Source: Dendrobates tinctorius (taxonomy: Eukaryota). From it: a stretch of 64,000 nucleotides of DNA. Below are positions 1 to 64,000 of this stretch, in pieces (position 1 is the stretch's first letter; every line of letters begins with the position of its first letter). A program made the position numbers and the translations under genes. The notes under the pieces are model-generated. The model saw only the letters and a list, made by a program, of their open reading frames with translations. It was not told the DNA's origin and made no database searches. The stretch spans positions 6,510,001-6,574,000 of the forward strand of contig NW_027361850.1 of assembly GCF_039654945.1 (NCBI RefSeq), written 5' to 3'.

Positions 1-680
1 GGTTTACCAGTCTCCGGCTGTATTGTACAGTTGATAAGACTTGTGTAAACAGGGTATTACATGACCACCGATAGGTAAAGATTTACCGGTCTGTAGTTGT
101 ATTGTACAGTTGGTCGCACATGTGCAAACAGTGTATTACATGCCCGCCGATAGATAAAGGTTTACCGGTCTCAGTTGTATTGTACAGTTGATCAGACTTG
201 TGTAAACAGGGTATTACAAGACCACCGATAGGTAAAGGTTTACCGGTCTGCAGTTGTATTGTACAGTTGGTCGGACTTGTGTAAACAGGGTATTACATGA
301 CCACCGATAGGTAAAGGTTTACCGTTCTGCAGTTGTATTGTACAGTTGGTCGGACTTGTGTAAACAGGGTATTACATGCCCGCCGATAGATAAAGGTTTA
401 CCGGTCTGCAGTTGTATTGTACAGTTGGTCGGACTTGTGTAAACAGGGTATTACATGACCACCGATAGGTAAAGGTTTACCGGTCTGCAGTTGTATTGTA
501 CAGTTGGTCGGACTTGTGTAAACAGGGTATTAAACGACCACTGATAGGTAAAGATTTACCAGTCTGTAGTTGTATTGTACAGTTGATTGGGCTTGTGTAA
601 ACAGGATGTTAAACGACAGCCAATAGGAAAAGGTTTACCGATCTGTGGTTGTATTGTACAGTTTGTCGGGCTTGTGTAAA
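1..680. repeat. 79-bp tandem minisatellite, about 8.5 units, running off the left edge of the window
   Basis: Unit ggtttaccggtctgcagttgtattgtacagttggtcggacttgtgtaaacagggtattacatgaccaccgataggtaaa recurs at 1, 80, 159 and onward. Confidence 0.95.
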
Positions 681-681
681 C

Positions 682-1390
682 TGTCATGATCCATGCTGGA
701 TCATGACAGATAAAATGCACTAGTAACCTTTTTTTTTTCCTTAAGCTGGTGGTTTCAGTTCTAGTTTTGCCCCCGGTGGCCGTTAGGGTCATTGCACTTG
801 ATGTTTTCTTTGCTTTACCTTTTGCCCCCGGTGGTCACTGGGATTATAGCTGCCTTTGGCCCCTGATCATTTGACCATTCCCTTTTCCTATATAGGGTCA
901 CATGGTCTATGAGCAGGTGATGGTGATAGCGTCTTTTTGGGATTCCAACCACGGTGAAGGGAGCAGCTGGCTGAGGTGGGAAGCCACTGCAGAAACCTGG
1001 TGAAGTTAGCAGCTGACTTGAAGGTTGGAGTCACTGCTGAAACTGGTGTTGAACTCTGGCTGCCCAGTGTCCGCAGCAGAGTGAGATGGTGAAGGTGGCA
1101 GCTGGCTCTGAGGTGTCGAGCAACTGCGAAAAGTTAATCTGGTGATGCACTCTGCTGCCTGGTGCTGCAGCAGAGCAAGATAAGTCTTTTTGGTGTTTCC
1201 CCTGTTTGTATTTTTCCCTGGTGTGTATTAGTACAGCAGTGGGGCCAGTGCCTGCACCACCCAGCTCCCTAGCAAGGGATAGGTGTAGGGTGTGCTAGGG
1301 TGACAGGTATCCTGATTGGCGCCCGATGCGGAACCGGCATAGGGAACGTTAGGAGTGTGAGGGACAATGACTCAGGGGAGTGCAGGAGGT
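682..1390 (+). mobile_element. Probable degenerate LTR fragment
   Basis: Starts tgtcatgatc, has a TATA-like cctatatatag near 887 and internal short repeats. Ends not resolved. Confidence 0.3.
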
Positions 1391-1394
1391 CTCC

Positions 1395-1778
1395 ACCAGC
1401 AATATCGCTGTGTGTGACATGGATCAGCAACCGACCCCCCTGCTGGGTATCGCTGATCGCGCTCGAACGTCCTGAGCCATTTTTTGATCGTTGTTCTCCC
1501 GCTGGCCAGCACGCATCGCTGCGTGTGGCAGCGAGAGACCAGCGATCAGCGACGCTGGAGGCTGGTTTCCAATGTAAACAATGGGTCTCTAAGACCCACG
1601 CGGCTCTTGGTTACCCGCTGTTTACCTTGGAAACCAGCGTGCACAGCGTGGTCCTGATCGCTGGAGGGGCTGTCTATGTGACAGCTCACCAGCGATTAGC
1701 CTAACTATGTCCCAACGATCCCATCCATGTCGGATCATTGGTGGGATCGCTGGGACATCATTATGTGTGACGGGGCCT
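1395..1778. mobile_element. Partial PIF/Harbinger-type MITE
   Basis: Right end gtgtgacggggcct+taa and atcgct-rich body match the MITE at 39902-40427. Confidence 0.6.
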
Positions 1779-1849
1779 TAAGGCTTTTCTAAATAAAAGA
1801 TAATTTTTTCTACACCCTATCGACTTGCGATCCCTATTTGGTAAGTTAA

Positions 1850-2256
1850 AGAGGTTGTACGGGAGGTTTTTTTTTTTATAGATGGTCTATCCTTAGCATA
1901 GGTCATCAATATCTGACCAATAGGGGTGCAACCCGGCACCCTCGTATGTTCCCGTTGCTGGTGGCAATCAGATTTGTTCAGTTGCGGAGCTGTACTACAC
2001 AGCTCCGTTAACGACTTAGTGGCCACGACCAGGTACTGCACATCCACCCCTTATCCAAGTCCATATGGGGCAGATGTGCCATACCTGGCTGCGGCCATTA
2101 TGTAGTTGACATTGCTGTGTAGTTCAACTAAGAACATCCGGCCGGCACCAGGAACAGCTGATTGGTGAAGGTGCCAGTTGTTGCACCCCCACCGATCAGA
2201 TATTATTGATCTATTGTAAGGACAGGTCATCAGTATAAAAGTCCCAGACAAGCGCT
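1850..2256. mobile_element. Kolobok/T2-type MITE
   Basis: ttaa-agaggttgtac ... gacaagcgct-ttaa termini with imperfect inverted arms. Confidence 0.55.
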
Positions 2257-2491
2257 TTAAGCATCTCCAGATGCCTTCATTGTAGTAAAGCGACACAACT
2301 GGGTCAGGATTTAACCCACATTGCTGGTGCATTTAACAAACCTGAAAGCCATTTTGAATCTTGTTACTTATTTGCACAAAACTGAAATATTTAGTGTAAA
2401 CTCATAACTGACTGTTCCTATGTTATATTGGGAGCGGTTTATGGGTTGTCCTACATCAGAATACAGCATATGGACTTATATTGTTACTGAC

Positions 2492-2639
2492 CTGAACTGA
2501 ACGGGCGACATTAAATGTTTCCTCCATGTCAGGTATTTCCAAATGAATAACCCGCAGATCCTTACACTTCAGAGTGACAGTTCCTGAGCTTGACCTTCCT
2601 TCTCCATCTTTGCTCTTCAACATGCCCATGTTTTGAACA
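2492..2639 (-). CDS. MTMR9L: MTMR9-like gene, coding exon 2
   Basis: Not in the ORF track. Reverse strand reads ttttcag|T GTT CAA ... GTT CAG|gtcagt, giving (S)VQNMGMLKSKDGEGRSSSGTVTLKCKDLRVIHLEIPDMEETFNVARSVQ. This matches MTMR9 GTIIIKCKDFRIIQLDIPGMEECLNIASSIE. The 148-nt length is phase-compatible with exon 1. Confidence 0.9.
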
Positions 2640-3072
2640 CTGAAAATGAATGAAAGGATTAGTCCTGCTCATGTCCGGATCCAGAGATTAGAGGGGCAAA
2701 TGACGACACATTCATTGAAAGGGCGCTTGCGCAGTCAGCAGGTATCATGCATCTGTCCCGTTGTAGGGCAGTAAAAGGACGTCCTTGGAGAACTAGAATA
2801 GTTAGAGGGCTGCAAGAGTTGATTGTAGACCAGCACTCGGCAATGTCATAAAAACATTTTCAGAACAAAAACTAGAACGGTACTCAATACATAGTATAAT
2901 AAAAACACCTGTTTATTTTCTTTGCATGAGCGAGGTATACAAAAAGAACAATATCCAGCATGTCAGTAGTAGTGATGAGCGAATGTGCCTAACAAGCAGG
3001 CAATCCCCCATGCCGCAATGCCCAGCCTGATTACAGGTCTAGTAATAACTAATAGCCTCATATATAGCATTT

Positions 3073-3486
3073 AGGGCTCAAGTGTATTTTCTGTCTCAGT
3101 GTGATCAGACAAAACAGTGGATCGCACTTGGACCAATGTTAGTCTATGGGGTAGTGCCCATGTCTGATTTTTTTCCTCAGACAGAGTCTGTCTGAATAAA
3201 AAATTACTACATGCCCGATCCAATATCTGGATCGCACTAGGCCATGCAAGTCGGTAGAAACCATCAGACTGCACTCAGATGACATCTGAGTGCAGTCTGA
3301 GTTCCATGGACTGACAGAATGGAGAAGATGGAGACAATTTTTTCTCTATCTTCTCATCCAAGATAATTGGATCACACTATGCTCACACTCTGATCATACT
3401 CTGATCACACTTTGATCAGAGTGTCATTTGCATAATCAACCCGATTGTTTTGGATGAGAGAATATACAGTTGCTTGCACCTGACCT
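3073..3486. mobile_element. Harbinger-like MITE, degenerate
   Basis: tta-ggg ... cc-taa ends and internal palindrome (tcagactgcactcagatg/catctgagtgcagtctga). Confidence 0.45.
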
Positions 3487-3614
3487 AAGGCTTTTAGTTC
3501 AGATCAGCAGACCCGCCATTGAGCCAGTCAATGTCCCTGCAACATGGATATGAAAATGCAGTAATATGAATGCACTATTAGCAGAAGATATCTCTAGTCA
3601 GTATTGAAGGACTA

Positions 3615-5165
3615 CACTGGGTGCAGAATTATTAGGCAAATGAGTATTTTGATCACTTCATCCTTTTTATACATGTTGTCCTACTCCAAGCTGTATAGGC
3701 TTGAAAGCCAACTGCCAATTATGTAAATCAGGTGATTTGCATCTCTGTAATGAGGAGGGGTGTGGTCTAATGACATCAACACCCTATATAAGGTGTGCTT
3801 AATTATTAGGCAACTTCCTTTCCTTTGGCAAAATGGGTCCGAAGAAAGATTTGACAGACTCTGAAAAGTCAAAAATTGTGAGATGTCTTGCAGAGGGATG
3901 CAGCAGTCTTGAAGTTGCCAAACTTTTGAAGTGTGATCACCGAACAATCAAGCGTTTCATGGCAAATATCCAACAGGGTCACAAGAAACGTGTTGATAAA
4001 AAAGGCGCAAAATAACTGCCCATGAATTGAGGAAAATCAAGCGTGAAGCTGCCAAGATGACATTTGCCACCAGTTTTGCCATATTTCAGAGCTGCAATGT
4101 GACTGGAGTATCAAATAGCACAAGGTGAGCCATACTCGGGTACATGGCCAAGGTAAGGAAGGCTGGAAAACGACCACCTTTCAACAAGAAACATAAGATA
4201 AAACGTCAAGACTGGGCCAAGAAATATCTTAAGACTGATTTTTCTAAGGTTTTATGGACTGATGAAATGAGAGCGACTCTTGATGGCACAGATGGATGGG
4301 CTCAAAGCTGGATCAGTAAAGGGCAGAGAGCTCCACTCCGACTCAGACGCCAGCAAGGTGGAGGTGAGGTACTGGTATGGGCTGGTATCATCGAAGATGA
4401 ACTTGTGGGACATTTTCGGGTTGAGGATGGAGTGAAGCTCAACTCCCAGACCTACTGCCAGTTTCTGGAAGACACCTTCTTCAAGCAGTGGTACAGGAAG
4501 AAGTCGGTATCATTCAAGAAAAACATGATTTTCATGCAGGACAATGCTCCATCACATGCATCCAAATACTCCACAGCGTGGCTGGCCAGTAAAGGTCTAA
4601 AAGAAGAAAAAATAATGACATGGCCCCCTTGTTCACCTGATCTGAACCCCATAGAGAACCTGTGGTCCTTCATAAAATGTGAGATCTACAGGGAGTAAAA
4701 ACATTACACCTCTCCGAACAGTGTCTGGGAGGCTGTGGTGGCTGCGGCACGCAATGTTGATCGTAAACAGATCAAGCAACTGACAGAATCTATGGATGGA
4801 AGGCTTTTGAGTGTCATCGTAAAGAAAGGCGGCTATATTGGTCACTGATTTTTTTTGTTTTTGAATGTCAGAAATGTTTATTTCTAAATTTTGTGTTGCT
4901 CTATTGGTTTACGTGGTGAAAATAAACAAGTGAGATGGGTATATATTTGTTTTTTCTTAAGTTGCCTAATAATTCTGCACAGTAATAGTTACCTGCACAA
5001 ACAGATATCCTCCTAAGATAGCCAAATCTAAAAAAAACCCACTTCAACTTCCAAAAATATTAAGCTTTGATATTTATGAGTCTTTTGGGTTGAGAACATA
5101 GTTGTTATTCAATAATAAAAAGAATCCTCTCAAGTACAACTTGTCTAATAATTCTGCACACGGTG
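3615..5165 (+). mobile_element. Tc1/mariner transposon with disrupted DD34E transposase (about 3833-4848), in intron 1 of the MTMR9-like gene
   Basis: TA-cactgggtgcagaattattaggcaa ... ttgtctaataattctgcacacggtg-TA. Motifs WTDE, QDNA and SPDLNPIEN; frameshift and stop present. Confidence 0.95.
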
Positions 5166-5524
5166 TACTTACACATAGGCTTCATCTCCAGCATGTCATA
5201 CAATCTATGCCTATCATATGTTTATATAATAAGGGATAACATTACAAATGAATTCTTCTAGTGCAGCATTCTGTGCATCCGACTACAGGTGAGCTGTATG
5301 TTATATAGCATAATGCATATTGTATAAATTTACATTTTTTTCTACATTCTTATATACAAGAACATAATGAATTGAACAAATAATTAATGACATTTCCCCT
5401 TATCCCTTAAAATCAGACAGTTTGCAGAAATATAATACAGTCCTGACATATGGTAGTAACAGTATTACAAACACAGAATGCCCAGCTTTTCCATCTGTAC
5501 AGCATTGCGTTTTGATGTTTTTAC

Positions 5525-5721
5525 CTCTTCTCCACTGAGTCCACAGCGCAATGCAGAAGCCATAGTTCACACTTTTCCTTTTTTGTGCCCTCTACCGGAT
5601 GGGCAGAGAGTATCAGGTGATGGCTGCTCACACAGAGGGTCCCAGTCACAGGAGGCGTTAGGGGGCAGCATACTCGTACATTCTCCACTTGAGAACTCTG
5701 TATAAGATGCGACAGCTCCAT
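5525..5721 (-). CDS. MTMR9L: MTMR9-like gene, first coding exon (PH-GRAM N-terminus)
   Basis: MELSHLIQSSQVENVRVCCPLTPPVTGTLCVSSHHLILS...ELWLLHCAVDSVEK aligns with MTMR9 MEFAELIKTPRVDNV...GTLCLTGHHLILS...ELWLLHSNIDAIDK. Donor AG|gtaa at 5524. Lies next to FAM167B, like human MTMR9LP. Confidence 0.9.
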
Positions 5722-6926
5722 CCGGTATCAGACAGGCACACTACAACTCTGCCTATATACCACTCAGCAATGAGGCAGCAGACCCCCCACTCCAGAGTAT
5801 TGGAGGGTTACAAAGGAATGCCTAAAATGTACAGTGATACAAGACTGATGCTTACAATCGAGTGACACAATATCCTTTGCCAATGCTTAATGACATATTT
5901 CACTTAAACTATGCAACCGCCTGTAACCACTGCAGCGCTGAAGAGGGTGGAAAGTTACTGCTTGTAAGAAGGAAGTTGAGGTTTTCTTGACACAAATGTG
6001 AAAAGCTTACACGATAACCCTCTCCGATTGCTAGATATTGTCATACCGTAACCATTTATATGCACAGTATCGCAGTAAAACGACCCGCAAAAATTGATGA
6101 ATCCAAAGCCTATTTATGCATTCAGTCAATGCTTCGGGTTTTACATTTTATGTTAAAAATGGATCACTAAATAAGTTGACAAGGATCACAAAATTTATTT
6201 TCTGAACATATTCTTTACCAATAGAAGGCCAGACGTATTACCAGGCAGAGCTAGCTGTCGAGAGTGGAGATGTTTCCGAACAAAACAAAAAAACTTTTTC
6301 TAAGCTTGGATCTTCCCTTTAATAAACTCGGGAAAATGCGGTGCAACCACATGACTATGATGGACGGTGAGGTGAGGCTTCCTGCATACACTGACCTTTC
6401 GATACTGAACCTGATTCCGTACACTTGGAGTTGAGTTTGTGCTACTATTTTTTACCGATAGGCCATCACTGACGCCGTCTGACACTTGGCTATGCATCGA
6501 TAGAGCTATAGTTATGCCAAAAATCTTTTTGAGGTTGTTTTGACCACCATTTATCTTCTGTCTATATTCAGCTGTATTCTGGCCATAAGTGATTTTTTTC
6601 ACAATTATTTTTCCTCAGATTGAGGGCTGCTTGTAAATTCTATAAATGAACTTCCCACTAAAATAGATACTTGTGTTGCATTTTCTGTGCACTTGAAATG
6701 CCAGTTCCTCTCTCGAAAGAGAAGAAACGCTAAAACATGGTCTTCTTGGAGCTGCTCCAATTCTTTTGAAAAAAAACTGCTGCTTTATGGCTATGTTCAC
6801 ACCACATCTATATCCTCAGAAGGAGGATGCTGTTACACACGGCTGAGCTCTTGATGTGTGTGATGAAACTGGACACAGCTCCGAAGTTGGTCTGTCACAA
6901 AGACAAAAACTGGCTGTGACCCGATC

Positions 6927-7238
6927 CTTTCACAACTAATTCAGGACCCAACAAGGGGGGGGGGGCACTGCTAGACCTAATATTAACCAACAGGCCAGAC
7001 CGCATATCAAATGTAAGGGTTGGGGGCCACTTGGGTAATAGTGATCACAAAATAATAAGTTTTCATGTATCCTTTAATAAGATGTTTACATTAGAAGAGG
7101 GGTTACAAGGACACTAAACTTCAGGAAGGCAAATTTCCAACGGGATGAGAGATGATCTTGGTGCAATTAACTGGGACGATATCCTGAGACATAAAAATAC
7201 ACAAAGAAAATGGGAGACGTTTATTAGCATCCTGAATA
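6927..7238 (+). mobile_element. CR1 LINE ORF2 fragment (end of endonuclease domain)
   Basis: Translates to QLIQDPTRGG.LLDLILTNRPDRISNVRVGGHLGNSDH...TLNFRKANF...INWDDIL. Confidence 0.8.
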
Positions 7239-8026
7239 GCCATCGCACAAGCGGGGGCGCCATTCTTGTATTTCTTAGGGTGCCAACCTCCGCACCTAGG
7301 TAGGTGTTCAGATAGTCATTTTGTATAGGGCCAGGTCACTCTTTTCTTCACATCGGCTGAGTGAAATTGTTATCAGATGGTAGCACGTATTATCAATTTT
7401 TATACAGCTTCTTTATGTCCATTTCCCTTTTTTTCCGTTTTTTGAGGTTTTTGGGCTATAATAGTATTTTGCAGTTTTGAACTGCTTGGATTCAGGTTTT
7501 TCTGACCATATGATTGGATTGGCAGATTTAGCTGGTTAGATTTGGTTTAACTGTTATACCTTATCTCTTTCCAGCAATACAATAAAAATAGCCCGTTTTT
7601 TACTAGGCTTTATAATAGGGGACATCTGTGCAATTTTATATTGTTATTTTTGTACTTAATAAAAGTTATATTTCAGTTAGGCAGTTAACAGCCACCTTGT
7701 ACTTTGTAAAGCTACTTCAGAAGCTCTATCATATAATGGCACATGAACTTAAAAATAAATACTTGATTCCCTTGATAGCAAATACTAGGCTTGAGTGGAT
7801 TCTATAGTACCCATAAGTGTTTGAATATCTCTAACACTCTGCTATGTATTAACATTCCTTTATCAAAATATTACTCATAATAAACATCAAAAACCAAGAG
7901 AAAAAGTTCCTGTCATATTCTGGTATTTTACTGGCTAACACAAAATTACCATCACTTATTATTTTTCCTTATGCAGGCAAAAGTATGACCCTGATTGTTA
8001 CTTTTTCTATGTTTCAAGGAACTAAA

Positions 8027-8482
8027 TGTTAGAAGTAAAGAGTACCAAAGTGATAAAGAAGAGTTAATGGTTTGCTTTTATATCCCTTTAATTGCCTTTA
8101 AGACTTCAATTGCCTTTTGCCTATTATTGCTAGAATTATTCTTATGTAGACTATTAGTCTCTGTTTTCAAGGAAACTATACTTGTTATATTTGTTCTCAA
8201 TAGTCAGTAACAACATGTTCTGGGTACATTGTAAACATGTTGTAACCCTGAAGGTGATGGTGGGGGCCACATGAGCTCCATCGAATTACATATTGTTGTA
8301 AATGGTATAAAAGATTGCCTTGTATTTCATTACGTCAGATAAAGTGATTTGACCACGACTCGTGTGTGTTGAGTCTCTTTGTCTCCAAGCGCTTGTGAAC
8401 AGAAGGGCGAAAACTCTTAATCCGGCCTCACTGGTGATCTGGCATATCTGAGGCTTGGTCAGAACAAAAAGCAGCTACAACA
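8027..8482 (+). mobile_element. Putative 5' LTR of the ERV
   Basis: Ends in ...ctacaaCA just before the PBS; TATA-like ggtataaaag near 8305. The 5' start is a guess. Confidence 0.5.
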
Positions 8483-8487
8483 GTTTT

Positions 8488-8505
8488 TGACGCCCAATGG
8501 GGACC
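8488..8505 (+). promoter_or_regulatory. Degenerate tRNA-Lys primer binding site
   Basis: tgacgcccaatggggacc resembles the Lys PBS sequences TGGCGCCCAACGTGGGGC and TGGCGCCCGAACAGGGAC. Confidence 0.6.
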
Positions 8506-8792
8506 GTGGAAACCAGCCTATTTGGAATCCGTATGTGGGAGTTTCCTGGGAGGTTGAATATTCAAAATCCAGGCTGCAGCAGGTGAGAACATTTATTCTT
8601 ACACTGATTTTGCGTTTGCAACCTCTCTAAGGATGCCTACATATCTCTGGGTAAGACTGTACAACACGGTTCAAAAGAACCCACATCACCAGTGAGCGGT
8701 GAGTATGTCCGTATGAGAGTTGAATAATAGAGTAATAAGATAATAATTGTCATCTGTATTATCTGTCAATCTGTTCTGGCAATATACTAATA

Positions 8793-9602
8793 CTAGCTGA
8801 AGAGCCCGGCGCTGCCCGGGCATAGTAACTAACTGTGGTTAGTTATAGCAAATTATAATTATCCTCCATCCCATAGTCCCGTGCCCATATACCCATTATA
8901 CATATCCACGATCCCATAGGCCCGTGCCTATATACCCATCATACATATCCTCCACCTCCATCCCATTGTCGAGTGCCCATATACCCATCACACATCCTCC
9001 ATCCCATAGTCCCAAGCCCATATACCCATCATACATCCTCCATCCCATAGTCCCATGTCCATATACCCATCATACATATCCTCCATCCCATAGTCCCGTG
9101 CCCATATACCCGTCATACATATCCTCCATCCCATAGTCCAATGCCCATATACCCATCACACATCCTCCATCCCATAGTCCCGTGCCCATATAACCGTCAT
9201 ACATATCCTCCATCCCATAGTCCAGTGCCCATATACCCATCACACATCCTCCATCCCATAGTCAACCATTATGACATCATAATGAGCGGCGGGGCTTGCA
9301 ACCTATGATGACATCAGCGTCGCCATGGCAACCATTATGACATCATAATGAGGGGCAGGGCTTGATACACACACACTTTTTCCCCATTATGTAGATAGGG
9401 GCAAAATTGTTTGGTGAATTGGAACGCACGGGGTTAAAATTTTACCTCACAACATAGCCTATGACGCTCTCGGGGTCCAGTCGGGTGACTGTGCCAAATT
9501 TTGTGGCTGTAGCTGTGACGGTGCGGATGCCAATCCCGGACATACACACATACATACATACATACATACATACACACACACACTTGAGCTTTATATATTA
9601 GA
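8793..9602 (-). mobile_element. Non-autonomous Helitron in the ERV leader
   Basis: Reverse strand: A|TCtaatatataaag ... hairpin cccgggcagcgccggg ... CTAG|T. No TSD. Confidence 0.8.
8860..9263. repeat. About 40-bp minisatellite inside the Helitron
   Basis: Unit atcctccatcccatagtcccgtgcccatatacccatcatacat, about 10 copies. Confidence 0.9.
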
Positions 9603-11370
9603 TACTAACTGGTGTACTGTGTAGCACAGAGCCTGGGATAGACTCCGTGCAGTGTGATTTTGGATTGGCAGTAAATCATATGAGGCTGTATTTTGTATAG
9701 GGCTGGGGTTTTGGGATGTTTTGGTCTTTGTTGATTCTTGTTGTTTAAGAAGTTGGCTTTGGTGTTTTCAGAGTGTCAGTGGACACTGCTGTAGGTTAAG
9801 GTGTCAAATCCAAAGTGCAAAATAGGCAGGCTGTGTGAATCCTTGTATGTATGTCTATGAGAACCTCTGAATGAGATGAGAGAGGAGTAATTGAGTATAA
9901 GGGATTTTTGTTATCTTCCCTTTGTAAAATCAAATGACCACTGAAAAGTGAAAGAGAAGGAAAAAAAAAGAAAAGAAAAATCCCTGAATGACCACGTATG
10001 AATGAATCATCACACATCATTTTGTGTCAAGAGATTATTACCTTTCATTATACAGTTATCTGCTCTTACAGTGAAATCCTGTGATTTTGAGGGTGTTTGT
10101 AGAAATTGAGTTTAATTAAGTCTAAAGAGCTACGGCATTCTGTCACTTTATGAAGGACACTACATTCTGATGGGAGGGGGAATGATGCCGCTGCACGGTT
10201 TCCTCTAGTCTTATCTCTGCTGCGCTCAAGATTCTCTGTGGTTCTGAAATGCTCGCTATTAGATTTGAGCATTTTAAAGCAACAGTACTTAATTGAAGTG
10301 GAATTAAATTTTGTAAGTTAAAGTTGAAAGTAAAATATGGTGCCTAATTTAGAAGGAAATTGTAAGTGATTGTTTGGTCATTAATGTGTTTGAACCTGCT
10401 TCTAGTTGTGTGATTTGTATAGCAAATTGTGGATCAACAAAGGAGGTAGCCGACTGTATGGCTGATAAAGTGGGTTAGATGCCTATCACACCTGGGCCTT
10501 CTTACTTTAGTCAGCGGGTTTTTTGTTGTGGGTGAGAGGCGAAGGCAAGAAGCCTTCTGGATACACCTTGGCAGGCTCACTCTGATTTGCTATGTGTGAG
10601 CTGTAAGACAGAGGTCCAGACACACATAAGGGCATTTCAGAAGAAAGATGAGCTGTCTAAGTTGAAGCAGCCTTCCCACAATCCATGGAGCTGGGCTGGA
10701 AGGAAAAAGGCCTATTCCTATTCTAGCCAGCTGATCTAACGGGTGAGAGGCAGAGAGCCTTCTCGTTACATCCTGTAGGTCTACTGGGTGAGAGGCAAGG
10801 AGCCTTCCCGCTACACCTTGGCAGGTTCACTCAGACTTGCTATGTGTGGGCTGTAAGACAGAGGTCCAGACACACAGAAGGGCATTTCGGAAGAAAGATG
10901 AGCTGTCGGCAGAGGTAGGTTGAAGCCATGGGCAACTTTTTCTGTGTACAGTCGGTGCCCCCAATGGGATCCGGGACAGCTATGCAAATTGAAAAAGACA
11001 GAGAAGAAAGGAAGCAGTAAAACAAGTGGGACCAATATTGAAAAAGGCAAAAATACCAGAGTGTGAATGCTTGGATGTACAAAAAGGCACAGACAAGGGA
11101 AGAAAATAAAAAGTGAATAAATGATGTCTGAGAATGTGCAGCAGTATGGAAGGTGTATTATGAATGTTTTGATTGACAAAATTTAACCAGAGACCCAGAC
11201 AAAACAGATGGACTTGTAAACACTGTGATCAGACTCAGACAAACCCAGACTAAATAGCTACTTGTGTGACCTGTGCTACTGACTTAAGCGAGTTGTGCTA
11301 AATCCTGTCCAGACAAGATCATATGTAGTGACATAATAGTGTGGATAGTGGGTAGTGGGGACATTGACTT

Positions 11371-12510
11371 TTGAGGAGTAAGCTGACAGTAGACATCAGA
11401 CGACCAACCACATCAGGACCTAGAAGGGCGACTAGAATAAGAAAGATGCAGGTGTATTGTCCCTGGAGCCCCTCTGACCAGCTAGCTTTGTTGAAGCAGT
11501 TGCCTGACCCTGAAGACCAACTATTCCGGTTTTACAGACACATAAAGGAAGCACAGCAGACATATAAGTGTACCAGGGCAGACCTAGAGAGGTTGGTGAG
11601 TTTAAAGGCAGGTGACGCACTAGGACATATAATTAAGACACATACAGATGTGGCAAAGAATCAGGCTTGGGGCATGGATGATAAATCTGCACAGTCTGGG
11701 GAGACGTACTGTGAGTCACTAAAACAGTGGGCTACAATGGAACAATCAGAGCAGTCTGTACTCCTGACTAACGTGACACAGCAAAGAGGAGAGAGTGTAG
11801 AGATGTACTTTGGACAGTTACAGCTGAAATGGGCAGACATGGGGTACATTTGCATAAACCCACTTGATATTAGAATATTGGTGAATGCATTCATTGACGG
11901 TATGAACAAAGACTTACGAGACGCAGTACAGACAGCCAGACCTGAATGGAGATATGTAGATCTGAAAGACCTCCTTAGGGCACCGTTACACTAAGCGATG
12001 CACCAGCGATCCCGACAACGATATGGATCGCTGGTGCATCGCTAAGTGGTCGCTAGTGAGCTGCCACACAGGCAGATCTCACCAGCGACATAGCAGCGGT
12101 CGGGGGTCGTTACTTACCTGTCAGACGCGGCGATCCTGACGTCCTCCCGCCCCGTCCACGCGTCGCTCGTCGGCACCACAGGAAGCCCAGCAGGAAGCAC
12201 CCAACGAGAAATGGTCCAGGACATTCTTGTGCGATCAGCGATAATCAGCGGGGGAGCCGGTCGGAGGTAAGTATCAGACATAGCGATATCGCTAGCAATA
12301 TCGCTGCTACGTCACAAAACCAGTGACGTTACAGCGATATTGCTAGCGATCTCGCTGTATGTAACGGGGGCTTTAAGGTAGCTAAAGTAGTTGAGCAAAC
12401 AAGGACGATAAGACAACCTGTCATGTATGCTGGAGCACAAGGAAACTGGAGACGTAATGCGGGACCAAGGGACCTAGAAACAGTGAGGTGTTGGAATTGT
12501 GGTACTTACA
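11371..12510 (+). pseudogene. gag: ERV gag (capsid and start of nucleocapsid)
   Basis: VYCPWSPSD..LPDP and MHR-like VTQQRGESVEMYF. After removing the MITE the frame continues DLL-KVAKVVEQ...VRCWNCG. Confidence 0.8.
11978..12372. mobile_element. PIF/Harbinger MITE inserted in gag
   Basis: TTA TSD (11975-77 and 12373-75) with TIRs gggcaccgttac/gtaacgggggct. Removal restores the gag frame. Confidence 0.8.
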
Positions 12511-13480
12511 AAACTTATTGTTAGTGACAATACCCCTATGAATTTACTGTCATGATTAAATTGAAGAGGAAATAAAAAAAAAAAAAGGAACCATTCCTCC
12601 TTGTTTAAAGCAATACCCCTTGAGCCTAGCCAAATCAATGGCCCCGAGCAGAGATATTAGAGAGTATGTTAAGGCAGGGGTTCTAGTGCAAAGATCTTCC
12701 CCCTGCAACACCCCTTTGTATCCCATTAGGGAAAAAGGACTCAAGGGTTTGCTGACACTTACAGAAAGGTTCATGACTTAAGGGCTATTAATGATGTTAC
12801 AGAGAGTGTGACCTCAATCGTCCCTTATCCACACACAATACTGTCACAGATCCCAGTGATGTCAAAATGTTTCACAGTCATTGATTTAGCAGGTGCATTT
12901 TTCTCTGTACCCCTACACCCTGGCTGTCAGTATCTTTTTCATTTACTCATAAAGGTAAACAATATTGTTGGACAGTCCTCCCACAAAGGGGGAAAGAAAT
13001 CCCCTGCTATCAATTCAGCAGTGATGGCAGGGATCCCTGAGTAGTGGCAATCACCTCATCCGCTGATTGTACTATTACAGTACGTGGATGACCTTTTGCT
13101 GTTCTGCCTGGACCAGAGGTCCTGCAGGGAAGCCACAGTCTCCTTGCTATGTTTTTTTTTTTTTTTAGCAGAAAAGGGTTGCAAGGTCTCACGTGACAAA
13201 TTACAGTATTGCAAACAAAAAGTGACATTTTTGGGACATTGTATTGCCGAAGGTACCAGACACCTGACTGAAGACAGGAAACAGGCAATTCAAAATCTCC
13301 CTCTACACAGGTCACATCAGCATCTACGCACTTTCCTAGGCTTAGTGACCTACTGTAGGCCTTGGATAAGGCATGCTTCACAAATGTTGCAACCACTTTA
13401 TGACTGTTTGTCATCAAACCCCTATGATTTCACTCCTTTGACAATTTATTCCCCACATGACATCCATTCCATACTCGTAC

Positions 13481-15787
13481 TGTGGCACCCCTGAGGCTTC
13501 AGTCGCCACAGAGGTACTGCACCTTCTCCTAAGGTAAACAAAAAGCAAAAAACACAAATATAACTGAAAAGTAAAAAATATACTGCAAATAATGCATAAA
13601 GGTAATGATAATAATAAGGGTATTTAGTAAACATAATTTTGATCAAAATAATGTACAAGCCATCCCGCCACGTCACGGCAACCCTTGTGGGACAGTCCCT
13701 ACTCTAGTATTTAAAACCTTTTCACTTGCCAAGTGGCGTGAATGTGAATAAGGGTCGAGCGACTGAACCACTAGTAACAGCTTAGGCCAGACTGGATGGC
13801 TTTCCCAGCTCAGAAAGAGGGCGGTCACACCCATATATGCACTGAATGCACAATGAAATGGATAAAAAACAAATCTGAACTGAGAAAAGTAAGTTAATGT
13901 GTATGCACAATGTAAGTGCATATTAACACATGACCATTAACCAGAGAAAACAAAAAGCAAAAAACACAAATATAACTGAAAAGTAAAAAATATACTGCAA
14001 ATAATGCATAAAGGTAATGATAATAATAAGGGTATTTAGTAAACATAATTTTGATCAAAATAATGTACAAGCCATCCCGCCACGTCACGGCAACCCTTGT
14101 GGGACAGTCCCTACTCTAGTATTTAAAACCTTTTCACTTGCCAAGTGGCGTGAATGTGAATAAGGGTCGAGCGGCTGAACCACTAGTAACAGCTTAGGCC
14201 AGACTGGATGGCTTTCCCAGCTCAGAAAGAGGGCGGTCACACCCATATATGCACTGAATGCACAATGAAATGAATAAAAAACAAATCTGAACTGAGAAAA
14301 GTAAGTTAATGTGTATGCACAATGTAAGTGCATATTAACACATGACCATTAACCAGAGAAAACAAAAAGCAAAAAACACAAATATAACTGAAAAGTAAAA
14401 AATATACTGCAAATAATGCATAAAGGTAATGATAATAATAAGGGTATTTAGTAAACATAATTTTGATCAAAATAATGTACAAGCCATCCTTCTCCTAAGG
14501 TGTAGTGCCCCACCATCCAGGCAGGCTGGGAACTTCTTTCCGCATTCCAACACCTGCACCCCACACACAGGATAGTTCAGCAGGGACCCATCCATGCTTT
14601 ATGCTGGAAAGGTCATAGGGTGCCTTTTGTGGTCCCTGGCTTCGTAACACGAGAGGTGCTGGGGAGGCGGGTGGAGTTAGATATAAAAGTGAGGGAAGGT
14701 GTAGGATTTCAAGTCAGTCTGACAGAAGGTCAGTCTGGGGTGAGTCCCAGAGAGAGAGCAGGCTGACAGCAGGTCAGCCTGAGAGGAGCTCAAGGTGGAG
14801 GAAGGCAGTCAGTCAGGAGAGGCTGAGGACTGGTCTTAGTGGAACGAGCTCCTCAGGGAAGGAAGAGAAGGAGAAAGAGACGCAGACTGAAGACTACAGA
14901 TTCCATAAGAGAGATAGAACAGATCGGAACGAAGGAGAATAGAAGGACGGTGGGAAGCAGGTTGAGAAAGAGAGAGAACCCTTCCAGTCCAGTGAGCGCA
15001 AAGGCCGGGGCCCGGTCCCCGAGGTTGATTGGAACTTTATGTCCGGCAACAGACACCGGAGGAGTAGTGAGCCGCTAACGCCTTGCTCCCATCATAGACT
15101 TGGGACACAACAGCAACTGAATAGAGAGCCGGGACGCAGTGAGGAGTCCCCGAAGCAGGCTACCGCTGTCTGTCATGCAAGTAAAGACTAGGAACACCTA
15201 GAGAGAGGCATTCCAGGGTAACTAAGTACTGGAGTGCTTCGCACCTAAAGGCGTATTGGAGGAGTCGTTCAGGAAGGTACATGTTGGCGGAGTGTGGAAG
15301 GGAGAATCCTGTCCTGCCTGGAGGTTGGCTGGAGCCCTGACCTGGAGAACACAGTACAGAGGCAGGCAGTTGTGTGAAGTGCAAACAGTGAGTAAAGCTT
15401 TGGAACCGCATACTCTGGTGTCCTCCAGTTATTCCAGCACCACTACACCTGGGTACCAGCCTCCATACATTCTGCGCCTCTCCTCATCCATTGCACCTAC
15501 ACTGCCCTGGGACTACAGCTCCACCTGTGGGGAGCTATACCATCTCTGCTGCACCACACCATCAGTCCCAGCGGATCTGCATGCAGTGTTGGCTTGCCAT
15601 CTTACTTGCCAAACACCACAGGTGGCGTCACGAACTACCTAATAAACTTTAACACCATTAACATCACCACCATTGATATTGGGCGCCCAGGGCCACAGAC
15701 CGGGTCACCGCTGCTGTGACACATTCCCGCCTTGACACCGGCCCGGTACCGAGTACCCCGCTGCCCTGGGTGTGCGAGGGCAACCCA
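13481..15787 (+). mobile_element. Solo LTR, family A (Gypsy-type), with internal 952-bp insertion
   Basis: TGtggcaccc...caaccCA with GTAC TSD (13477-80 and 15788-91). Homologous to 16992-18310 and 37868-39170. Confidence 0.9.
13536..14487. repeat. Insert of 2.3 tandem copies of a 412-bp unit
   Basis: aaacaaaaagc at 13536, 13948 and 14360. Flanking direct repeat ccttctcctaaggt at 13522-35 and 14488-501. Confidence 0.92.
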
Positions 15788-16991
15788 GTACAAGTTCAAC
15801 CAAAACATCTGTCTATGGCCAGACAGCTCCGACTTGCATGTGCTCTAATTCCTGAGTATGTCACCCTCAAAAAATGTAACGTTCTGAATCCAGCCACCCT
15901 CCTGCCTATGGATTCAGAAAAGGGGGAATTGGTGACCGTATTAGCAAGTGAAGAAGAATACTTTGACATGACGCATGAACATGACTGCATAGAACTGTTC
16001 CTAATGCAGATTTTGAGTTTTTTTTGTAGATGGCTCCAGATACCACCAGGATTGGCGATTCTACACTGGATATGCAGTAGTATCCTCACATGAGGTAATT
16101 CGAGCTGAACCACTCCCTCCTCAAAAGTCGGCACAGGAGGCAGAGTTGAAGGCACTCACTGAGGTGTGTAGAGCCACTACAGGTAAAGTCGCTAATATTT
16201 ACACAGATTCAAAGCCCATTAAAAATGCAGAGCTGGTGAAACAATTAATGGAGGCATTGATGTTACCAGTCCAGGTTGGCATTGTCAAGGTAAAAGCACA
16301 CACAAAAGGTGACTCCGTGGAGGTAGAGGGCAACAGAAGGGTGGACGAGGCTGCTAAAGTAGCAGCAAGGCGGCCTAGAGAGCAGTGGACGGTGGCGGGG
16401 AGTCAGCGTATTCCAGCCACAGTGAGCCTAGATGTCCTGAAATCTCTCCAGCAACAGGCTGCCCAAACAAAGAAGGTACACCGGGGGAGACTGGGAGCTG
16501 AGCTGAACTCAAACGGAGTATGGGAGAATAAGGATAAGTTGTGCCTACCGAAGTCCCTGTTCCCAGTCATGGCACAAGCAACACGTGGCCCCACTCACAC
16601 CTCAAAAAGTCACATGTGTGCCATGGTGGATACCTTCTGGATCGCTCCTGGTTTCAGTTACGCAGCCGCGAAACTTGTACAATCATGCCTCATCTGTGCA
16701 CAGCACAACCCAGGTAAAACAGTAACCCTAAGAAAGCGACACCTAGGCCTCTCTACCCGTTTCAGAGATTGCAGATTGACGACATACAGCTACCAAGGTA
16801 GGAGTGTATGCAAATATCCTAGTATGTGTAGATCTCTTCTCTGGTTGGCCGGAAGCCTATCCGGTAAAATGTGCAAATGCTAAAACAACTGCAGACAAAC
16901 TGATGAAAGAACTGATCTGCAGGTATGGTGTCCCTAGAAACCATAGAAAGCGATAGGGTACACACTTCACGGGAGAAATAATGAGGGAAAT

Positions 16992-18310
16992 TGGGTTGCC
17001 CTCCCAGGTCTGTGGGGTACTCGGTACCGGGCCGGTGTCAGCGGGATGTGTCACAGCAGCGGTGACCTGGTCCGTGGCCCTGGGTGCCCAATGTAAAAAG
17101 GGGAGATTGGAAATGATGGAATGTAAATGAATAGTTCGTGACTCCACCTGTGGTGTTCGGCAAGTGAGCTGTTGAGCCGACGCTGCATGCAGATCCTCTG
17201 GGGCTGGTGGTGTGTTGCAGCCAAGATGGTGAAGCTCCCCACAGGAGGAGCTGTAGCCCCAGGGCAATGTAGATGTAGGGGGAGAGGAGAGGCACAAGCG
17301 GTGTAGAAGCTGGTACCTAGATGTAGCGGTGCTGGGTGCTTTGGCGCAAGAATGAATGGAGGACACCAGGGCCTGTAGTTCCAAAGCTTTACTCACAGTC
17401 TGTAGTACACACAGGTGCCTGCCTCCGTGCTGTGTCCTCCGGGTCAGGGACTTAATCAACCTCCAGGCCAGATGGAATGCTCCCTTCCAAGACTCCGCCA
17501 ACATGTGCCTTTCTGAACGTCTCCTCTTATAGCGCCTTTAATTGTGAAGTACTCCTAGTACTGAGTTACACTGGAGTGCCTCCTCACAGATGTTCCCAAG
17601 AACTCTATTTGTACGGCAGACAGCTGTAGCCTGCTTCGGGGACTCCTTACTCCTGAGTCCCGGCTCACTATCAATGTTGCTGTTGTGCCCCCAAGTCTTA
17701 GATGGGAGTAGTGCATTTATAGCCCACTACTCCACAGGTGTCTACTGTAGAACCATTAGTGTCCATACAACCTCGGGGACCGGGCCCCGGCCTTGCGCTT
17801 AGAACTTCTAGGCAGGGTTCTTCCTCTAACCCACGTCCTCTGTTCCCTTTTACTCCTACATTCTGTACTAGTCTTTCCTTCTTATGGAAGATCAGGTTTC
17901 GGTTCACTGTCTTTCTCCTTCTTTCCTTTCCCGTGCCAGCACACCCAGGTCACTGAGATCTGCTGCACCACCTCCTTCCTCTATCCCTCTCCCAGGGATC
18001 TTCTCTCCTCACTCCTCTCTGAGTGACTCTCTGACTGACTGACCTGTAATCCTAAACCCTCCCGCTCTTTTATGTATTCTAACTCCACCCGCCTCCCAGC
18101 ACATTTCGTGTTCCAAGTAGGGAGCCACCAAAGGTGCTCTGCTACACTCCAAGCAGGAAGCCGCAATGTGGCTTTGCTGAACTACCGTGTTGTGTGGGAT
18201 GTAGGTGTTGGAGCGTGGTCAGGAGCCTCCAACTTACCTGGATGGTGAGGCACCACACCTCAGGAGGAGGTGCAGAACCTCTGTGGCGACTGAGCCTCAG
18301 GGGCGCCACA
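16992..18310 (-). mobile_element. Solo LTR, family A, inserted in ERV integrase
   Basis: Reverse complement of 37868-39170; TSD aaat/aagt. Removal restores MRE-VMQAL. Confidence 0.9.
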
Positions 18311-18835
18311 AAGTCATGCAGGCCCTGGGTGGACAGCAAGCATTTCATACACCATATAGGCCACAAAGTAATGGGAAGGTGGAAAGACTAAATGGGACAC
18401 TTAAACTGAAAATTCAAAAGGCCATGGCAGACACAGGAAAGAGCTGGGTAGAGTGCTTGCCTCTTGCACTCTTTCCAGTCAGACACACTCCAAACAGAAA
18501 GACAGGCTTGTCTCCCTTTGAAGTCCTGTTTGGTAGTGCACCAAAGACTGGTCTGTACTTCCCACAGGTGCTACAAATGCAACACAGTTCTATGACAGCG
18601 TACGTCCAGGCCTTGCAGGAAAGACTTAATATGGTGCATAAACATGAGTTCTCATCCATTCCAGATCCTAATGCCAGTGCAGATGTGCATCAGCTGAATC
18701 CAGGTGATTGGGTGGTTATACGCAGACACGTGACAAGGAGCCTGGAACCACGATTTGACGGCCCCTTCCAAGTCCAGCTGACCACATCCACCTCAGTAAA
18801 ACTTGAGGGAAAGCCCACCTGGATCCACGCCAGTC

Positions 18836-19648
18836 TGTTGTGAGTTCATTTTTCCCTTCACTATTGAGGTCTGATGAACTCCCTCCTCTGGTGAAGGAAG
18901 GTAGTGAGGCTGATTATCAGACACCTGGGCAGCTAGATGGTGGCTGGAATTGAGGACTGGATATAAGGCTGCCGACGCCCTTCTTCCTGGCTGGTGATTT
19001 TCCTGCTGGATTCTTGGAGACCAGTCTGATTCCTGAATCTCAAAGCTAAGTTTTTCTGCTCTGCTTTGTACTCTTCTGTTTTGTTTTTTGTTTTGCCTTG
19101 TTTTTTGGGAGTTCTGCCATCCCCGGCTGGGGGTGAGCTGAATTCCATTTTTGTCTCTGATCTGTTGATCTTTTGCTCTGTCTTCAGTGTATACCTGAGT
19201 GCTGATATAGTCTTTTGAAGCCTAGCGACTTCAGGGCCTGTTTTTCCTATCAGTCGGTTGGCTCATTTTGATAGGGTTTTTGCGGATGGCAGACAGCAGC
19301 TTTCCTATCCTGTCCTATGTAGTTAGCTTGGGCCCCATCATTTGCTCAACCTATCTTTCTATCTGTGTTAGTGTTCTCATCTTGCTTCACCGTCATTATA
19401 TGTTAGGGGCTGCCTATTGCTTTGGGATCTGCTCTGGGGCAGTTTAGTTTTTCCCCTTTCTGTCTTTAGGCTATCTAGTTCTCCGGCTGTGATCGAGGGG
19501 TCTAGGGCACCGTAGGAACCCCCCACGGCTACTGCTGGTTGTTGTGGATAGGTCCAGGGGTCTGCAATCCAATAGCTGCCAACCTCTCTGGTTTTTCTGG
19601 ACTTAGCTGGTATTTTGTTTTTTCCTCCTTCGGTGACTCATCATAACA
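18836..19648. mobile_element. Solo LTR, family B
   Basis: TGttgtgagt...tcataaCA with ccagtc duplicated. Homologous to 59629-60432. Confidence 0.9.
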
Positions 19649-19682
19649 CCAGTCACTGCAAGAAGGTCCTGTCAACAGTAGA

Positions 19683-20270
19683 ATGACTGTACTCCTCATC
19701 ACCTTGCTGGCAGTGACAGGGTTACTGCACTCTACAGAGACACAGGATAAACTCTTAAATGCTGACTGGGACAACAAACTTATTCGGCATCATGTTCTTT
19801 TTATAAAGGACATGGAAGGACAGAAACCGAAAGACTGTTGGATCTGTACACACAGCCCAGTATCTGCGAGGACTATGCCGTACTTAGCCTTACCTCTGGA
19901 GCCATGGGAGGTATTAACCCCACACTGCATACATAATGAGACTTGGACTCAATCTAGGTTTTGGGGAAAAGATGTGCCCCGTGATATATCTGCCTCATTG
20001 GCTATAATCGGATAATCGGATGGGCCGCTAATCCCTAGTTTCAGTTTAATATAACGCGGCCTAAGGTACAAATCCGAGGCATTGCTGTTGGCTAGAAAGA
20101 AAAAGATGATGAGCAAGTAAAATCTAAGGGTGGGAGTGTTGGGCTCTATCTTCACAGGGATTTTGACAGTCCATTATAATTTTAGTGACACTGCAATAAA
20201 ATCTACATGTGTTACATGTGGGTCTTGCTGATACTGCTGTGTTGCAATGGGTGAAATCCATGGTCAAAAC
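19683..20270 (+). pseudogene. env: ERV env, N-terminal SU fragment
   Basis: Starts directly after the integrase C-terminus; hydrophobic signal peptide MTVLLITLLAVTGLLHS and a CWIC motif. Confidence 0.75.
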
Positions 20271-20319
20271 CTGTATTCTACTATATAATTGTAAAATTGC
20301 AGATTTGGAATTAATCTAA

Positions 20320-20853
20320 AGGCGAACCTGTCAGCAGGATTTTGCTAAACAAACTACAGGCATTGTCAGGTTGACAGTGTTAAACTGATTAAAATGATAT
20401 CTGGGGTGAAGAAATCCGTCTTGTGGTTCTTGTGTAATCAGTGCTAGAAGTTTTCAGTAAATGAGATGCTCGTGGAGCTGTAGGCAGAGTCTTATCTTGG
20501 GCTCTAAGCCAGAGAAACTGAGGAAACCCCTGCCCACAGGCTGTCCTGAAGCACAGTCTGTCTCTCTCTGTCTCTATGATGAGGAACATATTTGTGCTTT
20601 GGGATGGCCTGTGGGAAGGTCTTTCCTTGGTTTCTCTGGCTTAGAGAAGGAAGATAAGACTCTGCCTACAGTCTCTGCCTACAGTCTCGCACTGGAGCAT
20701 GGGCATATCATTAACTGAAAACTTCTAACACTGACGACACAAGAACCACAAGACGGATTTCTTCTACCCCAGGTATCATTTTAATTAGGTTAACACTGCC
20801 AACCTTGACAATGCCTGTAGTTTACTTAGCAAAATCCTGCTGACAGGTTCGCT
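20320..20853. mobile_element. Kolobok/T2-type MITE
   Basis: Long TIRs aggcgaacctgtcagcaggattttgctaa / ttagcaaaatcctgctgacaggttcgct; ctaa and ttaa flanks. Confidence 0.8.
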
Positions 20854-20857
20854 TTAA

Positions 20858-21350
20858 AGGGAATCGATCAGCATGATTTCACACCCCAGACTATTTATTT
20901 ATGCATGCACCTCTTTCAAAGACAAATTCTGCAATACCTTTACATGTCCAGTCCATTCCTCCATTACTGAGAAATCAGCATTTGAACTGATATGAAAATT
21001 AGGCCAAAGAACTATTTGTAGATCTGAAGGATTGGTCACTCCATCTCTATTCCCCACCCAGCGCCGACTCCTCCTGCTTGACTAACTCCTTTTCCTGAAG
21101 TCACCCAGCATAGAGACTTTCAGTTAAGCAGGACCAGGCAGCGCTGGGCAAGAAATAGAGCTGGAGTGACTGGGGCTTCAAACCTATACTGTAAATAGTT
21201 TTTCAGCCTCATTTGCATATCAATTTAACTGCTGATTCTCAGTAATGGTGGAATGGACTGGCCATGTGAAGGTAGAGCTGGACTTGTCTTTTAAAGCGCT
21301 ACACACACAGATAAATAGTTTGGGGGTGAAATCCTGCTGACAGGTTCATT
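20858..21350. mobile_element. Second Kolobok/T2-type MITE, abutting the first at a shared TTAA
   Basis: agggaatcgatcagcatgatttcacacccc ... gggggtgaaatcctgctgacaggttcatt with long inverted arms. Confidence 0.7.
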
Positions 21351-23664
21351 TCAAATAATGGTGGATGCTTCTCCTAAGAGTCGATGAGGTTTCAAAAACG
21401 TTTTTCATATATGTGCTAAATGATGATGTACCCTCACCAACTGTTTCCATTAAATCAGGCAAGGCTGAAGCAGTCTAATGGCCTCTATACTGCATGGGAT
21501 AGGCTATACAAATGAATTATTATAAAAATTGGTCAAATTTGTTTAATACATTTTGCATGAAGTCTCTAATAGAAAGTGTAGTTGCTACAGACAAAAGTTT
21601 GGCAAAGATTTTGTCTCCCAGTGTCTTTCTTATATTTTCTCTCTTTTTTCTTGTTTTTTCAAAGTATGGAGCAGACATCTCAAGCGATAAATTTATAATG
21701 GAGGGTCACCTTTGTTGGTGCAAGATAGCTTCACGTGTCCAATTGCTTCCAATTAAAGTTCATGAGCTATATAGTAGCAGTCACGTAACAGAGGAAACCA
21801 TACTCCCAAATTAAGAAGAGGCCCCAATAATCAGACCGTCCTGATCTTTTATGGATTCTGTAATTGACTGTAAACTGTACATGACTGTACAATATGTACA
21901 GGAAAATAACCTTATATCCAGTGTAGTTACTAAAGGGATCAGTCTGACATTTTGAACAGGACAAGCAAAACTTATACAGTGTTATGCGAATTTATCTCTC
22001 CAGAAAGAATGAATACGGACTCTCTAGTGCCACCTTAAGGGAAAGTCAATATCTGACTCTCTAACAAGCATTGCAATGTGACTAAGGATGTTAGTCAAAC
22101 TATAGTCTTTTACAAGTAGATAAACCACTGTTTTGGGGTCCTTTCCACTTGTGAGTACACAGCAGGGTACTGCTTAACGAGAATCTGTCACAGGGATTTT
22201 GCTACCACATTTTAGAGCAGCAAGATGTAGGGCCAGAGACCCTTATTCTAGTAGTGTGTCACTTTCCTAAATGCAGTCTTGATTAAAAACTGTTTTATCC
22301 GCTGAAGAAATTCTAGAAGTTCTCTGAATACTGAGTTCTTTATAACCTGCCTACTGCACTGATTGGCAAATTTCTGTGTATACTGTGCATAGGCAGAAAG
22401 CTGACAAACAGTTGTGGGGGCATGGTTGGACTACATGACAGCATGTTTACTAGTCATCTAGTGATAATCTGCAGATAAAACAGTGATATTATAAGAACTA
22501 CACTGACTGCAAGACATCCTACGCCCGCATGTTGTCTCTTCATGGAGAAACAGTCCTCCCTGAGACCTTCAGGAATATGAAGAACGCCAAACAGAGAAAT
22601 CTTATTTTTACTACCCCCTGTTAAGACCCTAATAATAATAATAATTGTATTTACAGTATATAGGGCCAACAGATTACGCACCACTTTAGGCATAACATTG
22701 TCTATAAATTCTGTCCTGACGGCTCCTTTATAGCACAGAAGTCCTTAGATTTTCAGATTGTTTCTAGGGGAATAGTTTTTTTTTTACATTTTGTCTTTGC
22801 TTATCGGAGCACCATCTCTTGTAAGGCGTTTGGTCTTCTTGTGGCAGGATGTTGTAATAGCGGTTTCATGTACATTATATATGTAGACTAGAAGCCTTGA
22901 TCAGAACACATAGCTTTAACCGGTCTACCTTCCTTACTCCTAGGGGTGGTGCTTCCTCTTAAGAAACATTCTTGCCTTTTAGGCTTATTAGACTTTTTAT
23001 AAATGTGATAATATAGTGGTCATTACATTACACAATTAATAATATTTGACACATCAGCTTTTCACATAAATTAATGTCCTGTTGGTTATGTAATAGATGC
23101 TGAGTGATATTTACACGTAGATATACACAGACCACCATGTCCTCTGCAGCTTGTTCTACAGGAGGTCAGTTATGGTGGTATGGATGTAATGTTCTGCTCG
23201 GTAGTACACCCACCCTTCCTTTTCCTGTTTTATTGCGTCCGTCCTAGTATGTTCGGGAGCAGAGGGTCATCTGTATATAGATCACTCAGGATGAATGTGT
23301 TAATGACTTTTTCTCTGCATGCTAATCTTCAGGAGTCGCTTTTATTGTTCTCCTGAACATTAGTTAAACTTAGGTACTGGGTGCAGTTTCCTGTAGAAAT
23401 GGGAGGATCCTGCAGGCATAATAATAAATCATAAAGACTCATAAAATACACAGTGTGTAGTAATAGGCATTAGGAATCATCTGCCCGGAGAACTTCTCTG
23501 AGCCACATGGACCTTGTTTACTCGGATTCACAGATCTTCCCAAACCCATAGGTTTTCTCTACCTTTTGGATACAGCACACCTTCTTGCTGAAGCCCATAA
23601 TCTAATCTTAGTTTGGCTCATAATTTCCTGATACTACTTGTGACTGTTGTAGTTTCGCACAGTC

Positions 23665-23949
23665 ATGTCTTTCAGCCCAGTTATATTCAATGAGCTGTGT
23701 GAGGATGAGGAGAGTGATATTTCTCCAGATTTAGAGTCTGTCAAAGCCCTGGCAGCCAGATTGAAGCTGCAGACTCGTCGACCATCATACCAAGAATGGA
23801 CACAGAGAGTACAAGCACGACCATGGGCAAAAAATCGAAGTGTCGTCCAAGAGAAACCCTCATCGAGTCAAGAGAAAAGCACCCCAAAAAATAGCATTTG
23901 TGGCTTCAGCTCGATAGATGAGGCTTTGCAATGGCTTCGAAAAGAACTG
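23665..23949 (+). CDS. FAM167B: FAM167B coding exon 1
   Basis: LESVKALAARLKLQTRRPSY.EW and ICGFSSIDEALQWLRKEL match FAM167. The short N-terminal half fits FAM167B. Donor ctg|gtaagt. Confidence 0.93.
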
Positions 23950-24886
23950 GTAAGTTAGTTTTGGTTTTTGGTTGGACATGTGCAAATATAATAACATTTA
24001 CAGTGACTTTTATTAAACTCGCTAAAACTGATAGTAGTCAGGGCTCATGTATATGGTAAATCCAGAATCTGTGAGGTAAAAATATCCATGTGGGGGTAGA
24101 GCATTACTGGGGCACGTGCCTCAGGTGTCAAGAGCGAAGGGGGAGGCGTGGAAATACAGGGCAAGGACAGCAAACTGAACCAGGGGTGAAAGAAAGCCTA
24201 GTTGTGGCCATATTACAGGTTAAGTGTTCAACAAGAGGTTTTCTCATATCCAAGAAAATGCAGAAGCAGATGACCTGAAACTGTTACAGTAGAATATATG
24301 CAAGTCTATAAGATGTGGAAAACACCTTTTACTCCGTAAAGTTATAAAACTTGGCCTCATCCTAACAAGATACAAGCAGATATGTATAATAAATAATGTG
24401 ATTTTTCAAGATATAAAATTGGTTTAGGAGCAGTGTTCAAAGTTGCATATTTTTTATTTGAAGGGTACATCTTTTTGTGGCTGTGTGTATGACCTGTACA
24501 TTACCACCACCAAGAACTGTAGACTTTTTTTTTCTACAGATAAATATGGACCTAGTGTGTACATTAATATTTTTCTATTTTCCTCTTTTAACTTTCTGTT
24601 GGATACTAATGGTGCAATGGAAAACATATTAAAATGACATGATCCTTTCCAAGTTCAGATACTCAAGACCCCGTTTAGCAGAAGAGTAAAAGAAAAACAG
24701 ACTATACGGTAGGCAGAATGTGAGGTAGCTGGTGAGCAAAAGCATACTAGTACCTGTAATAAAGTATTTTGCTGTAAATAGGAAGTGTCTTTATACATAG
24801 GGCTAGAAACCCTCAATTAATAATGGTGTGCTTACTGTGAATGTGTATTTGATCTTACTCATATTGACAAGCCTATTGTTAAATAT

Positions 24887-25130
24887 GGTTAGCACTGCAG
24901 CCTTGCTGCGCTGGGGTCCTGGGTTCAAATCCCACCAAGGACAACATCTGGAAGGAGTTTGTATGTTCTCCCTGTGTTTGCGTGGGTCTTCTCTGGGTTC
25001 TCCAGTTTCCACCCACACTCCAAAGTCATACTGATAGGGAATTTAGATTGTGAGTCCCAATGGGGACAGTAGTGATGCTAATGGCTAGTCGAATTAATGG
25101 TGCTATTTAAGTGAGTAAAATAAATAATAA
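24887..25130 (+). mobile_element. tRNA-derived V-SINE-like element
   Basis: ggttagcact...gggttcaaatccc (A and B boxes) followed by V-domain-like ggagtttgtatgttctccctgtgtttgcgtggg...cccacactccaaa and an A-rich tail. Confidence 0.75.
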
Positions 25131-25424
25131 GATTTTTTGATTCAAATGAACCGATGCTTTGGTAGTTTAAAGCCTTCCAGTCTTCCCCAATGTAAACCTA
25201 CCCTTCAAATGGAGCAATGCCCCATGTTGTCTTTGAAAACCAGGACCTGCAATGGTCCTTCAGTGTTACATTGTGTGTAGGTGTCATAAGATAAATGTGT
25301 GAACATTCCCCTAAGGCCACGTACCACAATATGATGTAAGAATGTGGCACTTATTGTACAACTGCATGCCTCTGATTTCATAAATGTTATATCCTGTTCA
25401 TAATATCCCCACAGAAGGAAAACT

Positions 25425-25812
25425 GCGGCATGTTACATCAGATGTCTGGAAGGTATTTCCTTCTAGATCTAATCATACCCCTACAGATCAGCTGTTATGG
25501 GTGCCAGCGGCAGTGACGGCACCAGTAGGAAATATTCACTTGCGCACCTGGCCATCTTCTAATAGTGGCAGAGGATTGGTACTACACAGCTGCCTCCAAT
25601 TCAAATCAATAGAAGGCGGCTGTGCAGGACTTGGCGACGCCAATATTAGGAGACTGCTAGTTCCGAAAGTGAGTATTTCCGGCTGGCGGCTAGCACTGCT
25701 GACACCGGTAGCAGCTGATGGATGAGGGGGCGGGTGTCAGGCCTTGACCAGTCAGACATTGATGACCTATCCTAAAGATAGATCATCAACGCTAAAGTGA
25801 TGGACAACCTCT
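25425..25812. mobile_element. Degenerate Kolobok/T2-type MITE
   Basis: Right end tggacaacctct-ttaa; related to the MITE at 1850-2256. Confidence 0.45.
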
Positions 25813-27143
25813 TTAATTTAATTTTTTACTTTGCAAGCAAATAGTCACATTTTATTGCTTACTGGTTCTTCTCTTTATGCCATTTTTCGGTATCTTTTAT
25901 TTTGAAACAAATAAGTCAAACCTTCAGATTGTGTCCAAAATAAGCTCAACTGAGCGTTCATGTGTTTTCAGAGGAGAATGCATTTCTCGCGGTGGCTTAT
26001 CTGCAAGAGAAAAAATTGGTCTGTTGCCCCCATCATTGATACATCTATATATCACAAATGGAAGATAGATGTCTAGAAATGCACACGTTTTATTCTGACT
26101 GCAGCATATTTGTCTTACACTACAGAGTTCTCATGCAGGCATTGCTGTAATGTAGAAAACCATGACAATGTAATGTTCTATACTTCTCTTTCTTAAATAA
26201 AGCTTTTCTAATTAAATTTAAAAAAAAATTAACTGCCTAAGGCTGATCTTTCAGCCGACGGCCATCTCAGCCGACTCTCTTATGCACAGGAGCACTCACT
26301 ATATTCCCTACCACTTCTATATTCCCTATGAGAAAGCCACCAAACGATACGTTGGACAGCAACTTATCTTAGGAAGAGCAAGGAGCTCATCAGTCCGAAA
26401 CTGGACATGCCCCATCGACATCTCTCCTGATCATCAATCGGCCAACACCCCCATACACATTAGATTTGGGGTCAAAGCAGTCAATATCGGTGGGTTCAGT
26501 CGATATTAGTCTATTGTGTATGAGAACCTTTACTCTTATTTCCCACCAAAATAATCTGCTAGGGAGAACCATTCGCCAATATCATTCAGTTCTGGCTGAC
26601 TTTAATCTATTGCATATGAGGGGCTTTACAGTGCATTTTTTATTTGCTTGGAGGCCAATTTGGTATACGGCAGGGTTTGTGCAATTTCTTCTGTATGAAA
26701 TAGCACATCCAGCATAAAAAAAACCCATAAAATATAAGTAAATCCTTTTTTTGCATCAAGTTCCATGGTTGAAAGATACAGCAGGAAAGCATCCTTCAGT
26801 ATTTTATTAAATGTATACATCTGGTGATTTCCTGAGTATGCATTTAGCAGAAGCAAAATGCACTGTAAGGAAATGTCATAGATTACATACAGGATTTATT
26901 ATGTGTTTTTATTTTGACTCCACTAAAGGCACAGATTTTGTTACAGAAGTGGAATGCTAAAAATGTTATCACTGTTTATTTAAAAGCCATAGAATATAAC
27001 AATATTGTTTTTTGTTTTTCTTTTCTCATTGCTTTCCAGACAGGAGCTGGAAACATATCTAGCACATGATGATATTTTGGGGCACTTTGCATTTGTATGC
27101 CCACACACAGCTCTTGGTTTGTAACAATGATAGATTCCCATTA

Positions 27144-27701
27144 ATGTGTCACCTCATCTTTGGCCTATAAGCTGCGGCCACAGCCCCCGATGTAACCTGA
27201 AAGATAAGAAAAAAGAGTTAGATTATACTCACCCTGGCGTTTGGTCTGGTCCGATGGGTGTCGCCGTCTGGTCCGGCGCCTCCCATCTTCATACGATGAT
27301 GTCCTCCTCCTTGCTTCTGCCTCGGCTCCTGCGCAGGCGTACTTTATCTGCCCTTTTGAGGGCAGAGCAGAGTACTGCAGTGCGCAGGCGCGAGACCTCT
27401 CTGACTTTTCCCGGCGCATGCGCACTGCAGTACTTTACTCTGCCCTCAACAGGGCAGATAAAGTACGCCTGCGCAGGAGCCGAGGGAGAAGCAAGGAGGA
27501 GGACATCATCGTATGAAGATGGGAGGCGCCGGACCGGACCGCGACACCCTCCGCACTGGACCACGCCCCCAGTGAGTATAATCTAACGTGTTTTCCTTAT
27601 CTTTCAGGTTTCATCGGGGGTTTATCTACAGAATGCTGTAGATAAGCCTCCGATGGCGGTGGCCGCAGCTTGTAGGGCTAAAATTGGGGGACAGATTCCC
27701 T
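27144..27701. mobile_element. Palindromic MITE in the FAM167B intron
   Basis: Near-perfect inverted arms of about 250 bp centred near 27400; right end gacagattccct-tta. Confidence 0.8.
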
Positions 27702-28872
27702 TTATCAGTAGGAAAGTAATGTTGATCAAGCCCCAACTTAATGTGAAGTCATCATCAGAAAATGAACTATTGTTTAAATCAGACCTTTGTGTTACATATA
27801 TTTTTTTAAAAACTTTTGACATTTTATTTACATATCACAATGTGTATTAAAGATAAAAAGTGGAATTTACACACTGGCCACTGGGGCTTCTTTAGACACA
27901 TACTTACTCTTGTTTCAGGAAATAACACATGTACATAGATACAATATTTGTATCCCAACCCTATCCTTTGTATTGAAGTGTATTAACGAGTCTGCGTGTT
28001 TTTAACGGGACATGTACGTCTCCCTGCATGAATTACTATCTGATAGCACCCACTTACTTGCTAATATCTCCACAATTGAGAGGTGAAATAAAAATTAAAA
28101 GAAGTGTCATTCTGCTTTGCAGCAGCTATGACATTGTGTGTCCAATTGAACCTGAAGAATTTGATGAAAGGTCCTCTTTAAATCTCATTTACACTGCTGG
28201 TACTTTATTGCGCTAAATGCTTGCTTTCACTCTTATAAATACAGAAAGACATAGCATAGTTAGGGAAGGAAACAATCTTTTATATGGTATGTGATGGTTA
28301 AAATAAGTATAGACTGTCTAACAGATTGAACCGGTGGATGGTATTTTTAGTGTAAGTTTGTCATCTGTTTTTCCAATCATGTCAGCAACATTTGCTTTCC
28401 TTTATGCAATACATTTCGTATCCATTTTTTTTCATCATCCACATGTTAAGTATATGTTTTTGAGGTGAAAAAATATCTGATCTCTCAAAATGGAACCTGT
28501 CAGACAGTTTATGCTGCCCAAACCACAGGCAGCATGAATCAGAGCCTGGTGGCATGGGGAGAATTTGAGACTAGTCCAGATCTGCCCCGGATGACCTCTC
28601 CCCACGCCATTCTAGGTGATTGACAGATCTCTCCCTTGTGTGTGCATTGGGAGAGACCTGTCAATAAACTAGAAGAGTGCAGGGAGAGGCCGGCCGGGGC
28701 GGCACTGGGCTAGTCCCATCTCTCCTTTTAGTTCCTGGCTGGATCTTTAAATAATGTTTGATTTGAAACAACTTAGAAAAATGGCCCTGGCTGCAGTCAT
28801 GCATCCTGCAGTCAGCTTCTTTGGGGAGAATCAATACTTTTAGTCAATTCCCTTTTCTTTTCTTATTACTAG

Positions 28873-29238
<366 letters not shown>

Positions 29239-30596
29239 GACGTACCCATCCAGAGCAACATACCAATAACCAAGCACCGCTTCATTCTGGGCTAAGGCAT
29301 TTACATATAGGTTTGGAGCAGTTAATTGAACTCTTGCTCTCAGTGAGGAAAATCTGGCACTAGCCCTGAATATGTTTTCCAGATTATGCTGCTGCTTGTT
29401 TCAATGCTCTGTTGGCATAATGTTACCAACATTTTAAGTAGATTTTTATGTGACGCCTACTCACATTTCACTGGTATGAGTTATACTCCAGTGTTATTCT
29501 ATGTGGAAGCTAAATCCGCGATTATTTTCTCATGCCAATTTGACATGAGAGAACAATCGCAGCATGCTGTGAGTGCATCAGAGTATCGGATGGCCCACGC
29601 CCATTCAAGTCTATGGGTGTGCGTGAAATATCAGACTGCAGACGGATGTCATCCCAGTGCAGTGCGATTACCGCGGATGCCGGCAATAGAGGAGATGGAG
29701 AAATTACTTTCTCCATCTCCTCCTCACCTCTGCTGCAAGTCGTAAAAAGTATCTAAAACAAAATAAGTATGACGAAAGTCTTGAAAGACAGAATTCAGGC
29801 GCATTTAGCTTAATAAATATGATCCATTATATTTATCCAGTAAAATGAAAAACGCTTTACTACTAGGATACGGAAAAGAGGTTCTCCAGCGATGAGTCCT
29901 TGGATAAGTGAAACATCCAATTTTATTATAAAAAGTTTAAAAACATGTGTAACATAAAGGAAAAGAATGAAACTCTATATTGCATAGAAGAGATCGTCCC
30001 TTGGTTGTATATCCAACTCTCATCAGTAAGAAAAGAGAGATGGGCGCATGCACATATTAGCATTATCAAGGAACCAGTATAAAAAAGATAGCGGAGGACC
30101 GGACTGGGGAAGTATGTATGTGCAGCTATGCACACTTGTATGCTGCAAAAAGAGGACTTGCATTATAGCTAAGTCGCTACAATGGTGGTCAGTAGTAGCT
30201 GTTTAAATTCTATTTTTGGAAAGGGCTAGAAAGGATGTAAAACCCTCAACTATTAAATCTTCATTATTACGGATGACACATCAGTTTTGGGTTGGTTATT
30301 GTCCACAAAAAAACCTCACTCTGTTCAATGCTAATACATACACAGACTGCCTTACACTCCTACATAAAATAGAATTTAATTGAACAGTTTACAATGCTAT
30401 GTTTTTTTATGTTGTTCCTCTTTGAAACAGAATTTAAGAATTATATTGAGGGTTTTGATCAACATGGACATTTTGCCAAAATTTCTTTATATATTCCAGA
30501 CCCTTTCTGTCTACATTCCTCAAACCTTTTTCTCTCATCTTCACAAGGCAACTAGCAAGTTTGTATGGGGAACGTTGAGGTCTAAGATACTAGGAT

Positions 30597-31226
30597 TAGT
30601 GATGAGCGAGTATGCTCGTTGCCCGGGTTTTCTCGAGCATGCTCGGGTGATCTCCAAGTATTTGGAAGTGCTCGGAGATTTAGTTTCTGTTGCCGCAGCT
30701 GCATGATTTGCGGCTACTAGTGATGAGCGAGTATACTCGTTGCTCGGGTTTCCCAGAGCATGCTCAGGTGTCCTCCGCACATTTTGGCGTGCTCGGAGAT
30801 TTAGTTTCTGTCAATGCAGCTGCATGATTTGCAGCTGCTAGCCAGCCTGAATACATGTGAGGAATGCCTGTTTGTTAGAGAATTCCCACATATATTCAGG
30901 CCGACCAGCAGCCGCAAATCATGCAGCTGAGGTGACGAAAACTAAATCTCCGAGCACGCCAAAATACTCAGAGGACACCCGAGCATGCTCGGGAAAATCC
31001 AAGCAGCGCGTATACTCGCTCATCACTAGCGGCTACTTGACTGCCTGGATACATGTGGGGATTGCCTGTTTGTTAGGGAATTCCCAAGTGTATTCAGGCT
31101 GTCAAGTAGCCGCAAATCATGCAGCTGCTGCAACAGAAACTAAATGTCCGAGCACTTCCAAATACTCGGAGATCACCTGAGCATGCTCGCGAAAACCCGA
31201 GCAACAAGCATACTCGCTCATCACTA
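30597..31226. mobile_element. hAT MITE (outer copy)
   Basis: TIR tagtgatgagcgag/ctcgctcatcacta; 8-bp TSD actaggat/actagaat. Confidence 0.85.
30718..31028. mobile_element. hAT MITE (inner copy of the same family)
   Basis: Same TIRs; perfect 8-bp TSD gcggctac at 30710-17 and 31029-36. Confidence 0.88.
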
Positions 31227-31686
31227 ACTAGAATACATTTTAAAATATTGTGTTGTACCAAGAATAAAGTGGGGAATTGTCTGCCTGATCTAAAAAAAAA
31301 ATACCATCAGTCTGCGATTCTTATGAAAGCAGTGGACTGGTTCAGGTCTGTGGAAAATAAGCAATGGGTGAAACTGGAAGGGGACCTCTCTCCCTGGACA
31401 ACCACATTGTTAGCTTGGATCAACAAAATATAGGTGTAAACTAAACAATTAACAATACTCGCTCAACACTTTGTGCAAACATGTAAGTAAGTCTTAATCG
31501 CATCATCTATACAACGTAGGGTGGGTCCATTAACTTCCTTGATTGACAACCCAAATTTCCCCCCTGCTTCATGTGTGGACTCGCTCCTAATCTGGGATAG
31601 ATCCGTTGGGGTTATATTTAGACACGTTGTCATGGGATTGGGCCTTTTTCCTTTCTCTACAGAACTTGGTGGCTCTTGTCCAGGTA

Positions 31687-33279
31687 CAGTAGTGCTCAAA
31701 AGTTTACCTATCCCAGCAGAATTTTTGCTTTCTTGGCCTTTTTTCAGAGAATATGAATGATAACACCAAACCTTTTTCTCCACTCATGGTTAGTGGTTGG
31801 GTGAAGCCATTTAATGTCAAACTACTGTGTTTTCTCTTTTTATTTAAATCATAATAACAACCCAAAACATCCAAATAACCCTGATCAAAATTTCACATAC
31901 TTCATTTGTTAATACTGTGTATTGCCCCCTCTAACATCAATGACAGCTTGAAGCCTTTTGTGGTAGTTGTGGATGAGGTTCTTTATTTTCTCAGATGGTA
32001 AAGCTGCCCACTCTTCTTGGCAGAAAGCCTCCAGTTCCTGTAAATCCCTGGGCTGTCTAGCATGAACTGAACGCTTGAGATCTCCTCAGAGTGGCTCAAT
32101 GATATTGAGGTCAGGAAACTGAGCTGGCCACTCCAGAACCTTCAGTTTGTTCTGCTGTAACCAATAACAGGTCGATTTAGCCTTGTGTTTTGGATCGTTG
32201 TCATGTTGGAACGTCCAAGTACGTCCCATGCACAACTTCCGGGCTGATGATTGCAAATTTGCCTCCAGTATTTGCTGATAACGTGCTGCATTTATCTTTC
32301 CTCCAACATCGACCAAGTTTTCCGTGCCTTTGTAGCTCACACATCGCCAAAACATCATAGGCATTGTTGACCTCTGTCCAAATGTAACGTTTATGGTTGT
32401 GGCTAAAAAGTTCAATTTTGCTCTCGTCACTCTAAATGACCTTGTTCCTGAAATTTTGAGGCTTGTCTCTGTGCTGTTTTGCGCATTGTAGGCGAGATAC
32501 TTTGTGGAATTTGCGCAGTAATGGCTTTCTTCGACCATGCAACCCATTTTTCTTCAAGTGCCTCCTTATTGTGCATCTTGAAACAGCCACATCGCTAGTT
32601 TTCAGAGAGTACAGTATTTCAGCTGATGTTATTTGTGGGTTTTTCTTTACATCCCGAACAATTTTCCTGGCAGTTGTGGATGAAATTTTTGTTGGTCCAC
32701 CTGACCGTGGTTTTGTTTTTACAGAGCCCCTGATTTTCCATTTGTTAATCACAGTTTGAATGCTGCTGACTGGCATTATCAATTCCTTGGATATCTTTTT
32801 ATATTCCTTTCCTGTTTTATACAGTTCAACTACCTTTTCCCGTAGATCCCTTGACAATTCTTTTGCTTTCCCCATGACTCACAACTCAGAAACGTCAGTG
32901 GCTGGATGAAAGATGCAAGAATCTGTCTGGATCCCAGAAACTTAGTCAGCTTTTATGCCCACACTCTGATTACAAGCAAACAGGTCACAGGTGAGGATGT
33001 TACCTTTAGTAGCCATTGAAACCCATTTGTGTTATCTTCTGTGCATACTATCAGGCCAAAACAACCAGGGTATGTGAGCTTTTGATCAGGGTCATTTGGA
33101 TGTTTTGGGCTGTCATTATGATTTAAAAAGATAAAACACAGTAGTTTGACAATAAATGGCTTCTCCCAACCACTAACCATGAGTGGAGAAAAGGTTTTGG
33201 TGTTAGCCTTCATATTCTCTGAAAAAAGGACAAGAAAGCAAAAATTCTGCCGGGGTATGTAAACTTTTGAGTACAACTG
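31687..33279 (-). mobile_element. Tc1 transposon with ~200-bp TIRs and disrupted transposase
   Basis: TA-cagtagtgctcaaaagtttac ... gtaaacttttgagtacaactg-TA. ORF pieces MGKAKELSRDLR..., QHDNDPKH, PDLNIIE. Confidence 0.93.
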
Positions 33280-33289
33280 TAGGCGTCCA

Positions 33290-33950
33290 TCATGGTCTCA
33301 CGGGGCAGTAGTGGGAAAACAGGGGACAAAGAACCTGGGCCCCTGAACTGCCCCTCAGGCTAATGGGGTGCCCTGACTTTCCTTAACTTGGGGGTACACT
33401 TGATGGTAGTGAGGCCCAAGTCCCCGACCTGTCCCTATCTCCTGTTTATCCCTGAGCTAAACCCCCAAACCCCTCCCCAGGAGGTGAGACAGGGAAAAAA
33501 GTGAACTGCACCAAAAACCAAAGGAAAGATAAAACAGACACCTCGGGGTTAAATCAAGTAAAAAAACAAAACTTAGCTTTATCTGCACCGTACAGCAGAG
33601 TAAGGCTCCGGAACTCCGCTTTCAGCAGAACCACCACTGCTCCTGATAAGCTGAAGCACCACTGCACCAGGTAGCTCCAGTCTTCACCACGGTTGGTATC
33701 AAAAGGAAGTGTATCACCAACCCGTCGATACCTCAGGCAACCTTTTATAGGAAGGAGGGAGTGGTCACCACCTGCTGACTAACTAAACATGTAGTAACAC
33801 CAGCGACCACTGGGGGGAAAACCCACCAGCAGACTAAACTTGTAGTAACACCAGCGGCATAAACTGATTTTAACCCTCGACAGCCTGAAAGGAAAAAAGT
33901 TTATATCAGAGCAGCCCAAACTGACAGATCCAAAAATGGATCGTGACACA
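33290..33950. mobile_element. Probable LTR fragment
   Basis: LTR-like composition with cttttatagg TATA-like motif. Ends not resolved. Confidence 0.3.
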
Positions 33951-34329
33951 TGGTTGGCATATTTGTAGCTCGTCATTTGTAAATTCTCACATATCTCTGA
34001 CACGTATGAAGGATGAACCCACTCTGTTTGAAACCTTAATTACTCAAGTAGGTCCTTGTAGTAAACTATCTTATATATACAAAGCAACAGAATGACTCTA
34101 CCGTTTACTGGGCCTTGAGAGAAGGAATTGGGTAGTCAAATTTCAGAGGAGGATAGGAGGATTGGCAAAATGCATTTATACTCTCCCACAAATTACTTAT
34201 TACACCGTGCTCAGGACAAAAGCTATAAGATTATATCTAAATGGAACCATTATCCCACTATGCTACATAAGATCTTTCCCTAGGTGTCCTCATTAATGGG
34301 GTCAAGCAGAGAACAATACCCCTGTTTTC

Positions 34330-35268
34330 TGGTGACATTGGTCGGTCTCCGGTACATTCCACGGCCCCTAGTACATATACTGTAGTTTCCTACAAAGGTA
34401 AGGGCCATGACTACTGTCTTAAGCTCGACGAGACTCCTTCACAACTCTTCTCATAGTCTCGGTCAAGGGAGCCCAAAGTGGCTGACGGTAAAAGGGGTCA
34501 CGATCTGGTACAGGCTCCACGTGGCCCAGGAGTTGTCTAACGGCACGGTCAGGGTACAAGGGTCTGTCTTGTCCTCGGTCACTTGTATGGGGCATGTGTG
34601 TTATACTCACGGACACGGAGCGTTCTGTGCCTTGCTTTCTGACAGTCACCGGACTCACGCTGTACATTCCTTTCTCTCTGGTCCCTGCTGTTGGCAGCAG
34701 ACGATAACTGGCACTAGCTTGCACACAGCTGATGTTCTCAGGACTTGGCACTTCTCTCTCTGGCTGCTGCACAGCTGGCTCAGCTCTACTCGGTGTGCAC
34801 GTCTCAGCTCTATTTACATGGCTCAGTTCTGCATGGTTCTGCCTGGGGTATACAACCCTGCTCTGCTCCGCATTGCATGGCTCCGCAGCTGTCTCTCTCC
34901 GGCGTATTACTGTACACACTTGGCTCTGCAGACGACGGGGCCCTCTCTATGTCGCCTGCTACAGCCAGTACTCTCTGAGGGAAGGGAAGGCATAGGGCGT
35001 CACTCACCGCTCTGCGCGCTGCTCTGCCCTGGCTCCAAACTCCTTTGTTTCGTGCGCTTTCCGTTTTTATCTGCCTGCTGCTGAGCGCCCTTTTCTGGCT
35101 CTCCCTGCCCTCTCCTGTCAGCAGGAAGCTCTGTCTCTCCCCTGCTTCCCCCAGTCCGCCCCACTCAGGCTTCTCCCCGGGAACAGAGGATGCAGCCTTC
35201 CCAGTTCCGGACCCGGCATGCAGGTACCCGAGGTCCGGTCTATCTCCTTACACTTGTACATGGTAACA
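34330..35268 (-). mobile_element. Probable LTR remnant
   Basis: GC-rich block with short internal repeats ending ...ggtaaCA. TSD not found. Confidence 0.3.
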
Positions 35269-37867
35269 ATCGCCTCAAACCTTTTCATTGCCAATGGACA
35301 TGTTGGATATTATTCAGTGAGGGGAATGACCTGGCAGTCTGGTTGTCAGAAAATAATACTTAAAATAGAATGTTGCAGGAGATGTGGTCTCCTCTGAAGT
35401 GCTGGTTTTCAAAAACTCGTGGTGTTGTTTTTGTTGTTACCCCCCCACCTCCTTTTCTTTCCTAATCTTTCACTTTCCACCCTAACATTAGTCTAATGTT
35501 TATGGAGGCCCTCAGCTCTCGCCGGACAAATAATGTCAGGATGATAAGGATCCAACACGTCTGATTTCATACTGCTGATCTTTTTGTTCTCTAAGGTATA
35601 AGCCACCGCCAGACATGTATGCCACCAGCTCTCTCATAGTGAACACAGAAGCACTCAGCAGTGCAAGCTCCTTTGTATGGTATAGTAGAGCAAGATAGAT
35701 ACCAGCAGAACACACGTTCAGCTGACAGCGATCTAAAATGTATGTTGTCTTATGTCCTGGTAGTTTCACATTCACGATGGTGCATAGATTATGTATTAAT
35801 CTTAGCAGCGCTGCATCCCTACCTATGATTGTGTGTTGTTAACTGTGAAATTGGCTTAAATAAAGAATTTATAAAGCAGTTTTGTTAAGGTTTTTGTTTT
35901 TTTTTGCAAAATATGCCATATGATATCCACTTTTCTTTACAAGCTAACTGTGCCCTAAATCTAAAAAAAATACTAAGTAACCAATGCCAATGAAAATAAG
36001 AAGCAGGTAAATATTAACCAAAGTTAGTTACATATAACTTTTATGTTCAATGTGTAATATATCAATAAATGCAGCATAAAACATGGGCCAGAATGATAAT
36101 GATTATATTTTTCTGCTCATGGGATTGGCATGGCGATTACATCAGATCTCATAGTGAAGATCCTCCCAACCTTGCTTGATTGAATACGTAAGTCCTTTTG
36201 CAGGATGATCCACCATGTCTCAAGAGACAATGTTTAGATAAAGTTTGCCCGACTGAAAGTAAAAGTTGTTAAAAAATGTGTCTGTATGCTATAGAGAGGA
36301 GTTGGAAATATATTCTTTTTTATTATGAGAATTGGCAATGGTAAGATCCTCTTCTTTTTATGTGGTAAGTTTGCGTACGGACGTGGTATTTAGGAGGACC
36401 TACGCCCAGTGAGAATCATATTGATTCTGTATCGATATTTTTATGATGTTCTTGTGAATGTATGGTCTGCTCACTAACCAGAAATTCTTGCATCACCTGT
36501 TATCCCAGTTTCACAACATGTAGCAATGTTTGAAGAGAGGTTTGGTGTCCATGACTTAAAAGTAAGGATTGTATGATAACTCTGTAATGTGTGACTCAAA
36601 GTAGCCAATAACTTGTCATTTGTAAGGCTTCAGAATGGACAAAATTGGTGACAACTGACTATTGGTTGGCAGTAGCATCGAGATCAGTGGCAGGATGCAA
36701 TGCTTGTTTGGGTTGATGAAGTTCAAGACCTGAAGCTGAGAATTAAGAGGTAATTAGCAGAAAATTTCAAACAGTGATTAAAGAAGAAGCACAAAGTAGA
36801 TTTCTTCACCAAAAGTATCAATGTAATCAGTATTTCAGCCATACTTTATATTACAAAATTGTGCTGAGGAGTTCAATTTAAATGTCAGATCTTACTACAG
36901 TGGCCGTGATCATTAAGACTAACGCGCACAACACTATCCTTAATGATCCTGGGCCTTTATGTCTAGTTCTTGCATGATTGTATGGATCACACAATTATGT
37001 GTCATAAGAATGTCTTTGTGGTTATTCCTATCTTTAGTGTGAAAATTACCATTGAAGGTGGGAGGAAATGGGCTTTTAAAATCTTGATATAAGTAAAGAA
37101 GGCAAAGAGAAATACCAGAAGTCAAGTAGAAAATAAAACACATAGAAAATGACTCAGCATCCGCAGATTCAGGTAGCAAGAACTTCATATTTATTGGAAA
37201 ACACTTAAAAAAGAGTAAAACTAAAATATCAAATGTATAGGAGACACCAGAGTCCTGTACGAGTTCGAAATGTCATGATTAAGAGTTCTGTACAGGTCAC
37301 ATGTCCAAAATTACTTATACTGCACTGTATGTGTCACCGTTATTTGATAACTTCTATGTCATTGGTAGTTTGATTGTGTGTTCACATTTATGAACGTCAC
37401 TCCGCTATATGTTGGACTGTAGGATAAGGCTGTGACAGATTGAGAAAAGAAACCTCAGCACCCATGTATCTTCACATAAACTCTTCTTTATTTTATCAAG
37501 TAGCAGATACAGAGGATGCATCTTCACCCATCCCCCACACCTTTTATAACAACTATGACTGGCTGGCAGCCATCTTGGCTGTCTCTCCTATACACAGAAG
37601 TGCCTATTCAGCCGAGCTCCACCGTGCTGTCTATAAGAGCGCTGTAGCGATACACAGCAACAACTTGTCTCCAGGAGGCGATACAATCAGCAATCTGAAA
37701 TAGGACATGCCTGATCGATATTTCCCCTGCAATAAATTGTCTGATGCCCCATATACATTAGACTGTCATTGAACCTGTCAATATCGTGGGGCTTTGCAAC
37801 ATTTGTCAAATGTGTATGGGGGCTTAAATGTACATGATATTTTGAATTTTCGCACTTGCTATGTTCT

Positions 37868-39170
37868 TGTGGCGCCCCTGAGGCTCAGTCGCCACAGAGG
37901 TACTGCACCTTCTCCTAAGGTGTGGTGCCCCACCATCCAGGTAAGTTGGAGGCTCCTGACCACGCTCCAACACACGCACCCCACACAATAGAGTAGTTCA
38001 GCATAACCATATTGCGGCTCCTTGCTTAGAGAGTAGCAGAGCACCTTTGGTGGTTCCCTGCTTGGAGCACTAACGTGCTGGGAGGCGGGTGGAGTTTACG
38101 ATACATAAAAGAGCGGGATGGTTTAGGATTACAGGTCAGTCTGACAGGAGGTCAGTCGGAGGGAGGAAGTCACTCAGAGAGGAGTGAGGAAAGGAGATCC
38201 CTGGAAGAACGGATGGAGGAAGGAGTGCTGCAGCTGCCTCAGTGACCTGAGCCAGCTGGCACGGGAAAGGAAAGGAAAGAAGGAGAAAGACGTAGAACTG
38301 AAACCTGAGCTTCCATAGAGGGAAAAGACAAGTACGGAACGTACGCGTGAAAGGGAACACAGAGGACGTGGGTTAGAGGAAGAACCCTACCTAGAAGTTC
38401 TAAGCGCAAGGCCGGGGACCGGTCCCCGAGGTTGTATGAACACTAATGGTTCTGCAGCAGACACCGGTGGAGTAGTGGGCTGTAAATGCACTACTCCCAT
38501 TTAAGACTTGGGGCACAACAGCAACACGGATAGAGAGCCGGGAGTAGAAAGTCCCCGAAGCAGGCTACAGCTGTCTGCCATACAAGTAGAGTCCTTGGTA
38601 ACATCTGTCAGGAGGAACTCCAGTGTAACTCAGTACTAGGAGATCTTCACACTTAAAGGCGCTATAGAGGAGACGTTCAGAAAAGGCACATAAGTTGGCG
38701 GAGTGTGAAAGGGAGCTTTCCATCTTGCCTGGAGGTTGACTGAGTCCCTGACCCGGAGAACACGGTACAGAAGTGGGCATTACAGACTTTGAGTAAAGCT
38801 TTGGAACTACATGCCCTGGTGTCCTCCATTCCTTCCTGCGTCCGTCCGCCTGGCACTGCTACATCCCCTGCGCCGGACACTACACCATCTAAGTGTCCCC
38901 ACATCTACACTGCCCTGGGACAATGGCCCTGCCTGTGGAGGGCTATACTATCACTGCTGCACCACACCATCTGTCCCAGAGGATCTGTCTGCGGCGTTGG
39001 CTTAACACCTCCCTTGCCGAACACCACAGGTGGCGTCACGAACTATTCACCATTAATATATCGCCATTACTTGGGTGCCCAGGGCCACGGTCCGGGTCAC
39101 CGCTGCTGTGACACATCCCACTGATACCGGCCCGGTACCGAGTACCCCGCAGCCCTGGGAGGGCGACCCA
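37868..39170 (+). mobile_element. Solo LTR, family A, intact 1303 bp
   Basis: TGtggcgccc...gggcgaccCA with perfect TTCT TSD (37864-67 and 39171-74). Confidence 0.93.
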
Positions 39171-39901
39171 TTCTCTTCAGAATTAAATGGCCAAACAGCC
39201 AAAATTCTTCCTGTATTGTAAAAAAAATACAGAATTTGCAAGTGAGTCTTTAAATAGAGCCTCAACCAAATGTGTACATAGCTGCTGTGTGCAAGAATAA
39301 AATAAAAACAATACCACTAACAATAAATACTTTTGACTTCCAAATACAGATGCACCATATGTTTATGTACTGGTGAGGTAGCGGTAAAACTGTTTTTATC
39401 ATATGCTATTTCTGTGCATCTCATCGGTTCATTTGCCTTGGTAGCCTATGCCTAGCTGCTAATGAAACGGGGGCCAGGGCAGTAGTCGTGACTAGCGGTG
39501 ACAGCTCTGGCACACCCTGCCTCCTCGCCACATTAACACATTGCAGTTCACTCACTTGTGAGTCGGGGTCCTCTCCCTCCGGCCGGGGCTCCTTTTCTTT
39601 CAGCATCACACAATGATACTCAGCTCGCCCAGTTTAGTCACAGAAACAGCACAAGATTCATCGCAGAATATAACCATTCCGTTCCCTGTACTGTCCCTCA
39701 CTCCTCCAGGAATATTACATTTTCGTACTGCATCCACCGTTACCACAGCTTCCTGACTGGTCAGCCTAACCCGCTTCAGGAGTTCCCCGCCCACTTCCCT
39801 CTCTGAAGGCGAAGTTGAAGGATGGCTCTCCCAATCCTTTCTAGGCCGTAGGCCTCAGACATTAAGGATTGTTTCCACGAAGTTAGCTGCTACCATTCTA
39901 A

Positions 39902-40427
39902 AGGCCCCGTCACACTAAACGATACGACTTTGTCAGGATCGCTGGTGCCTCCCTACATGATCGCTGGTGAGCTGCCAAACAGGCAGCTTCACCAGCGATC
40001 AGGACCAGCAAGGACGCTGGTATCTAAGGTAAATATCGGGTAACTCAGCACGCGCGGCACTTAGTTACCCGTCTGTTTACCTTCGATACCAGCGTCCTAG
40101 CGCGAGCACGCAGGTATCTAAGGTACACAGTGGGTAACTAAGTGACGCGCGCGCTTAGTTACCCGATATTTACCTTAGATACCAGCTCCCAGCATCTGCT
40201 TACAACGCTGGGAGCTCGCTGATCGTCGGTCTCCCGCTGCCACGAGGCGATGCGTGCTGGCCAGCAGGAGACCAATGATCAAAAAATGGCCCAGGACGAT
40301 CAAGCACGATCAGCGATACCCGGCCGGGGGGGCCAGTCGCTGATGTGTGTCACACACAGCGAGATCACTGGCGAGATCGCTGTTGCGTCACAAAATCAGC
40401 GATCTCGCTGTGTGTGTGACGGGGCCT
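39902..40427. mobile_element. PIF/Harbinger MITE
   Basis: TIR aggccccgtcacac/gtgtgacggggcct; taa and tta flanks; internal palindrome. Confidence 0.8.
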
Positions 40428-41989
40428 TTATGCTGTCCTGATATTCTTCCACGACCATGTGACTGTCAGCCTCCAGGCCCTGGGGACTGCTGGGCTGCTA
40501 GACTTAAAAATTCTCAGGCACAACTGCCCAGCCTTGACTCCCGGTTCTCCAAAACTAAAACTAACTCCAGGAAGCTCCCCAACTGCCCTTCCTTAGCCTC
40601 TCCTAGCTAGTCTAATCCTATTGGTCCAACTAATTCCCTATTCTATTCTACTGTGCTCCCTTTACTGGTCTAAATCCTACACTGTCCTTATATCTTCATA
40701 ACACATGTTTATAGGGACAATGCCATGCACATTGTAACAACATTAAAAGACATGTAGGATGTACTCCTTTTACCAGGAACATGGGCAAGAAGCGCGGGGC
40801 ATAAACTAGCCTCCATGCACCACTTACATACCTCCCTCCTAAAATATGGTCCTCCTCGACCATACAGTGCCGTACAACATAACTTTAAAATACAACACAC
40901 ATTTTTAAATTTCTTTTTAAACTTATTTAAAGGTAAGAAAAATTATTTTGCTCTACATAAAAGTCTGTTTTTTTTTGCGTCCACCTCTGACCTTTGGGGC
41001 CAGTACTACAAGTTCAATTGGCTCCGGTCCCTTTTGTTTCCAGGACCCGAGCACAGACACAGTTCGCATTAGAACTCACCACAGTCCCATCATATTGACC
41101 TGGTTCACTCATCAGGTCCTCCTGGCTTAAACTCCTCCTCCCTCCTGTGCACGGAGTACGGCACTTTAACGCATGTGTGCTGCTCTGTTGTAGGGCTAAA
41201 GTTCAGGTTACATATAACAAGCTAAAACACAATCCTTTGCAGCAGTCACATACAGTTAGGTCCATATATATTTAGACAGAGACAACATTTTTCTAATTTT
41301 GGTTCTAGACATTACCACAATGAATTTTAAACAAAACAATTCAGATGCAGTTGAAGTTAAGACTTTCAGCTTTCATTTGAGGGTATCCACATTAAAATTG
41401 GATGAAGGGTTTAGGAGTTTCAGCTCCTTAACATGCTTAACCCCTTCATGACCCAGCCTATTTTGACCTTAATGACCTGGCCATTTTTTGCAATTCTGAC
41501 CAGTGTCCCTTTATGAGGTAATAACTCAGGAACACTTCAATGGATCCTAGCGATTCTGAGACTGTTTTTTCGTGACATATTGGGCTTCATGTTAGTGGTA
41601 AATTTAGGTCGATAATTTTTGCGTTTATTTGTGAAAAAATCAGAAATTTGGTAAAAATTTAGAAAATTTCGCAATTTTCACATTTTGAATTTTTATTCTG
41701 TTAACTAACATTTCCCACATGTCTACTTCACATCAGTACAATTTTGGAAACAATTTTTTTTTTGTTAGGAAGTTATAAGGGTTAAAAGTTGACCAGCGAT
41801 TTCTCATTTTTACAACAAAATTTACAAAACCATTTTTTTAGGGACCACCTCACATTTGAAGTCACTTTGAGGGGTCTATATGGCAGAAAATACCCCAAAG
41901 TGACACCATTCTAAAAACTGCACCCCTCAAGCTACTCAAAACTACATTCTAGAAGATTATTAACCCTTCAGGTGTTTCGCAGGAACTAA

Positions 41990-44575
41990 AGCAACGAAAA
42001 AATGGACATTTTAATTTTTACAACAAAAATTTTCTTTTAGCATCAATTTTTTCATTTTCACATGGGCAACAGGATAAAATGGATCCTAAAATTTGTTTGG
42101 CAATTTCTCCTGAGTACACCGATACCTCATATGTGGTCATAAACCACTGTTTGGGCGCACGGCAGGGCTCAGAAGGGAAGGAGCGCCATTTGACTTTTGA
42201 ATGGAAAACATGCTGGAATATTTAGCGGACACCATGTCGCGTTTGGAGAACCCCTGTGTGCCTAATCATTGGAGCTCCCTCACAAGTGACCCCATTTTGG
42301 AAACTAGACCCCCCAAGGAATTTATCTACATGCATAGTGATCATTTTGAACCCCCAGGTGCTTCACAAATTGATCGGTAAAAAAAAAAAGTACTTTTTTT
42401 TCACAAAAATTTTCTTTTAGCCTAAGTTTTTTCATTTTCACATGGGCAACAGGATAAAATGGATCCTAAAATTTGTTGGGCAATTTCACCTGAATGCATC
42501 GATACCTCATATGTCGTCATAAACCACTGTTTGGTGGTCTGTAAGTGAAGGAGCGCTATTTGACTTTTTGAATGGAAAATTAGCTCCAATCGTTATCGGA
42601 CACCATGTCGCGTTTGGAGAGCCCCTGTGTGCCTAAACAGTGAAAACCCCCACAAGTGACCTCATTTTGGAAACTAGACCCCTTATGGATCTTACCTAGA
42701 TGTGTAGTGAGCACTTTGAACCTCCAGGTGCTTCACAGAAGTTTATAACGCAGAGCAGTGAAAATAAAAAATCATTTTTTTTCCTCAAAAATGATTTTTT
42801 AGAACGCTATTTTTAATTTTTGCAAGGGTAACAGGAGAAATTGAACCACAAAAGTTGTTGTGCCTTGTGTTCTGAGTACACCGATACCCCATATGTGGGG
42901 GGGAACCACTGTTTGGGCGCACGGCAGGGCTCAGAAGGGAAGGAGCGCCATTTGACTATTTTGAAATTAAAATTACCTCTAATCGTTAGCGGACACCATG
43001 TCGTGTTTGGAGAGCCCTGTGTGCCTAAACATTGGAGCTCCCCCACAAATAACCCCATTTTGGAAACTAGACCCCCTAAGGAACTTTTCTAGATGCATTG
43101 TGAGCACTTTGAACCCCCAAGTGCTTCACAAAAGTTTATAACGCAGTGTCGTGAAAATAAAAAATATTTTTTTTAACTCAAAAAATTATTTTTTAGTGCA
43201 CAAATTTTTATTTTCACAAGGGTACCAGGAGAAACTGGACCCCAAAAGTTGTTGTCCAGTTTGTCCTGAGTACGCTGGCACCTCATTTGTGGGTGGAGAC
43301 CATTGTTTGGGTGCACGTCGGGGCTCGGAAGGGAAGTAGTGACATTATGAAATGCTGACTTTGATGGAATGGTCTGCGGGCGTCATGTTACATTTGCAGA
43401 GCCCCTGATGTACCTAAACTGTGGAAACCCCCCACAAGTGACCCCATTTTGGAAACTAGACCCCCCAAGGAACTTATCTAGATGTATGGCGAGGACCTTG
43501 AACCCCCAAGTGCTTCACAGAAGTTTATAACGCAGAGCAGTGAAAATAAAAAAACATTTTTTTTCCTCAAAAAAAAATAAATTTTTTTTTAGCTCACAAT
43601 TTTTTTTTCACAAGGGTAACAGGATAAATTGGACCCCAAAAGTTCTTGTCCAGTTTGTCCTGAGTATGCTGATACCCCATATGTGGGTGGGGACCACTGT
43701 TTGGGCACACGTCGTGGCTCGGAAGGGAAGTAGTGGCATTATGAAATGCTGACTTTGATGGAATGGTCTGCGGGCGTCATGTTACATTTGAAGAGCCCTT
43801 GGTGTGCCTAAACTGTGGAACCCCCCCACAAGTGACCCCATTTTGGAAATTAGACCCCCAAAGGAACTTATCTAGATGTGTGGTGAGCACTTTGAACCCC
43901 CAAGTGCTTCACAGAAGTTTATAACGCAAAAAATGATTTTTTAGCTCGCAAATTTTTATTTTCCCAAGGGTAACAGGAGAAATTGGACCCCAAAAGTTGT
44001 CCAGTTTGTCCTGAGTACGCTGATACCCCATATTTGGGGAGGAACCATTGTTTGGGCGCACATAAGGGCTGAGAATGGAAGTAGTGACATTTTGAAATGC
44101 AGACTTTGATGGAAAGGTCTGCGGTCGTTGTTACGTTTGCAGAGCCCCTGATGTGCCTAAACAGTAGAAACCCCCACAAGTGACCCTATTTTGGAAACTA
44201 GACCTTCCAAGGAACTTAGCTAGATGTCTGGTGAGCACTTGGAACCCCCAAGTGCTTCACAGACGTTTATAACACAGAGACGTGAAAATAAAAAAATCAT
44301 TTCTTTTTTTCTTTTCCAAAAAAATAATTTTTTAGCCCCCAATTTTTTATTTTCCCATGGGTAACAGGAGAAATTAGACCACCAAAGTTGTTGTGCAATT
44401 TTTCCTGAGTACGCTGATACCCCATATGTTGGGGTAGACCACTGTTTGGGCACACGTCGGGGCTTGGAAAGGAGGGAGCACCGTTTGACTTTTTGAACAC
44501 AAAATTGGCTGGTATCAATGGTTGCACCATGTCGCGTTTAGAGACCCCCTGATGTGCCTAAACAGTGGAAACCCC
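41990..44575. repeat. Diverged tandem array of ~350-420-bp units inside the piggyBac-like element
   Basis: cacaagtgaccccattttggaaactagacc or close variants recur at about 42281, 42651, 43045, 43433, 43827 and 44175. Confidence 0.85.
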
Positions 44576-44580
44576 TCAAT

Positions 44581-45001
44581 TCTAACTCCAACCCTAACCC
44601 CAACACACCCCTAACCACAACCCTTACCCCAACACATCCCTAACCCTAATCCCAACCCTAACCATAACCCTAACCCCAACACACCCCTAACCCTATCCGT
44701 AACCCTAATTCCAACACTAACCCTAATTCCAACCCTAACCCCAATTCCAACCCTAACCCTAATACCAACCCTAAACCTAGTTCTAACCCTAATTCCAACC
44801 CTAACCCTAATTCCACTCTAACCCTAATTCCAACCCTAACCCTAATTCCAACCCTAATCCTAACCCTCTTTCCAACCCTAACCCTCTTTCCAACCCTAAC
44901 CCTAACCCTCTTTCCAACCCTAACCCTCTTTCCAACCCTAACCCTAACCCTCTTTCCAACCCTAACCCTAACTCTCTTTCCAACCCTAACTCTAACCCTA
45001 A
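44581..45001. repeat. Degenerate telomere-like (CCCTAA)n array
   Basis: ccctaa hexamers interspersed with ttccaa and ccctct variants. Confidence 0.9.
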
Positions 45002-47555
45002 TGGAAAAATAAAAATAAAAATAATTTCTTTATTTTATTAGTTGATCCTGCCTAAGGGGGTGATAAACGGGGGGTTTATTTACTTTTCATTTTTATTTTG
45101 ATCACTGTGAGAGTTTATCACAGTGATCAAAATAGAATGAAGGGAAATTGCAGCCGGCGGGCGGACTGCGCATGCGCCCGCCATCTTCAAGATGGCGGCG
45201 CCCATGGTCCGGGACCGCGGGATACCGGGAGGCGGAGAGGGACATCGGAGGTACCGGGGGGGTCGGAAGGTGGGGGGAGCACAGAGAAGGGGAGCTGATG
45301 ATGATGGCGGCGGCACATTGCCGCCGTCAGTCGGTATCGGGGGCCGATCGGCCCCGTGAGCCGGTGGGGGTGGGGTCGGATCACAGTCTCCAGCCATGTC
45401 CGATGCTACTGCAGCATCGGCCATGGCTGGATTGTAATATTTCATCAATTTTCATTGATGAAATATTACTATCGCTCTGATTGGCTGTTTCACTTTTAAC
45501 AGCCAATCAGAGCGATCGTAGCCACGTGGGGGTGAAGCCACGCCCCCTGTGGTGAAGAACAAAGCCCCCTGTATCTGCGGGTCGGGTGACCTTTCAGTGA
45601 CCTAGGTCACCCAACCCGCAGGGGGGCTTTAAAGTCATGACGCCACATAGGCGTCATGGGTCGTTCTGGCACGACTTTTCATGACGCCTACGTGGCGTCA
45701 AAGGTCGTGAAGGGGTTAACATGTGCCACCCTGTTTTTAAAGGGATCGAAAGTAATTGGACAGATTAAATAATTGTAAATATAATGTTCATTTCTAGTAC
45801 TTGGTTGAAAACCCTTTGTTGGCAATGACTGCCTGAAGTCTTGAACTCATGGACATCACCAGACGCTGCGTTTCCTCCTTTTTGATGCTCTGCCAGGTCT
45901 TCACTGCGTTGGTTTTCAGTTGCTGTTTTTTTGTGGGCCTTTCTGTCTGAAGTTTAGTCTTTAACAAGTGAAATGCATGCTCAATTGGGTTGAGATCAGG
46001 TGACTGACTTGGCCTGGGTTGCTTTGGCTTTATGTTTTGGGTCATTGTCCATCTGTAGTATGAAACGACGACCAATCAGTTTGGCTGCATTTGGCTGGAT
46101 CTGAGCACACAGTATGGCTCTGAATACCTCAGAATTCATTCGGCTGCTTCTGTCCTGTGTCACATCATCAATAAACACTAGAGACCCAGTGCCACTGGCA
46201 GCCATGCATGCCCAAGGCATCACACTGCCTCCGCCGTGTTTTACAGATGATGTGGTATGCTTTGGATCATGAGCTGTACCACACCTTCGCCATACTTTTC
46301 TCTTTCCATCATTCTGGTAGAGGTTGATCTTGGATTCATCTGTCCAAAGAATGTTCTTCCAGAACTGTGCTGGCTTTTTTAGATATTTTTTAGCAAAGCC
46401 CAGTCTAGCCTTTTTATTCTTGATGCTTATGAGTGGCTTGCACCGTGCAGTGAACCCTCTGTATTTACTTTCATGCAGTGTTCTCTTTATGGTAGATTTG
46501 GATATTGATACGCCTACCTCCTGGAGAGTGTTGTTCACTTGGTTGGCTGTTGTGAAGGGGTTTCTCTTCACCATGGAGATAATTCTGTGATCATCCACCA
46601 CTGTTGTCTTCCGTGAGCGCCCAGGTCTTTTTGCATTGATGAGTTCACCAGTGCTTGCTTTCTTTCTTTCTTTCTTTCTTTCTCAGGATGTACCAAACTG
46701 TAGATTTTGCCACTCCTAATGTTGTAGCAATTTCTCGGATGGGTTTTTTCTGTTTTTGCAGCTTAAGGATGGCTTGTTTCACCTGCATGGAGAGCTCCTT
46801 TGACCGCATGTTTCCTTCACAGCAAAACCTTCCAAATGCAAGCACCACACCTCAAATCAACTCCAGGCCTTTTATCTGCTTAATTGAGAATGGCATAACG
46901 AAGGGATTGTGCACACCTGTCCATGAAATAGCTTTGGAGTCAATTGTCCAATGACTTTTGGTCCCTTTAAAAACAGGGTGGCACATGTTAAGGAGCTGAA
47001 ACTCCTAAACCCTTCATCCAATTTTAATGTGGATACCCTCAAATGAAATCTGAAAGTCTGAATTTCAACTGCATCTGAATTGTTTTGCTTAAAATTCATT
47101 GTGGTAATGTCTAGAACCAAAATTAGAAAAATGTTGTCTCTGTCCAAATATATATGGATCTAACTATATAGTCCGCTTTCAGTCCAAGGGCACATAACCC
47201 CCAGGAGCAGAATCCTGCAATCCAGGAGGAGAAGCGCAATGTGCACAACAGAACTATGGGAGGGGAAACCAATGTTCAACATAAATGTTCAACCATGGCC
47301 CCACAGACCACAATATACTGCACCCTGCACCAGACTCCAGTGATGCAGGGCTCCTGCCCACAGGGACGTGGAACAGTCCCATCAATTCCTTTCTTACAGG
47401 TGTAACAGGCACAACTTTCCTTTGGAGATGTCAATTTTAGTCACTGTCCCAGTGGTACACATCCCGTGCCGCTCTATCCCGCATCAGACTCCGTGTCCGT
47501 GCTCCAATGGGTGACGGTAATTCCAACACCACTGCAGACCCCACATTCCTCCGCG

Positions 47556-48452
47556 TCAATGACAGGGGACAGGTAGAGCTTGGCTGTTCACTGGGCAACT
47601 TATATGAGGATGACTGCACCATTCCTGGCGCTCGTGCAGTTCCAGGTCGTCCTCAGGGAGTAACAGGGCAACTGCTACAGTAAAATACCCCCGGTGTTCA
47701 TCCTCTTTAAGAAAGGTGACCCGATCTCCTTCCCTCAGGGGCTTCTGAAATTTGACTGAACTGGAGTTCATGTATACCTTGTAGTCACTGTGGGCCTCGC
47801 GGATAAAGCCATACCCGCGAGACGGGTTGGTGTACACCAACAACCAGCTGGTCCGCCGTCCAGCCATTGCACCCCCTCCTGGTCGGTGCAGCTCTGCCCA
47901 GATCTCTCTTCTTTTTCCCTTCAATCACCCCGCTATCCATGCTGCCTGCTCAGGGGATGGGAAGGGACCATTTTGGGGTGATGACCCAAGGGACGGAACA
48001 TCTATGAACACGGGCCTGCGCTCTGGAGTTTGGGAGCAAGTTCCACCTACCACCTGCGCTTCGTCCTGTTCCCGCTACTCTGGCATCTCGGCAGCGATCG
48101 CTCCATGACCGTCAGACTCCACCAGCACAGCCGCCATGCCCTCCTGCTCAGACTCCTCTGTTTCTGCCTCCTCTGACTCAGGCTCCTCCGGGGCAGCCTC
48201 TTCCGATTCACATTCTTCCAGATCGCCGATCTCCTCCGGTACGTGATGTCGTTCCGGGTTCGGTAGCTGCCAGTACTGCTCTCCAGCGTGCAACGGGAAC
48301 CTGTTGAGACGATACTCATCCCTGACATCAGATGCTCCCCTCAACCTTCCGTGCCGGGTCCTTTCCTCCGCCTGCTGCCACTTCCACTCTATGCGTCCGA
48401 CACCGCCGCTCATCGGATGCAGGAATGTTCCATCGGTGCAGGTTCCATGCAC
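47556..48452 (-). pseudogene. Decayed ORF of about 300 codons: acidic N-terminal region plus cold-shock (OB-fold) domain
   Basis: ORFs 48075-48452 and 47556-47924 share one frame, broken by stops at 48075-77 and 47925-27. The C-terminal part reads NPSRGYGFIRE...KVYMNSSSV...KPLREGDRVTF...G...V. Confidence 0.7.
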
Positions 48453-49731
48453 ATTAGAACGACATTACAAGACATGTAGGATGTACCCGTTTTACCAGGA
48501 ATGTGGGCAAGAAGCGCTGGGCATAATCTGGTCTCCATGCACCCCTTCCCTTACACTAACATTCATCTTGCCATTCACCAATTCCACCATAAGCATCCAT
48601 GCTTTCTGACAACTTCGTCTTGTGATTGTTAGCCCCGTTTCACAAATCAGTTGTGGAATCCATGAGAAGGATACATTTGGATATTTTATCATGCTAATAA
48701 ATTTCTACAAAAGAAGGTGTAAGTAGCCTGCTCACTCATACGCTGCTTGTTGCGGCTTGAATCCGTCCACAAAGGATGCATCCAGCAATAGTAGCAATCG
48801 TACATTACTAAAGCTGTACTACTCCTAGTGCAAACAAACAAGACAGCCTTAAAGGGGTTGTTCACTACTTACTCAACCACATCTTAAAAGGGAATCTGTC
48901 AGCAGGTTTGTTAAGGACATACTGGGAGTTGTAGGTTAATGCAATAGAAAGGTATATGGGGCTGACCTGAAATTACAATTGATGTATCATGTACTGATGG
49001 TAGTTCAGGTGATGTATTCATGTACTGGTGTGTGTGCGCATGTCTGCTTGTCTGTGCATGCCTGTGTGTCTGTACATGTCAGCGTATATGTCTGTGTATC
49101 TGGAATTATATGTATTTTTGTAAGATGCGTGTATGTAACAGTGCATTGTGGTATGTAAAAACATTCATATGCTTGGGGCACATTTACTAAATCTGTAAGG
49201 GCTCTTTCACATGTGTTAGGGAATTACAATTGTCTTTCCAAGTTTAGGAACAGATAAGTGATATTTTCTAACTTTGATATAACTGTCACCTTAGGGATGA
49301 GCTTTTATTTAGCAGATTCAGGAGCTGAACCTGCACCATACCAGGCAGATGTCGGATGCGATACACAGCCGGCATCTGCCTGTAACAGCAGTGATCAGAG
49401 CTCATCTTGATTGTTGCTGTGCTGTATTTAAATTCCCTTGTCAATCACTGACAGCAGTATTTAGCGGGGACTCCCGCTGACGTCACTGAGGCTGCAGGGA
49501 GTCCCCGCAATTTAATACAATGAATTAACCCCTTAAATGAACCCCTACAACTCCAAACTTTTACCCACAAGCCCTCATATAATTAATAGTGATAGACATA
49601 AAAAAAACATGAAATGAAATGGTTAACTATATGTAAACCATGTGTCATTTCATGTTGGGCAGGAGAATGTTATACAAAAGCCGGCAAATGTTTCAGGGGC
49701 TATTCTGCAATGAAGAACTGTATGAATTAGA

Positions 49732-51700
49732 AATGTTAACCTTTTTTCTTTATAACAATTTTGGTTTTTGCAACAGTTATTTCAGTTTCATATATCTAAT
49801 AACTGATGGACTCAGTTATATTTCTGGATTCAAATGAGGTTTATTGTACTAACAGAAAATGTGCAATCTGCATTTAAACAAAATTTGACTGGTGCAAAAG
49901 CATGGGCACCTCAACATAAAAGTGACATTAATATTTCGTAGATCCTCCTCTTGCAAAAATTACAGCCTCTAGTCGCTTCCTGTAGCTATTAATGAGTTTC
50001 TGGATCATGGATGAAGGTATTTGTGACCATTCCTGTTTACAAAACAATTCCAGTTCAGTTAAGTTTGATGGTCGCCGAGCATGGACAGCCCGCTTCAAAT
50101 CATCCCACAGATGTTCAATGATATTCAGGTCTGGGAACTGGGATGGCCATTCCAGAACATTGTAATTGATCCTCTGCATGAATGCCTGAGTAGATTTGGA
50201 GCGGTGTTTTGGATCATTGTCTTGCTGAAATATCCATCCCCTGCGTAACTTCAACTTCGTCACTGATTCTTGCACATTATGGTCAAGAATCTGCTGATAC
50301 TTGCCTTCTATAGACTTAATAGCTGTCTACAAATATCTAAAGGGCTGTCACATTGTAGAAGGATCAACTTTATTCTCATTTGCACAAGGAAAGACTAGAA
50401 GCAATGGGATGAAACTGAATGGGAGGAGACACAGATTAGATATTAGAAAAAACTTTTTGACAGTTAGAGTGATCAATGAGTGGAACAGGCTGCCACGAGA
50501 AGTGGTGAGTTCTCCTTCAATGGAAGTCTTCAAACAGAGGCTGGACAGACATCTGACTGGGATGATTTAGCGAATCCTGCTTTGAGCAGGGGGTTGGACC
50601 AGATGGCCCAGGAGGTCCCTTCCAACTCTACGATTCTATGATTCTATGATACTCAGTTGAATCCATGCGACCCTCAACTTTAACAAGATTCCCGATGCTG
50701 GCATTGGCCACACAGCCCCAAAGCATGATGGAACCTCCACCAAATTTTACTGTGGGTAGCAAGTGTTTTTCTTGGAATGCTGTGTTTTTTAGCCTCCATG
50801 CATAACGCCTTTTTGTATGACCAAACAACTCAATCTTTGTTTCATCAGTCCACAGGACCTTCTTCCAAAATGTAACTAGATTGTCCAAATGTGCTTTTGC
50901 ATACCTCAGGCGACTCTGTTTGTGGCGTGCTTGCAGAAACGGCTTCTTTCGCATCACTCTCCCATACAGCTTCTCCTTGTGCAAAGTGCGCTGTATTGTT
51001 GACCGATGCACAGTGACACCATCTGCAGCAAGATGATGCTGCAGGTCTTTGGAGGTGGTCTGTGGATTGTCCTTGACTGTTCTCACCATTCTTCTTCTCT
51101 GCCTTTCTGATATTTTTCTTGGCCTGCCATGTCTGGGCTTAACAAGAACTGTACCTGTGTTCTTCCATTTCCTTACTATGTTCCTCACAGTGGAAACTGA
51201 CTGGTTAAATCTCTGAGACAACTTTTTGTATCCTTCCCCTGAAAAGCTATGTTGAATAATCTTTGTTTTCAGATCATTTGAGAGTTGTTTTGAGGAGCCC
51301 ATGATGCCACTCTTCATAGGAGAATCAAATAGGAGAACTACTTGCAAGTGGCCACCTTAAATACCTTTTCTCATGATTTGATACACCTGGCTATGAAGTT
51401 CAAAGCTCAATGAGGTTACAAAACCAATTTAGTGCTTCAGGAAGTCAGTAAAAAGTAGTTAGGAGTGTTCAAATCAAGAAAATGATAAGGGTGCCCATAC
51501 TTTTGCACCGGTCAAATTTTGTTTAAATGCAGATTGCACATTTTCTGTTAGTACAATAAACCTCATTTGAATCCAGAAATATAACTGAGTCCATCAGTTA
51601 TTAGATATATGAAACTGAAATAGCTGTTGCAAAAACCAAAATTGTTATAAAGAAAAAAGGTTAACATTAATAAAGGTGCCCAAACTTTAACATATGACTG
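49732..51700 (-). mobile_element. Tc1 transposon, left tip truncated, transposase split by a CR1 insertion
   Basis: ORFs 50628-51347 and 49928-50275 (WTDE, QQDNDPKH, PDLNIIEH). Inverted repeats of about 190 bp; right end catatgactg-TA. Confidence 0.92.
50302..50648 (+). mobile_element. 5'-truncated CR1 LINE 3' end
   Basis: DLIAVYKYLKG...RKNFLTVRVINEWNRLPREVV; 3' UTR ggtcccttccaact and (attctatg)n tail; tgatact duplicated. Confidence 0.92.
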
Positions 51701-52154
51701 TATATATATAAATATATATAAATTTAATGTGTCTAGATCTATTAATTCGTTTGTGTGCGGAAACCTGTCATTGGGCTCCTTTATATGTCCATTTAGCTAT
51801 CCTGCGAGAAAATCTTGCCAGACGGATGTCAAAAGGATCCTTACATGCGATTAAAATCGCATCAATGAAGAAAAATCGCATCAAAAACGGATCATTGGTT
51901 AAGATACTTTTGTGCGATTTCGGACCGTTAAAATGGGACCGATTTTTTATTCATTGTGTGTGACTCCAGCCAAAGAAGTGATGGAAGAGAGATTGTCAGG
52001 TGACACTCCCTCTCCCATCACTCCCCCTCTGCTTGTGACTCAGCAGGCGTGCAATGATGCCACGTCATCATGCGCCACACTGTGCCAGCAGTGGAACCGA
52101 TGAGACCGGAGCATAGCTTGCAGCCGCGGAGGGAACAAGGAGGAGAGGTGAGTA

Positions 52155-52505
52155 TTGTGTCTGTGTGAGTGCAGGGGCTGCATTATAGTGTGTGTGTGCA
52201 CTATACTGTGTGTTGGAAGAGCTGCACTGTATTGTGTGTTGGGGCTGCACTGTACTGTGTGTTGGGGAACTGCACTATACTGTGTGCTTGGGGAACTGCA
52301 CTATACTATGTGCTTGGGGTGCTGCACTGTACTGTGTGTTGGGGGAGCTGCACTGTACTGTGTGTTGGGGTGCTGCATTATACTGTGTGTGTGGAGGGGG
52401 CTGAATTATACTGTGTGTGTGTGGGGCTGAAGTATACCCTATGAAAGACCATGGGGAGTGCATTATACTGTACAGTATGTATTATATGGGACCTGCATTA
52501 TACTG
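52155..52505. repeat. About 25-30-bp minisatellite (gctgcactgtactgtgtgttgggg)
   Basis: Visible tandem units; the source of several Cys/Val-rich spurious ORFs. Confidence 0.85.
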
Positions 52506-52782
52506 TATTGACTATCTGTACCAATCATTCTTCTTCAGCCAGTATAAAGAAACTTGGGAACAAGCATCAACCAACTTCAATGTCATTGATCACGCTCGTT
52601 TAATGGCCTGAACTCTCTGCACCTGTAAATACAACCAAAATGTTTGTGTGATGTAGAATATGTGAGCATTTGGGGCCCCATTTTAATGTCTAAAAACATT
52701 CTCTAAAACTGGCCCTGGATGACAGAAACTTATTTTCCTAAAGAAATATATTAACATCCCTGTCCTTACATTATACACAAAT

Positions 52783-52925
52783 CAGTGGCTGAGGTGGATG
52801 ACGGCTACAACCAGTGATTGGCTGAGTTGGGTGACGGCTGCAGCCATTGATTGGCTGAGGTGGGTAATGGCTACAGTCAGTCATTGGCTGAGGTAAGTGA
52901 CGGATACAGCCAGTGATTGGCCGAG
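52783..52925. repeat. About 33-bp tandem repeat containing gattggctgag
   Basis: Four to five imperfect units. Confidence 0.7.
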
Positions 52926-53365
52926 TGCACCTTTCTGTGATATATACCAGTGTTGGAACGGGAGCAGCAGGGGTTAGGCAAAGGTGATTTATGCCTTGTT
53001 TATGTGAGCGTCTTCCCTGGCACTGGTAAGTCACTCTAGCTTTCAGTTGCTCCCACGGTCTCCTGCTGCCTCTGTCCCGGTCTGCTGACTCATCGTCCTG
53101 GGAATTCCCCGCCCCTTTATACAGGTCCCTTCCCCAGCCCATCTGTCTGTCACAACGATCCGTCCCCAACCTCTGTCCTCCGGGAATAGTTTCCCCCGGA
53201 ACCTAGATGACAGCTCCCTTGGTTCCGGCCCGGACACTCGACTGGGGCATTCATCCTACACTCCTCCGCCCTGTATACTCACCAGTCCTCGGGCGAGGGT
53301 TTTCATAGACTCAGGTTAGTTTTTTGGGACGACAGTCCTTGTCGCCATATGAACTGGTCCTGTTC

Positions 53366-53748
53366 ATAACGTGCAGACGTACTTTTTGGCCCTGCGGATT
53401 TTTCCGCGCAGAAAGGAAGAAAGCTGCAGGTCAAATGACCTGCATTTTTCCTGCGGATTTTTTCCATTTTTCATGCGGTTTTCTTGTGGTTTTTGTGCGG
53501 TTTTCCACTGCGGTTTTCCCCCTGCGGATTTGGTGACAGGGGAGATGGAAAACCGCACAAAAGAAGTAACATGCTGCGGATTTTGTACTGCAGGAATACC
53601 GCGCGGAAAAATCTGCAGCGTCTGCACAGCGGTTTTTTTTTTCATTGATTTTAAGGCTACTGTACATCACAATGCGGATATGCAACGTTTCTGCGCGGTA
53701 AAATCCGCTGCGGATCCGCTGCAAATCTGCATCGTGTGCACACAGCCT
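53366..53748. mobile_element. Harbinger-like MITE in the Gypsy 3' region
   Basis: tgcgg-rich palindromic body ending gtgtgcacacagcc. Confidence 0.6.
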
Positions 53749-53989
53749 CAGGGGGTTTGCCAGCTGCTGACCGCTCGGAGCATCAAAGCTCGGGTGTAGT
53801 GAAGTCTTCTGGGGTGGTGGAGGGTGGTCGAATAGTTGGTTCTGGTGGGTTTCCCGGGTCTACTGTAGTGCCACTACTGGGGTGACCCATAGATGCGACG
53901 GGGAAGTCCTCTTCGTCATCTTGGTCCCAGACCATGGGCGGGGGGGTTGGGGACCTGAGGGGTCGGTTCGAGCCGCGGGAGATCAGTAG

Positions 53990-56900
53990 ACGTACAAGGC
54001 CGTAACATGTTACGTGCACAACCCGAGTGAGAGGCGCGTTGTTTCCTTCAGACTGTATGTCGTACACAGACCTGTCGGGGCTTATCCGACGCAACACTCG
54101 GTATGGGTTCACCTCCCACCGTGGTTCTAACTTGTTTTGGGGACGTTGATCAAGTACGAGTACCCGATCCCCAGTCTGAAAGTCAATGGGTGGGGGCAGT
54201 GCTCCCCCCGGGTGTTTTAGGTCCTGGAGCTTTGTATGGACGATTCGGTGGAGGGTCTGCAGCCGGTGCCGGTGGTTTCGGACCCACGAGGATACCCCGG
54301 TCCAGGGTTTGGGTTCCTCCGGGTTCAATTCCACTTCCGTAATCCCCTTGCCTTCCCGTTCGAACAGCAATGAGTAGGGGGTGTAACCAGTCACTTGATG
54401 CACTCGATTGTTATATACCCACACCAGCTCAGGGACATATTCAGGCCAGTGGGTCTTGCGGTCGCTCTCCAGGGTGTGCAGCATTTGGATTAGTGTACGA
54501 CTGAATCGCTCGCAGGCTCCGTTTCCCTGCGGGTGGTACGGCGTAGTCCGAGATTTATTGATACCGTAAAGATGATGTAGCTCTTCCATGACTTTTCCTA
54601 GGAAGCACGCTCCTTGATCCGAACATATTCGTTGTGGACAGCCGTACACTTGAATAAAGTTCTTGCAAATTGCATAAGCGGCCGACTCCGCTGTTTGGTC
54701 TCGGGTGGGGGTGACCACGGCGAACTTGGTGAAATGGTCCACAATAACGAGACAATGTTCATACTCCTGATAGGCCGGACCTATGGTCAGAGAGTCCACC
54801 GTAAGAAGCTCCAGAGGGGCTGATGTTACAATAGTCTGCACCGGGGCTCGTTGCACGGGGGGTTTAGCGAGCTCGCACGGGCGGCAGGTTCGGCAAACTT
54901 CTTCTACAGCAGCGTGCAAGCGTGGGTGGTACACTATCTGCTGCAACCATTGTAAAGTCTTTTGAGCACCAAAATCGGCCCCCTTCTCATGGGCTTCTCG
55001 GGCCAGTTGGTTGAGGTGGGCTACGGGCATGATCACCTGCCATATCGCAGCTGACGTGGTTCGTGACATGGCTTTTCGATATAAAAGTCCTTTTTTGATG
55101 ATTAGCTTTTCCCACTGGCGCAACATCAGCAACATATCTTGGGTCAAAGTCTTTCTCTGTGAGCCCGTGGGCAATTTAGCGGTGGCCACCCATCGGCGTA
55201 GGAGTCCGACTTCTGTATCTTCCTGTTGCTGCTGAATCCATTTGTCGCGGGGTTGTTCCAGTATCCCTCCTAGGAGTCCCGGATGAGGCGCTTCTTGCGT
55301 GTTGACTGTAAGCGCGGCGGTGGTGAGGGTGAACGGCGTCTCTTCTGCTTCTAATTCGTCATCTCGATTTCTCCCTGGGGTGGTGTGTCAGATTCTGGAG
55401 AGCGCGTCGGCGTGCACATTTTCAGCTCCCCGTTTGTAGATGATTTTATAATTGAATTTGGCCATCCGAGCCACCCACCACTGTTCTAGGGCCCCCAGTT
55501 TGGCATTCTCCAAGTGGGCTAATGGGTTGTTGTCGGTCTGCACTACTACTTTGGAGCTGCCAGGTACTCTGCGAATCGCTCCGTCATTGCCCACACTACC
55601 GCGAGGAGCTCGAGCTTAAAGGAGCTGTAATTGTCCTGGTTGTGTTCTGAGTTGTGCAGCGACTGGCTACCGTAGGAGATCACTTTCTCCCGGCCGTCCT
55701 GCACCTGTGACAACACAGCTCCTAGTCCCTGGAGGCTCCCGTCGGTATGCAGGATGAATGGTTGCGAGAAATTCGCATATGCCAATACCGGGGCGTCCGA
55801 GAGGGCAGCTTTGAGATCTCGAAATGCATCTTCTTGCGGTTGCTGCCACTGGATCTTCCGTCCAAACGCCCCGGCAAGAGCCCCCTTCAGCAGGTCTTGC
55901 AGGGCTCGGGCTCGGCGTGCAAAATTCTTCACGAACCAACAGTAGTAGCCGGCTAACCCCAAGAAGGCCCGCACGTCTTTCACCGTCTCGGGGGTAGGCC
56001 ACCCCAGGACGGCAGCGACCTTTTCCAGGGATGGTCGGACGCCCTCCGCCTAGATGGTATTCCCCAGGTATTCGATCTGGGTGCGGAACATGTTGCATTT
56101 CTGGGGCTTTACCTTTACTCCGTACTTCTGCAGCCGGCCGAGCACCTGCCCCAACCGCCTCAGGTGGTCCTCGAGCGTGGCGGAATAGATGATAATATCG
56201 TCCAGGTATATCAACGTGGCTTCAAAGTTGAGGTCTCCCAGACACCACTCCATCAACTGCTGAAAGGTTCCTGGGGCGTTGGCCAGCCCAAACGGCATCC
56301 GATTGAACTCGAACAGTCCCATGGGAAGGATAAATGCCGTCTTGGCTCTGTCTTCCTCCGACATCGGCACCTTCCAGTACCCACTAGCCAGGTCTAGAGT
56401 TGAAAAGTACTTCGCATTCCCCAAGGCAGACAGAGACTCTTCTATGCGGGGCAGTGGATACGAATCCTTGATGGTGCAGGCGTTCAACTTCCGATAATCC
56501 ACGCAAAAACGCAGAGTGACATCTTTTTTCCAAACCAGGACAATAGGGGCCGCCCAAGGGCTCTGGCTTTCTCGTATGACCCCCTTCCGGAGCATTTGGG
56601 CTAATAGAGTTTTCACTTCCTGGTATGGCTGCGGTGGTATTTGCCTATATCGCTCCCGGATGGGGGCCGCTCCTGCCGTGGGGATCCCATGCGTGATGGC
56701 TGTGGTACATCCGAAGTCATCCTTGTGGCTGGCGAAGACACTGTAAAATTGTCCAAGAAGTGTCTCTACCTGGAGAAGCTGGACTGGCGCTAGGTCGGAA
56801 AGTTCGGCCCGCATTCTCTCCAGGATGGCTCGACCTTTCTCTTGGGCCGAGGATGCGGCAGTCTGTTGGGTCCGTACCGTTACTGCCAAGGGATCTTCGG

Positions 56901-57700
56901 GTTGCACCCTCAACTGGACCGCGGGGTCCGGCAGCATCTCCTCCAATGGCCTTACTAGTTTGGCCATTTCGGCCCAGGGCTTCAGGGCGATATCTTGATC
57001 TTCCAGGTTGACACAACGCACCAAGACAGTCCCTTCCCGCACTGTGGCCAGAGAGCGGGCCACCAGGAAGCCAGGGTGCAGGCGCTCCAAGTAACATGGT
57101 TCCACCTGCACCTCCACGCCCACCAGTGGCATCGGGGCGCGGATCGGCAGAGCCACCACCGTCTGCCCTGCAGGAAGCACGAGCGGGGGGGGCCGCTGGC
57201 GCGATGACCTTTCCCAGTGCCTCATCCTCCTGACACTCCTGGAGCACTCGCGCCTCCCGCACCAACCGCTGGAAGACCTGCCCCTGGGCCATGCGAGAAC
57301 CCCACTGACTTAGGGTCTCCTGTGTGGAATCGTTGAGGAGTAGATTGCCGAACTCCCGCAGTATGTTCATGCCCAAGATGATCGGATGACGGTCGTTAGT
57401 CTCTCCTTGGGTTAGGACCACTCCCCGGCGGCCAAGGGATTTACCACACAATGTCATCTGGAGCCACACCATTCCGGCGACAGGTACCGGCAGTTGGTTT
57501 GCGGCCACTAGTTGCATCATGGGCCCCCACTGGGGCCTTGCCGCTTCCGGGAAATGCTGCCGGAAGTAAGCTGCCGGCATGGTCGTTACCTGCGACCCCG
57601 TATCCACTAGACACCGCACAGCACGACCCTCGACTTCGGCCCATATTATTGGGCACCTAGCGACCAGTTCTTCGGGACTTCCACCACCCCTTGTTGTGGC
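53990..57700 (-). pseudogene. pol: Gypsy pol (protease, RT, RNase H, integrase) with stops and frameshifts
   Basis: LVDTGSQVT, SPWAAPIVLV, RFCVDYRKLN, YLDDIIIY, TDGS..GLGAVLSQ, YSSFKLELLA, TDNNPL, VDHFTKF, SDQG, YHPQGNGACER. Confidence 0.93.
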
Positions 57701-57749
57701 TTCCGGCTCCTTGTGGCGTCCCCCATGCCCGGAGCCCTCTAGTTTAATG

Positions 57750-58620
57750 TTCGCCGGGGTGGGTATTTCCCACGTCGCGGACACTCCCGTGCGAAGTGGC
57801 CCAGTTCTCCACACTCATAACACCGGGGCGGTGAGGCTCAGCCACTCCGGGTATTTCGAGGCCCCCAGGGCCCGGAATTGTAGTCAGGTCGGCAGGGCAC
57901 GGGCTCCATTCTCTTCTTCACTTCAGCCAGCTCGCCCGGGATACTCTTCAGTTCTTGTCTCATTTCCTCAATCCATTGAGGTTCTTCGACAACGCTTACG
58001 GAAAACTCCATGCCTTCCCCACAGGAGCCGTCATCCCCTGCTCTTGCTCTCGTACCTGGGCCTGACTCCCCACTTCAGAGAAGGCTATACGTGGGTTCAC
58101 TCGGACCTGTTCCCACAATGCCTGCTTGATTAGCGGGTCTCGGAGTCCAGTCACAAGCAGGTCACGCAGGGTAATGTCGATGGTCCCTACCCCTATTCAG
58201 TCCTTCCTTTCTATGGTGGTGTACAGCTCCTGGAGGGCGTTCATATACTGGGTGATGGTCTCCCCCTCCCCCTGCATCCGTCTGAATAACCGGGTTCTCA
58301 ACTCCCCCACGTCTGTTGGATCCCCATGGGTCTCTTCCAGGATCTGCAAGACCCTGGCGAAGGTGTTGCGACGTCCCGGGGGTCTCAACATTACCGACTT
58401 CTGGGCTTACCCATCTAGCGCCATAAGGGCCACCTCAGCCTCCAAATTGGGGGTCATGGGGTGCATGCGGAAAAGGCCCCGCATACGTTCTGTCTAGCTC
58501 CACAATAGTGTATCAGAGCCAGAAAACCGGGGCAAGTTGCTTAGCATAGCCCCCAGGGAGATGCTGGTGCGGGGGCCCCCATCAGCAGCAGCGCCCGCAG
58601 CCCCACTCTGATCAGGCGCA
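57750..58620 (-). pseudogene. gag: Gypsy gag, decayed
   Basis: NLPRFSG, LFRMHP and MHR-like FRRMQGEGETITQYMNALQEL. Confidence 0.7.
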
Positions 58621-58644
58621 CCACCGTCTGCGCTCAGAGACTGC

Positions 58645-58662
58645 ATCCTGCGAACTACTCCA
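58645..58662 (-). promoter_or_regulatory. tRNA-Ser primer binding site
   Basis: Reverse strand ...accaCA-tt-tggagtagttcgcaggat versus Ser(AGA) PBS TGGCGTAGTCGGCAGGAT. Confidence 0.8.
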
Positions 58663-59628
58663 AATGTGGTACTTGCAGGTACCCAGGATGCAGTGACGAG
58701 TCGCGAAACGATTCGGTGCTTTCTATAATAACGTTTATAGGACTAGAGGGAACTTTCCTCAGTCACGGCCTGATCAAGCAAAAGGGGTAACAAGGGTTGC
58801 CCTCGCAGGGGCTCTATACAATCAAACACAAACAGGGTAGAACACGACTACGTCCGGCAATAGCCGGTCACTATAGGGCCGCGGTATGGACGACTACGGG
58901 TCCTTAATTATATAGTCAACTTAGCCGTCCAGACGTCCCTCGCCGTTCGGGATGGTGGTCTTTCGGCGTGGCAGTCGCTGGGCCCAGTTGCTGAGGCGTT
59001 GACCAATTCTTCACAGCGCTTCGGCGCTCTGATGACACGGGAGCCCCACAGGCCCCGGTGGAGTCCTTGGACGGATGGGCCGCAGCCCCTGGACTGGGGC
59101 AAGGGGCAGCGATGTGCGGTGGCGAAGGGCAGGCCACCTGCGCAGCTAACGGCTGCGGCGGAAGATCCGCAGCAAGCAGAGGCTCAGCTCCTGCTGCTGA
59201 CCGGAGGGAGACAGTGGTGGCCGCCGATGGCACTGTACTTGCCGTGGCCACTGGTGAGAGCAGGGCCGCTGCGGGTGGTGGGGAACAGGCCGCAGCCACG
59301 GGCTGGAGCGAGGCGGCAGCGGCCGCGGGCGACCGCAGGTAAGCCGCAGCCACGGGCTGAGGTGAGGCAGCAGCGGCCGCGGGTTGAACTGGGGCCGCAG
59401 TGGCCGCGGGCTGGAGCGGGGCAGCAAGTCTCGGATGATTGTCTTGGCACCTTCCCTCTGGAGTCCTCAGTGAGCGTCTTCCCTGGCACTGGTAAGTTGC
59501 TCTAGCATTCAGTCGCTCCCACGGTCTCCTGCTGTCTCTGTCCCGGTCTGCTGACTCATCGTCCCAGCAATTCCCCACCTCGTTATACTGGTCCCTCCCC
59601 CAGCCCATCTGTCCGTCACAACGGTCTG

Positions 59629-60432
59629 TGTTGTGAGTTCATTTTCCCCTTCACCATTGAAGTCTGATGAACTCCCTCTTCTGGTGAAGGAAGGTAGTGA
59701 GGCTGATTACCAAGCACCTGAGCAGGATGATGATGACTGGGTGACTGGAATTGCTGACTGGATATAAGGCAGCCGACGCCCTTCTGCCTTGCTGGTGATT
59801 TCTCAGAGGGATTCTAGGAGACCAGTCTGATTCCTGCTCCTCAAAAGCTAAGTTTTCTGCTCTGCTTTTTGCATTTGTGTTTTGGTTTTGTTTTGCCTTG
59901 TTTTTTTGGATTTCTGCCATTCCCTGCTGGGGTGAGCTTAATTCCTTTTTGCTCTGTCTTCAGAAAATACCTGAGTACTGATATACTGTAGTCTTTTTGA
60001 AGCCTAGCGTCTTCAGGGCTTTTTTCCCTATCAGTCTGTTGGCTCTTGTTTTGATAGGGTTTTGGCGGATTGCAGACAGCAGCTTTTCTATCCTGTCCTA
60101 TTTAGTTAGCTTGGGCCCCATCATTTGCTCAGCCTATCTTTCTATCTGTGTGAGTGTTTTTTCATCTTGCTTCACCGTCATTATATGTTGGGGGCTGCCT
60201 ATTGCTTTGGGGTCTGCTCTGGGGCAGTTTAGATTTCCCTTTCTGTCTTTAGGCTATTTAGTTCTCCGGCTGTGATCGAGGGGTCTAGGGCACCGTAGGA
60301 ACCCCCCACGGCTACTGCTAGTTGTTGTTGATAGGTTCAGGGGTCTGCAATCCGATAGCTGCCAACTTCTATGGTTTTCTGGACTTAGCTAGTATTTCTG
60401 TTTTTGCCTCCTACTGTGACTCATTCATAACA
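59629..60432. mobile_element. Solo LTR, family B, inserted in the Gypsy 5' LTR
   Basis: TGttgtgagt...cataaCA with ggtctg duplicated (59623-28 and 60433-38). Confidence 0.9.
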
Positions 60433-60529
60433 GGTCTGTCCCTGAACTCTGTCCCCCGGGAATAGTTTCCCCCGGAACCTAGATGACACTCGACGGGGGC
60501 CGTTCCTCCCACAGCCCTGTTCAAAAAGG

Positions 60530-63500
60530 CAGCCCCTCTTTATCAGATTTAGAGCTGACAATTGATAGAGTCCATAGGTTGCCGCGCCCACGGGGTATAC
60601 CGCCAGATAAATCGAGGGACACTATCTTGCGTTTGCTCTTCTTTGAAACTAAAGACAAGGTTCTGAGATTTATAAGAGAGCGTGGTGTCTTCCCGGCTCC
60701 TTATGAGCACATAATTTTTTTTCCGACTTCTCCAGAAATGCAATGGACGCGAGGAAAGTATTTCGGGAAGTTACTACTAAGCTAAGGGACTTGGAAATAT
60801 CATATAGATGGGGATTTCCGACCAAACTCATTGTTTGGTACAAGGTAAAGAACATCCCACTCCTAAATATAGATGAAGGTCGGGATTTCATTGCCTTCCT
60901 TCACAAAGACCTTAGGGATAAGGGTTGAATGTACATATTAATAATTCTGGTTCCTTCCTTAGAGTTATTGGTTCTAACGTATTGTAATATTACAGCAATA
61001 TTAATATAGACCTTGGCTGGCCATGTAGGACCTTTGCCGCATTTTTTTTTTACCCCCGAACTCAGAAGAGAAAGCACAAGTGTTGGTTTCCTTCAAGAGA
61101 ACTCCATTTATTTGTATTCATTTTTTCTTTTTTGTTCTTTCTTTGTTCTTTTTTCTTGTATTACATATTTCCCCAGACTACGTACCTTGTTTTGTGCCCT
61201 ATGATGGGAACAGATGGATATCAATATCCTCTCATATAATGTCAGAGGCCTTAATAGCCCTTATAAAAGATACACAACATGGAAAGAAATCAAGCTATAT
61301 CAAGCCGACGTGGCATGTCTACAAGAAGTAAAGTTGGCGAGAGACAACCACCCCACTTTCAAGCACAAACAATACCCTCACATTTTTAAAGCATTGGGTG
61401 AGAAAAAAAGAGCTGGTGTCATAACCATTATCAGCAACAGAATATCGTTCCAACTGATTAGTGAGGAGGCCGATACTAGAGGTCGATACCACATTCTTAC
61501 GTGTACGATCAATGGCAAATTGTTTACAATCGTCAACATTTATGGCCCTAATAAAAAGCAATTCCCTTTTTTTAATAAATTAATTAAAAAAATTGACAGA
61601 GTTAAGAAAGGGGAATTGATGCTGGTTGGTGATTTCAATATTGTGCCTGATAGACATATGGACTCGTTCTCCCTAGCACGACTATAATTTTCCTTCTTGA
61701 ATAATTGGCTAATGAAAAATGAGCTATTTGACGTCTTCAGGTGCCTCAATTCGTCATCTCGGGAGTACACACATTACTCCGACGTTCACAATTCCGCATC
61801 AAGAATTGACCTTTTTCTTACTAATATCTTTTCATTGTTCAGATTCAGAAAGGTGGAAATTTTGAACAAGTCCTTCTCCGATCACACCCCGCTCATGGCA
61901 AATTTTAATGTAGGGCCCTCAACACAGAATACTTTTCTTTGGAAAGTTAATCAAACTCTGCTCAAAATTCCCTAATATAGAAAAATTATAGAAAAAAACA
62001 TTAGTGACTATTTTATTGAAAACTCTTTAGGGGAAATTACTCCATTTACCTTATGGCAGGCGCATAAGGCTGTTGTCCGTGGATGTTTAATGCAGCTCTC
62101 TTCAAGATACAAAAAGGAAAGGAGAGAAAAAATAATCACGCTACAATTACAAATAAAATCCAGAGAAGAGCAACAGAGCAGTCTAGCTACCCCATCACAC
62201 GCCCTTCGTCTAGAAATATTAAAATTACGACAAGAGCTTAGCTCACAGATCCTGACCGAATACGATTCAGCTCTTAGGGCTTCTAAATTTATTTTGTATT
62301 CGTCATCTAACAAGCCAACGAAACATATGATGGACAAGTTAAAAAGAGAACGCGCAATCAGACGAATACACAACATTCAATCTCCATCATGGATTATTAA
62401 ATCTCACCCGCAAGACATTGCGGATGTTTTTGCGGCATATTTCAGTGAGCTGTATAACTTAAAAAAGACCCCTCAACTACAATTCCGGACCAATTAGCGA
62501 TTGATTCCTTTCCTTTTTGGCTGGTTTAAATCTCCCGCAAATAGACCAGTCAGATTTAAGAATACTAAACCGTCCTATTAGCATTGATGAGATTACCAAT
62601 ACTATCAATAAGCTGAAACCACTAAAATCCCCTGGTCCTGACGGTTTCACTAATGAATATTTCAAAACATTCTCTAGTCTTATTTCCCCGCAATTAAAAA
62701 ATCTATTCAACCATGTATCCACTACTGGCTCCTTTCCAAAAGATATGCTAGAGGCCACAATAATAATGCTTCCCAAGGAGAAAAGCGAGTCAGAAAAAAT
62801 TCATAGCTATAGGCCCATCTCCCTTCTTAATGGGGACATAAAAATTTATTCTAAAATTATGGCAGATCGTCTCAAAAATGCCCTACCACAATTAATAACA
62901 AATGAACAAGTCGGGTTCATTACAGGTAGGCAGGCACCTGATGGAACCAGGAGAATTCTGAATTTACTCCACTGGATCAAGACTTCAAGCGTTCCTTCTC
63001 TGTTCCTGTCTCTAGAGGCAGAGAAGGCGTTTGACAGATTAAATTGGTTATATCTTAAAAACGTTTTAATTAAATTCGAATTCGACAATAAATTTGTGTC
63101 CATCATTTTCTCCCTATATGCTGAGCCAAATGCTAAAATCTACATAAATAATCATTTTTCTAAGCCTTTTAATATCTCAAATGGCACCAGGCAAGGGTGT
63201 CCACTTTCTCCTTTGTTCTTCGCATTGGCAATCGAGCCCCTTGCCAAAGCAATCAGGACTAACACTCTCATTTCAGTAATAAATACCAGATTGCGTTCCA
63301 TAAACTCACTCTCTTTGCAGATGACCTCTTTGTTTCTATGACAGATCCAATTAAATCAATTGAGGCCCTGATGACTGTCTTGGAGCAATTTTCTAAAATC
63401 TCCTTTTTTAAAGTCAATATACATAAATCTAAAATCTTGCCATTTAATATGTTACATAGTGATATTAAGGAGGTTCTGTATAGGACTAAATTTCAGCTAG

Positions 63501-64000
63501 AGAAGGAAAGTTTGGTATATCTGGGCATTCATATTTCTAGTAATTTCCAATCAATTGTGGCTACTAATATTGCTTCTCTCTTAGACAAGATTACTAAAGA
63601 CTTTGTGCATTTTAATCTTCTTGATCTTACCTTATTTGGCAGAGTCTTGGTAAATAAAAATTCAAAATCTGATAAACTCATTTGTATGGGGGAAACAAAA
63701 ACCCGAGGGTTGCAGCCAATATCTTGTATAGAAGGAAAACTAATGGAGGTCTAGCCTTACCAAACATCTGGGTGTACTGTCAGGCATCTCTGATTAGGCA
63801 CAGCCAGCAATGGTTTACGGAGGGGGAATCCCCATCGTGGATCGACTTGGAATTGGCTTCAAACACTTATGCTCCATTACAAGATTTATTTTTCACCTAC
63901 ATGCTAAAACCTTCACTTAAAAGCCATAAGCACCCAATTTTTCATGCTATTCTTGAGGCTTAGAAGAAATTTGCCAAATTAAAGAAAAGGAAAGATAAAC
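60530..64000 (+). mobile_element. L1-clade LINE: ORF1 C-terminus (to 60928) and disrupted ORF2 (EN and RT) from 61214, continuing beyond the window
   Basis: IDRVHRL...RWGFPTKL; SYNVRGLN, CLQE, NIYGPN, GDFN, SRIDLF, SDH, KSPGPDGF, YRPISLLN, GTRQGCPLSP, LFADD. Confidence 0.93.

Follow-up and report, generated by a model that had tools for sequence, protein, structure and literature searches.

The poison frog Dendrobates tinctorius carries LTR retrotransposons whose only gene encodes a cold-shock domain (CSD) protein. These elements are dependents, paired with gag-pol Gypsy helpers that have no CSD of their own: this pairing is the main point missed by the first-pass annotation of the locus. The window, a stretch of 64,000 nucleotides of contig NW_027361850.1, contains one such element on its minus strand, in all likelihood a non-autonomous LTR retrotransposon copy, now decayed, that has the CSD as its sole gene.

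The element in the window and its relatives

The element is bounded by the terminal bases TG at 48555 and CA at 39463 and by a CTAA target-site duplication (39459-39462 on the left, 48556-48559 on the right), just as first annotated, and no gag or pol was found between its ends. Read on the minus strand, it begins with a TG-initiated stub of the 5′ LTR (48445-48555). Over 103 bp this stub has 87% identity with the beginning of the 3′ LTR; as pairs of LTRs in this family mostly lie at 82-92% identity, the window copy is old. We compared it with 29 other copies of the family. The first ~116 bp of its 5′ LTR are left, after which the sequence jumps to internal position 4354 of copy L119; relative to L119 it is ~1.1 kb short, the rest of the 5′ LTR, the primer site and the start of the ORF being gone. 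The ORF lies close to the terminus because of this deletion, and elsewhere it sits between two LTRs of ~840 bp. The earlier suggestion that it is encoded inside the LTR, like sag of MMTV, is thus abandoned: the ORF is internal, and what is left of the 5′ LTR is joined to internal sequence.

The ORF, truncated at its 5′ end, spans 48464-47556 on the minus strand. As annotated, it is one frame of 303 codons broken by two internal stops, and it returns the peptide originally quoted. Its upstream part (48078-48464) is of low complexity and acidic, with 20% Glu, in line with the Glu-rich N-terminal part described at first. A conserved segment follows (47880-47969), predicted to form a helix from the alignment and from the model of a relative, L040; here the window copy is locally out of register. 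The CSD itself (47667-47858) has an intact RNP1, GYGFI, an RNP2-like VYMN and a short loop of 12 residues. The first internal stop is found in one of the 19 other covering copies and the second falls in a short stretch where the window copy is out of register with the others, while the terminal stop is common to 15 of 24 covering copies. The in-frame ATG columns of the other copies lie inside the window copy's deleted stretch or border it.

Downstream, non-coding internal DNA (47167-47555, minus strand) is colinear with other copies up to a Tc1/mariner insertion (41250-47169), later than the element, foreign to it and absent from other copies. The insertion has inverted repeats of 186 nt (96% complementary), a TA duplication and transposase pieces at 45794-46682, and is itself interrupted by tandem-repeat DNA. 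The remaining internal region (40829-41256, minus strand) ends in a polypurine run directly before the 3′ LTR, present in the window copy and in other copies. The 3′ LTR (39463-40828, minus strand) is a TG...CA unit of ~840 bp with a later insertion of ~530 bp at 39900-40428. The two insertions inflate the window copy to a span of 9.1 kb, against ~3.4-4.2 kb for related copies; the ends of the unit annotated at 39463-48555 stand, together with its target-site duplication, but not its length as that of a native element.

The family is large, and it is, as the first-pass annotation had proposed, one of LTR elements with their own CSD protein. A search of the 6.36-Gb genome with the window CSD gave 5046 first-look candidates, and all 150 that were scored reached E ≤ 2e-15. 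The Pfam CSD model gave 5472, again with 150 of 150 scored above cut-off; the 30 of these matches that we examined belong mostly to a second CSD family, plus three exons that we take to be those of CSDE1. At least six groups of CSD elements occur in the genome: old A, to which the window copy belongs, young A, D, B, B2 and C. They have a common layout of LTR, tRNA-Ser primer site, one ORF, polypurine tract and LTR, measure 3.3-5 kb and make a target duplication of 4 bp. The first of the two primer sites shows complementarity with the 3′ terminus of a tRNA-Ser(AGA) present in the genome; the second presumably corresponds to tRNA-Ser(CGA).

We assessed 71 CSD loci with 10-15 kb of context each; two (L198, L199) have weak CSD scores, and L196 (not a CSD element), L203 (no CSD), five Y-box-like relics and L052 were excluded. 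A primer-site-like motif lies within 3 kb upstream in 55 of the 71, against 1 of 106 for the reversed-motif control, and in 52 of these 55 the ORF follows at ~0.9-1.7 kb. A pair of flanking LTRs was found at 44 of the 71 loci, one pair of which (L112, 73%) probably joins two adjacent elements; gag or pol lies inside none of the 44, which answers the question whether copies enclose gag-pol. An autonomous Ty3/Gypsy element (Metaviridae) was accordingly rejected, gag and PR-RT-RH-IN being absent from the CSD elements though present in the helpers, as was a processed pseudogene of a host CSD gene, ruled out by the multicopy state, the LTR frame and the selected shared changes described below.

CSD-only elements have inserted recently. 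LTR pairs of young A are 95.5-100% identical, with some copies at 98-100%, and the 4-bp duplication is present in five of five young CSD copies examined as well as in the window. Contigs of four sequencing runs, of unrecorded type, cover the element in pieces.

Related and unrelated sequences lie nearby and elsewhere. In the window, 37867-39170 and ~15200-18310 are solo or partial LTRs of CSD family B, with 89.6% and 82% identity to the CSD-type B LTR and 78-80% to the helper-type LTR over its 3′ part. ERV-like gag/pol pieces, named by eye, occupy 11368-11994, 16017-16883 and 18205-18843, split by a B-type LTR. A Tc1 element (49727-51673) has 184-nt inverted repeats and a 242-aa transposase piece, and an L1-like ORF2 lies in pieces at 61205-63754. 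Outside the window, L129 and L135 (L203) form a further family with primer site A and a Cys-rich N-terminal region like that of family A; in L203, one 10-kb stretch of this family, a CSD was not found.

The cargo protein, its constraint and its origin

The proposed homology to cold-shock domains is borne out. The window ORF matches Pfam CSD (PF00313) at E 8.7e-5 with 22.8 bits, below the curated cut-off of 27. For the profile, PDB and Pfam checks we used an alignment of 18 natural stop-free cores: 17 of these 18 relatives match the Pfam model at E ≤ 0.1, and the top matches of the alignment in a PDB sequence search are exclusively cold-shock and Y-box proteins. The predicted model of the L040 core, a close relative, consists of a helix (residues 9-33) and a five-strand barrel (pLDDT 68.5); its best structural match is CspA (TM 0.86 on target, rmsd 1.3), with YB-1 at rank 4. 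The aromatic residues of RNP1 and RNP2 are preserved in TE-type CSDs, while other residues mostly stand in place of the β1 Trp and the RNP2 His that Y-box and Csp rows commonly have. From the fold and the kept aromatics, the domain is likely to bind nucleic acid; with Trp and His of the usual binding face mostly replaced, its specificity has probably changed and binding may be weak.

The rest of the protein is less familiar. Old A and young A have in common a Cys-rich N-terminal motif, at the tail of which the window ORF starts; this region has no Pfam or PDB match, its predicted model is uninformative (pLDDT 43) and an Atlas search with the N-terminal part gave no match. The same search with family C returned generic CSD clusters at 0.89. 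A basic cluster (at least 5 K/R in 7 residues) occurs in four of seven long family-B frames and in none of seven long young-A frames. The cargo ORF has no capsid, PNMA or zinc-knuckle match and no likeness to the helper Gags, the best pairwise E-values being 0.05 and 0.48.

The cargo ORF is kept under purifying selection as strong as that on helper Gag. Single-base codon variants were classed in each alignment column as private or as shared by at least three copies, with a rough-count dN/dS estimator and many copies picked by protein likeness. Over the helix and CSD of old A (50 copies), dN/dS is 0.23 for shared changes and 1.09 for private ones (p 5e-12), the shared changes comprising 65 N and 109 S with no stops; with CpG columns excluded the values are 0.15 and 1.08 (p 7e-14). 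The acidic part gives 0.43 for shared changes, or 0.29 without CpG. With CpG excluded, the helix and CSD give 0.09 shared against 0.93 private in family B (46 rows) and 0.04 against 0.43 in young A (26 rows); helper Gag, taken as a control, gives 0.09 and 0.12. N-terminal and middle parts lie at 0.28-0.52. The few B loci that were picked by primer site alone agree, with shared values of 0.32 and 0.17 (p 0.35 and 0.03).

Outside the frame this constraint disappears. Other frames of old A and the DNA after its ORF give 0.7-2.3, the non-coding part at 47167-47555 gives 0.7-1.0 for shared changes in all frames and, across families with CpG excluded, other frames reach at least 1.45 and 3′ non-coding DNA 0.7-1.5. 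Constrained shared changes next to neutral private ones are the pattern expected if only copies with a working protein left descendants, each copy decaying after insertion. A dN/dS below 1, named at the outset as the thing to look for, is thus what the helix and CSD display: 0.04-0.23 for shared changes, with private ones near neutral.

A profile search of 1.84 billion representative proteins returned one strong match, an uncharacterized RefSeq protein of D. tinctorius (E 8e-28), and weaker ones to three Logan proteins and to an uncharacterized protein from Anomaloglossus baeobatrachus, which represents a second family of poison frogs. Searches of the large protein set with the window ORF and with a mixed alignment, both for longer proteins, and with the family C ORF gave no TE-type relative, and are weak in that they missed the existing protein P0001; the mixed alignment found one CSD protein of 651 aa from a metagenome-type source. 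P0006 and P0009, uncharacterized sea-urchin proteins with 3-4 CSDs and acidic linkers, were matched by the family A profile through their domain repeats.

We built a tree from 81 rows and 67 columns, without a Lin28 row and with three frameshifted relic rows dropped. All 47 TE-type rows, five database proteins included, fall in one clade of it (98/87), which points to a single old capture. The free tree places this clade among Csp-like rows and not beside Y-box proteins (92/85, unstarred), with a bias toward a bacterial placement because the Csp rows were chosen for likeness to the family A profile; despite this placement, a clade of TE and Y-box rows is not rejected (p-AU 0.35). The phylogeny originally proposed thus yields one TE clade and is compatible with a donor of Csp or of Y-box type.

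Loop length favours the latter. The β3-β4 loop after RNP2 has 18 residues in three of three host Y-box proteins, in seven of seven family D rows and in six of seven further TE-type rows (13 of 14 together), and 19 residues in all 14 rows of families B and C. It has 12 in 18 of 19 family A rows and 10-15 in 20 Csp-like rows; the window-family profile ranks bacterial Csp above YB-1. Judged from these sequences, the domain was probably captured once from a Y-box gene, and family A would have lost part of the loop afterwards.

Other CSD sequences may record separate events. L052 (G000:C214:3597233-3597439) is a CSD without introns that lacks a close copy (43% for the next best) and gives a gapless alignment with YB-1 (E 1e-13; the next class follows at 4e-6). 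It is situated directly downstream of a B-type LTR, with a stop just upstream of the domain, and might represent an old intermediate; we found no LTR frame belonging to it, so it may be a separate capture. L237, L239 and L241 (L253-L255) are three old intronless Y-box-like CSD relics that share ~70% identity in the region of the domain. In L255 an RT-like piece is found just upstream, and the relics are possibly a second, extinct capture.

Gypsy helpers and the proposed role of the cargo

Exact primer sites number 6088 and 4320 in the genome for the two types, with no hits for the controls. We inspected the first 30 by position for each type, a sample that includes a few near-duplicates: a CSD-type ORF follows 14 and 18 of them, gag follows 10 and 10, and 6 and 2 were left unassigned. 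Scaling 32 of 60, a proportion drawn from two contigs, to 10,408 sites suggests ~5,500 CSD elements with an exact primer site. No large family without an ORF is present among these 60 loci.

Our gag-pol set consists of ten gag-type elements examined along their whole length, of which nine have RT-RH-IN and one is truncated, and of the window's own Gypsy. The latter (53000-59640, minus strand) is a broken gag-pol element of the helper type with the primer site of the window family and no CSD, its RT ~82% identical to that of L185. A CSD is found in 0 of these 11 elements, which agrees with the first-pass statement that it is not a standard Gypsy gene. Helper Gag keeps its own zinc knuckle, and helper LTR pairs are 99.4-99.8% identical, so these copies are very young. 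Over their last 280-390 nt, on the R/U5 side, the LTRs of family B have 77-86% identity with those of helpers. For the window's family A, we found no helper whose LTRs are homologous; what family A and the helpers have in common is the primer site and the terminal bases. The exact 24-nt LTR-end pattern of the window family has 4 sites in the genome, none of them in a helper.

On the strength of the element layout, it is highly likely that the CSD elements are mobilised in trans by gag-pol Gypsy helpers. Our explanation, which we hold tentatively and at just under an even chance, is that helpers copy the element while the cargo protein binds the element's own RNA, aiding its survival or its entry into helper particles. 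In the simplest case an RNA coat would protect the transcript and hand it to helper Gag, the helix and the N-terminal motif serving as protein-contact parts. We favour, as the selection suggests, an advantage accruing chiefly to the RNA that encoded the protein: were the protein a public good, copies without the ORF could spread and selection would relax, and no large class of such copies is seen among the 60 primer-site loci. Less firmly, and by analogy with the part that host YB-1 plays for some retroviruses, the step concerned may be the coating, protection and delivery of RNA to helper Gag; a further study is reportedly linked with this role of YB-1 in retroviral RNA metabolism. YB-1 depletion reduces HIV virion output via viral RNA metabolism (PMC6040738).

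Four other explanations have to be weighed. The cargo might be a regulator in the manner of Tat or Rev, binding LTR DNA or nascent RNA and raising transcription or nuclear export of its own and helper transcripts. Y-box proteins also bind single-stranded DNA, activating the helpers on which it relies would be to a dependent element's advantage, and the selected acidic region, the Cys-rich motif common to old and young A, the basic cluster of four of the seven long B frames and the R/U5-side sequence common to helper and dependent B LTRs are compatible with such a factor. The basic cluster is nonetheless missing from the long frames of young A, the Cys motif matches nothing in Pfam or PDB, and family A LTRs have little in common with helper LTRs; moreover, a pure trans-activator invites cheaters without the ORF, which do not form a large class among the 60 primer-site loci. 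We consider this explanation unlikely.

An anti-silencing factor, shielding element RNA in the germ line from piRNA or other small-RNA pathways or soaking up their precursors, seems more doubtful still. CSD proteins such as Lin28 block small-RNA processing, and a clade of cargo proteins that is long-lived and diversifying, its flanks changing fast around a constrained, predicted RNA-binding fold, might be expected of such a role; recent Ty3 activity in frogs tracks genome size (PMC12822217). General suppression, however, would benefit all of a cell's elements and could hardly be maintained by selection acting on carriers only, and a zinc-knuckle partner like that of Lin28 was not detected.

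Slightly less probable again is a two-part system, in which the helpers cannot do without the CSD protein, be it a nucleocapsid-like chaperone or an accessory, and the two elements are segments of a single replicating whole. In each of the two primer-site lineages the CSD partners are at least as numerous as the helpers, the constraint on the CSD equals that on Gag, and both types were recently active, but such co-occurrence is equally expected of a parasite, and the nucleocapsid function is not missing because helper Gag retains its zinc knuckle. Finally, an origin of the elements by deletion from an autonomous one with the CSD as an extra gene, the selection signal being inherited from that ancestor, is very improbable: bird ERVs carry CSDs beside gag-pol (PMC12287698), L255 offers an RT-like neighbour and the gag-pol sample amounts to 11 elements, but none of the 11 has a CSD, the distance from primer site to ORF is nearly constant (52 of 55), selection is strongest among young dependent copies and six or more families have the same layout.

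The preferred explanation, RNA binding in cis by a helper-copied element, opens on a wider picture that is possible though rather doubtful. Poison frogs, and perhaps more amphibians, would harbour a satellite-like class of retrotransposons that discarded gag and pol, acquired a host Y-box CSD a single time long ago and used it for access to the particles of two Gypsy helper lineages; it would now equal or outnumber these helpers, might add to giant genomes and, in its strongest form, would make up a two-segment system with the helper.

Comparison with known systems

Dependent LTR elements are usually viewed as non-coding passengers or as gag remnants. Those described here encode a foreign, predicted RNA-binding protein under selection of Gag strength, in several families and with two helper lineages. 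They provide a test case for two questions: how the parasite of a retrotransposon contends for particles, and why retroelements repeatedly capture CSDs. They also bear on annotation: relatives are filed in RefSeq as uncharacterized host proteins, and a count of ORFs that relies on pol would overlook about half of the tRNA-Ser-primed elements.

MMTV sag is an extra gene in the LTR of an autonomous virus. The CSD element likewise has an extra gene on an LTR element, but here the ORF is internal and gag and pol are absent. As a protein, the cargo resembles Y-box proteins (YBX1/2/3) and CspA in the five-strand fold and in the aromatics of RNP1 and RNP2, and its long-loop families have the loop length of Y-box proteins. 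It differs from solved CSDs, with 23-32% identity and a mostly replaced Trp and His on the binding face, and from Y-box and CspA proteins in a new aromatic pair in the last strand, the preceding helix and unrelated flanks. Its ORF is intronless, whereas three host Y-box loci are split into exons.

The features found, namely LTRs, primer site, polypurine tract, target-site duplication, lack of gag-pol and a helper, are those of non-autonomous LTR retrotransposons, with LTR homology to a helper for family B only. TRIM, LARD and TR-GAG elements are mobilised in trans by helpers (PMC13570524, PMC10886601). The CSD elements are like them in having two LTRs, a primer site and a polypurine tract without pol, at a size from long TRIM to LARD. 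The same sources describe TRIMs and LARDs as non-coding, whereas CSD elements keep a selected ORF, and TR-GAGs as holding gag/protease remnants, whereas the CSD-element ORF is unlike helper Gag (PMC13570524, PMC10886601). We rejected assignment to TRIM or LARD, given an interior with an ORF under purifying selection, and to TR-GAG, the retained ORF not being gag and having no capsid, PNMA or zinc-knuckle match.

Our literature search, with Repbase, Dfam and subscription journals outside it, found no report of a non-autonomous LTR element with only a CSD, and none is described in the accessible portions of PMC12822217, PMC8498967 and PMC13583293. What is already known is CSD capture in birds, by 46 ERVs and several times, which its authors regard as possibly adaptive (PMC12287698). 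As in the frog, a host-type cold-shock domain has there come to lie inside an LTR retroelement (PMC12287698). The bird ERVs are retroviruses with RT, few in number and with strong Pfam scores (E about 1e-24 in the rows examined; PMC12287698). The frog elements differ from them in that the CSD is the only cargo, belongs to one old and diverged clade, is present in an estimated thousands of copies and is kept by purifying selection: what appears to be new here are dependent elements with nothing but a CSD.
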